Under the pieces are notes generated by a model, which saw nothing but the letters and a program-made list of their open reading frames with translations, was not told the DNA's origin and searched no databases. A stretch of 64,000 bases of DNA from Obrimoposthia wandeli (Eukaryota): NCBI GenBank assembly GCA_977020255.1, contig CDROCS010002866.1:372001-436000 (forward strand), in the 5' to 3' direction. Of the stretch, positions 1 to 64,000 are shown piece after piece (within the stretch, counting starts at the first letter, position 1; each line of letters starts with the position of its first letter). Both the position numbers and the translations under genes were made by a program.

Positions 1-650
1 ATATTGAAGAGATCTTCAGCCTTTAACAATTGTAAGGATGGGGTTATTTGATAAGCGATATCTCTTACAATAGCGCTAGTCGGGACAAGATCGGGGATTT
101 GAACAACTGAAATGGCTGCTGCGTGAGCCGCAAGCACTCCATTTTCGGAGTCTTCAAAAGCAATACACTCATGCAATTCTAATCTATGCTTTTGAGCGGC
201 CTTTAAGTAGATCTCTGGATGCGGCTTGCTTTTCAACACTTGATCCCCGCCAATCACAAAATCAAAGTAACCCAGTAAACCAGCGTTTGTTAATTTAACT
301 TTTGCATTGTTATAAGCCGTTGACGTTGCCACCCCCATTGGCACCCCTAAAGCAGCAAGCGCTTGTAAAAATGTTTCCGCTCCCAATTTGAGTGGTACAG
401 GTTGATTGAACGCTCTATCAGCATATAAAGCATCCCAGCGCTTACAAATTTCTGTGTAGGGCATATTGCTGTGACCATCGATTAACAACTGTTTTGTTCG
501 CTGTTTGTTAGAACCTATGCAACTAAGATATACCGCTTTATCTGCAACAAATCCGACATCATCGCAAGCTGTTAAGAAGCACTGCATGCAAATTTTCTCA
601 GAATCTAGTAACAAACCATCCATATCAAAAATCGCCGCTTTAAAGAGCAT
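1..650 (-). CDS. HAD-superfamily phosphatase (beta-PGM/CbbY-like), 3' end runs off the window
   Basis: Manual translation from ATG at 650: MLFKAAIFDMDGLLLDSE (HAD motif I), later HECIAFEDSENGVLAAHAA (motif IV). No stop before position 1, so absent from the ORF track. Confidence 0.87.
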   Translation of the reverse strand, partial: MLFKAAIFDMDGLLLDSEKICMQCFLTACDDVGFVADKAVYLSCIGSNKQRTKQLLIDGHSNMPYTEICKRWDALYADRAFNQPVPLKLGAETFLQALAALGVPMGVATSTAYNNAKVKLTNAGLLGYFDFVIGGDQVLKSKPHPEIYLKAAQKHRLELHECIAFEDSENGVLAAHAAAISVVQIPDLVPTSAIVRDIAYQITPSLQLLKAEDLFN

Positions 651-745
651 TATATCCAACCTTTATAATGGGAATTTACAAAATACCATGCTTCATAAAT
701 AGCAGATAACAAAAAACAAGAACAATCAATAACACAACAAAAAAT

Positions 746-2287
746 TTAGGTACCGCAAAAAGTTGTGTAACTGCCAAACCCTTTAGGTGCTGGTTCGCTG
801 TAAGCTACCCGCTCTGCTTTCTCATCAAACGGTTGTTGAAGTGCCGCTAATAACTGTTTAAACGGTGCAAAGTTATTTTCACGTTCTGCCGCTTGTAAAG
901 CTTCTTCAACTTTGTGATTACGAGCAATATAGATAGGATTAGTTTGCTGCATCTGAGTAACTATATCCGCAACTGACTGCCCTTCAACTATCAAGCGCTG
1001 AACCCAACGAACATGCCATTCTTGAAGAGATTGCATCGCTTTTGTCTTACCCTTTATAGCGAGCACTTTAAAGCAGTTTGTTAAATCAGTTTGTATAACG
1101 CCAACTTCACAACGACTAATAGTGTCAGCTAATGAACGGAACAGTTGGGTAAAATCCAACTTGTACTTAGCCATGATAGCGAGTAAATCATTAACTAATG
1201 CCTGATTTAAATCATCAGAGCTAATCAAAGCCAATTTTTGGTACATCCCTTTTAACCAATACGCTTGAAATTTTTCGTCAAACTTTTCAACCACTCCAGT
1301 TGCCATCTCTACCGCTTTATCTTCGCTTTCGTCTAGTAAAGGTAACAGTGTTTCTGCAAAGCGTGCCAAATTCCATTTTCCGATACTCGGCTGATTGGCA
1401 TATGCATAGCGCCCTTGCGTATCAATAGAGCTAAATACTTGGCTAGGGTTATATGCATCTAAAAAAGCACAGGGGCCATAGTCGATAGTTTCGCCACATA
1501 TAGTACTGTTGTCGGTGTTCATAACCCCGTGAACAAAACCAATGTTCATCCATTTAGCAATTAATGATGCTTGTTGATCTGCAACCTTTTCAATTAAAGC
1601 AAGATAAGGCTGTGTGTGAGCTTGCAGTGCTGGATAATGGCGCGCAATACTATAATCCGCTAACGTTTTTACCTTTTCGGTTTGACCGCGCGCTGCACAA
1701 TACTGAAAAGTGCCCACACGAATATGACTAGTCGCCACTCTGGCAAGCACTGCGCCTGGCAGTGCTTTATCACGCATTACTTTTTCGCCGGTAATAGTCG
1801 CCGCTAACGCTCTGGTAGTAGGTACGTGAAGATGATGCATTGCCTCTGCTAACAAATACTCTCGCAGCACTGGTGCTAGTGCTGCTTTGCCATCTCCACC
1901 GCGCGAAAAAATGGTGCGCCCTGAACCTTTCAGATGAATATCACAGCGCTGTCCTGCCCTATTTAAAACCTCACCTAATAGTAATGCTCGCCCATCACCT
2001 AACTGAGGGCTAAACCCACCAAACTGATGCCCTGCATAAGCTTGTGAAAGCGAGTCTGCGCCTAAAACTTGCGTACCTCCTGATAACATAGCTGCAAGAT
2101 CATGCTCAGATAGAGACGCAGTGTTGAGCCCTAAAATATCAGCCAATGGTTGGTTAAACTGAATCAGCTTCGGGTCTGGTGCTTCATCTCCTTGAAAAGA
2201 TACATATAATCCGGCTAATTGCTCAGCATAACTATTATCAAAGTTTAACCCTGAATCAATTGCTAGCTCGCTCATTGGGGTATCCAT
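746..2287 (-). CDS. selO: Protein adenylyltransferase SelO (YdiU family pseudokinase)
   Basis: GHQFGGFSPQLGDGRA, HGVMNTDN, IDYGPC motifs; C-terminal FCGT. Confidence 0.93.
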   Translation of the reverse strand: MDTPMSELAIDSGLNFDNSYAEQLAGLYVSFQGDEAPDPKLIQFNQPLADILGLNTASLSEHDLAAMLSGGTQVLGADSLSQAYAGHQFGGFSPQLGDGRALLLGEVLNRAGQRCDIHLKGSGRTIFSRGGDGKAALAPVLREYLLAEAMHHLHVPTTRALAATITGEKVMRDKALPGAVLARVATSHIRVGTFQYCAARGQTEKVKTLADYSIARHYPALQAHTQPYLALIEKVADQQASLIAKWMNIGFVHGVMNTDNSTICGETIDYGPCAFLDAYNPSQVFSSIDTQGRYAYANQPSIGKWNLARFAETLLPLLDESEDKAVEMATGVVEKFDEKFQAYWLKGMYQKLALISSDDLNQALVNDLLAIMAKYKLDFTQLFRSLADTISRCEVGVIQTDLTNCFKVLAIKGKTKAMQSLQEWHVRWVQRLIVEGQSVADIVTQMQQTNPIYIARNHKVEEALQAAERENNFAPFKQLLAALQQPFDEKAERVAYSEPAPKGFGSYTTFCGT

Positions 2288-2432
2288 TTAATGTTGCTGT
2301 TAGTGAAGGGGTGCGTATAAGTGTTGAGATAACTGCTAGTGTCGATATGAATATCGGTCTAGAAGTAATTTAAGATATAATTATTTGTGCAGATATATCC
2401 CTAAATCTTATGCCAAGCGCAATAAATAATCA

Positions 2433-2454
2433 GTGTAAGCCCTAAAGCTTACAC
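2433..2454 (-). terminator. Hairpin downstream of msrA (probable terminator)
   Basis: GTGTAAGC-cctaaa-GCTTACAC perfect 8-bp stem, 9 nt after the msrA stop. Confidence 0.45.
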
Positions 2455-2462
2455 TCGCTTAG

Positions 2463-2960
2463 CTAGCTTTTAGGCAAGATCCAATCTTGGCGCGGAAAAT
2501 GACAAGTGTAGCCTTCTGGAAAGTTTTCAAGGTAATCTTGATGCTCTATCTCTGCTTCCCAAAATGCACTTACAGGCTCTATTTGTGTTACAACAGGTGC
2601 CGGCCATAATTTCGAGTCATCAACATCTTTAATGGTGTTTAACGCTTCACTTTGCTGCGCAGCGTTGTGATAGAAGATAGCAGAACGGTAAGCGCTTCCT
2701 ACATCATTTCCCTGGCGCATTTCAGTGCTTGGATCATGTATTTGGAAAAAATATTCCAATATTTTTCGATAGCTGACTAGCTCACTATCAAAAGTGATTT
2801 CAATCGCTTCTGCATGAGTACCGTGGTCTCGATAAGTCGCGTTCTCGACGTCACCCCCGCTATAACCTACTCGTGTCGCGCTAACGCCTGGAAGCTTGCG
2901 AATTAAATCTTGCATCCCCCAAAAACAACCACCCGCTAGTGTTGCTATTTCTTGTGCCAT
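2463..2960 (-). CDS. msrA: Peptide-methionine (S)-S-oxide reductase MsrA
   Basis: GGCFWG active site, EHQDY motif; start overlaps msrB stop by 1 nt. Confidence 0.95.
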
Positions 2961-3409
2961 TATGAATTTCTCTCAACTTGGTTAATATAATCCCCATAAC
3001 CTTGCGCCTGCATTTGATCTAGGGCGACAAACTTTAAAGAAGCAGAATTAATACAATAGCGTAAACCACCACTTTCTTCAGGCCCATCTGGGAATACATG
3101 TCCTAAATGGCTGTCGCCAAACTTTGAACGCACCTCTGTGCGAACCATGCCGTGAGTCACATCGCGTATTTCCTCAACATACTCAGCTATTATAGGCTTG
3201 GTAAAACTTGGCCAGCCACAGCCTGAATCAAACTTTGCTGAAGAGGCAAATAAAGGCTCTCCCGATACAACATCAACATATATACCTATTTCAGTGGTAT
3301 TTAACAACGCACCAGTACCTGCTCTTTCAGTGCCATTTTGCTGAGTAACTCTATACTCTTCAGGGCTTAGCGCAGCTATCGAAGATGCTAATTTTTCGTA
3401 CTTTTTCAT
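2960..3409 (-). CDS. msrB: Peptide-methionine (R)-S-oxide reductase MsrB
   Basis: [27 protein letters not shown] motifs. Confidence 0.95.
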
Positions 3410-3787
3410 AAAAACCTCTAGCTAGGAACCACGTTTGTCAACCGTTCATATGAGCTGCTAACACTGTAAAAATTGCACAATTCAATACCAAAAGTGAAAA
3501 GCTTGAATACATTTGCAAAGCTATACATGCAATTCACTTAAGTTTTAACGTTAGAAGTATTGTGACAATAAAAACGCTTAAAGATTCTGTTTTTTGCAGA
3601 ATAAAACGAAAGCAACATCACAAAATGAAGCTCTTAGTGTGATTGTATAAGTAAGTTTTTTCTAAGTGAAAGCAATTAAAAAACTACACGAATTTAAGAA
3701 GAAAATAATGGTTGAACACTAACAATAAAACCTTTGCATCAGCACTTTTGAAGCACTAAATACAAAGGCTTTATAGATGCTTTTAGC

Positions 3788-4492
3788 TTAATTTAAAGCG
3801 TTTTTTGCCAGTTTTGCAGCAGACGCCTTAGGGTATTTTTCGAGTAATTGCTGCCAAATAAGCTGAGCTTTAGATTGCTCTCCCATCCGCTGGTATGATC
3901 GTCCCAATTTATACATAGCGTCGGGAATTTTCGCTGATTTAGGATATTGCGCCATTAAACGCTGAAAATAGCTGCTAGCTTGAGGCAATTTTCCTTGCGC
4001 CAAATTAACTTCCCCTAACCAGTATATAGCATTCGACACGCGCTTTGCTTTAGGATGGCGTTTAATATAAGCCTGAAAAGCGCCTTCAGCTTTTTGTAAT
4101 TCCTGGGATTTAACATAAGCAAATGCTGCACTATAATCTTGCTGCTCATCGCCTGATAAACGGCTCTTCGATGCCGCTTCTGTATTGCCATTGGCAGAAG
4201 TAGTGCTTGAGTTATTTTGCTTGTAACTACTGCCACCTAAACGAGTATCCAGATCAGTGTACATGTCATGCTGCTGCTGCTTCAGATTTTTCAGCTCATA
4301 CTGTTGCGATTCAACTAACCCACGCAACTGCCTTACTTCGTCTTGCAGCTGTTGTACAACTAATACAAGATCATAGCGCTGGTTTGAAGCACTAGCACCT
4401 TCTGTCACTTTAATTACTTCAATTTGATTAGCGGCATAACAAGTGTTTGTTAACAATGCTACAACACAAAATACTTTTAACACTTTCACCAA
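3788..4492 (-). CDS. cpoB: Tol-Pal-associated protein CpoB (YbgF)
   Basis: Signal peptide, coiled coil, C-terminal TPRs (AIYWLGE, DAMYKLG); position after pal. Confidence 0.9.
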   Translation of the reverse strand: MVKVLKVFCVVALLTNTCYAANQIEVIKVTEGASASNQRYDLVLVVQQLQDEVRQLRGLVESQQYELKNLKQQQHDMYTDLDTRLGGSSYKQNNSSTTSANGNTEAASKSRLSGDEQQDYSAAFAYVKSQELQKAEGAFQAYIKRHPKAKRVSNAIYWLGEVNLAQGKLPQASSYFQRLMAQYPKSAKIPDAMYKLGRSYQRMGEQSKAQLIWQQLLEKYPKASAAKLAKNALN

Positions 4493-4512
4493 GAATTACC
4501 TATAGTTTGCTT

Positions 4513-5034
4513 TTATTTTGCGGTGTACTCGATTTCTACACGACGACTTTTGCTAGCCAAACCTGAGATATCTGGCTTTTCTTCACCGTAGCTAATTGTT
4601 TCCATTTGGCTAGAAGATACACCGCGTCCTACAAAAAACTGCTCAATTGATTGTGCACGCCTCTCACCTAATGCAATGTTATACTCACGCGTACCTTGTT
4701 CATCTGCATGGCCTTCTAATCTCACCGCTGCACCAGAGTTTTCAGCTAAAAATTGTGCGTGTAGAGAAAGATCATTTAGTGCTTCAGAGCGAATAACTGA
4801 CTGATCAAAATCAAAATAGTAAACGCTTTGTAAATCACCAACATTACTACTATTTACACCCGTAATAGATGATCCGTTAGTGGTTCCTGTAGACGTTGTC
4901 GATGATCCGTTATCAGCATCGCCATTATCTTTTACGATACCTGATGAGCTGCAGCCTACTACTAACAATGCAGCTAAAGTTAAACTGGCAAATTTTGAAA
5001 CGGTTTTGATCTTAGTTATTGTTATCTCTTTCAT
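4513..5034 (-). CDS. pal: Peptidoglycan-associated lipoprotein Pal
   Basis: Lipobox LVVGC; OmpA-like domain YFDFDQS, EGHADEQGTREYNIALGERRA. Confidence 0.94.
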   Translation of the reverse strand: MKEITITKIKTVSKFASLTLAALLVVGCSSSGIVKDNGDADNGSSTTSTGTTNGSSITGVNSSNVGDLQSVYYFDFDQSVIRSEALNDLSLHAQFLAENSGAAVRLEGHADEQGTREYNIALGERRAQSIEQFFVGRGVSSSQMETISYGEEKPDISGLASKSRRVEIEYTAK

Positions 5035-5083
5035 GGTGATCTCCAGCTATGTAATGGCTTCTCGCCATTATTTAAAGTAAAAA

Positions 5084-5110
5084 TGTTAAGTAAGCGCAAC
5101 TTACTTAACA
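5084..5110. other. Perfect hairpin in tolB-pal intergenic region (mRNA processing/stability element?)
   Basis: TGTTAAGTAAG-cgcaa-CTTACTTAACA 11-bp stem; two further small hairpins at about 5052-5070 and 5137-5157. Confidence 0.35.
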
Positions 5111-5159
5111 GAGTATTTAGAAGTCTTTGCACGATAACCTTTATCGAATAAAGGTTCCT

Positions 5160-6455
5160 TTAATTTAAGAATGGTGACCACGCAGGTTCGCGCACATCAC
5201 CGCTAGAATTGGGCATCGTAAATTTAATTTTACCATCGAGGGAAACGCCAGCTAAGACACCTCTACGTCCTGCCTTAGTTGCATACATAATCACAACGCC
5301 GTTAGGTGAAATAGTAGGTGACTCATCATCTTTCGAGTTTGTTAATATATCTAACCGACCTGTCTTTAAGTCCTGGACAGCAATGTGATACCCCAAATCG
5401 TCTTGGTGTACCATTGTTAAAAAACGACCATCCTGAGTAATCCGACCACGACTGTTATATTGCCCTTTAAAAGTCAGCCTTTTAATATCGCCACTGGCCA
5501 CATTAACACGATAGATTTGCGGGCGACCTGCGCGATCCGAAGTAAAGATGATTGATTTTCCATCAGGCGTCCAAGTTGGCTCTGTATCAATTCCGTAATG
5601 TCGTGTAATACGATCTAACCCACCCGTTTGCAGGTTCAATACATATATTTCAGGGTTTCCATCTTTAGAGAGCACAATCGCTAGTTTGTTACCCGTTGGA
5701 TTCCAAGCGGGCGCACCGTTTAAACCTTTAAAAGATTGAATTTTTTGACGTTTACCACTAGCCAAGTGCTGAATATAAATAGCAGGTCGATCTGTCTCAA
5801 AAGATACATAAGCAAGCTTTTGTCCATCTCGAGACCAAGTAGGTGAAAGAATAGGTTCATTAGAGGAAAGTATTGTTTGTACTCTGGCTCCGTCTGTATC
5901 TGCCATCTGTAATTTAAATTTTCTGGCAGGTCCTAAACCTTGCGCTGTTACATACACAATCTTGGTTGAAAATGCGCCACGAATACCGGTTATTTTTTGA
6001 AAAACCTCATCGGCAATGTAGTGCGCAATATCACGAAGGTCAGAGCCAGCACTATCAATGGTTTGTGACCAAAGTTTCTTTTCCGTCAAAATATCAAACA
6101 GCTCTACTGTCGCTGTTACTCCGTTTACATTGGGCTTTACACTGCCTATCAACATAAAATCGTTACCAGATATTCTCCAGTCGCGAAAGAAAATTTGTGA
6201 TTGCGTTTCAGGCGAACTAAGCATGTCGCCTTCTTCCATTAATTTAAACATACCGCTGCGACTTAAATCATTAGCCACAATAGCGGAGATGTTTTCAGAC
6301 AGCGCATTTTCACCATCCCAACCAAAAGGGACTACCGCGATATGTGTAGGCTCTTCTATGCCCCCATCTACTACTATTTGCAATTCAGCTTGTGCTGCCA
6401 CGCTAAATAATACGCAAAGCATTGCGCTAAAAAATTTAATTTTATTAATTACCAT
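5160..6455 (-). CDS. tolB: Tol-Pal system beta-propeller protein TolB
   Basis: N-terminal TolB domain plus PD40 repeats (SPTWSRDG, PAWNP, PTWTPDG, PAWSP). Confidence 0.96.
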   Translation of the reverse strand: MVINKIKFFSAMLCVLFSVAAQAELQIVVDGGIEEPTHIAVVPFGWDGENALSENISAIVANDLSRSGMFKLMEEGDMLSSPETQSQIFFRDWRISGNDFMLIGSVKPNVNGVTATVELFDILTEKKLWSQTIDSAGSDLRDIAHYIADEVFQKITGIRGAFSTKIVYVTAQGLGPARKFKLQMADTDGARVQTILSSNEPILSPTWSRDGQKLAYVSFETDRPAIYIQHLASGKRQKIQSFKGLNGAPAWNPTGNKLAIVLSKDGNPEIYVLNLQTGGLDRITRHYGIDTEPTWTPDGKSIIFTSDRAGRPQIYRVNVASGDIKRLTFKGQYNSRGRITQDGRFLTMVHQDDLGYHIAVQDLKTGRLDILTNSKDDESPTISPNGVVIMYATKAGRRGVLAGVSLDGKIKFTMPNSSGDVREPAWSPFLN

Positions 6456-7438
6456 CTAAGTTCTTCCGGTTTAAATGTGATAATGAATGTTCGCAATTCA
6501 CGGTTAAAATAACGCGGTGATGCCGACGCGATCTCTGCAACTCTTGGAAAGCTTTCACTTCTCCAAACTGCTTGTTCTGCAGCTTTGTCAAAAGCTGAAT
6601 TACCACTACTATCTATCAACTCTACGCCAACAATTTTACCTGAAGGTAGTAGTTTAATTCTAACCATTGCTTTTATACCATTACGGGCAGTAGAAGGTAT
6701 ACGTAAATTACTGCTCAGTATCCTTTTAATATAAACGTCTATCCCTGTTGCCATCTCATGTGCAATTTGATCAGCGGCGAATTGCTCTTCGTCTGCAATT
6801 TGCTTTTGCAGCGCCTTTATCCGAACTCTCTCTTCTTGTTTGCGCTTCTTATCTTGTTTTTTCTTTTTGTCTAACGCCTTTTTCTTACGCTTTTTCTCAG
6901 CATCAGCTTTTTTCTTGGCATCTAATGCTTCTTTTTTACGCTGCGCATCTTTCTCTTTACGCTTTTTATCTTTTAGCAGCGCTGCTTTATCCGCTTTTTC
7001 TTTGGCAGCTAACTTACGTTTTGATTCAATCTCACGCTGCTTTTCAGCCGTTTTCTTTTTTTCTAGTAACTCTTTTTCTAATGCTTGCTTTTGTACTTCA
7101 CGTTCTTTAGCTTTCGCCTGCTTTTGTAACTCACGCTCTTTATTTTCATCACGAGGTTCTTCTTTTTGCTTTTCAGGCGGCTTCTCTGGCTTTTTCTCAA
7201 TTTTCTTTTTGGGTTCGTTAATGGGTTCTTTTTTAGTTTTGTCTAAAACTTTGTCTTTTGCTTTTGCCTTATCTTTTTGCAATGCGGTGGTAAGCGTTTT
7301 TAAATCATACATTGTCGCTTGAATATGGCGAGGCAGCTCCCTACTTTGTTGCAGCTCTTTAAAAGGCGAAATAAATAAAACGGCAAGAATGCTAAAGTGC
7401 AAAATAGCCGCTAGTATTACCGGAAAGAAATAACTCAA
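6449..7438 (-). CDS. tolA: Cell envelope integrity protein TolA
   Basis: N-terminal TM with SxxxH-like AILH, K/E/A-rich helical linker, TonB-like C-terminal domain (SSGNSAFDKAAEQAV); position in operon. Confidence 0.9.
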   Translation of the reverse strand: MSYFFPVILAAILHFSILAVLFISPFKELQQSRELPRHIQATMYDLKTLTTALQKDKAKAKDKVLDKTKKEPINEPKKKIEKKPEKPPEKQKEEPRDENKERELQKQAKAKEREVQKQALEKELLEKKKTAEKQREIESKRKLAAKEKADKAALLKDKKRKEKDAQRKKEALDAKKKADAEKKRKKKALDKKKKQDKKRKQEERVRIKALQKQIADEEQFAADQIAHEMATGIDVYIKRILSSNLRIPSTARNGIKAMVRIKLLPSGKIVGVELIDSSGNSAFDKAAEQAVWRSESFPRVAEIASASPRYFNRELRTFIITFKPEELRW

Positions 7439-7441
7439 AGT

Positions 7442-7858
7442 TTACTCCGTCACCAAGCCAACACTAGGTGCACCGGCCCCTTGGATCAAACTCATAAGAG
7501 AAATAATTTGCTGATAAGTTACGTTTTTATCCCCTCTGACTAAAATCAGTTTCTTAGGGTTACTACGCATTACTTTTTGGATACGACTTTCAACCTCAGC
7601 GGCACTAATCGCCGTTAAATCATCACCACCAACATTTATATAATAAAGCCCTGCTACATCAACAGATACAATCATGGGTTCTGTATCAGAAGAATCCACC
7701 GGATCAGCACTGGCTTGCGGCAACTCTAACTTAACGCCTTGCGTAAGTAAGGGTGCTGTCACCATAAAAATAATTAGCAACACTAACATCACGTCAATAT
7801 AAGGAACCACATTGATTTCGGCGTTTAGCACATGCTTCTTTTTACGTTTTCTTATCAT
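7442..7858 (-). CDS. tolR: TolR
   Basis: AEINVVPYIDVMLVLLIIFMVTAP. Confidence 0.96.
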   Translation of the reverse strand: MIRKRKKKHVLNAEINVVPYIDVMLVLLIIFMVTAPLLTQGVKLELPQASADPVDSSDTEPMIVSVDVAGLYYINVGGDDLTAISAAEVESRIQKVMRSNPKKLILVRGDKNVTYQQIISLMSLIQGAGAPSVGLVTE

Positions 7859-7875
7859 TGAAAAAAGACCATTCG

Positions 7876-8556
7876 TTATTTAGGAGCATGCACTCTGCGG
7901 TGCAAAATACTAGAAAACTCTTCAGCAAAAATCTCATAGTTGTTCAGTAGATTACTCGCAGAGGAAGAGAATCTGTTATAGGCAATTACTGCGGGAATAG
8001 CCGCAAAAAGGCCCATTGCCGTGGCAACTAGTGCCTCTGATATACCAGGGGCAACTGCTGAAAGCGTGGCTTGCTGTACGTTTACCAATCCACGAAATGA
8101 GTTCATTATCCCCCATACTGTGCCGAATAAACCAACATAAGGAGAAGTAGACCCCACGGTGGCCAAAAAGGGCAAATGAGCATCCAGTTTTTCCTCTTCA
8201 CGTGATAGCGCTACGCGCATGCTACGCTCGACCCCTTCCATTACGGCTTCTGGATCGTAATTTTGCTGTGACGTTAAACGGGTATATTCTTTTATGCCTG
8301 CTCTAAAAATTTCTTCGGCTCCACCTGATGATTGTGGATTTTCCGATATATCTCTAAATAGCTGCCCTAGATCCACACCTGACCAAAACTTATCTTCAAA
8401 CTTAACGAGCGCTCGCTTAGCTTTTCTGAGAAAAAAGAAGCGTTGAAAAATCATAATCCACGATGCAAAAGATGCAAACATAAGAATGCCCATCACAGAT
8501 TTAACTACTAAGCTTGCACCTAGTATCAGTTCCACAATTGATACTGTTTCTACCAC
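7876..8556 (-). CDS. tolQ: TolQ
   Basis: LATVGSTSPYVGLFGTVWGIM and ALVATAMGLFAAIPA. Confidence 0.96.
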   Translation of the reverse strand: MVETVSIVELILGASLVVKSVMGILMFASFASWIMIFQRFFFLRKAKRALVKFEDKFWSGVDLGQLFRDISENPQSSGGAEEIFRAGIKEYTRLTSQQNYDPEAVMEGVERSMRVALSREEEKLDAHLPFLATVGSTSPYVGLFGTVWGIMNSFRGLVNVQQATLSAVAPGISEALVATAMGLFAAIPAVIAYNRFSSSASNLLNNYEIFAEEFSSILHRRVHAPK

Positions 8557-8599
8557 TTAACTTCTCCAATTTGCTATTTCTTATGCTGATTGCCAAACA

Positions 8600-9001
8600 C
8601 TAGTTGTATTGTGCGTTTGAAAAAATCTCTCTAATTTGCGGGGTAAACCGAGTCGGTTTCATATTCTTTGCATTGACACATACGACTTCTATCTGTGCTG
8701 CGCATAGTAGTTTGTTACTGTGTACTTGCTGTGTAAAAGTGACACTAGCTGCTGCGTATTTTTCAACGGCCACCGTTACACGTAGCTGATCATCTAATTT
8801 AGCCGGAGCTCGATAATCACAAGTAACTGATTTAACCACAAACAGATATCCTTGTTCTTTTAATGTTTTTTGCTCTAACCCATTTGTCCTTAATAGTTCG
8901 GTACGCGCACGTTCCATATACTTTAAGTAATTCACATAATAAACAATACCGCCAATGTCGGTATCTTCTATATACACTGTGATGGGAAATTCAAACACCA
9001 T
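8600..9001 (-). CDS. ybgC: Tol-Pal-associated acyl-CoA thioesterase YbgC
   Basis: VYIEDTDIGGIVYYVNYLKYMERARTE hot-dog motif; first gene of the tol operon. Confidence 0.93.
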   Translation of the reverse strand: MVFEFPITVYIEDTDIGGIVYYVNYLKYMERARTELLRTNGLEQKTLKEQGYLFVVKSVTCDYRAPAKLDDQLRVTVAVEKYAAASVTFTQQVHSNKLLCAAQIEVVCVNAKNMKPTRFTPQIREIFSNAQYN

Positions 9002-9318
9002 TAATTTTGAACCTGTAATTATTTAACGCGTAGCTAAGTGAATTCAGCCCTTTTAGCACATATTGGCAACACTACATTTTCTTGTATACAGTTATTTTTG
9101 AACTGATTTTAACCACCTTGCTGCACTATTTGAATAGCTAATTGTATTTTTTTTACAACAAACAGACATTTAGCATTCAAATAAGTTCGCAGTTGTGTCT
9201 TTTAAACAGCTTTACTAAGCAATTTCAGCTATTTCTGCATAAAATTTAAACAAATTCATTCATTTTAACCCATTAAACTCTTCTTCAAACAAACTCAATG
9301 TTTAGAAGACAACAAAAT

Positions 9319-9332
9319 TTGATTTTAATCAA
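9319..9332. promoter_or_regulatory. FNR/ANR-box-like palindrome between ruvB and ybgC
   Basis: TTGAT-TTTA-ATCAA, exact consensus match, but in AT-rich DNA and about 320 bp from ybgC. Confidence 0.3.
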
Positions 9333-9339
9333 AAAGGTG

Positions 9340-10359
9340 TTATAGGTTTTTATCAGGTACTTCTAAGCCAAAATGTAAATAAGCATGGTTAGTCACCACC
9401 CGCCCTCTTGGGGTACGCATAATAAAGCCTTGTTGAATTAAATAAGGCTCTAATACATCTTCAATCGTTTCACGTTCTTCACTAATCGCCGCTGCCAAAT
9501 TATCAACGCCAACCGGACCACCCCCGAATTTTTCTATCATGGTGAGTAATAAACGCCTATCCATATGATCAAAGCCTTTATCATCCACACTGAGCATGTT
9601 CAATGCTTTATCTGCAATAGTGGCGCTAATGACACCATCCGCCTTGACTTCGGCATAGTCTCGGGCACGGCGTAACAGCTTATTAGCAATACGCGGTGTG
9701 CCACGGCTGCGCATGGCAACTTCCCTGGCTCCCGCTGAATCAATTTTAGTACCCGACAATCCCGCTGAGCGCTCTACGATATATGCAAGGTCATCAATAC
9801 TATAAAATTCAAGTCGTTGAACAATGCCAAATCGATCTCTTAAAGGCGAAGTTAAGGATCCCGCTCTTGTCGTAGCACCGACTAAAGTAAAAGGAGGTAA
9901 ATCAAGCTTGATCGAGCGTGCAGCTGGACCTTCGCCTATCATTATGTCCAACTGATAATCTTCCATTGCGGGGTAAAGAATTTCTTCAACATTTGGGCTT
10001 AAGCGATGTATTTCATCAATAAACAATACATCCCCTGCTTCTAAATTGGTCAGCAGGGCAGCTAAGTCTCCAGCGCGTTCTAAGATAGGCCCTGAAGTAG
10101 TTTTTATTTCTGAATTCATTTCAGTAGCAATGATATTTGCCAAGGTGGTTTTACCTAAACCAGGGGGGCCAAAAATCAACGTGTGATCCAAAGCTTCTCC
10201 ACGTGCACGTGCAGCTTGGATAAATATTTCCATCTGCTCACGTACTACAGGTTGACCTTGATATTCGTCTAATGTGTGAGGCCTTATAGCTCTGTCTTGA
10301 ACCTCTTCAATCGTGCTTTTCTCTGCAACAGCTGAGACAAAGCGATCTGCTTCTATCAT
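9340..10359 (-). CDS. ruvB: Holliday junction branch migration ATPase RuvB
   Basis: GPPGLGKTT Walker [25 protein letters not shown]. Confidence 0.97.
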
Positions 10360-10471
10360 GGTTATCCTGTCTATTTAGACTTATTATGAATTTTTGGTTT
10401 CAAGACGTTACTTTGTTTAATTATGATCCAACAAAGCATCTTATATAAATGACTTATATTATGCACTGTGC

Positions 10472-11098
10472 TTAGCCAACCATTGACTTGAGAGCAGCGC
10501 GAATTAACTCTTCACTAGAATTAATATTAACTAACTGTTTTTGAGCTGCTGATACCGCTTTACTTGCGACTACTGGCTTATAGCCTAACGCAATAAGTGC
10601 ACTTTGCGCATCTTCAATGTAAGCATTTGTGTTTTGGTTAGCACTAGGTAATTCAGTACCTGTCAATTCAAAGTCACTGCTTTCATCTAAGCCTAATACA
10701 GCAATTTTATCTTTGAATTCAACAACCAGTCTTTCAGCTGTTTTTTTACCGACACCAGGTATTTTAGTTAACGTGCTGGCATCTTCTCTTAAGATACAAG
10801 CTGAGAACTCTTGAATATTCATGCCTGATAAAATGGCTATTGCGAGTTTTGGCCCCACACCATTAGCTTTGATTAAAGTACGAAAGAGTAATCGCTCTTT
10901 GCGATCAAAAAAACCAAACAATAACTGTGCATCTTCACGCACTACAAAGTGAGTATAAAGTTTTAGTTCATTGGCAATCGCAGGTAACTTATAAAAAGTT
11001 TGCATTGAAGCTTCTATTTCATAACCAACACCATTAGCTTCTATCACTAATAACGGCGGTTGTTTCTCTAATAAAACTCCACGAATATGGCCTATCAT
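10472..11098 (-). CDS. ruvA: Holliday junction branch migration protein RuvA
   Basis: MIGHIRG start at 11098 (track extends to 11155); HhH motifs GVGPKLA and PGVGKKTAERL; ALIALGY. Confidence 0.96.
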   Translation of the reverse strand: MIGHIRGVLLEKQPPLLVIEANGVGYEIEASMQTFYKLPAIANELKLYTHFVVREDAQLLFGFFDRKERLLFRTLIKANGVGPKLAIAILSGMNIQEFSACILREDASTLTKIPGVGKKTAERLVVEFKDKIAVLGLDESSDFELTGTELPSANQNTNAYIEDAQSALIALGYKPVVASKAVSAAQKQLVNINSSEELIRAALKSMVG

Positions 11099-11145
11099 TT
11101 TCTCATTGCTCCTGCGTTGTGCTAAATACGTACTTAACTTTAAAC

Positions 11146-11165
11146 CAATGTACAAATATACAGTA
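11146..11165 (-). promoter_or_regulatory. LexA (SOS) box upstream of ruvA
   Basis: Minus strand TACTGTATATTTGTACATTG (CTGT-N8-ACAt, one core mismatch); ruvAB is SOS-regulated in E. coli. Confidence 0.6.
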
Positions 11166-11245
11166 TTTTAAATCAAAGCAAAGCTGCAAATTGCTGATTT
11201 TTAGATTAGTTAGCCTTCTTCAATATAGAATATTGTGATAAGTGT

Positions 11246-12238
11246 TTACCTTTCCAATATTACCTTCAAGCTTGGGTCAGTTAATTGCACAATACACACC
11301 TGAGCTTGCTCTTCTAGTTCAGCAGTCACTCTAATTTTTTGATGTACTTCTTTTTGATGCCCTTTTGTCCCATCAAAAGTGCATCGTACCCAATACCATA
11401 TACAGGAAAAAGCACCATTAATGGCCAGTGCCAACTTTAGGCTCTTTATAAAGTCATTGTGTGGCAAATTTTTAAACACAGGTAATTTTTGTAGTGCCTG
11501 AACATCGACCCCAAAGTTACTATGTAGTGCTGCAACATCCAACCAAGGCATTCCCCAACCGCTATATTCCCAATCAATCACAACCACTTTGTCAACAATA
11601 GCGTTTTTTGTGCAGCATACATTTTGGGGGTGCAAGTCTTGATGCATTAAGCAAGTGGGTACGTTCGCAAAATCTTGTAGCTTCTGTTCTATTAATTTAC
11701 ACAATCTCAATGCAGGCTGATTGTTAACTATTGGCTGTAGTTGCTGCCTATAACTTGCCAATAGCTGAGCATAATCAAATCGGATACTTTGGGCAGTATC
11801 TTTATCCACTTTTTGCGAGAAGAGCTGGAGCTGAGCTAGCCAAGCTAGCATCTGCTGCTGACTTTGCTCATTTACTTGCAAACAACTCCCGTGATCAAGC
11901 ATTAAACACCAATCTTCTTCAAGATTGTATTCAATAATTACCGGTGCCCAATTTTGCTTTCCAATCAAAGCGAGTACTTTAGCTTCTCTTGCACGATCGA
12001 CACCGAAGGCAAATTCACAGCTTGCATTCATGCGCAGTATGAAAGATTGCTTATCAATAGTTGCTTTAAAAACTTGATTGGAGCTTCCCAAAGCAATTTC
12101 TTGCCATTTACCGGCTGAGACTAAAGGATGTTTTATAATTTTGAACAAGATACACCATAATAAATTATTGGGAAAAACCCGCAGCTGGAGTAATATACAT
12201 TCTTTTTTTGGTTCTGCCAGCTTTGGATTACAACACAT
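11246..12238 (-). CDS. Choline/aminoglycoside kinase (APH) family phosphotransferase, possibly thiamine kinase (ThiK-like)
   Basis: HQDLHPQN Brenner motif and IDWEY; real start may be TTG at 12148. ThiK assignment is only from proximity to thiBPQ. Confidence 0.75.
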   Translation of the reverse strand: MCCNPKLAEPKKECILLQLRVFPNNLLWCILFKIIKHPLVSAGKWQEIALGSSNQVFKATIDKQSFILRMNASCEFAFGVDRAREAKVLALIGKQNWAPVIIEYNLEEDWCLMLDHGSCLQVNEQSQQQMLAWLAQLQLFSQKVDKDTAQSIRFDYAQLLASYRQQLQPIVNNQPALRLCKLIEQKLQDFANVPTCLMHQDLHPQNVCCTKNAIVDKVVVIDWEYSGWGMPWLDVAALHSNFGVDVQALQKLPVFKNLPHNDFIKSLKLALAINGAFSCIWYWVRCTFDGTKGHQKEVHQKIRVTAELEEQAQVCIVQLTDPSLKVILER

Positions 12239-12239
12239 A
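11736..12239. repeat. 504-bp direct repeat, copy 1 (5' half and promoter of the kinase gene)
   Basis: Aligns gap-free to 14848-15351 (offset 3112), about 26 mismatches by eye (about 95%). Confidence 0.95.
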
Positions 12240-12326
12240 TGATGTTCAGTAATAATTTATGTATCTATACTGTTTTGAAGAAAGTAACGGGAACCATACA
12301 TAACTAAAATCAACGAAAAAGTTTTC

Positions 12327-14576
12327 TTATTTAACCTGATCACTTGTATTAATTTTTTGTAGGGTATCACATTGAAGCAATTTAAATAGCTCGCTAGCTG
12401 GAACGGGTTTGTTAAATAAATAGCCTTGTATTATGTGACAACCAAGAGACTTCACAAACGCTAACTGCTCTTCGTTTTCGATTCCTTCAGCCACTATTGT
12501 GAGGTTTAAGCTGTGACTAAGCCCAGCAATCGCTTTAGCGATAGCTACACAATTTTCGTTGTGTGGGACATTTTCGATAAAGGATTTGTCAATCTTTAAT
12601 GTATCTACTGATAGACGGTGCAGATAGCTTAAAGAAGAGTAACCGGTGCCAAAATCATCTATGGCTAAGGTTATCCCAAGATCAATCAACCCCTGTAATG
12701 TTTCGGCGCTAGAACTATCCTGCTGAACTAATAAACTTTCGGTAATTTCAAGCTCAAGTCGATTATGAGGAAGCTTTCGACTATCGAGTGCTTGGCGCAC
12801 AGCTACAGGAAGGGTTTTATCCTTTATTTGATGACTGGATATATTTACCGCCATACAAAGGTGATCCCAACCGTTTTGATGCCAAAGAGCAAGCTGATCA
12901 CAAGCTTGTTCTAGCACCCAAAGACCTACAGGTACAATAAGGCCTGTCTCTTCTAGACTGGGAATAAAATTGTCTGGCGGAATTAATACTCCTTGTTCCG
13001 GTTGCCAGCGAAGAAGTGCTTCGACGCCACATATCTTGCCTGTTTTAGCGTTATGCTGAGGTTGAAAATATACAATAAATTCATTATTTTTAAGAGCATT
13101 TCTCAATTGGTTTTCAATGTGCAATTTAGACTCTGAAAACTTATTCATCTTTTCAGAGTAAAAGGCAAATTTATCTCTCCCCATATCTTTTGCTCTGTAC
13201 ATAGCTATATCTGAATTTTTCAGCAAATCCTCAGCATCAAGACCGTCATCTGGATATATTGAGATACCGATGCTAATGGTCGCGTGTAAGGGAGTGCTCT
13301 CTATAACGTATGGGGCGCGTATGGCACTCAGAATTTTTTCAGCAACATTAATAATATCGGTATTGTTACGAATATCCTCCAGTACGATAATAAACTCATC
13401 ACCGCCGTGGCGAGTTAGCGTGTCCTCGCCGCGAATGCAGCTCTTTAACCGAGCAGCGACCCTTATCAGAAATAAATCCCCCATAGTGTGACCCAAAGTA
13501 TCATTGATAACTTTAAAACGATCAATATCTAGAAACAATATGGCGGCTTTTTTCTGGTATCTTTTAGCATGTGAAACGGTTTGGTTAATACGCTCTTGTA
13601 ATGTTGTCCGGTTGGCTAAACCAGTTAAGGGATCATGTTGAGCCAAGTAGCGCATGGCAGTTTCTGCCTGTTGACGTTCATTAACTGCCGCAGCCAAAAC
13701 CATACTGGTGATGGCTATAACATTACTATAAAGCCATAGCAAGGCCAGGCTTTCAAATTCAGTACCTTGGGCGAACAAACCAAAACCTAACATTATATTG
13801 AACAGGAGAACGGCACCTATAATAAAGGTGGAGGCTGTTGCCCCTTTCATACCGAATGTTAATGTGCTCCAAATAATGATAGGAAAGGTTAAGAACGCTA
13901 GTGGTAGGAGTCGGTCATCACTTAAATAGTTATTTCCAAAAATAAGCTCTGAGATAACGACAAGTGAAAAGCCTACTCCTATAATTTGCGGCGTGATTGT
14001 CCAATGAAATGCTTTACCCGGCTGGGGCCACCAAGAAAATAATAGTGCTGCAAACACTAGATTACCCATAGCGTCGCCCATCCACCATGCAAGCCACGTA
14101 AAGTAAACGTCGTTCCATGGAATAATCTCCCAGCTAGCTAAGGTAATAACACCCAAGGTTGCACTGATGGTAGTACTAATGCCTGCTGCAAGCAGAACTA
14201 AACTAAAAACATCTTTAACACGAGGAAGTGAGTAATCAAATTTAATAAGCTTAAGTAGGTAGTAGCCTGCGATCGCTTCGAGAGTGTTTCCTGTGGCAAT
14301 AGATATCGAGGGACCTACCACAAGACCCGAGTCTAAATTAGTGATGAAGGCGCCAATAAATACCCAAGGACAAAGACGAAGGCCAAACCTAACCAGGCAA
14401 AACAGTGCTATCCCGGTAGGAGGCCAAATCAACGTTACATTACTTGTGGTTACAGCAAATTCAAGGCCTAGCTTTCCAGACATGTAGTAGGCGATCGATA
14501 GTAGAAGACCGCTGATGATATATTTTATATTAATTGTAGTCCTAAAACTTACTAAGTGGCTATCAGAATCATTCAA
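12327..14576 (-). CDS. MASE1-GGDEF-EAL diguanylate cyclase/phosphodiesterase
   Basis: Multi-TM MASE1 N-terminus (IWPPTGIAL); RGED I-site five residues before GGDEF; VEALLRW and DDFGTGYSSL. Confidence 0.93.
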   Translation of the reverse strand: MNDSDSHLVSFRTTINIKYIISGLLLSIAYYMSGKLGLEFAVTTSNVTLIWPPTGIALFCLVRFGLRLCPWVFIGAFITNLDSGLVVGPSISIATGNTLEAIAGYYLLKLIKFDYSLPRVKDVFSLVLLAAGISTTISATLGVITLASWEIIPWNDVYFTWLAWWMGDAMGNLVFAALLFSWWPQPGKAFHWTITPQIIGVGFSLVVISELIFGNNYLSDDRLLPLAFLTFPIIIWSTLTFGMKGATASTFIIGAVLLFNIMLGFGLFAQGTEFESLALLWLYSNVIAITSMVLAAAVNERQQAETAMRYLAQHDPLTGLANRTTLQERINQTVSHAKRYQKKAAILFLDIDRFKVINDTLGHTMGDLFLIRVAARLKSCIRGEDTLTRHGGDEFIIVLEDIRNNTDIINVAEKILSAIRAPYVIESTPLHATISIGISIYPDDGLDAEDLLKNSDIAMYRAKDMGRDKFAFYSEKMNKFSESKLHIENQLRNALKNNEFIVYFQPQHNAKTGKICGVEALLRWQPEQGVLIPPDNFIPSLEETGLIVPVGLWVLEQACDQLALWHQNGWDHLCMAVNISSHQIKDKTLPVAVRQALDSRKLPHNRLELEITESLLVQQDSSSAETLQGLIDLGITLAIDDFGTGYSSLSYLHRLSVDTLKIDKSFIENVPHNENCVAIAKAIAGLSHSLNLTIVAEGIENEEQLAFVKSLGCHIIQGYLFNKPVPASELFKLLQCDTLQKINTSDQVK

Positions 14577-14847
14577 GCAGACCTCCTATGGTGACAGCTA
14601 CCGTAGCTGCACTGTAGTCGTTAAGCATCTTATTACTGTAAATAAATAATAACGCGACAGCTACTTATTAAAACTATATCGCCATGTACCGAATCTAAAA
14701 GTAGTGCATATATCATTATCATAAAAAAAATGGCATTGCGATATTTAAACTCCCATATCTAGCATTTATTTACAGTTCTAATAGATTGAGAACTCACTAA
14801 AGGCATTTAATATTAATGACTCCAAATAGAGAGCCTTAAGCATTAGT

Positions 14848-15260
14848 TGTAGTTGCTGCCTATAACTAACCAATAGCTGAGCATAATCAAATCGGATACT
14901 TTGGGCAGTATCTTTATCCACTTTTTGCGAGAAGAGCTGGAACTGAGCTAGCCAAGCTAGCATCTGCTGCTGACTTTGCTCATTTACTTGCAAACAACTC
15001 CCGTGATCAAGCATTAAACACCAATCTTCTTCAAGGTTGTATTCAATAATTAGTGGTGTCCAACTTTGCTTTTCAATTAGGGCAAGTACTTTGGCCTCTC
15101 TTGCACGATCCACACCGAAGGCAAATTCACAGCTTGCATTAATGCGCAGCATGAAAGATTGCTTATCAATAGTTGCTTTAAATACTTGATTGGAGCTACC
15201 CAAAGCAATCTCTTGCTATTTACCGGCTGTGACTAAAGGGTGTTTTATATTTTTGAACAA
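14848..15260 (-). pseudogene. Truncated, nonsense-mutated second copy of the kinase gene
   Basis: TGG (Trp) in copy 1 is TAG at 15216-15218; homology stops at 14848, so the catalytic C-terminal half is missing. Confidence 0.88.
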
Positions 15261-15351
15261 GATACACCATAATAAATTATTGGGAAAAACCCGCAGCTGG
15301 AGTAATATACATTCTTTTTTTGGTACTGCCAGCTTTGGATTACAACACATA
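14848..15351. repeat. 504-bp direct repeat, copy 2
   Basis: Gap-free match to 11736-12239. Confidence 0.95.
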
Positions 15352-15512
15352 ACATGTTTACAAATAGCTCAAGTATCTTTACGTAAAGATCCCAACAGTG
15401 AAAAATGTATTCAACAGTGCGAGTTATGATCATTATTACACTAGTTTTAGCTGCGACGAATCCTTTACCCAATCAATAGCTTTTAAACAACCTTTAACAT
15501 TTTGAGAATATA

Positions 15513-16520
15513 ATGAAAAAAAATACCTTTCTATGTTTGGCTTCACTGCAAATTGCATTGCTAGCCTCTCCTTTACTTCTAGCCAGCGATGATACTAAAC
15601 CGACATTAACGGTTTACACCTACGATTCATTCATTTCTGACTGGGGCCCTGGCCCGAAAATCAAAGCTGCATTTGAAAAAGATTGTAACTGCCAGCTCAA
15701 CCTTATTGCAGAAGAAGATGGTGTTAGCATTTTAAACCGCCTCAAAATAGAAGGTAAAAAGGCCAAAGCTGATGTCATTTTAGGTTTAGATCACGCTTTA
15801 ATAAAAGAAGCTAAAAAAACAGGCCTGATTGCAACGCACCAACAGGATTTTTCTACGCTCAAACCTAGTTTAAATTGGACTGACGATAGTTTTGTACCCT
15901 ATGATTTTGGCTACTTTGCATTTATTTATGACAGCACTAAAATAAGCAAACCGGTTAGCTCACTTAAAGAACTAGTCAATTCTGACGCTTCAGTAATATA
16001 CCAAGATCCACGCACTAGTACTCCAGGGCAAGGGCTAATGTTTTGGATGAACTCAGTTTATAAAGATGATACTGCTAAAGCTTGGAAACAATTAGCGAGC
16101 CACACCCAAACGGTAACTAAAGGCTGGTATGAAGGTTATAGCATGTTCCTAAAAGGCGGTGCTGATTATGTATTAAGCTATACCACTTCACCGGCTTATC
16201 ACATGATTGCTGAATCTGAGAACAAATACCAAGCGGCACAGTTTAGCGAAGGGCACATTGCTCAAGTTGAAGTAGCAGCTGCACTTAACACCAGCAAGCA
16301 CCCTGTACTAGCCCAATCATTCTTGAATTTTTTGATCAGCGATCAAGCGCAGCAAATTTTACCTGTAACTAATTGGATGCTACCGGTTGTTAAAGATGTC
16401 ACTTTGCCTGAACAATTTGGCAAGTTAATTAGCCCTGCACCTATTGCAATGGACATAGAAAAGCTAGCAGATATGCGTAAAGACTGGATAAAAGTTTGGC
16501 GCTCAAGTGCTGTTAAATAG
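15513..16520 (+). CDS. thiB: Thiamine ABC transporter substrate-binding protein ThiB
   Basis: LTVYTYDSFISDWGPGP, DPRTSTPG, LSYTTSPAYH. Confidence 0.94.
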   Translation: MKKNTFLCLASLQIALLASPLLLASDDTKPTLTVYTYDSFISDWGPGPKIKAAFEKDCNCQLNLIAEEDGVSILNRLKIEGKKAKADVILGLDHALIKEAKKTGLIATHQQDFSTLKPSLNWTDDSFVPYDFGYFAFIYDSTKISKPVSSLKELVNSDASVIYQDPRTSTPGQGLMFWMNSVYKDDTAKAWKQLASHTQTVTKGWYEGYSMFLKGGADYVLSYTTSPAYHMIAESENKYQAAQFSEGHIAQVEVAAALNTSKHPVLAQSFLNFLISDQAQQILPVTNWMLPVVKDVTLPEQFGKLISPAPIAMDIEKLADMRKDWIKVWRSSAVK

Positions 16521-16670
16521 CTTAATATTAAGTAGCTGTCATTCAATTATTGTTATTCAATAATTAGCATAAATCTTAATAAAACCAACAATTGTTAACT
16601 CAGCACTGAGATTGTATTGTTAATCAGTGCTGTTTTCTTGAAAAGTACTATTATTCGTTACATGTTAAAT

Positions 16671-16824
16671 CATTACTGCCCGGTTAAAAAATGTAAGCCC
16701 TCTAACTCATTGATTTGTGGTTTTCTGCTATGGTTAGATCTATATTTTTCGCGCGAAATGATATTTCTCGTTAACGTAAAATCAATAAGCCAGAGAGCAA
16801 CAAAAATTAAACCGGACAGGAATG
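16671..16824. mobile_element. IS4-like MITE, family 1, copy a (154 bp)
   Basis: TIRs CATTACTGCCCGGTT / AACCGGACAGGAATG; decayed 9-bp flanks ATGTTAAAT / ATTCTAATT; interior matches copies at 45214, 51190, 51905. Confidence 0.8.
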
Positions 16825-18387
16825 ATTCTAATTAAACTAAGTAATCTCAGCGGGCTGTTTTTCATCGCCTTAATTAGCTTCATTACACTGCTCGCGTTTT
16901 ATGGCTTAATTGCCTTTAATCGCCAGGGCGCTGATTTATCGTTGCTGCAAGACCCCTACTTTCATGCCATTTTAATATTTTCCATTAAACAGGCATTACT
17001 CAGTGCTTTTTTAGCCACCTTTTTAGCTTGGCCGATTGCGCGCGCTATTTATTATTACCCTAAAATTTTCCTGAAAAGCACTTTTTTAAGTTTGGCATTA
17101 CTGTGTTTTGTATTACCCACATTGGTGTTAATTACCGGCTTTGTTTCACTGTTTGGCTTATCCGGCATTATCACCCCTTTTCTAGGTGATGATTGGAGCT
17201 TATATGGAATACAGGGGATTTTAATTGCGCATGTCTACATGAACCTGCCCTTTGCTGTGCGTGCACTACACAATCAATTACAGAACATTCCCGACTCAAG
17301 CTGGATACTATCAAGACAGCTCAAATTTAATGCCTTACAAAGATTTACTTTAATTGAATGGCCGGCACTACGCGCCACTATCAGCTTAACTTTTGGCTTC
17401 ATTGTTATCTTGTGTTTTAACAGTTTTGCCGTAGTATTAGCATTAGGGGGAGGGCCACAAGCGACCACTTTAGAAGTCGCTATTTACCAAGCGCTTAAAT
17501 ACGATTTCAATATTTCAGAAGCACTGACATTAGCATGGACTCAATTTTTTATTGCCGGTGTCTTCTTTGTTGCTTTATACCGCTCTAGCGGTGTTTCATG
17601 GCTTTCTAAAGAATCGTCTACAAAGCTGTGGCTCCCAGCAATTTCTAAGACAAATAAAGCGCTATTTCTAGCCCTTTATTGCAGCTGTTTTATTTTTATG
17701 TTGCTCCCTTTACTATCATTATTACCCGGTGTTTTTGCTGCCAATTATACCAGTAGCTTGCTGATAAATGTTGGCCAATCCCTTGCTTTATCATTACTGT
17801 TAGGGCTTTTAGCGGCGCTAAGCGCCATGTTAATTGCCTACTTCATTATGTTGCCTATTCGCCACTGTAACATCTTTAAAAAGCAGCGTTTACAAAACAC
17901 TTTGCAATGGCTGGCTAATCACACGTTAATAGCGCCGGCAATGGTATTAAGCGTCGGTTTATATATCCTCTTTTTACCCATAATTGATCTCGATCGCCTA
18001 GGCATGTTTTTCGTGGTCATCTTAAATGTGTTATTAATTTTACCTTTTGCAATGCAACAAATAAGAGCGCGTGTCATCCAATACGACAGCGATTATGCAG
18101 CCTTATACCTATCGTTGAAATTAAATTTTTGGCAAAAATTTACCATAGAATGGCCCTATATTAAGCCGACTATACTTAGCACTTTTTCTTTGGTTTTGTT
18201 AATTGCGATGGGCGATGTCGCTATATTTTCAATTTTTGGCAGTGATCATCTCAAAACCTTACCTTGGTTAATATATCAATATGCTGGCAGCTATCGATTA
18301 AATGAAGCGTCATTTGCTTCAGCCGTATTGTTGGTCGTTTATTTATTGGTTTTATTTAATATCGAAAGAGTAAAAAAGCATGCTTGA
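16822..18387 (+). CDS. thiP: Thiamine ABC transporter permease ThiP
   Basis: Duplicated permease halves, LAHV-like IAHVYMNLPFA, GGGPQATTLEVAIYQAL; between thiB and thiQ. Confidence 0.92.
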   Translation: MILIKLSNLSGLFFIALISFITLLAFYGLIAFNRQGADLSLLQDPYFHAILIFSIKQALLSAFLATFLAWPIARAIYYYPKIFLKSTFLSLALLCFVLPTLVLITGFVSLFGLSGIITPFLGDDWSLYGIQGILIAHVYMNLPFAVRALHNQLQNIPDSSWILSRQLKFNALQRFTLIEWPALRATISLTFGFIVILCFNSFAVVLALGGGPQATTLEVAIYQALKYDFNISEALTLAWTQFFIAGVFFVALYRSSGVSWLSKESSTKLWLPAISKTNKALFLALYCSCFIFMLLPLLSLLPGVFAANYTSSLLINVGQSLALSLLLGLLAALSAMLIAYFIMLPIRHCNIFKKQRLQNTLQWLANHTLIAPAMVLSVGLYILFLPIIDLDRLGMFFVVILNVLLILPFAMQQIRARVIQYDSDYAALYLSLKLNFWQKFTIEWPYIKPTILSTFSLVLLIAMGDVAIFSIFGSDHLKTLPWLIYQYAGSYRLNEASFASAVLLVVYLLVLFNIERVKKHA

Positions 18388-18976
18388 TATCAATCAGCTT
18401 AGTATCCAATTAGGGACCCAAACCTTAAGTTACCACCAGCAAATTAAAAGCGGCGATATAGTCACTTTACAAGGGATTAGCGGCGTGGGAAAAAGTAGCT
18501 TATTGCTGTGTATTAGTGGTTTTATACCAACGATTTCTGGCAGCATTCACTGGCAGGGCCAGGCAATAAATCACCTACCTATTGAACAGCGCCCCGTGGC
18601 AATGCTGTTTCAGGAAAATAATTTATTCGAACATATAAGCGTGCTAAAAAACGCCTGCTTAAGTATTTCAGCTGAAAATGCCAGTAATATATATCAGCAT
18701 GCAGAGCAGCTTAATATTTCAGATCAAATGCATAAAATGCCTAATCAACTGTCTGGCGGACAACGCCAAAGAGTTGGCTTACTAAGAACGCTGCTAAGAC
18801 CAGAACCCATCATATTATTAGATGAGCCTTTTGCAGAATTAGATAATAAAACACGAGAAATTTGTGCAGATTGGCTAGCATCTATCGCTAAAAGTACCCA
18901 TAAAACAGTACTATTGGTCACTCATCAGCTAGAAGACGTGGAAAAATTAGCCGACCATAATTGGCTGATTGGCTAA
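18380..18976 (+). CDS. thiQ: Thiamine ABC transporter ATPase ThiQ
   Basis: GISGVGKS, LSGGQRQR, LLDEPF; overlaps thiP stop. Confidence 0.88.
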   Translation: MLDINQLSIQLGTQTLSYHQQIKSGDIVTLQGISGVGKSSLLLCISGFIPTISGSIHWQGQAINHLPIEQRPVAMLFQENNLFEHISVLKNACLSISAENASNIYQHAEQLNISDQMHKMPNQLSGGQRQRVGLLRTLLRPEPIILLDEPFAELDNKTREICADWLASIAKSTHKTVLLVTHQLEDVEKLADHNWLIG

Positions 18977-18982
18977 TATGAA

Positions 18983-19121
18983 GAGACCTCAGCATAACTA
19001 CTGCTCTCAATAATCCGGCGTTAAAAATCGGCTCAACATGCTCATTTACATCAGTAAACTCCGCTATTTCGCCGATTTTTGCCTTGTCTTATTATCGCTC
19101 GCTACGTTATGCAGTAGTCTC
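18983..19121. repeat. Palindromic MITE-like element, family 3, copy a (139 bp)
   Basis: 16-bp imperfect TIR GAGACCTCAGCATAAC / GTTATGCAGTAGTCTC; inner IR AAAAATCGGC/GCCGATTTTT and TTTAC-atca-GTAAA; related copy at 33397-33535. Confidence 0.7.
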
Positions 19122-19123
19122 AT

Positions 19124-19166
19124 GAAACCTCAACATAACTTCTGCGCCCAGTTATTGTGAAGTCTC
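19124..19166. repeat. 43-bp mini-element made of the same terminal repeats
   Basis: GAAACCTCAACATAAC ... GTTATTGTGAAGTCTC immediately after family 3 copy a. Confidence 0.55.
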
Positions 19167-19189
19167 AATTTATGATTTGAAATTAGACG

Positions 19190-19510
19190 TTATTTAGAAC
19201 CACCTAAGCATTTAGGGGATAACAGCTGCTTATCTTCTTTTACAGCCCACTCCCCAGTTGTAAATAAATGCAGCGCTAAGGCATGTATTGGGTTATTCAT
19301 TAATTCAGCCACTAAAGCGTAAACATTTTGATGACGTTGTACGGCTCTTTTTGCCGTAAAATCATCTGACACTAAAATCAATTTAAAATGACTTTGTGTG
19401 GCATTTCCTGAATGCATATGACTTTCATTTTCAAGGTAAAACTCACTGCAATTAAGCCCTTGTTTGACTAACTCTTCTATTTTTACTGCTATATCTACTG
19501 CACTATTCAT
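19190..19510 (-). CDS. bolA: BolA family protein
   Basis: ENESHMH, SHFKLILVS, HALALH. Confidence 0.9.
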   Translation of the reverse strand: MNSAVDIAVKIEELVKQGLNCSEFYLENESHMHSGNATQSHFKLILVSDDFTAKRAVQRHQNVYALVAELMNNPIHALALHLFTTGEWAVKEDKQLLSPKCLGGSK

Positions 19511-19577
19511 GTCTGTCTTCCACTAAATATTTTACTATTACTGTCTAATGTTTATCTTTTAAGATCATGCTTTAAAA

Positions 19578-20897
19578 CTAAGACTTTTCATCATCCATAT
19601 TTTTGAAGCGTTTATGCACACGGCGCGTAAAGAACCAAACTGCACCTATTACCAAAGGCACTGATCCGCCAACTAACTGTGCTTTACTGAACGGAACACT
19701 ACTTAAATCAAACGATTCAATTAGGTATTTCACTAAACCAATACTGTAATAACTGATCGCTGCAACAGATAACCCCTCTACCGTATGCTGCATCATCAAT
19801 TGTATCCCAGAACGGCGGTCCATGGATTGTAACAATAATTGATTTTGCTGTTGAATGCTCAACTCAACTTTAGTACGCATCATGTCCGATACTCTATCGA
19901 TGCGCAAAGACAGGCTCTCTAATCGATCACTCACCGCACGACAAGTGTTTACTGCTGGTGTTAAGCGCCTTGTAATAAATTCATTTAAGCTTAAGTGTCC
20001 CGACACTTCATCTTCGCGCAACTCAGCTAATCTCTTTAACACTAGCTCATAATAGGCAAAAGTGGCCGCATAACGAAAAGCAGTACGGCTCCTTACCGCT
20101 TCTATTTGAGCAGCCATTTGCGTTAACTGCGCAAGTATTTTCTGCTCTGAGAAATCACCTGCACAGGCTAGTTGATTAGTGAGTAATACCAGCTGACTAT
20201 CCATTATTGATAACTTAGCTGAATTTTCACGAGCCAGCGGCAATGCCATTAAAGTGAGCATACGATACGTTTCGATCTCAATTACACGCTGCGTTAATCG
20301 CCCTATTTGGCTATCACTCATATGTGCATTGCCAATTAAAAAGCGACCGAAACCGTCTGAGTGCAATTTAAAGGAAGTCCATACTCTTGCATCGCCATTT
20401 TGTGGGCTACTACCCACTAACCGATAGCCTTCGAAATACTGCTTAGCTTTACTTATTAACGCTTTATCTTGATCATCGATACATTGCAGTGCTATGTGAA
20501 AATTTGCCATCACAGTACCAGGTAACGATTCTATCCATCCATCTGGCAATGGGGTGAGCCCGGTCTGCTGAAAAGGGGTACTTTCAATCAAAGCTAAATT
20601 AGTAAAAGTAAAAGCGCTAAATTCTAAATGCACTTCACGGCGCACTCGAAAAGTGCTGGTTTCAAATTGTAAATTACTTTGATCTTCACTCGGCACGGGT
20701 TGTGAAAATGCTGCGAATAATTCTTGTAAGCACACAAATTGCTGCGCCTTTTGCTCTTCGTTAGATATCAGCACAAAATGCGTGATTTTTGCAGGGCAAG
20801 GGATAACTTGATAGGGCCTAGAATGCATTTCCTCGTAGAGTGACTCCAACAAAGGATGATATTGAATACCTGATATTTTCATCTGCAGATCTTGCAT
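19578..20897 (-). CDS. DUF3422 family membrane-anchored protein
   Basis: EEMHSRP N-terminus, GRLTQRVIEIETYRMLTLMALP, QHTVEGLSVAAISYY plus two C-terminal TMs. Confidence 0.85.
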   Translation of the reverse strand: MQDLQMKISGIQYHPLLESLYEEMHSRPYQVIPCPAKITHFVLISNEEQKAQQFVCLQELFAAFSQPVPSEDQSNLQFETSTFRVRREVHLEFSAFTFTNLALIESTPFQQTGLTPLPDGWIESLPGTVMANFHIALQCIDDQDKALISKAKQYFEGYRLVGSSPQNGDARVWTSFKLHSDGFGRFLIGNAHMSDSQIGRLTQRVIEIETYRMLTLMALPLARENSAKLSIMDSQLVLLTNQLACAGDFSEQKILAQLTQMAAQIEAVRSRTAFRYAATFAYYELVLKRLAELREDEVSGHLSLNEFITRRLTPAVNTCRAVSDRLESLSLRIDRVSDMMRTKVELSIQQQNQLLLQSMDRRSGIQLMMQHTVEGLSVAAISYYSIGLVKYLIESFDLSSVPFSKAQLVGGSVPLVIGAVWFFTRRVHKRFKNMDDEKS

Positions 20898-20911
20898 AAG
20901 TAATGCTCTAG

Positions 20912-21286
20912 TTAGCTGTCGTTTTCATGAATATTAGCTGTCATTATTTGCTGTACCGATAAATCAAACGTCATCACGTTAGTTTGCAATTCAAACCAAT
21001 CTTCAAAATGAGCCTTTGTAAGCTCGGGCCAATAATCACCAAACTCATCCCAGGCACTTAGCTCATTTTCAAACATTTTTTGCCAATTCGCAGCTAACAT
21101 TTCATCAAAATCTGTTTCTTGAGCCACTTCATCAATAAGATACACACTGCCCGCTTCACGCAATTGCGCAAGACTAAGCATTTCATAGCCATCTTCGCTG
21201 CTTATTTTTCCCTCTAAGCTGGCAACCCATTGTGCGAAAGGCGCCTTTGCAAGTAAAGTAAAGCTAGATCTGTTCAGTAATTTCAT
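20912..21286 (-). CDS. Conserved acidic hypothetical protein
   Basis: 124 aa, co-oriented with the DUF3422 gene (14-nt gap); MFENELSAW / WP / FEDWF pattern. Confidence 0.7.
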   Translation of the reverse strand: MKLLNRSSFTLLAKAPFAQWVASLEGKISSEDGYEMLSLAQLREAGSVYLIDEVAQETDFDEMLAANWQKMFENELSAWDEFGDYWPELTKAHFEDWFELQTNVMTFDLSVQQIMTANIHENDS

Positions 21287-21629
21287 TGTTATACTCTAAT
21301 TCCAAGTCTTTATTGATGGTTCAGGCACATGGGTAACGGGCCTTATAAACTGACGATTAATACAGATATAAATAGCAACTAACCTCATTATGACGCTTTT
21401 CATACATTATGAAATATATAATGAATTTTGTTAATCGAAATGCTACATTTGCCTATCTGTAAAGGCATTTAATGGCATTCTGCAAAAGAGCGCTATCATA
21501 AATAACAGCTGTGCATAGATGAAATAATTACCATTAAGCATCAGCTGTTTTCTTGTTGCTGCATACTTCTACAATCACTTTCATAACGGCCACTGGTTTA
21601 GCATTAATCAAATATATGATTTTAAATCG

Positions 21630-22340
21630 ATGAAAATCCCAATTTTACCCGCCCTTGAAACACAGCAGCAGTGGCTAAGCTTTAGCGCGCAGCAAATACC
21701 TTATGCCTATGTGAGTTCACCGCTAACATTAGTTGACTTTCAAAGTACTTTTATACAAATAACTGATATTAACAAAAATTTGCGCGATGGGCGCCAAGCA
21801 CAAAAATTTAGCGTAGGTGCTCGCAAATCAAGCTCTGCTGCATGGCAATTAATTGAAAAGAATCAATGGAGTTTAAGGCGATTAATGGCCGGTTTGAATG
21901 ATTTAGAATTTACGAGTAACGTTAGAGATAATTCAGCCTTAAATGCTCATGGAGAAATAACACTTAGGCAGTCTTATGCAAAAGAAAAATGTGTTATTTC
22001 ACCTTTGCTCTTGCAACCACTAACGCCACTTGTAGTATTACCTAAAGCATGGTTTTTACAGGATATTAAGCGCTTACTTAGCTGCGAGCAATACAGTGAT
22101 GTAAAATGGCTGAGCCAAGACCCAATGCTTAATTCATGCAGTGCTGTGTTAATGCAACTGATCAGCCACCCGCAAGGATGGCGAATTGATCATCAACAAG
22201 AGCTGTTAGTTTTAAGCCTAAAAAAAGTTTTTATAATGCGTTTCCGCCCTGTGATTGAAGCGCCTCTAAGTACACTTATTACTTTAAATACCTTTCAAAA
22301 AGACACAACCGCTCTTTCTTTAACTCAAAGTCCAAGTTAA
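21630..22340 (+). CDS. Hypothetical protein
   Basis: 236-aa open frame in an otherwise empty interval; no recognised motif. Confidence 0.6.
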   Translation: MKIPILPALETQQQWLSFSAQQIPYAYVSSPLTLVDFQSTFIQITDINKNLRDGRQAQKFSVGARKSSSAAWQLIEKNQWSLRRLMAGLNDLEFTSNVRDNSALNAHGEITLRQSYAKEKCVISPLLLQPLTPLVVLPKAWFLQDIKRLLSCEQYSDVKWLSQDPMLNSCSAVLMQLISHPQGWRIDHQQELLVLSLKKVFIMRFRPVIEAPLSTLITLNTFQKDTTALSLTQSPS

Positions 22341-23276
22341 ATGCTTAGCATTTTGTAGTAATATAATTTTATCAATTTTAATATGAATTAAGCGCATAAC
22401 CGTTTGAGCGGATTCTGCTTGCGGTTTTGATTGTACTAAATCCCAATCTACTCGCGCTTGAGCGGTGATTTGCAGTAAACTACCTGTAGTAAAATCGACA
22501 AATAACAAGCCTATTTTAGGGTTCAGCATAATATTTCCAATGGTATTAAAAAAATTATTGCCGCGATAATCAGGCAGTATTAACTCTTTATCATTCACGA
22601 CTTTAACAAATCCTGTTTTGCCTCCTCGATGAGATGCATCCATCGCACTAAATCTTTCATCAACAATTGATTGGCTATAGCCACTGCCAATAAATAATGT
22701 GTCAGCACTCGCAATCCATTGTTGCATAGAATCTGTTAGCTGTTGATGAGCTTCAACTTTTAATGGCTGTTTTCGCCTAATCTGCCAGCTTCTTGGCGAA
22801 ATGTATTGTGGGCAGTTACCAAAGGATTGAGACACTTTAAATAACATTGAATTGCTGTTCACTTCAGATAGAGTGCCGTTGGCTCGGTTACGGCGCTTAC
22901 TTGCCAATTCAATACCAATTAACCCAACACAGGCACCATTAACAAGAGATTTCTCTAGCGCATCACCTGGGGTTAATTGAGTGGTGAATCGCAAATGGTA
23001 TTCATCATCAGAAGTTATAAAACTAGCCTGTGGAGTGGCTGTCTTTTCTGTTAATTGATTCCCCGTAAGCATAGTCACCCACGGCAAGCCATTTTCATCA
23101 CAAGCCGCAACAATAATAAAAGGTAGCTGACTATAAAAATCTCGGTGTTGTTGCAGTAAAAAGGGCCGAATGAACTTTTTACCTACTTCTGCCATTTTCT
23201 CATGCATGCCTACACGTGTTTGTGCTGCAATCTCTCCTTTATGAAAAGGAGTTTCACTAACTAAGCAATTACTCAT
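22320..23276 (-). CDS. Pyridoxamine 5'-phosphate oxidase family FMN-binding protein (two split-barrel domains)
   Basis: TPFHKGE start region (ATG 23276; track 23369), RRNRANG, NCPQYI, DASHRGG, PDYRGNNFFNTIGN. Confidence 0.87.
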   Translation of the reverse strand: MSNCLVSETPFHKGEIAAQTRVGMHEKMAEVGKKFIRPFLLQQHRDFYSQLPFIIVAACDENGLPWVTMLTGNQLTEKTATPQASFITSDDEYHLRFTTQLTPGDALEKSLVNGACVGLIGIELASKRRNRANGTLSEVNSNSMLFKVSQSFGNCPQYISPRSWQIRRKQPLKVEAHQQLTDSMQQWIASADTLFIGSGYSQSIVDERFSAMDASHRGGKTGFVKVVNDKELILPDYRGNNFFNTIGNIMLNPKIGLLFVDFTTGSLLQITAQARVDWDLVQSKPQAESAQTVMRLIHIKIDKIILLQNAKHLTWTLS

Positions 23277-23325
23277 ACATCCCCTTCTTCTGCATTTGAT
23301 GTATTTTGCTAATAGACGTTTTGTT

Positions 23326-23727
23326 TTAAACAGCGATGAGTTCAAGGCGTATGTTGCTTGGTATTGCACACATCATATGCTGCAAACCGCTTTCACCTAA
23401 TGCCTCTGGCTTAAATTCGATACTCACATCTGACCTAAGACTTAATTGTTCATAAACCTCTTCTAAATCAACATTTGGTGCTAGGCGCAGAGCAAAGTGA
23501 TGCAAACCTATATTGGCTTTGCGGTTAAAACCGGCACCTTCTTCTTGTATTTGCCATAGCGTTATCATCACAGAGCCATCACTAATAAAAATAGCCGGAT
23601 ACTCAGGCTTTTCGCCTACTTCAACAAACCCTAAAGCATCGACAAAAAAGGTACTCGCGGCCTTCACATTCTCTACTGTTAATCCAAAATGATGGATTCC
23701 TTGAGTTTTTGCATTTTCATTCGACAT
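23326..23727 (-). CDS. VOC (glyoxalase/bleomycin resistance) family protein
   Basis: GIHHFGLTV, GLHHFALR, C-terminal RLELI. Confidence 0.9.
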   Translation of the reverse strand: MSNENAKTQGIHHFGLTVENVKAASTFFVDALGFVEVGEKPEYPAIFISDGSVMITLWQIQEEGAGFNRKANIGLHHFALRLAPNVDLEEVYEQLSLRSDVSIEFKPEALGESGLQHMMCAIPSNIRLELIAV

Positions 23728-23868
23728 GTATTTCTCCTGTTAGAAAATATTTTGCTTAAATTTAAGCAATCCCGCTGAGTGGATTTACTTAATTGTGTAT
23801 GCGACTAGTTTCGTAACCATATTGATAACAGCTACTTTGATCTCATTGCTGGTTTTTATTTCCATATA

Positions 23869-23943
23869 TAACTGCTATAAATCATCTTTAGAGGTTATAA
23901 TTGCGCAAATTGACTAACCTGTCAAGCTAGCTTATGATAGTTA
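23869..23943. promoter_or_regulatory. Two TAAC-N21-GTTA palindromes in the VOC / CGNR divergent promoter
   Basis: 23869-23897 and 23915-23943 share identical half-sites and spacing. Confidence 0.45.
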
Positions 23944-24515
23944 GTATGAAATATATCAAGCCGACCTTCTATTTTGTCGCCAATAACTTGGCGATTGATT
24001 TTGTTAATACCAAAATTCAAAAAAATCAAGCTGCACACGAGCTTATAAATAACCCAGCTGAATTTCTCCTTTGGGCTGCTGACGCTGAAGTGACAATACC
24101 CGCTAATCAGCCTGCATTTGAGATGAAGAACATTTACCACTTAAGAAGCGCACTAAAGGCTTTATTTGAAGCAAAAATGCAGGGGATCACTTTCCTTGAT
24201 CAGGATCTCGCTACCCTCAACCAACATTTAATCGATGCGCCTCTACAACAAAAACTATTACAAGCTGGCCAAGAGATACTATTGCAGCCTGTTAACTCCC
24301 AATTATCCATCACCACTTTATTGGGAGAAATTGCCTATCAGGCGTCAAAAATTTTAATCTCAGCGAATAAACAGCCGATAAAAAGCTGTGCTAGCGAAAA
24401 GTGTGTATTGTTGTTTTTAGACACTTCTCGTTCTAAGCAACGGCGTTGGTGTAGTATGGATTTATGTGGAAACAGATCAAAAGCGGCAGCGTTTTATCAG
24501 GCAACCAAACCTTAA
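23934..24515 (+). CDS. ABATE / CGNR zinc-finger domain protein (putative regulator)
   Basis: LAIDFVNT N-terminus; CASEKC...FLDTSRSKQRRWCSMDLCGNR. Confidence 0.9.
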   Translation: MIVSMKYIKPTFYFVANNLAIDFVNTKIQKNQAAHELINNPAEFLLWAADAEVTIPANQPAFEMKNIYHLRSALKALFEAKMQGITFLDQDLATLNQHLIDAPLQQKLLQAGQEILLQPVNSQLSITTLLGEIAYQASKILISANKQPIKSCASEKCVLLFLDTSRSKQRRWCSMDLCGNRSKAAAFYQATKP

Positions 24516-24646
24516 TAAGCGCTATAAAGCCTCTGAATTGCTATCGCTGGATAAAGATGATTGCTAGGCTTGGAGATGATATTACCTACCCCGCATAAGG
24601 CTTACCTTCTAATAGTTTTGACTCCCTCTTATAATTTAACCAGTGC

Positions 24647-24841
24647 TTAGCGTTTCTTAGCGAAGCTGTCAGATCTCATAAGTAGTGAAATGTCGAGGCT
24701 AGGAAACATGGGCAATTTAATCCAATATGAGATTACCTTGCATAAGAAAATCTCATAAGTAATGAAATCGTTCGCGCTAATTTTATGGTTGTGTTCATTA
24801 ATCTGTAGACATTGAACTGTAACTTTGCTTTTTTTAGACAT
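24647..24841 (-). pseudogene. Possible decayed KilA-N-domain gene stub
   Basis: MSKKSKVTVQ...NDFI...VISYWIK resembles, from memory, the N-terminus of KilA-N proteins; short and degenerate. Confidence 0.33.
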
Positions 24842-24904
24842 GAAGAATCCTTACCGATAAAGTAATTCTGAGAGGAGTTCTAGATGCTATGGCGGGAAAT
24901 GACA

Positions 24905-25055
24905 CAGACTGTGTGAAAACTCCGAAATTTATGTTGAAAACACCTTTCACACGCATTTTATAAAATATCGGGCTAATAAGATCAATAACTTAGACTATAG
25001 CTGTTTTCTTAAATGCAGCTAATTAACGGTTTGATCTGAGTTTTCACACAGTCTG
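24905..25055. mobile_element. 151-bp IS1182-type MITE, copy A, inserted in a 30-bp array repeat
   Basis: TIR CAGACTGTGTGAAAACT / AGTTTTCACACAGTCTG, GACA duplicated on both sides; identical to 28916-29066. Confidence 0.92.
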
Positions 25056-25167
25056 GACACAAAGCAGACATTTTCAATTTTTCAAATATACACAAAAAAA
25101 ACCACCAACGAGGCTTTGGACTCAAAATGGCTAACCAACTAATCTATGACTGCCCTATACAAATCTC

Positions 25168-25533
25168 TTACTTGCTACACCTCTTGTCTTTATTCTTTTC
25201 TTTTTCTTCCTTAATTGTTTCCCAGATTAAAGACAAAATCAGAAGCATCATAAGTATGTAAACCAAATACACGTAATCTAATATTTTGAAAATAGTAAAA
25301 TGTTCCAAATCTCTAGCTAGAACGACTTCAAAAAAACCAAGTACTTTATCATTGTATTCACTATTTCTTTCTATAACGCTATAACTATTTACAACGTCAG
25401 CCATTTTCTGACTGACGTTTTTTTGAAATTCGAAGTCATGCTTAAAATAATCCTCAGCTATTGAATTAGCTTTATATGATAAAAATGTTATTACTATGAG
25501 TAAACTGACTAGTGATATAAGCTTTATATACAT
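25168..25533 (-). CDS. Cassette-like hypothetical membrane protein (2 TM)
   Basis: 121 aa, very AT-rich, bounded by two 30-bp repeats. Confidence 0.7.
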   Translation of the reverse strand: MYIKLISLVSLLIVITFLSYKANSIAEDYFKHDFEFQKNVSQKMADVVNSYSVIERNSEYNDKVLGFFEVVLARDLEHFTIFKILDYVYLVYILMMLLILSLIWETIKEEKEKNKDKRCSK

Positions 25534-25560
25534 ATTATTTAATACTGCTTAGAAATGAAA

Positions 25561-25590
25561 AATACTGAAATTGAAACAAAGCGGCCATTT
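25561..25590. repeat. Unoccupied copy of the 30-bp array repeat
   Basis: AATACTGAAATT-GAAA-CAAAGCGGCCATTT aligns with the reconstructed pre-insertion sites at 24889, 26148 and 28900. Confidence 0.65.
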
Positions 25591-25653
25591 TAACGTTCCA
25601 AACAGAGCCGCATGAGCTGTCCAAGCTCATTGAGTGTAAATGAACTTTATAAA

Positions 25654-25971
25654 TCATTTAAAATTCGAATTAGTATGCCAGATAAGACTAGACCAAAGCC
25701 AACCTGATACAGTGAAGGTGACCATTATTTCTTTAGAAGTTTTGAAATTTGGGGCTTTCATACAATGGAACAAAATTCTTGAATAGATTCCTTCATCGAA
25801 CTGTTTAATTGAATTCAAAGGAGCTTCATACTTATCTAACTCTACTATAAGGGAATACCACCTACCTGCTTTATAAGACAGTAGGTTTTTGGTCCAGACC
25901 TGGAATTCACTTCTTACAAATAGGTCACGTGAGAAGTTAGTCAATTCTTGTTTTATACTTTCGTTATTCAT
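25654..25971 (-). CDS. Cassette-like hypothetical protein
   Basis: 105 aa, AT-rich, starts just after the attC-like remnant. Confidence 0.7.
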   Translation of the reverse strand: MNNESIKQELTNFSRDLFVRSEFQVWTKNLLSYKAGRWYSLIVELDKYEAPLNSIKQFDEGIYSRILFHCMKAPNFKTSKEIMVTFTVSGWLWSSLIWHTNSNFK

Positions 25972-25984
25972 AACTTCAGTACCT

Positions 25985-26081
25985 ATTTTAATGCTTCTAC
26001 AGATAAAAATAATGGACTTATTTTAGCGAAAATGAAGCAAAAATCAGCTGCTATTTGTCCCGCTTGAATGGCTTGTTATTC
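25985..26081 (-). other. Degenerate attC-like site (left arm intact, right arm decayed)
   Basis: Minus strand GAATAAC-AAGCCATTCAAGCGGGACAAATAGCAG...: R''-spacer-L'' pattern typical of Vibrio/Shewanella-type attC; an upstream 20-codon frame ends at the TAA inside this core. Confidence 0.55.
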
Positions 26082-26163
26082 GTAATTTTGCCGTATCGAG
26101 ATAATTGCGTGAATATTTTTGCTGTTTATCGATTTCAATCATTCCGAAAGACAGGAAATGACA

Positions 26164-27921
26164 CAGACTGTGTGAAAACTATTGATTACCTTTTGATCTA
26201 AGCTCTAGCTCTTTATGATCGATCAATCTTAATGTTATTGCCTATTAAACCACCACTTTTAGTATAATGATATGGTCAGCTAAACCATAAGGTGAACGTG
26301 ATGGCACATCATATTTTAGGCCAGTCAAGAACACAAACAACCTTGTTCCCCGAAGTTCTTGATGACTTTGTTACTGAAGATAATTCCGTTCGAGTCGTGG
26401 ATGTATTTGTAGATGGTTTAAATCTTGAAGCACTTGGGTTTAAGCGCGTTATCGCTAAAGATACAGGTCGCCCAGGTTACCACCCAGCCATCCTCTTAAA
26501 ACTCTATATCTATGGTTATCTCAACCGTATTCAATCTTCTCGTCGCTTAGAAAAAGAAAGCCATCGCAACGTTGAATTGATGTGGTTACTGAGCCGATTA
26601 ATGCCAGACTTTAAAACAATAGCAGACTTCAGAAAGGATAATAGCAAAGGCATAAGAAGCGTCTGCCGCCAGTTTGTAGAGATGTGTCGCCAGATGAATA
26701 TGTTCAGTGAATCGCTCTTCGCTATTGATGGCAGTAAATTCAAGGCCGTGAACAACAAGTCAAAGAATTACACACCCAGCAAAGTCCAGTTCCATATTGA
26801 CCGCGTTGAGAAAAGTATCCAAAAATACTTAAGTCAAATGGATAGCAAAGACAATGATGAAGAGGATACTTCAAATACTGTATCAACCTCAAAGTTAGCA
26901 TGGCTTAAACAGCGATTAGTGGAGCTTAAAGCCCTTGAAGAAGAAGTGAATGAACATCCAGATAAGCAAGTATCACAAACCGACCCTGATGCCCGCTTGA
27001 TGAAGACACATCATATGCAAAGGCAGGTTTGTTATAACGTGCAAAGTGCTGTAGATACAAAGCACCACTTGATTGTTGCACACGATATCGTGATGACAAC
27101 TGACAGAGGCCAGCTGACTTTAGTAGCAGAGCAGGTTCAAGAAACATTATGTAAAAAAGATATCACCATTATTGCCGATAAAGGCTATTTCAGCCGACTT
27201 GATATCAAGGCGACACAAGACTTAGGCATGACGGTAAATGTTCCGCAAACCGATACATCAGGTGCGGAAAAGAAAGGTATTTTCAATAAATCGTTATTCA
27301 AATACGACAAGGGCCAAGATATCTATATATGCCCTGCGGGTGAGGCATTACCCTATCGTCGAAAAGTGACAGAGAAAGGCCTCGAACAAAAAGTTTACGT
27401 TAACTCAGCTGCTTGTCGTGATTGTACTATCAGGGATAAATGCACGACTTCATTAAAGGAGCCTAGGAAAATGAAGCGCTGGATTTACGAAGAAGAGATA
27501 GACGCCATGCAACAGCGACTCGATGATGATTCAAATATACCCGTACTAAGAAAACAAACGGTAGAGCATCCGTTTGGCACGATTAAAATGTGGATGGGTG
27601 CGACACACTTCTTAATGAAGCGCAAAAAGAATGTGAGTATAGAAATGAATTTACATGTGCTGGCTTACAACCTAAAACGCATGATGACGATAATGGGAAC
27701 AACTCGATTAATCGAAGCCTTTGGACAATAAAGGTGCTTTTAGCTTCAATTCACCTCATAAAACACCTCAAAACATCATATTTATCATTATTAGCTCACT
27801 TAAGCCTTATAAAACGAATATTACGTTCAAATATTAATATTCGATGATTAAGTCATTTGATAGGTTAAATAGCATACTGGACGATGTTTAATGCTCTTAT
27901 TCTGAGTTTTCACACAGTCTG
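26164..27921 (+). mobile_element. IS1182-family insertion sequence (1758 bp)
   Basis: 17-bp perfect TIRs at 26164-26180 and 27905-27921; flanks GACA / GGCA; single DDE transposase. Confidence 0.95.
26301..27731 (+). CDS. IS1182-family transposase
   Basis: GRPGYHP, LYIYGYLNRIQSSRRLE, IDGSKF, ADKGY, RKQTVEHPFG; ATG 26301 after AAGGTG (track 26292). Confidence 0.95.
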   Translation: MAHHILGQSRTQTTLFPEVLDDFVTEDNSVRVVDVFVDGLNLEALGFKRVIAKDTGRPGYHPAILLKLYIYGYLNRIQSSRRLEKESHRNVELMWLLSRLMPDFKTIADFRKDNSKGIRSVCRQFVEMCRQMNMFSESLFAIDGSKFKAVNNKSKNYTPSKVQFHIDRVEKSIQKYLSQMDSKDNDEEDTSNTVSTSKLAWLKQRLVELKALEEEVNEHPDKQVSQTDPDARLMKTHHMQRQVCYNVQSAVDTKHHLIVAHDIVMTTDRGQLTLVAEQVQETLCKKDITIIADKGYFSRLDIKATQDLGMTVNVPQTDTSGAEKKGIFNKSLFKYDKGQDIYICPAGEALPYRRKVTEKGLEQKVYVNSAACRDCTIRDKCTTSLKEPRKMKRWIYEEEIDAMQQRLDDDSNIPVLRKQTVEHPFGTIKMWMGATHFLMKRKKNVSIEMNLHVLAYNLKRMMTIMGTTRLIEAFGQ

Positions 27922-28010
27922 GGCACGAAGCGGACGTTTAAGAAATGGGTTAACGCTACATAAAAGATGTAGCGATAACGAATCCAGCATATTATTTTTT
28001 ATAAGCCATT

Positions 28011-28028
28011 GTGAACTGCTTGTTATAC
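28011..28028 (-). other. attC-like half site (R''-L'') overlapping the nitroreductase stop codon
   Basis: Minus strand GTATAAC-AAGCAGTTCAC; the gene's TAA lies inside GTATAAC, as in integron cassettes. No matching right arm. Confidence 0.45.
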
Positions 28029-28637
28029 ATTACCTAAACACAGTAGTGCAGATGGCTCAAGTTCTGCTGGTAGTTTCAATACAGCTTTAACCTGCTCGTT
28101 ATCGAAACCTCCAACTAATACCATGCCTATATTTAGCGCAGTCCCTTGTAGTTGTATATTTTGTGCTACAGCGCCTACCTCAATATAGTTGTATCTTTCA
28201 CCGCGCTTATTTAAAGGTGGTTGTTCAGAAAAGTGCTGATTCATAGCATTTATATTACCAGCAAGCACTATAACTGCTGCTGCTTTAGAAACCCAAGGTT
28301 GTTCCCCTAAAGCTGCCTTTTCAAGTAACTCAGAAAAGTCACCATCTTCTTGTTTTATAATAGAGTGGTCTGAGTTTTTATATAGGTATAACCCTTTATC
28401 AATATCAGTGACCCTATTAACAGAAATAAAAGTAGACAATGGGTATTGTTCTTGAGCAGATGGGGCAAGTAATTTATTGTCATCACCTCTCAAACCTTGC
28501 GCAGAGAACAATAACTGGGACAAATTAGACAAAGATAACTCATTATCTAAATATTCTCTTTTAGTTGCTCGTTGAGTCAACGCAGACTCAAGACTGACGG
28601 GGCTTATAGGGTTCTCTTTTGGTAGTATGATTATCAT
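28023..28637 (-). CDS. SagB/ThcOx-type nitroreductase family protein
   Basis: SLESALTQRATKREY, APSAQEQYP, EVGAVAQNIQLQGTALNIGMVLVGGFD; likely ATG 28637 (track 28760). Confidence 0.87.
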   Translation of the reverse strand: MIIILPKENPISPVSLESALTQRATKREYLDNELSLSNLSQLLFSAQGLRGDDNKLLAPSAQEQYPLSTFISVNRVTDIDKGLYLYKNSDHSIIKQEDGDFSELLEKAALGEQPWVSKAAAVIVLAGNINAMNQHFSEQPPLNKRGERYNYIEVGAVAQNIQLQGTALNIGMVLVGGFDNEQVKAVLKLPAELEPSALLCLGNV

Positions 28638-28915
28638 AGTATCTCTATTTCTGTATAAACGTTTCATAGGCCGAAAGTTTTCGTGTCTAAACAAGGAACT
28701 ATTGCGCCTATCATACTTCACTAATTTTTGTGATAAATCAATAATACCTTTATGATTCAATAGATCACGCCACTTTTAGAATCAAAATCTGCGGTGAAAG
28801 ACCACACGTATTCTCCTAACAAGCAAAGAAAACGTATCGGTATTTTTATAAAGAACAGCTTTTAAAAACTTGAAGTGGCCGATTTCAGCCATAGGTTATA
28901 TGGCTGGGTTTGACA

Positions 28916-29066
28916 CAGACTGTGTGAAAACTCCGAAATTTATGTTGAAAACACCTTTCACACGCATTTTATAAAATATCGGGCTAATAAGATCAATAAC
29001 TTAGACTATAGCTGTTTTCTTAAATGCAGCTAATTAACGGTTTGATCTGAGTTTTCACACAGTCTG
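28916..29066. mobile_element. 151-bp IS1182-type MITE, copy B, inserted in a 30-bp array repeat
   Basis: Base-for-base identical to 24905-25055, same orientation, GACA duplication. Confidence 0.92.
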
Positions 29067-29084
29067 GACACAAAGCAGACATTT

Positions 29085-29134
29085 TAATGCGGCAATCAGC
29101 GGCGCCTACTGTGTCCGCTATATTACCTTGCTAT
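29085..29134 (-). other. Short degenerate attC-like hairpin
   Basis: Minus strand ATAGC-AAGGTAATATAGCGG-acacagtaggcg-CCGCTGATT-GCCGC-ATTA: both cores carry single substitutions (TAGC for TAAC, ATTA for GTTA). Confidence 0.4.
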
Positions 29135-29228
29135 CTTTGGATTCCGAACAGAATTCCGCTTCATCGATAGTGACGGGTTTCTTGATTTCACTACTTATGA
29201 GATTCGATAGAAGCTATGCGCTCTTTGT

Positions 29229-29269
29229 TTGATTTTAATCAACTCGGCATTTAAACTATTGCTTATAAT
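29229..29269 (+). promoter_or_regulatory. FNR/ANR-dependent class II promoter of hemN
   Basis: TTGAT-TTTA-ATCAA at 29229-29242 and TATAAT at 29264-29269, spacing fits a site centred near -41.5; hemN is a known FNR/ANR target. Confidence 0.75.
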
Positions 29270-29428
29270 TGGTGTAATCAAAATTAGCGATTCAACGCCA
29301 TCCACCATTCTAGCCAAACTATTTAGACGAGCTATTTAGACAAACAAAGCTTTTTTGAAGTACAGCAATAAACTGCTGATACCCATCTCTGGTAGTTGCT
29401 CTTACAGATATGATCCAAGGAAATAACA

Positions 29429-30829
29429 ATGTCACTCTTAGATAAAATTCAACCTGTAAGCTGGGATCTTGATTTAATCAAACGCCACGATGTAGCGGGA
29501 CCTCGCTATACTTCATACCCCACTGCATTGCAATTTAGCGACAGTTTAGATGCGAGCGCATTTATCGACAGTGCCAAACAGTCTCTAGATAATAAGCAAC
29601 CATTATCACTGTATTTTCATATCCCATTTTGCGCTCACGTTTGTTATTACTGTGCCTGTAATAAAGTTATCACGCGTAACCGAGATAGATCGCAGCCATA
29701 TTTAGAAACGCTCTATCGCGAAATGCAGTTTATGTCAGACCATTTCAGTACCGACCGTGTAGTAAACCAGCTTCACTGGGGCGGTGGCACACCTACTTTC
29801 CTAAACGACTCACAAATCACTCAGTTGATGGATAAAACCCGCCAGTTATTTAATTTACGTGATGATGATGCGGGTGATTACTCAATAGAAATAGACCCTA
29901 GAGAATGCTCAGATAAAACATTGGCTGTACTGCGCAAAGCGGGTTTTAACCGCATCAGCTTGGGTGTGCAGGATGTTCAAGAAAAAGTACAAAAAGCAGT
30001 CAATCGAGTGCAATCTACCGAGCAAACAGCGCACCTTATTGCTTTAGCCAAACAAGAGGGCATGAAATCTATCAATATTGATTTGATTTATGGACTGCCT
30101 CATCAAACCGTTGAATCTTTTGCTGACACACTTGCCCAAGTTATTGCGATGTCCCCTGATCGATTATCGATTTTTAACTATGCCCATATGCCAGACAGAT
30201 TTAGATCGCAGCGCCACATTAACGATCAAGATTTACCTAGCCCTGCACAAAAATTAGATATCCAACAACAAACTATTAGCACCCTTAGCGCTGCCGGTTA
30301 TGTGTATATCGGTATGGATCATTTCGCTAAGCCCACTGACGAGTTATCTCTTGCACAGAGCAGTGGCCAGCTACATCGAAATTTCCAGGGCTATACCACC
30401 CACTCTGATTGTGATTTAGTCGCCATGGGCGTCTCTGCCATCAGTCAAATTGGTGACCTCTATTATCAAAACTCACACGATTTAGCCACTTATACCGATT
30501 TAGTTGAAAAACAGCATACTGCGATCATTCGCGGTGTCAGCTTAAGTCAAGATGATAAGATTCGCCGGGATTTAATTACACAACTAATCTGCCATTTTAG
30601 CCTTGATACTCAAGCGTTCGCCGCTAAACATCAAATCGATTTTGCACAGTATTTCGCGACTGAACTGCAAGATTTACAAAAGTTGGCCGATGATAGATTG
30701 ATTACTTTAGAGCAAGGTAACATTCAAATTACTCCACAAGGCAGAATATTAGTGCGCAGAATTTGTATGGTATTTGATGCATATATGCCCAAAGATAAAC
30801 TGAAGCAAACTTTCTCTCGTATTATTTAA
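29429..30829 (+). CDS. hemN: Oxygen-independent coproporphyrinogen III oxidase HemN
   Basis: GPRYTSYPTA, HIPFCAHVCYYCACN (radical SAM), GGGTPT, HRNFQGY. Confidence 0.97.
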   Translation: MSLLDKIQPVSWDLDLIKRHDVAGPRYTSYPTALQFSDSLDASAFIDSAKQSLDNKQPLSLYFHIPFCAHVCYYCACNKVITRNRDRSQPYLETLYREMQFMSDHFSTDRVVNQLHWGGGTPTFLNDSQITQLMDKTRQLFNLRDDDAGDYSIEIDPRECSDKTLAVLRKAGFNRISLGVQDVQEKVQKAVNRVQSTEQTAHLIALAKQEGMKSINIDLIYGLPHQTVESFADTLAQVIAMSPDRLSIFNYAHMPDRFRSQRHINDQDLPSPAQKLDIQQQTISTLSAAGYVYIGMDHFAKPTDELSLAQSSGQLHRNFQGYTTHSDCDLVAMGVSAISQIGDLYYQNSHDLATYTDLVEKQHTAIIRGVSLSQDDKIRRDLITQLICHFSLDTQAFAAKHQIDFAQYFATELQDLQKLADDRLITLEQGNIQITPQGRILVRRICMVFDAYMPKDKLKQTFSRII

Positions 30830-30865
30830 AGTTGAGTGAAGAGAAGATTCAAAGAAAACCAAAAG

Positions 30866-30892
30866 AGCCCCCTGTAAATAGTGGGGGTTTTA
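30866..30892 (+). terminator. Possible rho-independent terminator after hemN
   Basis: AGCCCCC ... GGGGGTT stem followed by TTTT. Confidence 0.4.
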
Positions 30893-31034
30893 CTAAGTAG
30901 ATTAATTTTTTGATTTTTAAATAGCTTGTTTAAGGTTTTTTATTGTCTAATACCCTGGCAGCTTCTAAATGCTTCATGCATGAACTGCCATCGTAATATT
31001 AATAACAGATCATAAACGTTAATAGAGATCATAA

Positions 31035-31472
31035 ATGACTATCAATGTAAGCTGCCCAACTTGTAATGTGACCAATCGCCTGCCTAAATCACGGCTCACC
31101 GATAACCCGAATTGTGGAAAATGCAAAGCGGCTATTTTCGCCGGAACTCCCATCGATTTAACCACCGCCAATTACCAAAAGCATTTAGCGAATAGCGAGT
31201 TACCGGTATTGGTAGATTGCTGGGCGAGCTGGTGTGGTCCTTGCCAGCAGTTTGCACCCACCTTTTCACAAGCTGCAGCACAATTTGAACCAGCGATTAG
31301 ATTATTAAAATTAGACACGGAGGCCGAGCAAAGTATTGCAGCAAAATGGCAAATTCGTTCTATTCCAACACTAATTTTATTCAAAGGTGGCAAAGAAGTC
31401 GCACGCAGCAGTGGCGCGCTTCCTTTAAGTCAATTAAAAACTTGGTTAGCACAACAAGGCGTTAATGTTTAA
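31035..31472 (+). CDS. trxC: Thioredoxin 2 (TrxC)
   Basis: N-terminal CPTC...CGKC zinc site and WCGPC active site. Confidence 0.94.
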   Translation: MTINVSCPTCNVTNRLPKSRLTDNPNCGKCKAAIFAGTPIDLTTANYQKHLANSELPVLVDCWASWCGPCQQFAPTFSQAAAQFEPAIRLLKLDTEAEQSIAAKWQIRSIPTLILFKGGKEVARSSGALPLSQLKTWLAQQGVNV

Positions 31473-31530
31473 TGCCTTGTGTAACCATCCCACTCTAGGA
31501 AAGCTTTTACTAGGGAAGTTTAGATAAACC

Positions 31531-31554
31531 AGTGGCTATTGAACAATAGCCACT
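31531..31554. terminator. Bidirectional terminator between trxC and fumarase
   Basis: AGTGGCTATT-gaac-AATAGCCACT perfect 10-bp stem between convergent genes. Confidence 0.7.
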
Positions 31555-31567
31555 TATTAAAACGAGC

Positions 31568-33076
31568 TTAACCTACTTGCTCAGCAATAATTTTTTTCCA
31601 CATTTCAGGACCCGTGTTATGTACTGATTCACCGTTGACATCAACAGCGACAGTCACTGGCATATCTTTAACTTCGAATTCATAGATAGCTTCCATACCC
31701 ATTTCTTCAAATGCCAATACTTTAGCACCAACAATCGCTTTAGAAACCAAGTAAGCTGCACCGCCTACTGCCATAAGATATACTGCTTTATTATCTCTAA
31801 TCGCATCAATCGCGGCAGGGCCACGCTCTGATTTACCAATCATGCCCAACAACCCTGTGCTTTCCAGGATTTGGCGCGTAAATTTATCCATTCGTGTTGC
31901 TGTGGTTGGTCCTGCGGGACCTACCACTTCACCCTTTATTGGGTCTACAGGGCCCACGTAATAAATAAAACGCCCTTTCAGATCTACTGGTAGCTCTTCA
32001 CCACGATCTAACATTTCAATCATACGCTTGTGAGCGGCATCGCGTCCGGTAAGCATCTTGCCGTTAAGCAACACTGTTTCGCCTACTTTCCACTCTTTAA
32101 CGTCTTCAGGGGTGATTTCATCTAAGTTCACACGTCTTGTGGTATCGCCTACTTCAAAGCTCACTTGTGGCCAGTCTTCGAGTTTTGGCGGTGTGAGCAC
32201 TGCAGGACCACTACCGTCTAATACGAAGTGTGTATGGCGTGTTGCCGCGCAGTTTGGAATCATACAAACAGGTAATGATGCTGCATGGGTTGGATAATCC
32301 ATGATTTTTACATCAAGAATGGTGGTTAAACCACCAAGGCCTTGTGCACCAATACCTAGCTCATTGACTCTATCCATAATTTCTAAACGCAATTCTTCAA
32401 TGCGGTTTTGCGGGCCGCGCTTGCGCAATTCATGGATATCGATAGAGCCCATTAATGACTCTTTTGCCATTACGGCGGCTTTTTCAGCCGTTCCGCCAAT
32501 ACCTATGCCTAGCATGCCTGGTGGGCACCAGCCTGCTCCCATGGTTGGGATTGTTTTTACAACCCAATCAACAATACTATCTGATGGATTTAACATTACC
32601 ATCTTAGATTTATTTTCAGAGCCGCCGCCTTTAGCTGCCACTTGAATATCAACGGTATTACCTTCTACTATTTCATAGTGGATAACCGCTGGCGTATTAT
32701 CTTTAGTATTGGTGCGGGCACCCGCGGGGTCTGCCAGAATTGAAGCGCGTAATACATTATCTGGATTTAAGTAAGCTTGGCGAACACCTTGATTGATCAT
32801 ATCTGTCACAGACATGTTGGCATCCCAAGTAACATCCATACCAATTTTCGCAAACACAGTAACAATCCCAGTGTCTTGACACAAAGGGCGTTTTCCCTGC
32901 GCACACATGCGCGAGTTAATTAACATTTGTGCCATCGCATCGCGTGCTGCTGGATTTTGCTCTTTTTTATAAGCCTCATGCAGTGATTGGATGAAATCTA
33001 AAGGATGATAATAAGAGATAAATTGCAAAGCATCAGCAACACTGCTGATAAGATCGTCTTGGCGAATCACAGACAT
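31568..33076 (-). CDS. fumA: Class I (Fe-S) fumarate hydratase
   Basis: RPLCQDTG, KGGGSENKS, GPTTATRMD; likely ATG 33076 (track 33112). Confidence 0.95.
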   Translation of the reverse strand: MSVIRQDDLISSVADALQFISYYHPLDFIQSLHEAYKKEQNPAARDAMAQMLINSRMCAQGKRPLCQDTGIVTVFAKIGMDVTWDANMSVTDMINQGVRQAYLNPDNVLRASILADPAGARTNTKDNTPAVIHYEIVEGNTVDIQVAAKGGGSENKSKMVMLNPSDSIVDWVVKTIPTMGAGWCPPGMLGIGIGGTAEKAAVMAKESLMGSIDIHELRKRGPQNRIEELRLEIMDRVNELGIGAQGLGGLTTILDVKIMDYPTHAASLPVCMIPNCAATRHTHFVLDGSGPAVLTPPKLEDWPQVSFEVGDTTRRVNLDEITPEDVKEWKVGETVLLNGKMLTGRDAAHKRMIEMLDRGEELPVDLKGRFIYYVGPVDPIKGEVVGPAGPTTATRMDKFTRQILESTGLLGMIGKSERGPAAIDAIRDNKAVYLMAVGGAAYLVSKAIVGAKVLAFEEMGMEAIYEFEVKDMPVTVAVDVNGESVHNTGPEMWKKIIAEQVG

Positions 33077-33366
33077 ACATGGCTCCATTACTAGTTCTTG
33101 TAAGATCAACACAAGCTTAAAAGTCGCTTGAGTGTTGGGGTATGAATTTATCGCTATATTGCGATTTTTCAGAGGCTAATCAGCCTAGTTTCTACTGAGC
33201 AGAGTATACAACATTCTCACCAAATAAAGCGGCGATAATCTGCATATAAATGAATTTACGTTTTTCTAATTCACCCTACACTACATTCGCTTACATTGAC
33301 TTTATATTGATAATAATGAGCTTAAGCGAAATTTTACTTGAACTAAAATAGCAAAAACATTTACAC

Positions 33367-33385
33367 TGCTACTAAATCAGTAGCA
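33367..33385. promoter_or_regulatory. Palindromic operator candidate
   Basis: TGCTACT-aaatc-AGTAGCA perfect 7-5-7 palindrome upstream of the HxlR-family gene. Confidence 0.45.
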
Positions 33386-33396
33386 ACAAGCATTTA

Positions 33397-33535
33397 TAGG
33401 CCAACGCATAACGTAGCGAACGATGATAAAACAAGGCGAAATAGCGCAATCAGTACATACCTGTCTATCAGCATTGCCGGTGTGAATATGTATTTTGAGC
33501 CTATTTTTAACACCATATTATTGAACGACATTATC
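33397..33535 (-). repeat. Palindromic MITE-like element, family 3, copy b (degenerate, inverted)
   Basis: Minus strand ..TCAATAATATGGTGTTAAAAATAGGCTCAAAAT.. and ..GCGCTATTTCGCC..TTGTTTTATCATCGTTCGCTACGTTATGC align with 18983-19121. Confidence 0.65.
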
Positions 33536-33589
33536 ATCCTATTTGGGTTAGTTATTCAAATATCACTTAGACATTTTACGAGCGATTAT

Positions 33590-33955
33590 ATGCCTTTACC
33601 TTTTCCTGGCTCCCAAGTACGTGGTTCAAAATCTGGTAAGCCGATTATGGCGTTATTAGATTTGCTAGGGCGCACTTGGGCCTTAGGCGTTATTTGGCAC
33701 TTAAGCCAAGGCCCTGCTACCTTTCGTGAGATTCAACAGCGTTGTGAGCAGATATCACCAAGCTTATTAAATACCCGTTTAAAAGAGCTTAAACAACTGC
33801 ACTTAATAGAGCTTGAAGTTCAAGGTTATATTCTTACTCAACAAGGCTTGAGCTTATTTGCCATTATTGCGCCATTAGGTACTTGGTCACAGCAATGGTC
33901 TCAAGAATTGTACGCAAGCCATAACTTAGCGCAGCAAAACCACACTAAGAATTAA
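33590..33955 (+). CDS. HxlR-family winged-helix transcriptional regulator
   Basis: VRGSKSGKPIMALLDLLGRTW, TFREIQ, LNTRLKEL; ATG 33590 (track start 33482 falls in the repeat). Confidence 0.88.
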   Translation: MPLPFPGSQVRGSKSGKPIMALLDLLGRTWALGVIWHLSQGPATFREIQQRCEQISPSLLNTRLKELKQLHLIELEVQGYILTQQGLSLFAIIAPLGTWSQQWSQELYASHNLAQQNHTKN

Positions 33956-33966
33956 AGAGATCTAAT

Positions 33967-34947
33967 ATGTCGTTAATGTATACACGAATGCCGTTAGATA
34001 GATGTACTAATCAACGCAAAAGCCAGCCTTGGCTAAAATCGCAGTTTAATAGTGCTAATGCATTATTTTGCATAGTACATGAAGGCGAAAACCTTTTTTC
34101 GCGTGAAAGCCCGCTAAGCCCTCTTTACCTTAATCGCCAGCAGTTACCAGACATCAGCCTTAATAGCTGTATATTTTTAGGCAAAAGTGACACACAATCT
34201 GTATTCGCTATTGATAGTAACAAACTCAATTCCACGGCGTTAGAAAGTTTAAACGCTGTAGGCGAATGGCGATCATTAAGAAATTTAGGGGCAGTTATTG
34301 ATCATCAAGACTCCGCCATTTTAGCACTCGCTAAAGGCTTGGTACACTGGCACAAAACTCACCTTTACTGTGGTAAATGTGGTGCACTTAACCAACTGAT
34401 AGAAGCGGGACATGCTCGGCGTTGTTCTAATAATAATTGTCGAAACATGACATTCCCCCGCACTGATCCCGCTGTCATCATGCTCGTTGAGCGCATGTTT
34501 GCAGATGGCGTTGCACGGTGTTTATTAGGTCGTCAAGCTAGCTGGCCTGCCGGAGTTTATTCTACTTTGGCAGGGTTTGTTGATCCTGGCGAAAGCTTAG
34601 AGGAAGCGGTGATTCGTGAAGTTGCAGAAGAAAGTGGTATTAACGCACATCAGGCGCAGTATGTTGCCTCACAGCCTTGGCCGTTTCCCGCCTCTGTAAT
34701 GCTTGGCTTTATTGCGGTTGCCATCAATGAAGAAGTCGATATTACGCAAGATGATTTAGAGAGCGCACTATGGTTTAGCCGAGAGCAGCTCGCTGATTTT
34801 ATTGAAAAAGAACCTGTTATAGCAAATACTGATAGCACTGAAACTTCACACAAACCAGCAACGAACAGTTATGTAATGAGTAGTAAAGATTCTATTTCGC
34901 ACTATTTAATTACAGCTTGGAAAAATAAGGAAATTGGCCAGTATTAA
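33967..34947 (+). CDS. nudC: NAD(+) diphosphatase NudC
   Basis: Zn finger CGKCG...C, FPRTDPAVI, Nudix box GESLEEAVIREVAEESG, SQPWPFP. Confidence 0.94.
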   Translation: MSLMYTRMPLDRCTNQRKSQPWLKSQFNSANALFCIVHEGENLFSRESPLSPLYLNRQQLPDISLNSCIFLGKSDTQSVFAIDSNKLNSTALESLNAVGEWRSLRNLGAVIDHQDSAILALAKGLVHWHKTHLYCGKCGALNQLIEAGHARRCSNNNCRNMTFPRTDPAVIMLVERMFADGVARCLLGRQASWPAGVYSTLAGFVDPGESLEEAVIREVAEESGINAHQAQYVASQPWPFPASVMLGFIAVAINEEVDITQDDLESALWFSREQLADFIEKEPVIANTDSTETSHKPATNSYVMSSKDSISHYLITAWKNKEIGQY

Positions 34948-35069
34948 GTCAAATAATTTTCTAGCCTTTATGGTGCTATCAACACTTCTCTCGTCTTCTA
35001 TCTTAGCTTAGGTTAGGTTACGCAGTCAGCTTTTTGAAATGCAGGTATCTGATTTACAAAACTAAGTAA

Positions 35070-35106
35070 AACACACCTTTTAGAAATAATATCTAAAGGG
35101 TGTGTT
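35070..35106. terminator. Terminator hairpin between nudC and leuA
   Basis: AACACACCTTTTAGA-N7-TCTAAAGGGTGTGTT, 15-bp stem with one wobble. Confidence 0.65.
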
Positions 35107-35123
35107 ATCAGTAATTTCTATTA

Positions 35124-36794
35124 CTAAGCGACAACCTTAATTGATTTAACACTGCTGCGGCTCACTGCAGTTAACAGTGCTTGTAGCGTTGCATTTGAAG
35201 TATCTTCATCTTGTGCCACTGCTGTGAATATTTCGCTGTCAATTTTAACTTGAATGCAGGCTAATGCCTGTGCATTTGTGCCACTATTCAATGCGTGTTG
35301 ATCGTATTGCAAAACCTCAATATCACAACCGTAATGCACTGATAATGCATCACAAATAGCTTCTAAAGCACCTGCTCCTGCCCCTTCATACTCTCGACCA
35401 CCAAATATAAACTTAGCTTGAAGCTGTTGATCTTGAGTGTGTAAATCATAGCTTTGTAATTTCCATTGGCTATCCACTTGAACAAAATGAGTGTCGTATA
35501 TCATTTTGATATTAACCGGCGAAATTTCAACTTTTTGCTCTTCCGCTGCTTTTTGCACTAACTTAGAAAGCGGTATATGCATCCATTTAGGTAGCTCAAT
35601 ACCATAATCACGCTCTAATACTAGTGCCACACCGCCCTTGCCGCTTTGGCTATTAATTCTGACCACCGCTTCGTATTCCCGTCCTATATCTCTTGGGTCA
35701 ATAGGCAGGTACGCTACTTCCCAATGTTCTAATTTATGCTCTGTATGATAGTTAATAGACTTTCGAATGGCATCTTGATGGCTACCAGAGAACGCTGTGT
35801 ATACTAACTCGCCAGCCCAAGGATGACGCGCGGCTACTGGCAGTTCTGTACAGTACTCAACCACCTCAATAATTTCGATGATATCCGATAAATCTAATTC
35901 AGGGTCAACGCCTTGAGAATATAAGTTCATCGCCATCGTGACGATGTCCATATTACCGGTACGCTCGCCATTACCTATTAAGGTACCTTCTACACGATCA
36001 GCACCGGCCATTACACCTAGTTCAGCAGCGGCTACACCACATCCTCTATCATTGTGGGTATGTAATGAAATTCTTACCGCTTGGCGGTTAACTAATTTTC
36101 GGCAGAAATATTCGATTTGATCGGCGTAAACATTCGGGCTTGTCATCTCAACCGTTGAAGGTAAATTAATGATAATGCGCGGTTCAGCTGGTGCGAAGAA
36201 AGCTGTCCATTGATCAATCACAGCATCACTAACCTCAACAGCATAGTCCATTTCTGTGCCGGTAAAACTTTCTGGCGAATACTGGAAATGCCACTGTGTT
36301 TGCGGATACTTTAAAGCGTATTCTCTAACTAAAATAGCGCCGTTAACCGCAATCCCTTTTATTTGATCTTTATCTTTGGCAAATACTTGCTCGCGCTGTA
36401 CCACAGAGGTTGAATTATAAACGTGGACAATAGCCTGCTTTACATCTTTTAAGCTCTCGTAAGTACGAGAAATCAAATCTTCTCGCGCTTGAGTTAGTAC
36501 CTGAATGGTTACGTCATCAGGAATCTTATCTTGCTCTATCAACTTTCTTACAAAATCGAAATCAGGCTGTGATGCTGACGGAAAACCCACTTCGATTTCT
36601 TTAAAACCTAACTTAACCAAAAGCTCAAACATTCTTGTTTTTTGTTCTACATTCATCGGATTAACCAGAGCTTGGTTACCATCACGCAGATCAACACTAC
36701 ACCATTGTGGTGCTTTAGTGAGACGCTTATCAGGCCATGTACGGTCTGGTAATTGGATGGTGTCAAATACTTTATATTTACGATGATCAAACAT
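35124..36794 (-). CDS. leuA: 2-isopropylmalate synthase (yeast/Pseudomonas-type LeuA)
   Basis: WCSVDLRDGNQAL, LHTHNDRG, GNGERTGN, RINSQSGKGG, C-terminal regulatory domain. Confidence 0.96.
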   Translation of the reverse strand: MFDHRKYKVFDTIQLPDRTWPDKRLTKAPQWCSVDLRDGNQALVNPMNVEQKTRMFELLVKLGFKEIEVGFPSASQPDFDFVRKLIEQDKIPDDVTIQVLTQAREDLISRTYESLKDVKQAIVHVYNSTSVVQREQVFAKDKDQIKGIAVNGAILVREYALKYPQTQWHFQYSPESFTGTEMDYAVEVSDAVIDQWTAFFAPAEPRIIINLPSTVEMTSPNVYADQIEYFCRKLVNRQAVRISLHTHNDRGCGVAAAELGVMAGADRVEGTLIGNGERTGNMDIVTMAMNLYSQGVDPELDLSDIIEIIEVVEYCTELPVAARHPWAGELVYTAFSGSHQDAIRKSINYHTEHKLEHWEVAYLPIDPRDIGREYEAVVRINSQSGKGGVALVLERDYGIELPKWMHIPLSKLVQKAAEEQKVEISPVNIKMIYDTHFVQVDSQWKLQSYDLHTQDQQLQAKFIFGGREYEGAGAGALEAICDALSVHYGCDIEVLQYDQHALNSGTNAQALACIQVKIDSEIFTAVAQDEDTSNATLQALLTAVSRSSVKSIKVVA

Positions 36795-37236
36795 GTGCTT
36801 GCCTATGCCTTAAAGTAAGGTTGATGAATATAGAGAAGGTCTACACCAATTCTATATCGATTAAGTTATGCTTAGATAATGATTAGAGTATGCGAATATT
36901 TTGGTATGTTTAAAAAGTACTCACCACTTCACAGAGCACTTTTACTAACAACATACTGACTTTATTTACATTTTTATTAGCTGCGTCGAGTAGACGATTA
37001 TGCTGATAATTACTAAATATGATAGTAATTTTGCCAATTAACCGGTGAATTAACTAGCATGAAACCAATTTTCAGATTTCTATAAGCCCTTTGGCTTATG
37101 GCCTTGACTTACATTAATTATAGAGAAAGTCCTGCGCAATTACCGATCTAATTTCACATTAATCAAGATATTTGCGCAATATAAATTAAGATAATATACT
37201 TTATATGTAACTTTTATTGCTGACAAAGAGCTTATC

Positions 37237-37725
37237 ATGAAAAACAACATCAATATTGATCAATTTGATCTCAAAATATTGCGTGCCCTGCAAAAAAACG
37301 GTGCGCTATCCAATCAAGATTTAGCTGAACAGGTAGGTCTGACAGCCGCACCTTGCTCAAGACGAGTAAAAAGCCTTGAAGATAACGGTATAATTAAAGA
37401 TAGAGTGATTAGAATTGATGAGCGCGCTGTTTCTTTAACGCTGTTTGCTATCTTGCATATCAGCATGGATAAGCATATCCCGGAACGCTTTGCTGAGTTC
37501 GAGCGCATTATTAGCTCTTTCGAGGAAGTCATCGAGTGTTATTTAATAACGGGTCACGATGCGGATTACCAACTCAAAATCGCGGTCCCTGATATGGATA
37601 GGTATCACGATTTGTTACTCGGAAAAATAACGCGAATTAAAGGGGTTAGCGGTGTAAAATCTGCCTTTATTATGCGAAAAATTGTAGATACAACCGCATT
37701 ACCTTTAAATTACATTCACAGCTAA
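37237..37725 (+). CDS. Lrp/AsnC-family transcriptional regulator, divergent from leuA
   Basis: DLKILRALQKNGALSNQDLAEQVGL..PCSRRVKSLE..GII; ECYLITG. Confidence 0.92.
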   Translation: MKNNINIDQFDLKILRALQKNGALSNQDLAEQVGLTAAPCSRRVKSLEDNGIIKDRVIRIDERAVSLTLFAILHISMDKHIPERFAEFERIISSFEEVIECYLITGHDADYQLKIAVPDMDRYHDLLLGKITRIKGVSGVKSAFIMRKIVDTTALPLNYIHS

Positions 37726-38108
37726 GGGAACATGCATTAAAAGCTTTTCGTTGTGAAGCTTGCGTTCAAAGAATTAAGTATTGGTGGCAAAGAGCACTAT
37801 GATAGCGCTATTGATTTGTACTCTATTGAGCGCCTCTCAAACGAAAATAGTGTTTCAACGATTATTCTTTTAGTTATTTTCAGTACAATTTAATTATCAG
37901 TTTGAATCCAATCAACAGTTAACCAAGTACATATAGCAATATAGTTACTAAGGTTATATTAGTGCAAGTTTATTAATTGCTCTCTTTCAAGGCCTGCACA
38001 TTATATAATTGCACTAACAGTAGCGCTCAAACAATAAGCTTTCTTTGAACAGATTGTTTTAAACTCCCAATACAGCGCTATTTTTATTTTTACTACAAGG
38101 AATTTACA

Positions 38109-38600
38109 ATGTCACCATTAATTTCAAGAATCGCTAGCTTAATCATTTCTCTGTGGATAGCTAAAGTGTTTCTATCCTCCCTTCCCTACAAATTTACCGA
38201 CCATCCAGATACTCTTCATATATTTGGTACTATTGGTCAATGGATAAGTGAGACTATTGCAGTAGATCTTGGAGTGTTCTTTGCTAGCTATGGTGCTTAT
38301 ATTGTTGGATCTGTAGAGCTTATTACAGCGGGTATATTACTCATCGCGAGTACTATATGGGCGTTACGTAAAGCAAATGTATTCAACGCTAATATAAATG
38401 AAAAAAACCTTTACTTAACAGGTGGGTTATTCTCAGCCGCCACAATGAGCGGTGCAGCATTTTTCCACTTATTCACACCACTGGGTATTGAAGTCATCCA
38501 TGAAGGCAAAAGTGATGGTGGGTCGTTATTCTACGCCGCTGTTTCCATCATCTTTTTAGGGTTAATTTTAGCCTTCATTAACAAGCCTACTGCAAACTGA
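38109..38600 (+). CDS. DoxX-like four-TM membrane protein
   Basis: SLPYKF..HP...IF, GSVELI, GAAFFHLFTPLG pattern; four hydrophobic segments. Confidence 0.6.
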   Translation: MSPLISRIASLIISLWIAKVFLSSLPYKFTDHPDTLHIFGTIGQWISETIAVDLGVFFASYGAYIVGSVELITAGILLIASTIWALRKANVFNANINEKNLYLTGGLFSAATMSGAAFFHLFTPLGIEVIHEGKSDGGSLFYAAVSIIFLGLILAFINKPTAN

Positions 38601-38707
38601 TAATGTTAATGCAACAGCAAAACAGCCCATAGCTATTTTAAATAACGGCTATTGGCTACCCTTAGACTTACGCATCAATTTATCCCCTCCTTTGATTAGG
38701 TAGTCAT

Positions 38708-40879
38708 ATGAAAAAAATCATTATCGTTGTTATTGCGCTAGTCGTTGCTGTTGCATTTTATCAATTAGGATTAGATCAATACCTAAGTTTAGAAGGTATT
38801 AAAGAAAGCCAGGCAAACATAACAGAGCTTAATCGACAGAACCCCTTGTTCATCGCCGTTAGTTTTTTAGCTATGTATGTGATTGTTACCGCATTATCTA
38901 TTCCCGGTGCTGTAGTACTGACATTAGGAGCTGGGGCATTTTTTGGTCTTTTTTGGGGCACTATACTAGTGTCTTTTGCTTCAAGTATTGGAGCTACAAT
39001 CGCCTTTCTGGTCGCTAGATACTTATTTAAAGAATCCGCACAAAAGCGTTTTGGCGACAAGCTAAAAGCAGTAAACCAGGGTATTGAAAAAGAAGGCGCC
39101 TTTTATTTATTTACCTTGCGCTTAGTGCCGCTTTTTCCTTTTTTCATGATCAACTTAGTCATGGGCTTAACGCCAATTCGCACTATCACTTTTTATTGGG
39201 TCAGCCAAATAGGGATGCTGGCGGGCACCATTGTTTTCGTAAATGCAGGCACACAGCTTGCACAGATTGACAGCTTATCGGGTATTTTATCTCCAGGGTT
39301 ACTGTTCTCATTTATTTTACTTGGGGTATTTCCTATCATTGCTAAAAAAATCATTAACTATTTGCAAGGCAGAAAGGTATATAAACGTTGGAAAAAACCG
39401 CGCTCATTTGACACTAATATGGTGGTTATCGGTGCAGGGGCTGCAGGCTTAGTCAGCTCTTATATAGCTGCGGCAGTAAAGGCTAAGGTTACTTTAGTAG
39501 AAGCCCATAAAATGGGGGGCGATTGCTTAAACTACGGTTGCGTTCCTTCCAAAGCGATCATTAAAAGCGCTAAGGTCACTGAGCAAATCAGACATGCAGA
39601 AAATTACGGATTAACCCTTTCTGACAGTAGTTTAGACAATTTACAGTTTAGCTTTAAAAACGTCATGCAAAGAGTACACGACTCAATTGCGCAAATTGAA
39701 CCTCACGATAGTGTTGAGCGCTATACCAATTTAGGAGTTGATGTTGTACAAGGCTACGCAAAGATTATCGATCCATGGACCGTTGAAATCAAGAAAAATA
39801 GCGGCGAAATTCAACAGATCACTTGCCAATCAATCATCATAGCCGCCGGCGCTGCGCCTATTGTGCCTGATATCCCGGGCATTCAAGAAACAGGTTTTTT
39901 AACCAGCGACACTATGTGGGAAGCACTTGCAAAGCTTGATAGCATTCCCAACAAGATGATTTTCTTAGGCGGCGGCCCTATCGGCTGTGAGCTATCGCAG
40001 AGTTTTTCTCGTTTAGGTGCACAAGTTTCACAAGTAGAGAAAAATTCAAGGGTTATGAAGCGCGAAGATATCGAAGTGTCCGAACTAGCGCAAAAGGCGC
40101 TAAAAGATAGCGGTGTAAACGTACTCACTGATCATCAAGCATTACGCTGCGAAAATAGAGCAGACGGTAAATACTTAATCGTTGAGCATAACCAACAAGA
40201 AATTGCGTTACCTTTTGATGTACTCATTTGTGCAGTAGGGCGCAGTGCGAGATTAAGTGGTTACGGCTTAGAAAATTTAGGAATTGATACTAAAAACACC
40301 GTGATCACCAATCAGTATTTACAAACTATTTATCCTAACATTTACGCAGCAGGTGATGTTGCTGGCCCTTATCAATTCACTCATGTTGCTGCACACCAAG
40401 CTTGGTATGCATCAGTTAACTCGCTATTTGGTAATTTCAAAAAATTCGCGGTTGATTATTCTGTTATCCCATGGACAACCTTTATCGACCCAGAAGTTGC
40501 ACGCGTGGGTATTAATGAACAAGAAGCTAAAGCGCAAAATATTAGTTATGAAGTAACGCGCTTTGATTTAAGTGAACTAGATAGAGCCATTGTAGATGGC
40601 GCCACCAATGGTTTTATAAAGGTGCTTACTGTACCCGGTAAAGATAAAATTCTCGGTGTGACTATCGTAGGTGAACAAGCTGCTGAACTCCTAGCAGAGT
40701 ACGTTTTAGCGATGAAATACAATTTAGGACTTAATAAAATATTAGGGACTATTCACGCTTATCCCACTATGTCTGAAGCTAATAAATATGTTGCTGGTGA
40801 ATGGAAAAGAGCCCATGCACCGCAACGCATATTAAGTTGGTTAGAAAAATTTCATGCCCGTAAATTAAAGAAACAGTAG
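38708..40879 (+). CDS. VTT (TVP38/DedA) membrane domain fused to a pyridine nucleotide-disulfide oxidoreductase
   Basis: N-terminal LRLVPLFPFFMIN domain; GAGAAG, GGDCLNYGCVPSKA redox disulfide, GGGPIG, HAYPTMSE. Confidence 0.92.
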   Translation: MKKIIIVVIALVVAVAFYQLGLDQYLSLEGIKESQANITELNRQNPLFIAVSFLAMYVIVTALSIPGAVVLTLGAGAFFGLFWGTILVSFASSIGATIAFLVARYLFKESAQKRFGDKLKAVNQGIEKEGAFYLFTLRLVPLFPFFMINLVMGLTPIRTITFYWVSQIGMLAGTIVFVNAGTQLAQIDSLSGILSPGLLFSFILLGVFPIIAKKIINYLQGRKVYKRWKKPRSFDTNMVVIGAGAAGLVSSYIAAAVKAKVTLVEAHKMGGDCLNYGCVPSKAIIKSAKVTEQIRHAENYGLTLSDSSLDNLQFSFKNVMQRVHDSIAQIEPHDSVERYTNLGVDVVQGYAKIIDPWTVEIKKNSGEIQQITCQSIIIAAGAAPIVPDIPGIQETGFLTSDTMWEALAKLDSIPNKMIFLGGGPIGCELSQSFSRLGAQVSQVEKNSRVMKREDIEVSELAQKALKDSGVNVLTDHQALRCENRADGKYLIVEHNQQEIALPFDVLICAVGRSARLSGYGLENLGIDTKNTVITNQYLQTIYPNIYAAGDVAGPYQFTHVAAHQAWYASVNSLFGNFKKFAVDYSVIPWTTFIDPEVARVGINEQEAKAQNISYEVTRFDLSELDRAIVDGATNGFIKVLTVPGKDKILGVTIVGEQAAELLAEYVLAMKYNLGLNKILGTIHAYPTMSEANKYVAGEWKRAHAPQRILSWLEKFHARKLKKQ

Positions 40880-41308
40880 TCAAATCAACGGTAATGATAG
40901 GCACAAATTTAACAGCAACGAACCCCATATGCCGCCTATCTTAACCATAGATGTAACTGGGGAATTTACGCTTCCCTTCACGCTTAAGTATTCAGTGTGT
41001 TTCTGCGCATTATTGCAAGAAAGGTATTTATTATTAACGCTGTACTGTAATTATTGCTCAAGGGTAAAAAAAGCGTAGTTTAATAATTTTTTTTTGAAAC
41101 CAAACGCTAAAACCTTACGTATAATAAGGTAATAGAAAACAGTTGATTTCAAACTATTTTTTAAGTTTTTTTGCACTCAAGATAACTTTACTTATCACTG
41201 ATCTAAACCGTCTTCTCAGAGATATTGCATATACTAAAAGGGATTGACCTTGTAATATACGCAACTTAATATTTCCAGAAGTAAGCTCCTAGATAGAAAG
41301 GATTTTTT

Positions 41309-42121
41309 ATGCTAATTCGCATATTGCTTGTCATAACTTTTATTGTTAACTGTGCCATTCGTTTCAAAGGTCCTTGGCGATATTTTCAAATCAATTCACT
41401 ACATTTTAATGATGAATTGGGCATTTATTCGAAAGACGACATAGATAGTAATATCCCCAACACTTGGAGGCTTCCACAAGCTGTCGATGATGGATTGTAT
41501 ATTCCCGAAACATTCCCAGTCTTTGTTAAACCTGAGTGGGGTCAAAACGGCCAAGGTGTACGCCGAGCAGATAATGCCAATGAGTTAGATTATATTCGTA
41601 ATCACTGTATGAACCCTAAAACAGTGTATGTGATTCAGCAAGCAGCGACACCAAAGCGAGAATTTGAAATATTCTATATTCGTGATTATCGAAACCTAAA
41701 TAATTTTGCAACGATGAGCATCACTGAAACTTGTAATACCAGTGATGAAGACCTTCCGGTAAATAGTATTAATAACCAGCATACTTATTACAATTCAGTG
41801 ACTCAAAAATTAAGCTCACAAGAATTGGATAACGTTTGGAAAAGCATTGGCAACATCGGTCAATATAACTTTGCTCGAGTAGGCGTGCGTGCGGATTCAC
41901 TAGAAGCACTACAAAAGGGTGACTTTAAAGTAATAGAAATTAACTTATATCTACCTATGCCAATTAACTTGATGGATAACGCTTTACCTTTTAGAGAAAA
42001 GTTTAAATTCATTAAAATCAGCATGCTTCATTTAGCTAAGTTAGTGAATACCATTCCTGATACTCAGCAAAGTAAATCGGTGTTTATCAAAAAAACCCTT
42101 TTCCAACCAAGAACCAAGTGA
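41309..42121 (+). CDS. Divergent ATP-grasp-fold protein
   Basis: FPVFVKPEWGQNGQGV, YVIQQ, EFEIFY, FKVIEIN motifs in ATP-grasp order. Confidence 0.72.
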   Translation: MLIRILLVITFIVNCAIRFKGPWRYFQINSLHFNDELGIYSKDDIDSNIPNTWRLPQAVDDGLYIPETFPVFVKPEWGQNGQGVRRADNANELDYIRNHCMNPKTVYVIQQAATPKREFEIFYIRDYRNLNNFATMSITETCNTSDEDLPVNSINNQHTYYNSVTQKLSSQELDNVWKSIGNIGQYNFARVGVRADSLEALQKGDFKVIEINLYLPMPINLMDNALPFREKFKFIKISMLHLAKLVNTIPDTQQSKSVFIKKTLFQPRTK

Positions 42122-43038
42122 GACCTGTCATGTTATCTTTTAAACGTCGTATCTACGCTGCTATTAGCAAAAAATTCATGAACGATTGCAGTAGCTATAA
42201 TTCGCTAGAAGTAAGACGAGGCTGCCGGTCAAAGAAACAAGCCAGAGCCATTTTTGCAGCGCATGAAGTACCACACGCACAAGGTGACATTATTTTTGGA
42301 CCATTTGCTGCACGTGATTTTGCAAAAAAACATGGATTCCCTCTAGTGATTAAGCCTAATGTTAGTGGCTTTTCAAGAGGAAGCTACTTTCCAATTAACA
42401 ATTATAAAGAACTTTATAAAGCGCTTTTTTTAGCAAAAATCTGGTGGCCAACAACCGTTATTGAACAGTACTTGCAAGGTAAAAATTATCGCGTTGTGGT
42501 GATTGACGGCGAGATAATGTCAGCGATTGAACGCTTTCCGCCAACGGTCGTTGGCAATGGGGTAGATAGCATACGACAGCTCGCTAAAACGGAAAACGAA
42601 ATTCGTGAAGAAATGGGCTTGTTTCCAACTATTCACCCTATTTTAGAAACGGATCAAACCATCAAACACTTAGCAAAACAAGGGCTCTCTTTTGATTCAA
42701 TCCCTGCTAAGGATGAATCTGTCACATTATTTTATCGTATAGCATTAGCACCGGGTGGCACAGTACATACTATTGATAAAGCGACTATCCCGGATGAAAA
42801 CAAAGCACTATTCCTAAAAGTATTAAAAATGTTCAACGCTAACATTCTTGGCATTGATATTATTATGGAGCAAGGCATTGATGTACCTCATGATCAACAA
42901 AAATGCATCATGCTCGAAGTAAATTCAAGACCTTACCTCAAAATGCATGACGTGCCTCGTCAAGGTAATAGAGAGGATCTAAGTCAATATTATCAAAAGT
43001 TAGATAATCTAAACATTTCTCAATCGGATACCTTCTAA
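42118..43038 (+). CDS. Stand-alone ATP-grasp ligase related to the cyanophycin synthetase / GshF ligase domain
   Basis: FPLVIKP, EQYLQGKNYRVVV, PPTVVGNG, GIDII, LEVNSRP; no Mur-ligase domain. Confidence 0.85.
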   Translation: MRPVMLSFKRRIYAAISKKFMNDCSSYNSLEVRRGCRSKKQARAIFAAHEVPHAQGDIIFGPFAARDFAKKHGFPLVIKPNVSGFSRGSYFPINNYKELYKALFLAKIWWPTTVIEQYLQGKNYRVVVIDGEIMSAIERFPPTVVGNGVDSIRQLAKTENEIREEMGLFPTIHPILETDQTIKHLAKQGLSFDSIPAKDESVTLFYRIALAPGGTVHTIDKATIPDENKALFLKVLKMFNANILGIDIIMEQGIDVPHDQQKCIMLEVNSRPYLKMHDVPRQGNREDLSQYYQKLDNLNISQSDTF

Positions 43039-43044
43039 ATACTA

Positions 43045-44241
43045 ATGATCACCGTTTCAGCCAAAGTGCAACAACGACAATTTTATTTGTTTGTCTGTAG
43101 TCACTCCTTTTTAATCGGCCTATTTCCTTTTTTCCTCCCTGTTTACCTTTTCAAACAGGGATTAGGAATGGGTGAGATCTGTTTCTTCATTGCCACCAGC
43201 GCTGTTACCTTTAGCAGTGGCATGTATTTATGGGATCATGTAAAAGCAAAACTGCGCCCTACTCAACTGTTAGCGCTGTGCTATATCTTAGAATTATTAC
43301 TCATTACTAGCGTTATTTACGCAGCACCAAAAATTACCCATCAGCCCACTTATGCTTATATCATTGCCGCGTGCTATGGTTTGTACCAATGCTTTTTTTG
43401 GACCACGCAAAGAGCGCTCTTTGTACAGCGCAGTGGCAGTAATAACACTGGAACGCGCTACGGAAACTTTCAAATATTTGTAGTAGTGTTTTTAAAAATA
43501 GGTGTTTTTATTGGCGGTCTATTATTAGAAAGCCAAAATCTAAATTTACTATTTATTATTTCACTCATTAGCATCGTTGCCAGCTATACAGCACTCAACT
43601 TTATTCCCGGCAAGCTAGAATGGCCTTTTTTACAGTGGCCAACCGTCAGTATTACTAAGATTATACGCTTTAAAGATAACTATCGTTCCAAACAAATTTT
43701 TGCTTTAGATGGCTTATTCTTATTTGTTGAAAGCTTCTTCTGGTTGCTATCGCTGTTCTTAATTTTAAAGCAAAGTTTTATGCAATTAGGCTTAATGATA
43801 ATAGCAATTACGCTCATGCTTTCATTGGTCTTTTTCTTACTCAAGAACAAAATTGATCGACTCCCTGAGCAATTAATTTACAGCATTTCTATTGTAGGGT
43901 ACGGGATATCATGGATATTAAGAGCAAACTTAGATGAAGAATTATCGTTGTCCTATCAATTTATTTTCCTTTGTTTCATCGCTTTCTTAACTGCATTATT
44001 TAGATTGGCGTTTAATAAACGTTTCTACGATTTGGCAGTGTTCTACCCTAAAACACCCTACATTTTAATGAAAAGTTACTATTCGCAAGTCGCACTTATC
44101 ATCTCGTTTGCAGTGTTGGGTGTGATTTTTATGAATGTAACTACTTTAACCGCGCTCAATTCTGGGTACTGGTTAGCAGCTGTATTAACCCCTTTGTACT
44201 TTATTTATAGAACAAGGGCCGTAGTGAAGAAAAATGCTTAA
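43045..44241 (+). CDS. MFS-type transporter
   Basis: About 12 hydrophobic segments, 398 aa, 6 nt after the ligase stop. Confidence 0.8.
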   Translation: MITVSAKVQQRQFYLFVCSHSFLIGLFPFFLPVYLFKQGLGMGEICFFIATSAVTFSSGMYLWDHVKAKLRPTQLLALCYILELLLITSVIYAAPKITHQPTYAYIIAACYGLYQCFFWTTQRALFVQRSGSNNTGTRYGNFQIFVVVFLKIGVFIGGLLLESQNLNLLFIISLISIVASYTALNFIPGKLEWPFLQWPTVSITKIIRFKDNYRSKQIFALDGLFLFVESFFWLLSLFLILKQSFMQLGLMIIAITLMLSLVFFLLKNKIDRLPEQLIYSISIVGYGISWILRANLDEELSLSYQFIFLCFIAFLTALFRLAFNKRFYDLAVFYPKTPYILMKSYYSQVALIISFAVLGVIFMNVTTLTALNSGYWLAAVLTPLYFIYRTRAVVKKNA

Positions 44242-44377
44242 CTACCTTGAAAACACCCCACTATATCTTATTATCGTGAGTATTACAACTTTTAGCTCAA
44301 ACAAAGGTTTAATAAGACATAATATTGTAAATGCCCTTCTTAAACTTTCTCATTAACACTTTGCACCTTACTTACAA

Positions 44378-45163
44378 CTAAATAGATAAGCTATCTGCCC
44401 TCTTGACGCTTTTATGTTCCTGCTCTGTTATTCCTTGTTTCCAATAGCTACTGGCATAAACACTGCGCCGTGGTATTTGTAAGTCTTGATAAATGTATGT
44501 ACGTAGTAAGCGCATCTTATCGAATTCGCAAGCAAGCCAAACACTCCCACTTCCTGCTAATTTTGGCAGTGATTTTACGGTATCAACTAATACAGATGAT
44601 TTAGAAGTAGCAGTACTCACAACCCAAATTAATTTAACACCACTAGGTACTGCTAAATCTTGCTTATCGCTTTCATGCAGTATTTCTATAACGGCATAGC
44701 CTTGTACCGTTTCGGAAAGCGAACTTAAATTTACACTAATAGCGGGAAGTGCTGTCATATCACCAATGATTAGCACCCAATCCGCCGTTGCATCCACTGA
44801 TTTTTTCTTACCAGGCCCTGCTACATAAATTTCACTGCCAATTTCGCTATTTAACGCCCAACTAGAAGCAGGCCCTGTATCATGCATTACAAAATCTATA
44901 TCTATTTGTTTTGGGTCTTGTCTTTGATTGCGCACTGTATAAGTACGCAATACTGGACGTTGTTCAGTATCTTCACTTTGTATTTGCGCAAGTACATTTT
45001 CGTTAAGCACACCCTTACTGGCAAAGTGAAGTTTAATATAACCGCCTTCTTGTTCATCTGGGAAAGTCTTTAAATCATCACCACTCAAGGTAATGCGCAT
45101 CATGTTATTGGTTATCTGTTGTTTACTTACTACTTCCAATTTCCTAGGTAATGCCCTGCTCAT
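44378..45163 (-). CDS. Siderophore-interacting protein (ViuB/YqjH-like ferric reductase)
   Basis: RTYTVR, GPASSWA, GDMTALPAI, ACEF, SSYWK. Confidence 0.92.
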   Translation of the reverse strand: MSRALPRKLEVVSKQQITNNMMRITLSGDDLKTFPDEQEGGYIKLHFASKGVLNENVLAQIQSEDTEQRPVLRTYTVRNQRQDPKQIDIDFVMHDTGPASSWALNSEIGSEIYVAGPGKKKSVDATADWVLIIGDMTALPAISVNLSSLSETVQGYAVIEILHESDKQDLAVPSGVKLIWVVSTATSKSSVLVDTVKSLPKLAGSGSVWLACEFDKMRLLRTYIYQDLQIPRRSVYASSYWKQGITEQEHKSVKRADSLSI

Positions 45164-45213
45164 ATGAATTCCTCTTTACTGCTTTGGTTTACTGCTAATT
45201 TACAATCTGTTGT

Positions 45214-45300
45214 CATTGCTGTCCGGTTAAAAAGTGTAAGCTCTTTACTCATTAATTTGTGGTTTTATAACATAGTTAATTGGGATTTTTCAGACAAATA
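45214..45300. mobile_element. IS4-like MITE, family 1, copy b (partial)
   Basis: CATTGCTGTCCGGTTAAAAAGTGTAAG...CAGACAAAT matches the left about 90 bp of the family; right TIR not clearly recognisable. Confidence 0.6.
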
Positions 45301-45404
45301 TTTCTTGTTGTTAGCAATCACATTACTCAATGTTGTTGTGTTTTAGTTCTGGTTTTAGCTATGTTTTCTAATACATAACTGTTAATCGGTACCACTAATA
45401 ATAG

Positions 45405-46469
45405 CTAGAAATTAACCCGTTCTATTATGTCTATCGCCTTTTGATGGTTCATTGCTATATCTGATAATGCTGCATTGTCTTGTTTGAACCTAGGCATATA
45501 TTTTTTAAGTAAACTTGAAGGCTCTATATCTTCTTTCACAGGAAATTCATGATTTTGTTGCGCATAGAGATACTGTGCTCTACTGCTACTCAAATACTCC
45601 ATTAGTTTTATCGCGCTATCTTTATGCGGAGCATTTTTGGTTAAGGCAATCCCACTGATGTTCATATGGCTGCCACGACCACTTTGATTAGGAAAGATTA
45701 AATTTACTGATTCAGCCCAAACTATCTGTTCAGGTTTACGCTTATTGGTGATCATTTTTGCGAAATAGTAAGAGTTGACCAGTGCAACATCGCAAACGCC
45801 TTCGTTAATCGCTTTGACTTGAGCGCGATCATTACCTTGAGGTTTGCGTGCCAAGTTAGCTTTAATTGCAATGAGCCATTTTTCTGTAAACGCTTCACCT
45901 TTTGCTAAAATAATAGAACTTATTAATGAGAGCATGTAATTGTGCTTAGCTGAGCGAGCACAAATTCTACCGCGCCATTTTTTAGCCATTAAATCTTCAT
46001 AGCTTTGAATTTCACTAACGTCGACTCTATCTTTGGCAGCATAGATAATTCTTGCTCTAGAGGTGATACCAAACCACAAACCTTGAGGATCACGATACTG
46101 TATCGGGATGTTATTATTAATAATTTCGTTTTCTACTTGCTGCGTTAAACCGCGTTGTGCCATTTCGTATAATGGCGCCACATCTGAGGTTAAAACTAAA
46201 TCCGCTGTCGAAAGATCGCCTTCTTTTATTAAATGTTTAACTATATTTTTATTCGAATAAACAATATTAACCACGATACCTGTTTGTTCAGTAAAATCCT
46301 CTAAAATAGATTCAATTAAAAAAGGCTGCCTTGCAGAATAAACGTTGACTTCCGCTGCTACTAGATAAGTACTTTGTATACTTACAACCATTAATAAGTG
46401 CCATTTAAAGTTGTTCAAAAGTCGATGGGTTAACTTTATTGTTGTTGTGATCCATTTATTAAAATTCAC
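45405..46469 (-). CDS. Fe(3+) ABC transporter substrate-binding protein (FutA/FbpA-like), no permease or ATPase adjacent
   Basis: VNVYSARQ, RARIIY, GNDRAQVKAI, NSYY (paired Tyr iron ligands), HMNISG. Confidence 0.92.
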   Translation of the reverse strand: MNFNKWITTTIKLTHRLLNNFKWHLLMVVSIQSTYLVAAEVNVYSARQPFLIESILEDFTEQTGIVVNIVYSNKNIVKHLIKEGDLSTADLVLTSDVAPLYEMAQRGLTQQVENEIINNNIPIQYRDPQGLWFGITSRARIIYAAKDRVDVSEIQSYEDLMAKKWRGRICARSAKHNYMLSLISSIILAKGEAFTEKWLIAIKANLARKPQGNDRAQVKAINEGVCDVALVNSYYFAKMITNKRKPEQIVWAESVNLIFPNQSGRGSHMNISGIALTKNAPHKDSAIKLMEYLSSSRAQYLYAQQNHEFPVKEDIEPSSLLKKYMPRFKQDNAALSDIAMNHQKAIDIIERVNF

Positions 46470-46600
46470 TGCTAAAACCTAGTTAATGTATTTTATTTAA
46501 AGATGATTGAGCGAAACCCTCCAATGCAAGCCAGCCTCTTTTTCCTTTCGTGCTTGCTATTGAATTCTACTCAGCTCGAGATAAAAGCTGATAAGCTTTG

Positions 46601-49351
46601 TTATTTCGAATCAGAAGAGCTATTACTGCTAAGTTTTTTAATTCCTTTTTTGGTGATGCGTGCAATCGCTTGATCTAGCGCTAAAGGCTTATCATACAAA
46701 TAACCTTGTGCGTATTTACACCCTAAAACACTAAAGAAATCCTGTTGATATTTTTCCTCAACACCTTCAGCGGTCACTTGTAATCCAAGTAAATCAGCCA
46801 TTCTCACCGTCGCTTCTAAAACAATGGCATTATTACTTTGCAATTTCAGCGCATTGACAAAAGAGCGATCTAATTTAATACCTTCTAAAGGGTAGTTAAC
46901 TAATCTTTCTAGGGAGCTATGCCCTGTTCCAAAATCATCTATGTAGATACCTACACCTACCGCATGAATACGCTTTAACTGCTGCATTAATGTCTCTTCT
47001 CCGGTATATATTTCAGTTTCTGTCACTTCCACGTGAATATTTTTTGGCGATAGCTTAAGTTTATTTAATTGCAACTCTAATAAAGAAGCTATATCAGAAA
47101 AAATAAATTGCTTAGGGGATACATTAATATTGAGAAACAACTCAGAGTTGCCTGAAGCAGTTATAAATTCTGCAGCTTTTGCACAAGCTTGTTCTATAAT
47201 CCAATTCCCTAAAGCAGAGATGATATTTAAATCTTCTAAGATAGGGATAAACTCAGTAGGCGAAACCTCTCCAACCTCTGGATGACACCAACGAACCAAT
47301 GCCTCGAAACCGGCTATTTTTAAGCGTTTCAAATCCATGATCGGCTGATACACCAGATAAAACTGATTGTTAGTGATGCTTTCATTAAGTAGTGATTCTA
47401 GCTTTAAGCGCCGCTCAAATTGCAAGCTCAATTGATGATCATAGATCGCAATATTATTACGCCCTTGCTGCTTAACTTCGTACATAGCTAGATCAGCTTG
47501 CTGTAGAGCTTGGGTTGAGCCTTTACAGTCTCTGGTCAGTAAGCTACCCCCGATACTTGCAGTCACCGTCAACTGATCTTGCCTCGCTAAAGTAAAACTT
47601 GGTTGAATCGTTGCTCTTAAGCGTTGGGATAATTCCTGCAAATGATATTTGTCAGTAACGCCATCTAAAAAGATAGCAAATTCATCTCCACCAAATCTAG
47701 CAACTTGGCAGTGATCAAAACGATCACTTATGCGCTTGGCAAATTTCACTAAAAGCTCATCACCCGCCATATGACCAAAGCTATCATTGATTGATTTAAA
47801 GCGATCAATATCAATAAAGAACACCGCGAAGTGACCTTCATTTTCATATTCTATTTTATGATCAATATAAGTGACGAATGAAGCACGATTTCTTAATCCT
47901 GTTAAGGCATCGTATTGCGCTTGATATTGGAGTTTTAGCTCGGCATTTTTGCGCGCAGAGATAATACTAATATAACCTTGGTAGTGACTGGCAACCCCTT
48001 CATCATCAGTTATCAGGTATGCATTCTCAAGTAACCAAACAGATTGCTTATCGCTAGTAACGCCCAACCATTCAAAATTATTTACTTGGCCTTTTGATAA
48101 CAACGTGTCCATAAATTGCTGATAGCTAGTGTGATCAGCATGCAATTGATGTTTTATGTCTTTTATTTGTCTACATATATCAGCATCATCTTGATAATTA
48201 AAAGCTTTTGAGAATGCCGGGTTTACTTTAAGTAGCTCTCCGTGCAAATTCGCCGTGTAAAGCCCATCAATAGATTGCATAAATAGATTACTGTAATCTG
48301 CTGTAACGTCTTCTAAATGTTCTTGCTTTATGCGTATTAAATATTCAACTTTTAAAGAATGCTTTCTTGAAACATAAATATAAAACAAACAGCAAAAAAG
48401 GGCGATAACAAAAGCTAAAGTTGCAAATTGGCTAGCACTAACAAAATAGTTCACACCATGTTTATCAATGTCATAAAAATTGAACACTAGCTTTTCGCCT
48501 GCAAAATCATAGTTCATTGTCCAATAATTACTCAGCTGTTGATTACATAAACGCGCATCTACAGCTTCCAATTGCGAATGATAAATTTTTAAGCTTTTAG
48601 CACTTTTTTGAATCTTATCTACTCTTAAACACAAGTTTAAATCTTCTAAACCTTTGCCAACTAAAATATTGATCGCTTCCTCAAAATTAAAAGAAACCCC
48701 TACAAAGCCTAATAAATCGGCATACAACAAATTATCACCACTGTAGGCAGCGAGTAGAAATCGCGAGCGAGGTATTTGTTCAATACTACTTTGGGGTGTT
48801 ATCGCTAACTGCACATTTGTGGCTTTATGCGCCTTAATTAACAAAGGCGCAAAATAATCATCTTGTGCCAAATTATTACCTAATGTAAAACCTTCCATCT
48901 GGCTCGATGAGCTATATTTAATAGGAAACACGTCTTTAATATTTCTGTTTTGTAATTGCGCGTTATAGTTACTGTTGAAATTGAATTGTCCCGTGCTTTT
49001 TATATCTGCAATCCAGTTATTGAGGCTATGCGTTGCTACTTTGGGAATCCATTCGAATGCACCTATTCCGTAATCTGCGATAGGTTGCGAGGATATAAAG
49101 TAATCAAACTCACGCTGCGTTAAGTTAGGGTTTAACTCTATTAAACTGCGTAGTGATTGCAACAAGGACGTTAACTCACTAAATGCCGACTGTACTTTCT
49201 GAAATTGGGTTTGCGCTCTATTTTGCACAGAGCGCTGTTTCTCTCTTTGCTCTAAAGTGGTGAGTGCATAAAAAAAACCTAAAATACACGGCAGTAATAG
49301 TATTGATACCAACAGTGTAAAAACGATAGGAGATAGCTTTTGTTTGAACAT
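46601..49351 (-). CDS. CHASE-PAS-GGDEF-EAL c-di-GMP enzyme
   Basis: Two TMs flanking a CHASE-like region (AFEWIPKV, LGNNL), PAS (LLKVNPAF), ARFGGDEF, FEALVRW, DDFGTGHSSL. Confidence 0.92.
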   Translation of the reverse strand: MFKQKLSPIVFTLLVSILLLPCILGFFYALTTLEQREKQRSVQNRAQTQFQKVQSAFSELTSLLQSLRSLIELNPNLTQREFDYFISSQPIADYGIGAFEWIPKVATHSLNNWIADIKSTGQFNFNSNYNAQLQNRNIKDVFPIKYSSSSQMEGFTLGNNLAQDDYFAPLLIKAHKATNVQLAITPQSSIEQIPRSRFLLAAYSGDNLLYADLLGFVGVSFNFEEAINILVGKGLEDLNLCLRVDKIQKSAKSLKIYHSQLEAVDARLCNQQLSNYWTMNYDFAGEKLVFNFYDIDKHGVNYFVSASQFATLAFVIALFCCLFYIYVSRKHSLKVEYLIRIKQEHLEDVTADYSNLFMQSIDGLYTANLHGELLKVNPAFSKAFNYQDDADICRQIKDIKHQLHADHTSYQQFMDTLLSKGQVNNFEWLGVTSDKQSVWLLENAYLITDDEGVASHYQGYISIISARKNAELKLQYQAQYDALTGLRNRASFVTYIDHKIEYENEGHFAVFFIDIDRFKSINDSFGHMAGDELLVKFAKRISDRFDHCQVARFGGDEFAIFLDGVTDKYHLQELSQRLRATIQPSFTLARQDQLTVTASIGGSLLTRDCKGSTQALQQADLAMYEVKQQGRNNIAIYDHQLSLQFERRLKLESLLNESITNNQFYLVYQPIMDLKRLKIAGFEALVRWCHPEVGEVSPTEFIPILEDLNIISALGNWIIEQACAKAAEFITASGNSELFLNINVSPKQFIFSDIASLLELQLNKLKLSPKNIHVEVTETEIYTGEETLMQQLKRIHAVGVGIYIDDFGTGHSSLERLVNYPLEGIKLDRSFVNALKLQSNNAIVLEATVRMADLLGLQVTAEGVEEKYQQDFFSVLGCKYAQGYLYDKPLALDQAIARITKKGIKKLSSNSSSDSK

Positions 49352-49387
49352 CTATACAACAACTTCAATAATTTCACTAATAATTAC

Positions 49388-49412
49388 ATTAATAGTAATC
49401 ATTATCATTAGC
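49388..49412. promoter_or_regulatory. Fur-box-like site upstream of the CHASE-PAS-GGDEF-EAL gene
   Basis: ATTAATAGTAATCATTATC 15/19 to GATAATGATAATCATTATC, plus an overlapping 14/19 match 6 nt along; 37 nt from the ATG. Confidence 0.6.
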
Positions 49413-49534
49413 TTTGTCATTAACATTTGATAGTTAAATTTATAACACCTTCAATTTCTCGGTAAAGCTCTGGAACTTAACCCTAAAAACCTGTATTTTT
49501 TGTCTTCTCTTTTATTATATAAGTTTGATACCTA

Positions 49535-50386
49535 ATGAGTAAAAACACAATTGCCTATCAAGGTTATGCAGGCGCCTATTCGCATTTATCTTGTACTAAC
49601 GTTTTCCCTGATATGAACCCCCATGCTTGCGACAGCTTTGCACAAGCGATGTTTATGGTTGAAAGAGGTGAAGCTTTATTGGCAATGATCCCTATTGAAA
49701 ACTCTACTGCTGGTCGTGTTGAAGAAATATATAGGTTAATGCCTAAAACACAACTGCACATCATAGCTGAGCATTATGAGCCGGTAAATCATTGCTTATT
49801 AGCGATACCTGGCACCAATGTTGAGCAGTTAAAAACAGTTTCCTCCCATCCACAGGCCCTTGCGCAATGTAACGATGCTATTGGCGCGTTAAATTTGCAA
49901 CAAGTCGCACATTTAGATACCGCAGGTTCTGCAGAAGAACTCTCTAAAACCAGAGATACTAGTCATGCAGCTATTGCCTCAAAATTGGCGGCGCAGCTAT
50001 ATAATTTAGAAATAGTAAAAGAAAATTTTCAAGATATAAGTGGCAATACTACGCGCTTTATTATCCTTGCAAAAAATCGCCAAGTGCCTATTTTTGATAA
50101 AGATAAAACCTTTATCACCACCATTATGTTCCGTGTCAGAAATATCCCATCCGCTTTATTTAAATCCATGGGAGGCTTTGCCACAAATGGCATTAACATG
50201 GTGAAACTAGAGAGCTATATGGAATCAAACTCTATGTCAGTCACCAGTTTTCATTTAGATGTAGAAGGCCACCCTGAACAATCACAAATGCAATTAGCAT
50301 TACAAGAGCTAGAGTTCTTTTCCAGTGAAATGAGAGTAATAGGCACTTATTTAAGTCATGATTTTAGAGGGGAAATTAGCTTCTAA
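49535..50386 (+). CDS. pheA: Monofunctional prephenate dehydratase with ACT domain
   Basis: AYQG..GAYSH, PIENS, SHPQALAQC, NTTRF, KLESY; no chorismate mutase domain. Confidence 0.93.
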   Translation: MSKNTIAYQGYAGAYSHLSCTNVFPDMNPHACDSFAQAMFMVERGEALLAMIPIENSTAGRVEEIYRLMPKTQLHIIAEHYEPVNHCLLAIPGTNVEQLKTVSSHPQALAQCNDAIGALNLQQVAHLDTAGSAEELSKTRDTSHAAIASKLAAQLYNLEIVKENFQDISGNTTRFIILAKNRQVPIFDKDKTFITTIMFRVRNIPSALFKSMGGFATNGINMVKLESYMESNSMSVTSFHLDVEGHPEQSQMQLALQELEFFSSEMRVIGTYLSHDFRGEISF

Positions 50387-50410
50387 AGCTAAGGAAGCAG
50401 CGAAGAAGTT

Positions 50411-50640
50411 TCAGGCGCCCCTGTCGTACAGGATTGTTGGTAATTGAGACAATGGTTACAATCGGGCTGGCTCCCCGGCGCAACCCATTTAGAAAAAGCA
50501 CGAATGATCCCGTACGACCCGCAGGATGGATAACTAAGCGGTCAACTCCTTTGTCAAGACGCTTGTAAAGGACTGGCCATTCAGTCCACATTCTTGCGCG
50601 GATTTAACCGCCTAGTTATCCATAGGGAACATCTGGGACT
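50411..50640. ncRNA. Structured intergenic element (candidate ncRNA or transposase-less IS end)
   Basis: Two large stems (50423-50433/50508-50518 and 50526-50545/50604-50623) with inner hairpins; about 50% GC; lies between convergent genes. Confidence 0.45.
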
Positions 50641-50750
50641 TATTCACTACTTTAACTCAGCATTGGAAGACTTAGTTTTATAGCACTAATAGTTAGACAA
50701 CTTACTTCTTATTAGCGCATTATTTTGCGCTCATAAGAAGCGGCATAAGA

Positions 50751-51125
50751 TCAGCGCTTATTTAGCTTCACTGAATATTTTTTACTGTTCATACCATCTA
50801 CACTACAGCCAGCGGTTATCACAACTTGCTTAATACCTTTAGCGATAGTCACTGACCTTAGTGAACGGGTAAAAGGCTGCTCGTTTACATGTGGATGCTG
50901 TAACACTCTTTTGCCTAACACTTGCCCATCTAACGTTTCAACTTGCCAAACATTGGCATAGTGATCCCAGCTTTTATCTGCGTGTTTTAAAGTCACGGAA
51001 AAAGAGTAATTATTGGCAGAATTCTTGGTGACTTTTACGCCTTTGATAAACGTTTCACTGGCAAAGCTTGGTATACTTACTAAAGAAAATAATCCACATG
51101 CAATTAAGCTATTTTTAATACTCAT
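50751..51125 (-). CDS. Conserved secreted hypothetical protein
   Basis: Signal peptide; VTLKHAD..WDHYANVW, RVLQHPHVNEQPFTRS. Confidence 0.75.
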   Translation of the reverse strand: MSIKNSLIACGLFSLVSIPSFASETFIKGVKVTKNSANNYSFSVTLKHADKSWDHYANVWQVETLDGQVLGKRVLQHPHVNEQPFTRSLRSVTIAKGIKQVVITAGCSVDGMNSKKYSVKLNKR

Positions 51126-51189
51126 TTTTAACCTCGAAAATTAAGTTTCTTTAAACCTATTCATGGAACAAGCTGTTGGTATCACTAAT

Positions 51190-51341
51190 CATTGCTTTCC
51201 GGTTTAAAAGTGTAAACTTTCTAACTCATTTACTTGCGGTTTTCTAACATAGTTAATTGTTTTTTTTCAGAAAAATGACACTTGTGCTTAACGTAAAATC
51301 AATGCGTTAAAGAACAACAAAAATTAAACAGGACACTAATC
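51190..51341. mobile_element. IS4-like MITE, family 1, copy c (152 bp)
   Basis: Degenerate TIRs CATTGCTTTCCGGTT / AACAGGACACTAATC with a perfect 9-bp duplication ATCACTAAT (51181-51189, 51342-51350). Confidence 0.82.
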
Positions 51342-51412
51342 ATCACTAATACAAAAAAATCATTAATGTATTATTGAAATAGGCGCGTAATCCTAACATT
51401 AGGTATACTATT

Positions 51413-51432
51413 ATCTGTTTTAATTAACAGAT
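51413..51432. promoter_or_regulatory. Palindrome (CTGT-N8-ACAG) upstream of the globin gene
   Basis: ATCTGTTTTAATTAACAGAT just downstream of TATACT (51404-51409). Confidence 0.3.
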
Positions 51433-51484
51433 CAATAGATTTTTTCAATTGTTCAATATCAGCGCTTAACCACAGGGAAACTCA

Positions 51485-51877
51485 ATGCAATATGGTGTAC
51501 AAAACAGTTCGTTCTTAGCAGCCGGTGGCGAAGAAGGTCTTTTTTCTTTAGCGACAGACTTCTATCATCAAATGGAAACACTTCCTCAAGCGCAGTTAAT
51601 TCGCAGCATGCACCCAGATGATTTAACGCAATCTATCGATAAGCTAGCAAGCTTTCTCAGTGGTTGGTTAGGAGGTCCAAAGAGGTACCGTGAGAAGTAT
51701 GGCAGTATCAGCATTCCAAGGGCCCACCAGCACTTAAAAATTAGCGTAATAGAGCAAGATGCTTGGTTACTTTGCATGCAAAAAGCGTTACAAAATACCG
51801 ATTATCCTGAAGATTTTAAGCAATACTTACTCAAACAATTAGCGGTTCCTGCCAGTCGTTGTGTTAATTCTGAATAA
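51485..51877 (+). CDS. Group II truncated hemoglobin (trHbO)
   Basis: GGEEG..LATDFY, FLSGWLGGP..Y, HQHLKI...DAWL.CM. Confidence 0.92.
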   Translation: MQYGVQNSSFLAAGGEEGLFSLATDFYHQMETLPQAQLIRSMHPDDLTQSIDKLASFLSGWLGGPKRYREKYGSISIPRAHQHLKISVIEQDAWLLCMQKALQNTDYPEDFKQYLLKQLAVPASRCVNSE

Positions 51878-51904
51878 ATAGAGCGTATTATTGTTATGCC
51901 CGAT

Positions 51905-52203
51905 CTTTACTGTCCGGTTAAAAAGCATAAGCTCTCTAACTCATTGATTTGTGGTTTTCTAGCATAGTTAATTGGATTTTTTTCAGCCAAATGATACTTT
52001 TGGTTAACGTAAAATCAATGAGCTAAAGAACAAATAATGATCCCCGGGGCAAGCCCTCTCACTTAGGCTCGACTTCACTTCCTGAAGCGGGGTATTCCTA
52101 GTGACTATTGGTGCTAACAAGTTCACGCCCTAAAGGCCGGGGAATTAGACCCTTGATGATTTAGGCTCCGCCTGATTCATCTCTATTAAACCGGACAGTA
52201 ATG
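51905..52203. mobile_element. IS4-like MITE, family 1, copy d, carrying a nested family 2 element
   Basis: TIRs CTTTACTGTCCGGTT / AACCGGACAGTAATG; 9-bp duplication ATGCCCGAT / ATGCCTGAT. Confidence 0.87.
52035..52189. mobile_element. Hairpin-ended non-autonomous element, family 2 (IS200/IS605-derived, PATE/REP-like), copy 1
   Basis: About 93% identical to 53212-53366; no TIR; hairpins CCCCGGGG-CAAGCCC.. and CGCCCT-AA-AGGCCG; TAA on both sides. Confidence 0.72.
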
Positions 52204-52716
52204 ATGCCTGATAAAACCAAAGATAACGCTCAAGTGATGGGTAAATGGATGATGCATCTTACTTGGATTCTAGGTTTAGCACTAGCGAGCTATTTTTTTC
52301 AAAATTGGATCGATCAAAAGCGCAATCCAAATCAATCTCTCAGTAGTAATAGTCAACAACCTGTGGTGTTACAACAAAATTCACAAGGACATTATGTTGC
52401 CTCTGGTATGATAAATGATACACCTGTGGTTTTCTTGCTCGATACAGGAGCGACCAGCGTTGTGGTAGGCGAAAAGCTCGCTGCACAGCTCTCACTACAA
52501 AGTAACGGTCAAACTCAAGTATCTACGGCTAATGGGATTATTAATGTATCTGCGACGCAATTAACAAGCGTCAGTTTAGGGGGGTTAACGGCGACCAATA
52601 TAGCGGCCTATATTAATCCGTATGCCGATTCATCAACGGTGCTACTAGGTATGAGTTTTCTCAAGCATCTAACTTTAGTACAAAAAAATAATACCCTGAC
52701 ATTATCATTACCTTAA
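52201..52716 (+). CDS. Clan AA (retropepsin-like) aspartic protease, TIGR02281-like
   Basis: N-terminal TM, QGHYVASG, FLLDTGAT, LLGMSFL. Confidence 0.9.
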   Translation: MMPDKTKDNAQVMGKWMMHLTWILGLALASYFFQNWIDQKRNPNQSLSSNSQQPVVLQQNSQGHYVASGMINDTPVVFLLDTGATSVVVGEKLAAQLSLQSNGQTQVSTANGIINVSATQLTSVSLGGLTATNIAAYINPYADSSTVLLGMSFLKHLTLVQKNNTLTLSLP

Positions 52717-52752
52717 AGCTTTACAACCTCTTTTCTAGCCTGGAATAAACCT

Positions 52753-53214
52753 ATGAATAAATTTTTGATTATTGCCCTTATTGCCGTTTTCGCCGGCACC
52801 GTCTATTTTATAGTACTTGGCCATAAATCAAAGCAAGGTGCTGCCTTAGGTCTGCAAAATAACAAGCTGCAAGCTTGCCCTAAAACACCCAATTGTGTGT
52901 CTAGTGAAGAAAACGTAAATGCAGAACACTACATTACCCCTATGTCTGTAGTGAACCAAACACCTGAGCTGATAATGAATAAAGTTAACAAAGCGGTGCT
53001 TGCCCTTAATGGAGTCGTTAAAGCTCGTGAAAACCACTATTTAGCGGCCACGTTTACCTCTTCATTATTTCGCTATGTTGATGATTTTGAAGTGCGCTTT
53101 GATCAGGAACAGCAGTTAGTGCACTTTAGATCAGCCTCAAGAGTAGGTAAAAGTGACTTTGGCGCGAACCGCAAGCGTGTTGAAGCAATGAAAAAGTTAT
53201 TACAAGGAAAATAA
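52753..53214 (+). CDS. DUF1499 family protein
   Basis: CPKTPNCVSS, FRYVDDFE, FRSASRVGKSDFGANRKRVE. Confidence 0.9.
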   Translation: MNKFLIIALIAVFAGTVYFIVLGHKSKQGAALGLQNNKLQACPKTPNCVSSEENVNAEHYITPMSVVNQTPELIMNKVNKAVLALNGVVKARENHYLAATFTSSLFRYVDDFEVRFDQEQQLVHFRSASRVGKSDFGANRKRVEAMKKLLQGK

Positions 53215-53366
53215 TGATCCCCTGGGCAACCCCTCTCGCTTAGGCTCGACTTCACTTCGTGAAGCGGGGTATTTTTAGTGGCTATTGGTGCTAACAAGTT
53301 CACGCCCTAAAGGACGGGGAATTAGACCCTTGATTATTTAGGCTCCGCCTAATTCACCTCTATTAA
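53212..53366. mobile_element. Hairpin-ended non-autonomous element, family 2, copy 2
   Basis: Same length and TAA flanks as 52035-52189; the left TAA is the DUF1499 stop codon. Confidence 0.72.
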
Positions 53367-53377
53367 ATTACCTATAA

Positions 53378-53403
53378 ATTAAGGCGCTAAACAGCGCCTT
53401 AAT
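53378..53403. terminator. Bidirectional terminator
   Basis: ATTAAGGCGCT-aaac-AGCGCCTTAAT perfect 11-bp stem between convergent units. Confidence 0.7.
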
Positions 53404-53427
53404 CTTATTCAATTGTTCAGCCGCTGA

Positions 53428-53814
53428 CTACAGGACTGCCGTCGCTTCTATCTCTACTTTTGCTTGATCTTCGATTAAATCGGCAACTTGCACCATTGTC
53501 ATCGACGGAAAGTGCTTACCAAATACAGATCGATAAGCTGCGCCTAATTCTTTTTGAGCGCTTAAGTATTCCTGTTTATCAATAACATACCAAGTTAAGC
53601 GTACTACATGCTCAGGTTTCGCATCCGCTTGCGCTAACACTGCAGCAATATTTTGTAATGCTTGTAAACATTGCTCTACAAAATCGTCCGTTTCAAAAAC
53701 TTGCTCTGCGTTCCAGCCTATTTGCCCGCCAACATAAATAGTTTCCCCACTGGCTATAATGCCATTTGCATAACCTAGTGCTGGCTTCCAGCCCTGTGGT
53801 TGTAAAAATTTCAT
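53428..53814 (-). CDS. RidA (YjgF/UK114) family protein
   Basis: GYANGI, GGQIGW, HFPSMTMVQV, VEIEATA; ATG 53814 (track 53826). Confidence 0.92.
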   Translation of the reverse strand: MKFLQPQGWKPALGYANGIIASGETIYVGGQIGWNAEQVFETDDFVEQCLQALQNIAAVLAQADAKPEHVVRLTWYVIDKQEYLSAQKELGAAYRSVFGKHFPSMTMVQVADLIEDQAKVEIEATAVL

Positions 53815-53896
53815 ATAAATATCCACTGTTAATGTTTGTATTAAAAAATCAAATGCAGCCGTTTTAACGATACATTTACACTGTTCATAATTTGGT

Positions 53897-55120
53897 TTAA
53901 GTCACTGCGTTTCTAGTTTTAAATTCAGCGCAATCCCAACGTTTATGGGTAATAACATCTTCAATTATCGCCGCTGCGTTAATGATATCTTGCTCATCTA
54001 AATAAAGGGGTGTGATACCAAACCGTGCCACATTGGGCATTCTAAAATCTCCAATAAGCCCTTGTGCTATCAGCGCTTGTACTAGTGCATAGGCTTCATC
54101 GAAATGAAACGACACTTGAGAACCTCGCTGATGCGCATCTAAAGGGGAAGCTAACTGTAAATTTGGGCAACGCCTTTGTACTTCGCTGATGAATAGCTGC
54201 GATAACTCGATAGATCTTGCACGTATTTGCGCCAAGCTAATACCTTGCCATACCTCTAATGCCGCATCTAAGCTAGCTAGCCCTAAGACAGAAGGTGTGC
54301 CTACGCGCATTCGCCCAATACCCTGCATCGGCGTGTATTTTGCATCAAAAGCAAAAGGGCTTTCGTGTCCCATCCAGCCGGTTAATACCGGTTGAATATT
54401 ATTTATATGACTTTCTTTTACATATAAAAATGCCGGCGCACCTGGACCACCATTTAGATATTTGTATCCACAGCCTACTGCAAAATCGACATTTAGCTGT
54501 TCAACTTGAACATCTAAAGCACCGCCACTGTGACATAAATCTAAAATAGAAATAGCCCCTACCAACTGTGCTTTTGCGGATATTTTAGCCATATCATGTA
54601 AGCGGCCAGTGCAATAATCTACTTGTGTCACCATCACCACTGCGGTGTCTTCATCAATGGCATCACACACTTCCTGTGGTGTAACCACTTTTAACTGATA
54701 CGCTTGTGATGGATCTAGCTGGGCATTTAAATGAGCAATAATTCCTTGGGCGACATATAAATCAGTCGGGAAATTACCGCTGTCAGATAAAATCACTCTG
54801 CGCAGTGGGTTTAACGAAATCGCCGCATTTAACACTTTATATACATTAATGCTGGTGTTATCAGCCGTCGTAACGGTGCCTTTAGGTGCGCCGATAATAG
54901 TGGCAATTTTATCCCCCACTACTTGGGGTAAATTATACCAGCCAGCTTCATTCCAGCCGCGAATAAGTTTCTTAGACCACTGATTATCTAATTCATCCAC
55001 CAGCCTAGCACGTGAGGCATGTGCCATTGGCCCCAATGAGTTGCCATCTAAATAAATGACACCTTCAGGTAGATCAAAAGCGGTTTTTGTTTTGGCGAAT
55101 ATTTTTGCTAAATTAGTCAC
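53897..55120 (-). CDS. kynU: Kynureninase
   Basis: YLDGNSLG, DLCHSGG, GCGYKYLNGGPG (PLP Lys), RGSQVS. Confidence 0.95.
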   Translation of the reverse strand: MTNLAKIFAKTKTAFDLPEGVIYLDGNSLGPMAHASRARLVDELDNQWSKKLIRGWNEAGWYNLPQVVGDKIATIIGAPKGTVTTADNTSINVYKVLNAAISLNPLRRVILSDSGNFPTDLYVAQGIIAHLNAQLDPSQAYQLKVVTPQEVCDAIDEDTAVVMVTQVDYCTGRLHDMAKISAKAQLVGAISILDLCHSGGALDVQVEQLNVDFAVGCGYKYLNGGPGAPAFLYVKESHINNIQPVLTGWMGHESPFAFDAKYTPMQGIGRMRVGTPSVLGLASLDAALEVWQGISLAQIRARSIELSQLFISEVQRRCPNLQLASPLDAHQRGSQVSFHFDEAYALVQALIAQGLIGDFRMPNVARFGITPLYLDEQDIINAAAIIEDVITHKRWDCAEFKTRNAVT

Positions 55121-55136
55121 TTTAATTCTCTTCTCT

Positions 55137-56759
55137 TTAATGCTTTAACTGAAAACGTTGGATTTTACCAGTTGCTGTTTTTGGCAGCGCTTGAATAAAA
55201 CGTACTTCTCTAGGGTATTTATAAGGAGCGATGGTGGCTTTTACATGATCTTGTAAGCGCTTAACTGTGACATCGTTATCTACAATACCCTCTTTTAACA
55301 CAACATAAGCACAAACAAGCTGCCCTCTTGCATCATCCGCAATGCCCACTACTGCACACTCAGATACTTCATCGTGCAGCAATAATGCCGCTTCAACCTC
55401 AGGACCTGCGATATTGTATCCAGAGGAGATAATCATATCGTCGGCGCGGGCAGCAAAATGAAAAAAACCTTGCTCATCTTGGTAAAAAGCATCACCGGTA
55501 ATATTCCAGCCATCACGCACATATTCTTTTTGTCGATCATCCGCTAGATAACGACACCCTGTAGGCCCTTTTACGATTAACCTACCCACTGTGCCACGTG
55601 GCATTTCTTGCATGTTTTCATCAACCACTTTCGCTTGGTAGCCCGCAACAGGCTTACCGGTGCAATTTGCTTTGCGATCATTTAGATGGTTAGTAATAAA
55701 AATATGCAGCATTTCAGTGGCCCCTATTCCATCCAGAATAGGTTTGTTGGTTTTAGCATTCCACTCATCATAAATGGCTTGAGGTAGTGTTTCACCAGCA
55801 GAAATAGCCACGCGCAACGAAGACAGATCAGCGCCTTCATCCATTGCCGCTAACATGGCGCGATACGCGGTAGGTGCGGTAAAACTGATAGTGGCTTTAT
55901 AAGTTTCGATAATGTTAATCATATCAGCTGGCGTTGCTTTTTCTAGCAGTGTGGCCGCAGCGCCGAAACGTAGCGGGAAAATAGCTAAGCCGCCTAAACC
56001 AAAGGTAAAAGCAATGGGAGGTGACCCTACAAATACATCATCGCTGGTGACATTTAATACTTCTTTAGCGTAGCCATCGGCAATAATCAGTAAATCGCGA
56101 TGAAAATGCATGGTCGCTTTAGCTTCACCTGTGGTACCAGATGTAAAACCTAGCAAAGCAACATCATCTGAGCTGGTCATCACCGTGGAAAATTTAACGG
56201 GCTTGTTTAAAGCGACCCGATCTAATTCGGCATCGAAATTAGCTGTACCATCAAACCCGACTACGTTTTTAAGATACTGGCTGTCTTTCGCACACAGCAC
56301 TAATTCATCCATCAAACGGGTATCACACAACGCCACACTAATTTGTGCTTTATCGACTATTTTAGTAATTTCACCGGCGCGAATCATTGGCATAGTATTT
56401 ACCACTACCGCACCTGCTTTAGTCGCCGCTAGCCAACAAGCAACCATTGCAGGATTGTTAGCCGAGCGGATTAACACTCTGTTACCCGGCTTTATGCCAT
56501 AATCTTCGACTAAGGCATGGGCCAGTTTATTTGACCAATCAGTCAATTCTTTATAGGTGCGGTGCCGCCCATTGCCAATTAATGCCGTGTGATCACCAAA
56601 TCCTTGCTCAACCATTTTATCGGTTAATTCCCAGCCTACATTTAACTGCTTGGGATACGAATAAAGGGTATCGTTTAGCTCAGGCCATAAGTGCTGCGCC
56701 GGCAGGTTATCACGACAAAAGCTATCGGTGTGTGCACTCGCATTTAAAGATTCTTGCAT
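55137..56759 (-). CDS. 2-aminobenzoate (anthranilate)-CoA ligase, benzoate-CoA ligase family
   Basis: SAHTDSFCRDNLP N-terminus, GFTSGTTG, GIGATEMLH, YNIAGPEVE; cluster context. Confidence 0.88.
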   Translation of the reverse strand: MQESLNASAHTDSFCRDNLPAQHLWPELNDTLYSYPKQLNVGWELTDKMVEQGFGDHTALIGNGRHRTYKELTDWSNKLAHALVEDYGIKPGNRVLIRSANNPAMVACWLAATKAGAVVVNTMPMIRAGEITKIVDKAQISVALCDTRLMDELVLCAKDSQYLKNVVGFDGTANFDAELDRVALNKPVKFSTVMTSSDDVALLGFTSGTTGEAKATMHFHRDLLIIADGYAKEVLNVTSDDVFVGSPPIAFTFGLGGLAIFPLRFGAAATLLEKATPADMINIIETYKATISFTAPTAYRAMLAAMDEGADLSSLRVAISAGETLPQAIYDEWNAKTNKPILDGIGATEMLHIFITNHLNDRKANCTGKPVAGYQAKVVDENMQEMPRGTVGRLIVKGPTGCRYLADDRQKEYVRDGWNITGDAFYQDEQGFFHFAARADDMIISSGYNIAGPEVEAALLLHDEVSECAVVGIADDARGQLVCAYVVLKEGIVDNDVTVKRLQDHVKATIAPYKYPREVRFIQALPKTATGKIQRFQLKH

Positions 56760-56922
56760 GACTTTTCCCTTTTCTTAGATTTATTGAGGGCTCTTCAACA
56801 TAATTTTAAATTACGCAGAACACTGCTTTTTTAAACCAATGCTATGCGCTACATGTATGTTAGTTGCTGTTGCCTATTACTGCTTTCAGTTACTGCTAGA
56901 GAGCTTTGCACAATTACTGCAC

Positions 56923-58137
56923 TTATACGGCGTACTCAAAATCCCCTTTATAGGCATAAACTCCGCGAGCAATGATGATTTTTTGTACATCAGAAGCGCC
57001 TTCATAAATACGCAGTGCGCGAATATCTCGGTATAGCGTTTCCACCACTGTGCCACTGCGCACGCCATCACCCCCATGTAACTGCACTGCTTTATCTATC
57101 ACTTTTTGGGCATTATCAGTGGCGTATAACTTGGCCATTGCCGCTTCTCTTGTGACACGACTTGCACCACTATCTTTTGTCCAAGCTGCGCGATAAACCA
57201 ACAATGCCGCGGCATCAACATCCAACGCCATATCAGCGATATGTCCTTGCACCATTTGCAGCTCAATTAATGGATTACCAAATAACTCTCTTTTTTGCAC
57301 ACGCGCAACACTTTCACTCAACGCTCTTCTGGCAAAGCCTAACGCTGCGGCACCCACCGTGGACCGAAAAACATCTAGTACTGACATTGCAATTTTAAAG
57401 CCTTCGCCTTCTTCCCCTATTCTACTGCTGGCTGGGATTTTGGCGTTTTCAAATTTAAGCGTCGCCAATGGGTGAGGTGCAATGGTGTGCAAGCGTTCTT
57501 TAATGCTAAAACCCGGGGTGTCAGCAGGTACGATAAACGCTGAAAGCCCTTTAGCGCCTTGCTCGGATGTGCGGGCAAACACGCAGTAAACACCGGCTAT
57601 GGCGCCGTTTGATATCCACGTTTTTTCGCCGTTTAAAAGATAATGATCACCTTCTAGCTGCGCACTTAAACTAATATTGGCAACATCTGAACCCGATTTT
57701 TCTTCCGTTAAAGCGAACGCTGCCAGCGTTGCTCCCACGCGTGTTTTCTCTAACCATTGTTGTTGCTGTGTTGGATTGCCAAATAAGCTGATAGCACCAG
57801 TGCCTAGGCCCTGCATTGCAAATGAGAAATCAGCGAGTGCATCATGGCGCGCCAGTGTTTCGCGAATTAGGCATAGGCTGCGTACATCCAGCCCTGCATT
57901 CGATTCATCTTCTTTTTCAAGATCATGACTATCAAGACCGTTTTTATTAGGATCAACAGCACTGTATTTTAGCCAGCCGTCTGCACCGAGCTGTGTCACC
58001 AAATCAATACAAGCCGCGTCAACATCTGCGTGTGATACTGGCAAGTGCTGCGAACACCACTGTTCCAACTTTGCGGCCAATACACGATGCTTGTCTTCAA
58101 AAAAAGGCCAATCTAAAAATGATTTATCGGTATACAT
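56923..58137 (-). CDS. Acyl-CoA dehydrogenase
   Basis: [33 protein letters not shown]. Confidence 0.92.
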
Positions 58138-58245
58138 TTATTATCGCTCTCTTGCACCGGTTCAGCTTAATGGCTATTTGAAAAACTACTTATCTTGTAA
58201 AAAATATGATTTAAAATGATGTTAACCCTGAGATCAGCCCTTTAA

Positions 58246-59058
58246 CTAATCCCCTGCAAATTCAGGGCGCTGTTTAGCCACAAATGCATGATAAGCTCTT
58301 TCAAAATCAGCGGTTTGCATACAAATAGCTTGTGCTTGGGCTTCTGCTTCAATCGCCTGCTCAACACTCATATTCCATTCGTGATTGAGCTGCGTTTTAG
58401 TCATCATGTGAGCAAAATTCGGCCCTTGTGCAATGCGCTTTGCCATATCTCGTGCTTTTGCCGCTATTTCTTCAGCACCCACTATTTGACTATAAAACCC
58501 CCAACGCTCTCCCTCTTCACCAGACATACTGCGCCCTGTGTACAATAAATCAGCCGCGCGACTTTGCCCGATAATGCGTGGCAGTATTGCACAAGCGCCC
58601 ATATCACAGCCTGCAAGGCCTACACGAGTGAATAAAAAAGCTGTTTTTGAATCTGCAGTGGTGATACGCATATCACTGGCCATGGCTAAAATAGCCCCTG
58701 CCCCCACCGCAACCCCTTCTACGGCAGCGATAATAGGCTTGCCACAATTGAGCATTGCCTTGACTAAATCACCGGTCATGCGGGTAAATTTAAGTAATTC
58801 CTTCATTTCCATTGCCACTAGCGGCCCAATGATTTCATGTACATCGCCGCCTGAGCAAAAGTTACCACCATTGGCGCTAATGACCACAACATCAATATCA
58901 TCACTGTGGCTAAGCTCACGAAATAAGTCTCGCAGCTCTGCATAGCTTTCAAAGGTCAATGGGTTTTTACGCTCTGGTCGGTTCAGCGATAAAGTCGCTA
59001 TTCGCTCAGTGACTTGCCAGTTAAAATGTACTGCTTGATAGCGACTTAAATCTGTCAC
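58246..59058 (-). CDS. Enoyl-CoA hydratase family protein
   Basis: [25 protein letters not shown]. Confidence 0.92.
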
Positions 59059-59060
59059 AC

Positions 59061-59516
59061 TTACTCTCCTTTCTCGCAGCCAATATGGTCTAATAACTCG
59101 ATCAATGTTGCTGCATCCTCAGCATTGGTATCGCTCATTAATTCATCTAACCACTGTGCATGTGCTGCTGCCATCTGTGAAAAATGTGTTTTTCCTTCAT
59201 CTGTCAGTTTCACCATCATCGCGCGCTTATCGCCGCCAACGGGAACACGTACCACTAGGCCATCTTTTACTTGACGGTCAATGATGCCGGTGACGTTACC
59301 ATTAGATACTTTTAGCACTGATGATAATTGGCTCATTTTTAACCCCTCAGGTACGCGATCTAAAGCGGCGAGCACATCAAACCTTGGTAGTGTTGAGCTA
59401 AATTCTCGACGAAACCTTTCGCGTAATTCTGCTTCTATGGTGCGAGTCACTTTTAATAAACGTAACCACACTCTTAACTTTTGTTTTTCTATGCTCACAT
59501 TTGCGTTCTCGCTCAT
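59061..59516 (-). CDS. MarR-family transcriptional regulator
   Basis: [26 protein letters not shown]...LTDEG. Confidence 0.92.
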
Positions 59517-60274
59517 GCTTCACCTCCGTTAATTGCAATCGATTGACCATTAATTGAAGCAGCACCTTTTGTACATAAATATACAGCACTGTCTGCCACT
59601 TCTTCTGGCTGAATAAAGCGTCCCATAGGGTTGTCTTTACTCAATACGGCTCTGGCTTGCTCTTCGCTCATCGATGTTTTTTGCATTATATTGTCTATGG
59701 ACCTTTCTAACATGGGCGTTTCAACAAAGCCCGGGCATAAGGCATTTACTGTTACCCCTTTTTTTGCAGTCTCTAAAGCCAGTGATTTCACGATACCCAC
59801 TACGCCATGTTTTGCCGCACAATAATCACCAACATAAGCATAGCCTTTTAATCCAGCACTTGATGCGATAGCAATTAACCGCCCCCAACCGCTATCCTGC
59901 ATTTGCGTTAAACACGCTTGGAAAAGATTAAAAGTACCGGTTAAGTTAACCGCTAATGATTGCTGCCATTGCCCGGCAGTTATTTTACTAAAAGGGGTAC
60001 TCTCTACCGCGCCTGCGTTGGCAATTGCGATATCTACTGGTCCGTGTTGCTCCCTTGCCAATAACAACATTTGTTCAACGCTTTCTCTGTCGGTGACATC
60101 ACAACAAAGCGCAATAGTATTAGGTAGCTGTGCAGCTAATGATTGTAAAGGCGCCAGTGTTCGACCCGTAATCGTCACTTTAGCACCTTGTGCTGCGAAA
60201 GCCTGTGCTATTGCACTACCTACACCGGTACCACCCCCTGTTATAACAACGTGCTTGTCATGCATTGCATTCAT
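59513..60274 (-). CDS. SDR family oxidoreductase (3-hydroxyacyl-CoA dehydrogenase-like)
   Basis: TGGGTGVG, NAG, YCAAKHG, CPGFVET. Confidence 0.92.
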   Translation of the reverse strand: MNAMHDKHVVITGGGTGVGSAIAQAFAAQGAKVTITGRTLAPLQSLAAQLPNTIALCCDVTDRESVEQMLLLAREQHGPVDIAIANAGAVESTPFSKITAGQWQQSLAVNLTGTFNLFQACLTQMQDSGWGRLIAIASSAGLKGYAYVGDYCAAKHGVVGIVKSLALETAKKGVTVNALCPGFVETPMLERSIDNIMQKTSMSEEQARAVLSKDNPMGRFIQPEEVADSAVYLCTKGAASINGQSIAINGGEA

Positions 60275-60557
60275 TTTTTGTACCTTGGCAACATTGAACC
60301 TAAATTCGGTAATTGACCATTTAAACTTTGGATCAAGTCGATATCATCTGATTGAGTTCACTCATTGAGTTTACATCACTAGCTTGCTAAATCGGGTCGT
60401 TATGATTTTTGTAAAGGGAACCACCATTTACTGCAAATCAAGCCTCGTTACAATGCGATTTTTCTGCGCTTAAAATGATATCCAACTGCCGGTTTTAGGT
60501 TGAACGGGTGTTATAGCGTTTTTAATGATTGATGTAGAGTGCTTTCGTCTTCGTTTA

Positions 60558-62861
60558 TTAAACTTTTAAAATTGATTCGTCACGCTCAGCTAATCTCGCC
60601 ATTTGGTCCCGCCCTGCATGGTAAGGTTTAGGCCAATGCATTGCTCTATCGCCAACTGAAATTGCCGCATGTAAAGTCCAATAAGGATCCGCTAAATGCG
60701 GCCTTGCAAGGCAGACTAAATCAGCGCGCCCAGCCATTAAAATAGAGTTAACGTGATCTGGCTGGTAAATATTACCTACCGCCATGGTCGCCATACCTGT
60801 TTCATTGCGGATTCTATCGGAGAAAGGCGTTTGATACATACGCCCATATACCGGTTGAGCGCGCTTAGAGGTTTGCCCTGATGAAACATCACAGATATCA
60901 ACATTTGCCAGCTGCAGCATCCGTGCAATTTCTACCGCATCTTGAGCCGTAGTGCCCCCTTCTACCCAATCGTGAGCAGAAATACGCACTGACATTGGCA
61001 TTTGTTCAGGCAGTGCTTCGCGCACCGCTTTAATAATTTGCAGTGGATAGCGCATCCTATTTTCAATAGAACCACCAAATTCATCATCACGTAAATTAGT
61101 TAATGGGCTGATGAATGATGACAATAAATAGCCATGTGCACAATGCAGTTCGATCATATCGAAACCAGCGGCGACTGCCATTTTCGCTGCGTTAACAAAT
61201 TGCGTTTCAATGACACGCATATCTTGTGCTGTCATGGCGGTTGGCGTTTGGTTTTGTGTCGACCAAGGCACAGCTGATGCGGCAATCAAAGGCCAATTTT
61301 CTTCACTTGAATGCTCATTTAAAGGCGCATCCATGGTTTCCCAGCCAAGCTGAGTAGAGCCTTTGCTACCAGCGTGACCTATTTGTGCACAAATTTTTGC
61401 TGGTGATTCACTATGTACAAAATCGGTAATACGACGCCATGCACTTTGATGTTCTGGTGTATAAAATCCAGGGCAACCCGGTGTTATGCGCCCTGTAGGG
61501 CTAATGCAGGTCATCTCTACAAAAACTAAACCCGCGCCACCTTTGGCAAGTGAGCCGTAATGCACTAAATGCCAATCGGTTGGGCAACCATCTACCGCTT
61601 TGTATTGTGCCATTGGCGATACAACAACGCGGTTTTGTAACGTTAAACCACGCAATTTATAAGGCGTGAACATCGGTGCGCGCACTGGAGAACCAGGCTT
61701 GCAATAACCGTCTTTTTCTCTAAACCATTGCTCGGCGCTTTCTAACCATTTGCCATCACGCAAACGTAAATTTTCGTGGCTAATACGCTGCGAGCGCGTT
61801 AATAGCGAGTAATTAAACTGCACGGGATCAAGATCAAGATAACGCTCTACATCTTCGAACCATTCCAGTGAATTTCGTGCAGCAGATTGCAGCTTTAATA
61901 CTTCTAAGCGACGCGCATCTTCGTACTTATCAAATGCAGCGGCCATTGTCTCTTCGCTATGCAGATATTCAGCCAGTGCAACAGCGCTTTCCATGGCCAG
62001 TTTAGTCCCTGACCCAATAGAGAAATGTGCAGTAGCTGCAGCATCACCCATTAGCACTACATTTTCATGTGACCATCTTTCGCACAGTACACGCGGAAAA
62101 TTAATCCATGCTGAGCCGCGAACATGATTCGCATTGGTGAGTAAACTTTCACCTTGTAAATGCTTGGCAAAGACTTTTTCACACACCGCGATTGACTCAG
62201 CTTGTGTCATTTCATCGAAACCATAATTGCGATGCGTTTCGCTACTGCACTCTACAATAAAAGTCGCATGCTCATCATCAAATTGGTAAGCGTGCGCCCA
62301 AAGCCAACCTTTGTCCGTTTTTTCAAAAATGAAGGTGAAAGCACCATCAAATTTTTGTTTAGTGCCATACCAAATAAACTTACAGTCACGTACATCTATA
62401 TCAGGTTTAAAAAACTCTTCATATTTAGTGCGTATTTTGGAGCGTAAACCATCGCTGGCGATCACTAAATCATATTCTTTTTGATAGCGTTCAATATCTA
62501 ATGCTTCGGTTTCAAAGCGTAAATCAACTCCCAATTCAGCTGCACGCTGGTGTAATAAAATGAGTAGCTGCTTGCGCCCTATTCCACAAAAACCATGCCC
62601 AGTTGATAAAGTACGAGTACCGCCATGAACCACGGCAATATCATCCCAATAAGCGAAGTGCTGGCGAATGGCAGCGGCGCTTACAGCATCATTTTCAGCA
62701 AAGTTATCCAAGGTTTCATCAGAAAACACTACACCCCAGCCAAAAGTATTATCGGGTTTATTGCGCTCTATCACTGTTATTTGATGGGATGGATCACGTA
62801 ATTTCATGCTGATCGCAAAATACAAACCGGCGGGGCCACCACCTAAACACGCTACTTTCAT
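60558..62861 (-). CDS. Bifunctional anthraniloyl-CoA monooxygenase/reductase (salicylyl-CoA 5-hydroxylase family)
   Basis: FAD monooxygenase half ([24 protein letters not shown]) fused to an OYE-type half ([14 protein letters not shown]); ATG 62861 (track 62882). Confidence 0.92.
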
Positions 62862-63155
62862 TATTTTAATCCCCTCATTCATTAACCCGTAGATAGAAAA
62901 CGGTCGCTGATAATTATTCTCTATTGTCTATTTTAAATTCTATTGTTTATTACATTTTCATATTTGAACTGCAGCATCTTTAAGAACCTTTACTTATAAC
63001 TAGCACTTAAAATTAATAGTTAATCTGCATGCTTATGCCTTAAACTTATCGCTAAAACTAGCAACCTTAATTGGAGTACTATCGCTTAAGTTTCATAATA
63101 ATAGCGGCGCTGTAATGCAACTTTAATTCAATATATTGCCTCGCTTTAAAATATA

Positions 63156-63168
63156 TTTCAAGCTTAAA
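63156..63168. promoter_or_regulatory. Candidate MarR operator in the divergent promoter
   Basis: TTTCAAGCTTAAA near-palindrome in AT-rich DNA. Confidence 0.25.
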
Positions 63169-63364
63169 GCTTTAAATATAAAATTTATTTTCTTATAGCA
63201 TAGAATTCCATTAGCGCTTGTGTCAGGATTAATACAATAAAGTTACATTTTTTGATTCTTATCTACACAAAGTTAGTTAAAACAGTTTATTGTCTATATG
63301 CTGACGTTTGTTAGTAGAAAAATCATATATTTAGTAACACCTTTTTTTACCTAGGAGAAACTCG

Positions 63365-64000
63365 ATGACCCCGGAACAAGCTAGATCAAAGCCTGCTAAT
63401 GTGCAGTGGGATGATATTTTTTTACTCGATGCACAACTTAATGACGAAGAGCGCATGGTAAGAGATGCAGCTAATGCATACTGCCAAGATAAGCTTGCCA
63501 CACGGGTTATTGAAGCGAATCGCAACGAAGTATTCCATCCGGAAATCATGACGGAACTTGGCGAACTTGGCATGTTAGGCCTAACACTTCCAGAAACATA
63601 CGGCTGTGCTGGCTTATCTTATGTCTCTTATGGGTTAGTGGCACGTGAAGTAGAGCGTGTTGATTCTGGTTATCGCTCTGCTATGAGTGTGCAATCATCT
63701 TTAGTAATGCATCCTATTTATGCTTATGGGACTGAAGAACAACGCCAAAAATATCTTCCTAAATTAGCGACTGGCGAAATGATTGGCTGCTTTGGTTTAA
63801 CAGAGCCTGATCACGGTTCAGACCCTTCAGGTATGCTCACTAAAGCTAAGAAAGTAGACGGCGGTTATCTTATAAGTGGCGCTAAAAACTGGATCACTAA
63901 CTCTCCTATTGCCGATGTATTCATTGTGTGGGCAAAATCAGATGAACATGACAACAAAATCAAAGGCTTCATTCTAGAAAAAGGTATGAAAGGATTAGTA
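63365..64000 (+). CDS. gcdH: Glutaryl-CoA dehydrogenase, 3' end runs off the window
   Basis: Manual translation after AGGAG: [34 protein letters not shown]...[18 protein letters not shown]...[14 protein letters not shown]...[10 protein letters not shown]. Confidence 0.9.

Follow-up and report, generated by a model that had tools for sequence, protein, structure and literature searches.

Organization of the locus and its upstream region

Three genes lie together on the minus strand of the window, by which we mean the whole 64-kb stretch of DNA that was analysed. The first (46601..49351) encodes a 916-residue CHASE-PAS-GGDEF-EAL membrane protein, assigned from Pfam matches, motifs, and the AF2 fold. 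It is followed by a gene (45405..46469) for a 354-residue protein that is predicted to be a periplasmic paralog of the class III FbpA-type Fe3+-binding proteins. The third gene (44378..45163) encodes a 261-residue siderophore-interacting flavin reductase of the SIP/ViuB type, which we regard as accessory. Its product matches the Pfam families FAD_binding_9 (E 1.9e-30) and SIP (E 5.3e-32); no NCBIfam equivalog was matched when one was looked for. The co-orientation of three genes, claimed earlier in a sequence-only reading of this DNA, is confirmed by open reading frames at these coordinates, all on the minus strand.

The sensor and binding-protein genes are separated by 131 nt (46470..46600, minus strand). 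A terminator-like site, a Fur-like box, and an Rfam match were all looked for in this spacer, and none was found. The spacer between the binding-protein and SIP genes (45164..45404, minus strand) is 241 nt long, against 75 nt in the nearest relative, because it includes a repeat element of roughly 90 nt. This repeat has no significant RNA fold, and no Fur-like box was found in the spacer. Three further copies of the repeat are present inside the window. An Rfam search of the locus region returned zero matches.

A phased array of hexamers resembling a Fur box (49388..49424, minus strand) is located 36–37 nt upstream of the ATG of the sensor gene. It consists of two overlapping sites, at 49388 and 49394, each of which agrees with the 19-mer consensus at 15 of 19 positions, and the 6-nt phase is continued by weaker matches at 49400 and 49406. 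The double Fur-like box that had been reported 37 nt ahead of the first gene is therefore present, and apart from its two strong matches no site in the 64-kb window reaches 15/19. When the 70-nt upstream stretch was shuffled, a score of 15 was attained in 0.35% of shuffles (a fraction of 0.0035). The array overlaps a sigma-70 promoter-like site, ATGACA-17 nt-TACTAT (49392..49420, minus strand), which is a consensus match only (9/12); such sites are no commoner in the region upstream of the sensor gene than in shuffles. A Fur-like box is found 14–42 nt ahead of the sensor start codon in all 11 of 11 orthologous loci. The divergent locus L021 has one at the equivalent place as well, which brings the total to 12 of the 12 loci scanned, although the box is weak in some. 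As in a Fur regulon, a consensus box lies over a promoter-like site and is kept in orthologs. From the sequence, we infer that the genes of the locus are probably under Fur control and co-transcribed. A search for RNA runs containing the locus gave none. Separate promoters for the three genes are possible, since they are 131 and 241 nt apart in the window.

The sensor enzyme and the binding protein

The sensor enzyme matches the Pfam families CHASE (26.3 bits, with a cut-off of 25), PAS_9, GGDEF (131 bits), and EAL (217 bits). Two hydrophobic segments, TM1 (residues ~7–30) and TM2 (~306–328), are predicted to enclose a periplasmic CHASE domain (~31–305), and the cytoplasmic part comprises PAS (362–456), GGDEF (478–633), and EAL (655–889) domains. 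Both the GGDEF and the EAL domain have intact catalytic motifs; GGDEF, EAL, DDFGTG, and others are conserved across all orthologs. The AF2 model of the periplasmic domain has a pLDDT of 86, and its best fold matches are AHK4, the plant cytokinin receptor (PDB ID: 3T4K and 3T4S), and PcrK of Xanthomonas (PDB ID: 6K62), with a Foldseek E value of about 1e-10 and a TM score of up to 0.76 on the target. As modeled, it is a true CHASE domain (PF03924) with a long stalk helix and two PAS-like subdomains. The sequence identity to AHK4 and PcrK is 11–14%. Unlike the enzyme described here, with its GGDEF-EAL output, these two proteins bind cytokinins directly and have a histidine-kinase output.

The binding protein matches the Pfam families SBP_bac_6/8/11/1, and its leader ends LVA/AE; the predicted mature protein spans residues 39–354. 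Its best solved relative is FbpA of Mannheimia haemolytica (PDB ID: 1Q35; E 4e-91), and it also matches FbpA of Moraxella catarrhalis (PDB ID: 7LI0; E 1.7e-62), in both cases over the full mature length. Residues R47, R138, Y178, Y234, and Y235 are invariant in every sequence with coverage at the column, of which 16–17 are sensor-linked and 104 are not. The roles of these residues were assigned from PMC10182148 and from the alignment to 1Q35: the three tyrosines bind Fe3+ and the two arginines bind carbonate. The same ligand set is present in the class III FbpA structures (PDB ID: 1Q35/1SI0 and 7LI0), and the binding protein presumably binds Fe3+.

Most of the binding proteins linked to a sensor group together, apart from the FbpAs linked to fbpABC, in a clade with an SH-aLRT of 100. 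The protein of L021, the most divergent locus, groups instead with the transport-type FbpAs, outside the paralog clade, with P0071 as its sister sequence. A single origin of all the sensor-linked binding proteins, that of L021 included, is marginally rejected (AU p 0.037). Strictly clade-specific positions are limited to one, V231, and looser thresholds give 24.

Several of the changes in the clade are directly beside the ligands. Y178 is flanked by a G to A change at 174, by N177, and by an N to M change at 179, and the G to V change at 231 immediately precedes the N-S-Y-Y motif. These four residues (A174, N177, M179, and V231) could alter what the protein binds. It is conceivable, though very unlikely in our judgment, that the ligand of the paralog is not free Fe3+-carbonate but, for instance, a ferric chelate or a different metal or synergistic anion, in which case the module would report that signal and not iron as such. 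The recurrence of V231 in the independently placed L021 protein also speaks for this, but none of the three tyrosines or the two arginines varies. Iron is indicated, too, by the conserved Fur-like box and by the ferric reductases in the neighbourhood, namely SIP in several loci and Ferric_reduct in L007 and L008.

Conservation of the pair and the missing transporter genes

The same sensor with an FbpA-like gene directly downstream was found at around 14 distinct loci in Nitrincolaceae/Oceanospirillaceae genomes and metagenomes (the window, L001/L009, L002, L003, L007, L008, L010–L014, L016, L021, L022/23/28/29/32, L025/26, and L035). The FbpA-like gene is adjacent in every sensor locus with enough flank, and the genomic surroundings are unrelated. 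Complete genomes with the pair are CP093399.1, OZ251574.1, and the 4.9-Mb contig of L003. Conserved adjacency had been named beforehand as a check on the proposal, and the pair shows it, with flanks that differ from locus to locus. The gap between the two genes ranges from a 4-nt overlap (L016) through 11–21 nt (L003, L007, and L008) to about 230 nt. Deletion and decay have affected both genes of the pair together in L015. Distances among the binding proteins track those of the periplasmic domain of the sensor best (r 0.94, for pairs that are non-independent). The partial r for the periplasmic domain given the cytoplasmic part is 0.66, compared to −0.34 for the converse, again with non-independent pairs.

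SIP was found in the window, L001/L009, L002, L013, L015, L025, and L026, and is missing from the other loci. The sequence-only reading had counted the siderophore reductase as part of the module. We rejected it as a core member because it is absent from most of the related loci. The conserved unit is the Fur box, the sensor enzyme, and the binding protein, and not the gene trio. A Ferric_reduct gene neighbours the pair in L007 and L008.

Neither FbpB nor FbpC is encoded within 6–8 kb of any related locus. No Fe3+ permease or ATPase was found in the 64-kb window, where a tblastn search with Amphritea FbpB gave zero matches. With FbpC as the query, the only match in the window is ThiQ of the thiamine transporter thiBPQ (15513..18976). 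This ABC transporter was considered as a partner and rejected, as it is a thiamine system with an unrelated binding protein. It shares Pfam families with the FbpA systems. The earlier description of an FbpA-like protein without a permease or ATPase holds for the scope covered here, which is the window and 6–8 kb around every related locus. In a database search with Amphritea FbpB, the best 120 matches did not include the relevant complete pair-carrying genomes. Compared to class III FbpAs, the binding protein has the expected similarity to MhFbpA and McFbpA and the expected ligand residues, but not the neighbourhood: it always follows a c-di-GMP enzyme and never occurs with FbpB or FbpC.

These observations bear on a simpler explanation, according to which the binding protein is an extra high-affinity Fe3+ carrier for an FbpBC encoded elsewhere, is next to the enzyme merely through a shared Fur regulon, and has no part in signalling by a CHASE domain that senses its own small ligand. 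The protein has kept every ligand residue of the transport type and is 55–60% identical to FbpAs from fbpABC loci. Relatives at 60% identity or less (55–58% in the three genomes checked) sit in ordinary fbpA-fbpB-fbpC loci. In AHK4 and PcrK, it is the CHASE domain itself that binds a small molecule. In addition, more distant CHASE-GGDEF-EAL relatives are without the binding protein, yet several of them carry Fur-like boxes, so that iron regulation does not require the binding protein, and the CHASE domain alone might be detecting some signal. We nevertheless consider this explanation improbable. Shared regulation does not account for strict adjacency in the same order at around 14 loci with unrelated flanks, nor for the overlapping or abutting frames, the joint decay in L015, and the separate clade. 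Other genes of the Fur regulon, such as SIP, come and go, whereas the pair persists.

The binding protein could also serve both purposes, feeding Fe3+ to FbpBC and reporting its loading to the CHASE domain, much as maltose- and galactose-binding proteins also serve chemoreceptors. Examples of such double duty have been described (PMC8050422), the ligand residues are conserved, and the divergence from the transport FbpAs is modest, with its single strictly clade-specific position. According to the same review, however, dual-role binding proteins are usually encoded with the transporter, and a binding protein whose gene accompanies signalling genes is a partner in signalling. In the loci examined, the binding-protein gene is never found with a transporter. 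The clade also carries changes at charged positions that are conserved in the transport FbpAs (K66V, E78K, D102Q, H189A, and E194F), which suggests that the docking surface of the binding protein is altered. A dual role is therefore unlikely in our estimate.

A possible iron counterpart of NspS-MbaA

In Vibrio cholerae, the polyamine-sensing protein NspS has no transport role and controls the neighbouring GGDEF-EAL protein MbaA; ScrB-ScrC and PruR-DcpA are similar pairs. In all three, the binding protein is encoded beside the enzyme, and its ligand state decides whether c-di-GMP is made or degraded. For MbaA, the literature gives a dCache-like sensor domain, whose double PAS-like fold is akin to CHASE. 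The pair described here resembles NspS-MbaA in its conserved, co-oriented adjacency, in a locus that encodes a periplasmic binding protein but neither a permease nor an ATPase for it, and in an enzyme whose periplasmic domain lies between two TM segments and whose GGDEF and EAL domains are both intact. Homology to NspS and to the MbaA sensor domain is lacking. NspS is a PotD-type polyamine binder, whereas the binding protein here is a paralog of the ferric-ion protein FbpA; MbaA is dCache-like, whereas the receptor here has CHASE followed by PAS, the sensor gene comes first, and a Fur-like box is present. Judged by sequence, the pair is an analogue of NspS-MbaA and not a member of that family, because the binding protein is of the FbpA type and the sensor is a CHASE protein.

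A second comparison is offered by IsmP-ImcA of Pseudomonas aeruginosa, an iron-responsive c-di-GMP module. According to PMC13492106, Fe3+ binds the CHASE4 domain of IsmP-ImcA directly and acts via a partner cyclase, without a binding protein. There, a CHASE-type sensor on a membrane-bound c-di-GMP protein reads periplasmic Fe3+, as is proposed for the system described here. In contrast to the CHASE4 system, the sensor here has a CHASE domain of the AHK4/PcrK type and the candidate iron binder is the FbpA paralog.

We lean, with modest confidence, towards a two-gene signalling module in which the bifunctional membrane enzyme is paired with a dedicated FbpA paralog, an iron version of NspS-MbaA by which iron-starved cells would choose between attachment and motility. 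When iron runs short, Fur would no longer repress the promoter through the box that overlaps it, and the two proteins would be produced. The exported binding protein would take up Fe3+ and carbonate through its three tyrosines and two arginines, as its transport-type relatives do. In the iron-free (open) or the iron-loaded (closed) form, it would dock on the CHASE domain and tip the enzyme towards making or degrading c-di-GMP. Starved cells would in this way read the periplasmic iron supply and respond by attachment or motility. Docking on the CHASE domain is presumed, as is the sign of the response to iron. We favour this module because of the adjacency, the lack of FbpB/FbpC, the separate clade, the ligand residues, the intact motifs, the CHASE fold, the Fur-like boxes, the tracking of distances, the joint decay in L015, and the precedent of NspS-MbaA, ScrB-ScrC, and PruR-DcpA. 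The original idea of an iron analogue of NspS-MbaA is retained in part. Its core, a functional tie between a transport-less binding protein and the adjacent CHASE-GGDEF-EAL enzyme, has strong comparative support from conserved adjacency, a clade of its own for most of the binding proteins, invariant ligands, and conserved boxes, and the reductase drops out.

A broader proposal, which we hold tentatively and stop just short of endorsing, is that the FbpA paralog is a duplicated transport protein turned dedicated periplasmic iron sensor, which engages the CHASE domain with or without bound Fe3+ and so controls c-di-GMP levels, and that the wider CHASE-GGDEF-EAL family may use housekeeping FbpA as a co-receptor. 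The latter possibility follows from the Fur-like boxes carried by relatives of the sensor that lack a linked binding protein.

Our literature search found no paper describing a pair of an FbpA-type protein and a CHASE-GGDEF-EAL enzyme. A 2026 review (PMC13492106) names metal-binding solute-binding proteins that act on c-di-GMP enzymes only as a possibility. If the proposed mechanism is true, control of a GGDEF-EAL enzyme by a metal-binding solute-binding protein would become known here for the first time, and the module would be a clean case of a transport-protein paralog recruited to signalling. The bacterial CHASE domain, the ligands of which are mostly unknown, would gain a protein partner that is open to direct testing. 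Should housekeeping FbpA be a co-receptor, the coupling of iron to c-di-GMP via FbpA would be much wider than this clade.

The carriers of the module are marine Nitrincolaceae/Oceanospirillaceae, among them symbionts of the bone worm Osedax. Across large parts of the ocean, growth is limited by iron. If periplasmic Fe3+ is coupled directly to c-di-GMP, this would explain how these bacteria decide whether to remain on particles and hosts that bear iron or to move off them.

Gene organization, the sensor and the Fur-like box

ORF and Pfam analysis recovered the three co-oriented genes and the domains proposed by the sequence-only reading, all on the minus strand within 44378-49351. The first (46601-49351) encodes a sensor of 916 residues with Pfam CHASE, PAS_9, GGDEF and EAL domains. 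The second (45405-46469) encodes a binding protein of 354 residues that matches Pfam SBP_bac_6/8/11/1, and the third, the SIP gene (44378-45163), a protein of 261 residues with both domains of siderophore-interacting (SIP/ViuB) flavin reductases. A prephenate dehydratase gene in divergent orientation is the upstream neighbour of the sensor gene. Beyond the end of the SIP gene, a convergent operon encodes two ATP-grasp ligases and an MFS transporter (41309-44241, plus strand), and this synteny is kept in L001, the most closely related locus. The window contains another c-di-GMP gene, which encodes a MASE1-GGDEF-EAL protein of 749 residues (12327-14576, minus strand).

The Pfam score of the CHASE domain is 26.3 bits, barely above the cut-off of 25. 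In the AlphaFold2 model of sensor residues 1-340 (pLDDT 86), two PAS-like subdomains accompany a long stalk helix. Among PDB structures, the model is most similar to the CHASE domains of Arabidopsis AHK4 and Xanthomonas PcrK (E ~1e-10), so the marginal Pfam call is right. Hydrophobic segments at residues ~7-30 and ~304-330 border the periplasmic part. The catalytic motifs of both cytoplasmic domains (GGDEF, EAL, DDFGTG and others) are intact in all orthologs. Judged by these motifs, the enzyme is probably bifunctional, like MbaA, ScrC and DcpA.

The double Fur-like box claimed upstream of the first gene is present as two overlapping sites, at 49388 and 49394, that each match the 19-mer Fur consensus at 15/19 positions. 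These are the sole matches of at least 15/19 across the 64 kb, and weaker matches continue beyond them in 6-nt phase. When the 70-nt stretch upstream of the sensor gene is shuffled, only 0.35% of the shuffles reach 15/19. The matches overlap a promoter-like ATGACA-17-TACTAT. Both internal spacers (sensor to binding protein, binding protein to SIP) are free of Fur-like boxes, terminator-like sites and Rfam matches. The box is conserved: in 11/11 orthologous loci examined it lies 14-42 nt 5′ of the sensor start codon (12-17 of 19), and in 8 of the 11, fewer than 5% of shuffles attain the observed score. The genes are predicted to be co-transcribed and under Fur control.

A conserved pair free of transporter genes

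The binding-protein homology search returned two kinds of relatives, which split by genomic surroundings. The looked-up relatives of 55-58% identity come from conventional fbpA-fbpB-fbpC loci (in Amphritea japonica, a Microbulbifer and a 5.8-Mb assembly), and all looked-up relatives at least 62% identical directly follow a CHASE-PAS-GGDEF-EAL gene (L001, L002, L003, L007 and L008). In L016, the most divergent member from this search, the two reading frames of the pair overlap by 4 nt. Close relatives of the sensor periplasmic domain are very few: a word-based search gave 8, and an exhaustive profile search gave 4 representative clusters at E 1e-73 or better. Seven loci are in species-representative genomes, all Oceanospirillaceae/Nitrincolaceae MAGs, one an Osedax symbiont. 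An FbpA-like gene is immediately 3′ of the sensor gene in all relatives from the periplasmic-domain searches. A metagenome scan found the same pairing in L022, L023, L025, L026, L028, L029, L032 and L035. In L021, from the same scan, the sensor is only 40% identical; here too an FbpA-like gene follows the sensor gene, and a 16/19 Fur-like box precedes it.

The genes around the pair differ among lineages, and thus the two genes move or persist together. The SIP gene follows the pair in the window, L001/L009, L002, L013, L015, L025 and L026. It is absent from the other loci and was therefore ruled out as a core member of the module. In L007 (798-4417) and L008 (1159-4630), the pair is closely preceded by genes for a membrane Ferric_reduct/FAD_binding_8 reductase and for an OmpR-type two-component system. 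Ferric reductases thus often neighbour the pair, in keeping with the iron theme. In L015 (Nitrincolaceae MAG, 8001-8900), a deletion fuses sensor residue ~175 to binding-protein residue ~235; the remainder carries stop codons, and the downstream SIP gene is intact. Either the two genes of the pair have decayed together or the assembly is faulty here. Across 11 pairs, the pairwise distances between binding proteins show their strongest correlation with the distances between periplasmic domains (r 0.94). Controlling for the cytoplasmic part leaves a partial correlation of 0.66, and the converse is −0.34. The pairs are non-independent, and this co-variation is therefore supporting evidence only.

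The spacer between the binding-protein and SIP genes is 241 nt in the window versus 75 nt in L001, because of a ~90-nt intergenic repeat. The repeat has four copies in the window, all on the plus strand (45213-45299, 16670-16724, 51189-51276 and 51910-51975). The spacer copy (45213-45299) is missing in L001 and is antisense to the operon; the other three lie ~100-230 nt upstream of plus-strand genes. The repeat is possibly a promoter or regulator-site module.

A tblastn search with the A. japonica permease FbpB gave no match within the 64-kb window. The sole match to FbpC (35%) is part of a complete thiBPQ thiamine ABC transporter (15513-18976, plus strand), whose ThiB scores above the NCBIfam equivalog cut-off and whose ThiQ ORF is short (198 aa). 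We rejected thiBPQ as the partner transporter, since it is a thiamine system and its binding protein is unrelated to the FbpA-like protein of the pair. The proposal of a binding protein without permease or ATPase thus stands for the window, with neither FbpB nor an Fe3+-type FbpC in the window. Nor is FbpB or FbpC found within 6-8 kb in any related pair locus. As rival readings, the binding protein may be an extra carrier with a purely transport-related function or a dual-role protein.

The binding protein as an FbpA paralog

The nearest solved relative of the binding protein is the class III FbpA of Mannheimia haemolytica (1Q35; E 4e-91, entire mature length). In a maximum-likelihood tree with 53 other FbpAs, 3 of them confirmed in fbpABC loci, the sensor-linked binding proteins form one clade (17 rows, SH-aLRT 100). 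The one exception, the L021 protein, clusters with the homologue P0071 among the other FbpAs, and forcing it into the sensor-linked clade was marginally rejected (AU p 0.037). It could be an early branch beyond the resolution of the tree, or a second recruitment.

Alignment to 1Q35 gave the ligand positions. Class III FbpAs bind Fe3+ and the synergistic carbonate through three tyrosines and two arginines (PMC10182148); all five residues are invariant in both groups, and the binding protein is predicted to bind Fe3+. Clade-specific changes lie beside the ligands (A174, N177 and M179 around Y178; V231 ahead of N-S-Y-Y) and at charged positions conserved in transport FbpAs (K66V, E78K, D102Q, H189A and E194F). 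A binding protein with a changed ligand is possible. V231 is the only strictly discriminating residue of the clade. The L021 protein (8876-9919) resembles transport-type FbpAs at nearly all discriminating positions except V231, which it shares; this may be convergence at a position beside the Tyr-Tyr iron ligands. The leaders of the binding proteins are long and variable; ahead of the conserved EVNIYS they finish with a hydrophobic stretch and an Ala-X-Ala-like site, features consistent with export.

A proposed iron analogue of NspS-MbaA and its wider family

The best-supported reading, by analogy, is that the locus is an iron counterpart of the signalling pair NspS-MbaA, the Vibrio cholerae binding protein and GGDEF-EAL enzyme. 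A Fur-repressed operon would produce a bifunctional c-di-GMP enzyme together with a dedicated FbpA paralog. The CHASE domain would read the iron-loading state of this paralog; docking and the direction of the response are predicted.

Full-text literature searches found no publication that ties an FbpA-type protein to a GGDEF/EAL enzyme. Where a 2021 review of signalling binding proteins treats GGDEF/EAL receptors, it gives only MbaA-NspS and ScrC-ScrB (PMC8050422). In a 2026 review on metals and c-di-GMP, solute-binding proteins that bind metals and act on c-di-GMP enzymes appear only as a future possibility (PMC13492106). Its known iron case, IsmP, differs in that its own CHASE4 domain binds Fe3+ directly (PMC13492106). 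The FbpA-type/GGDEF-EAL pairing is so far confined to a few marine lineages.

CHASE-GGDEF-EAL relatives of the next tier are 33-37% identical (profile E 1e-36 to 1e-41), and no binding-protein gene lies nearby in L017-L020, L030, L033 or L034. An ATP-grasp and MFS pair is found near the gene in L020 (1-2094), which may be coincidence. Despite the absent binding-protein neighbour, Fur-like boxes of 15-16/19 lie upstream of the gene in L017, L034 and L036. Fur-box-like sites are also seen upstream in L019, L030 and L033. The boxes in these relatives indicate that iron regulation seems older and wider than the pairing. Such relatives perhaps sense iron in another way, maybe via a housekeeping FbpA, and the wider CHASE-GGDEF-EAL family may be iron-regulated.
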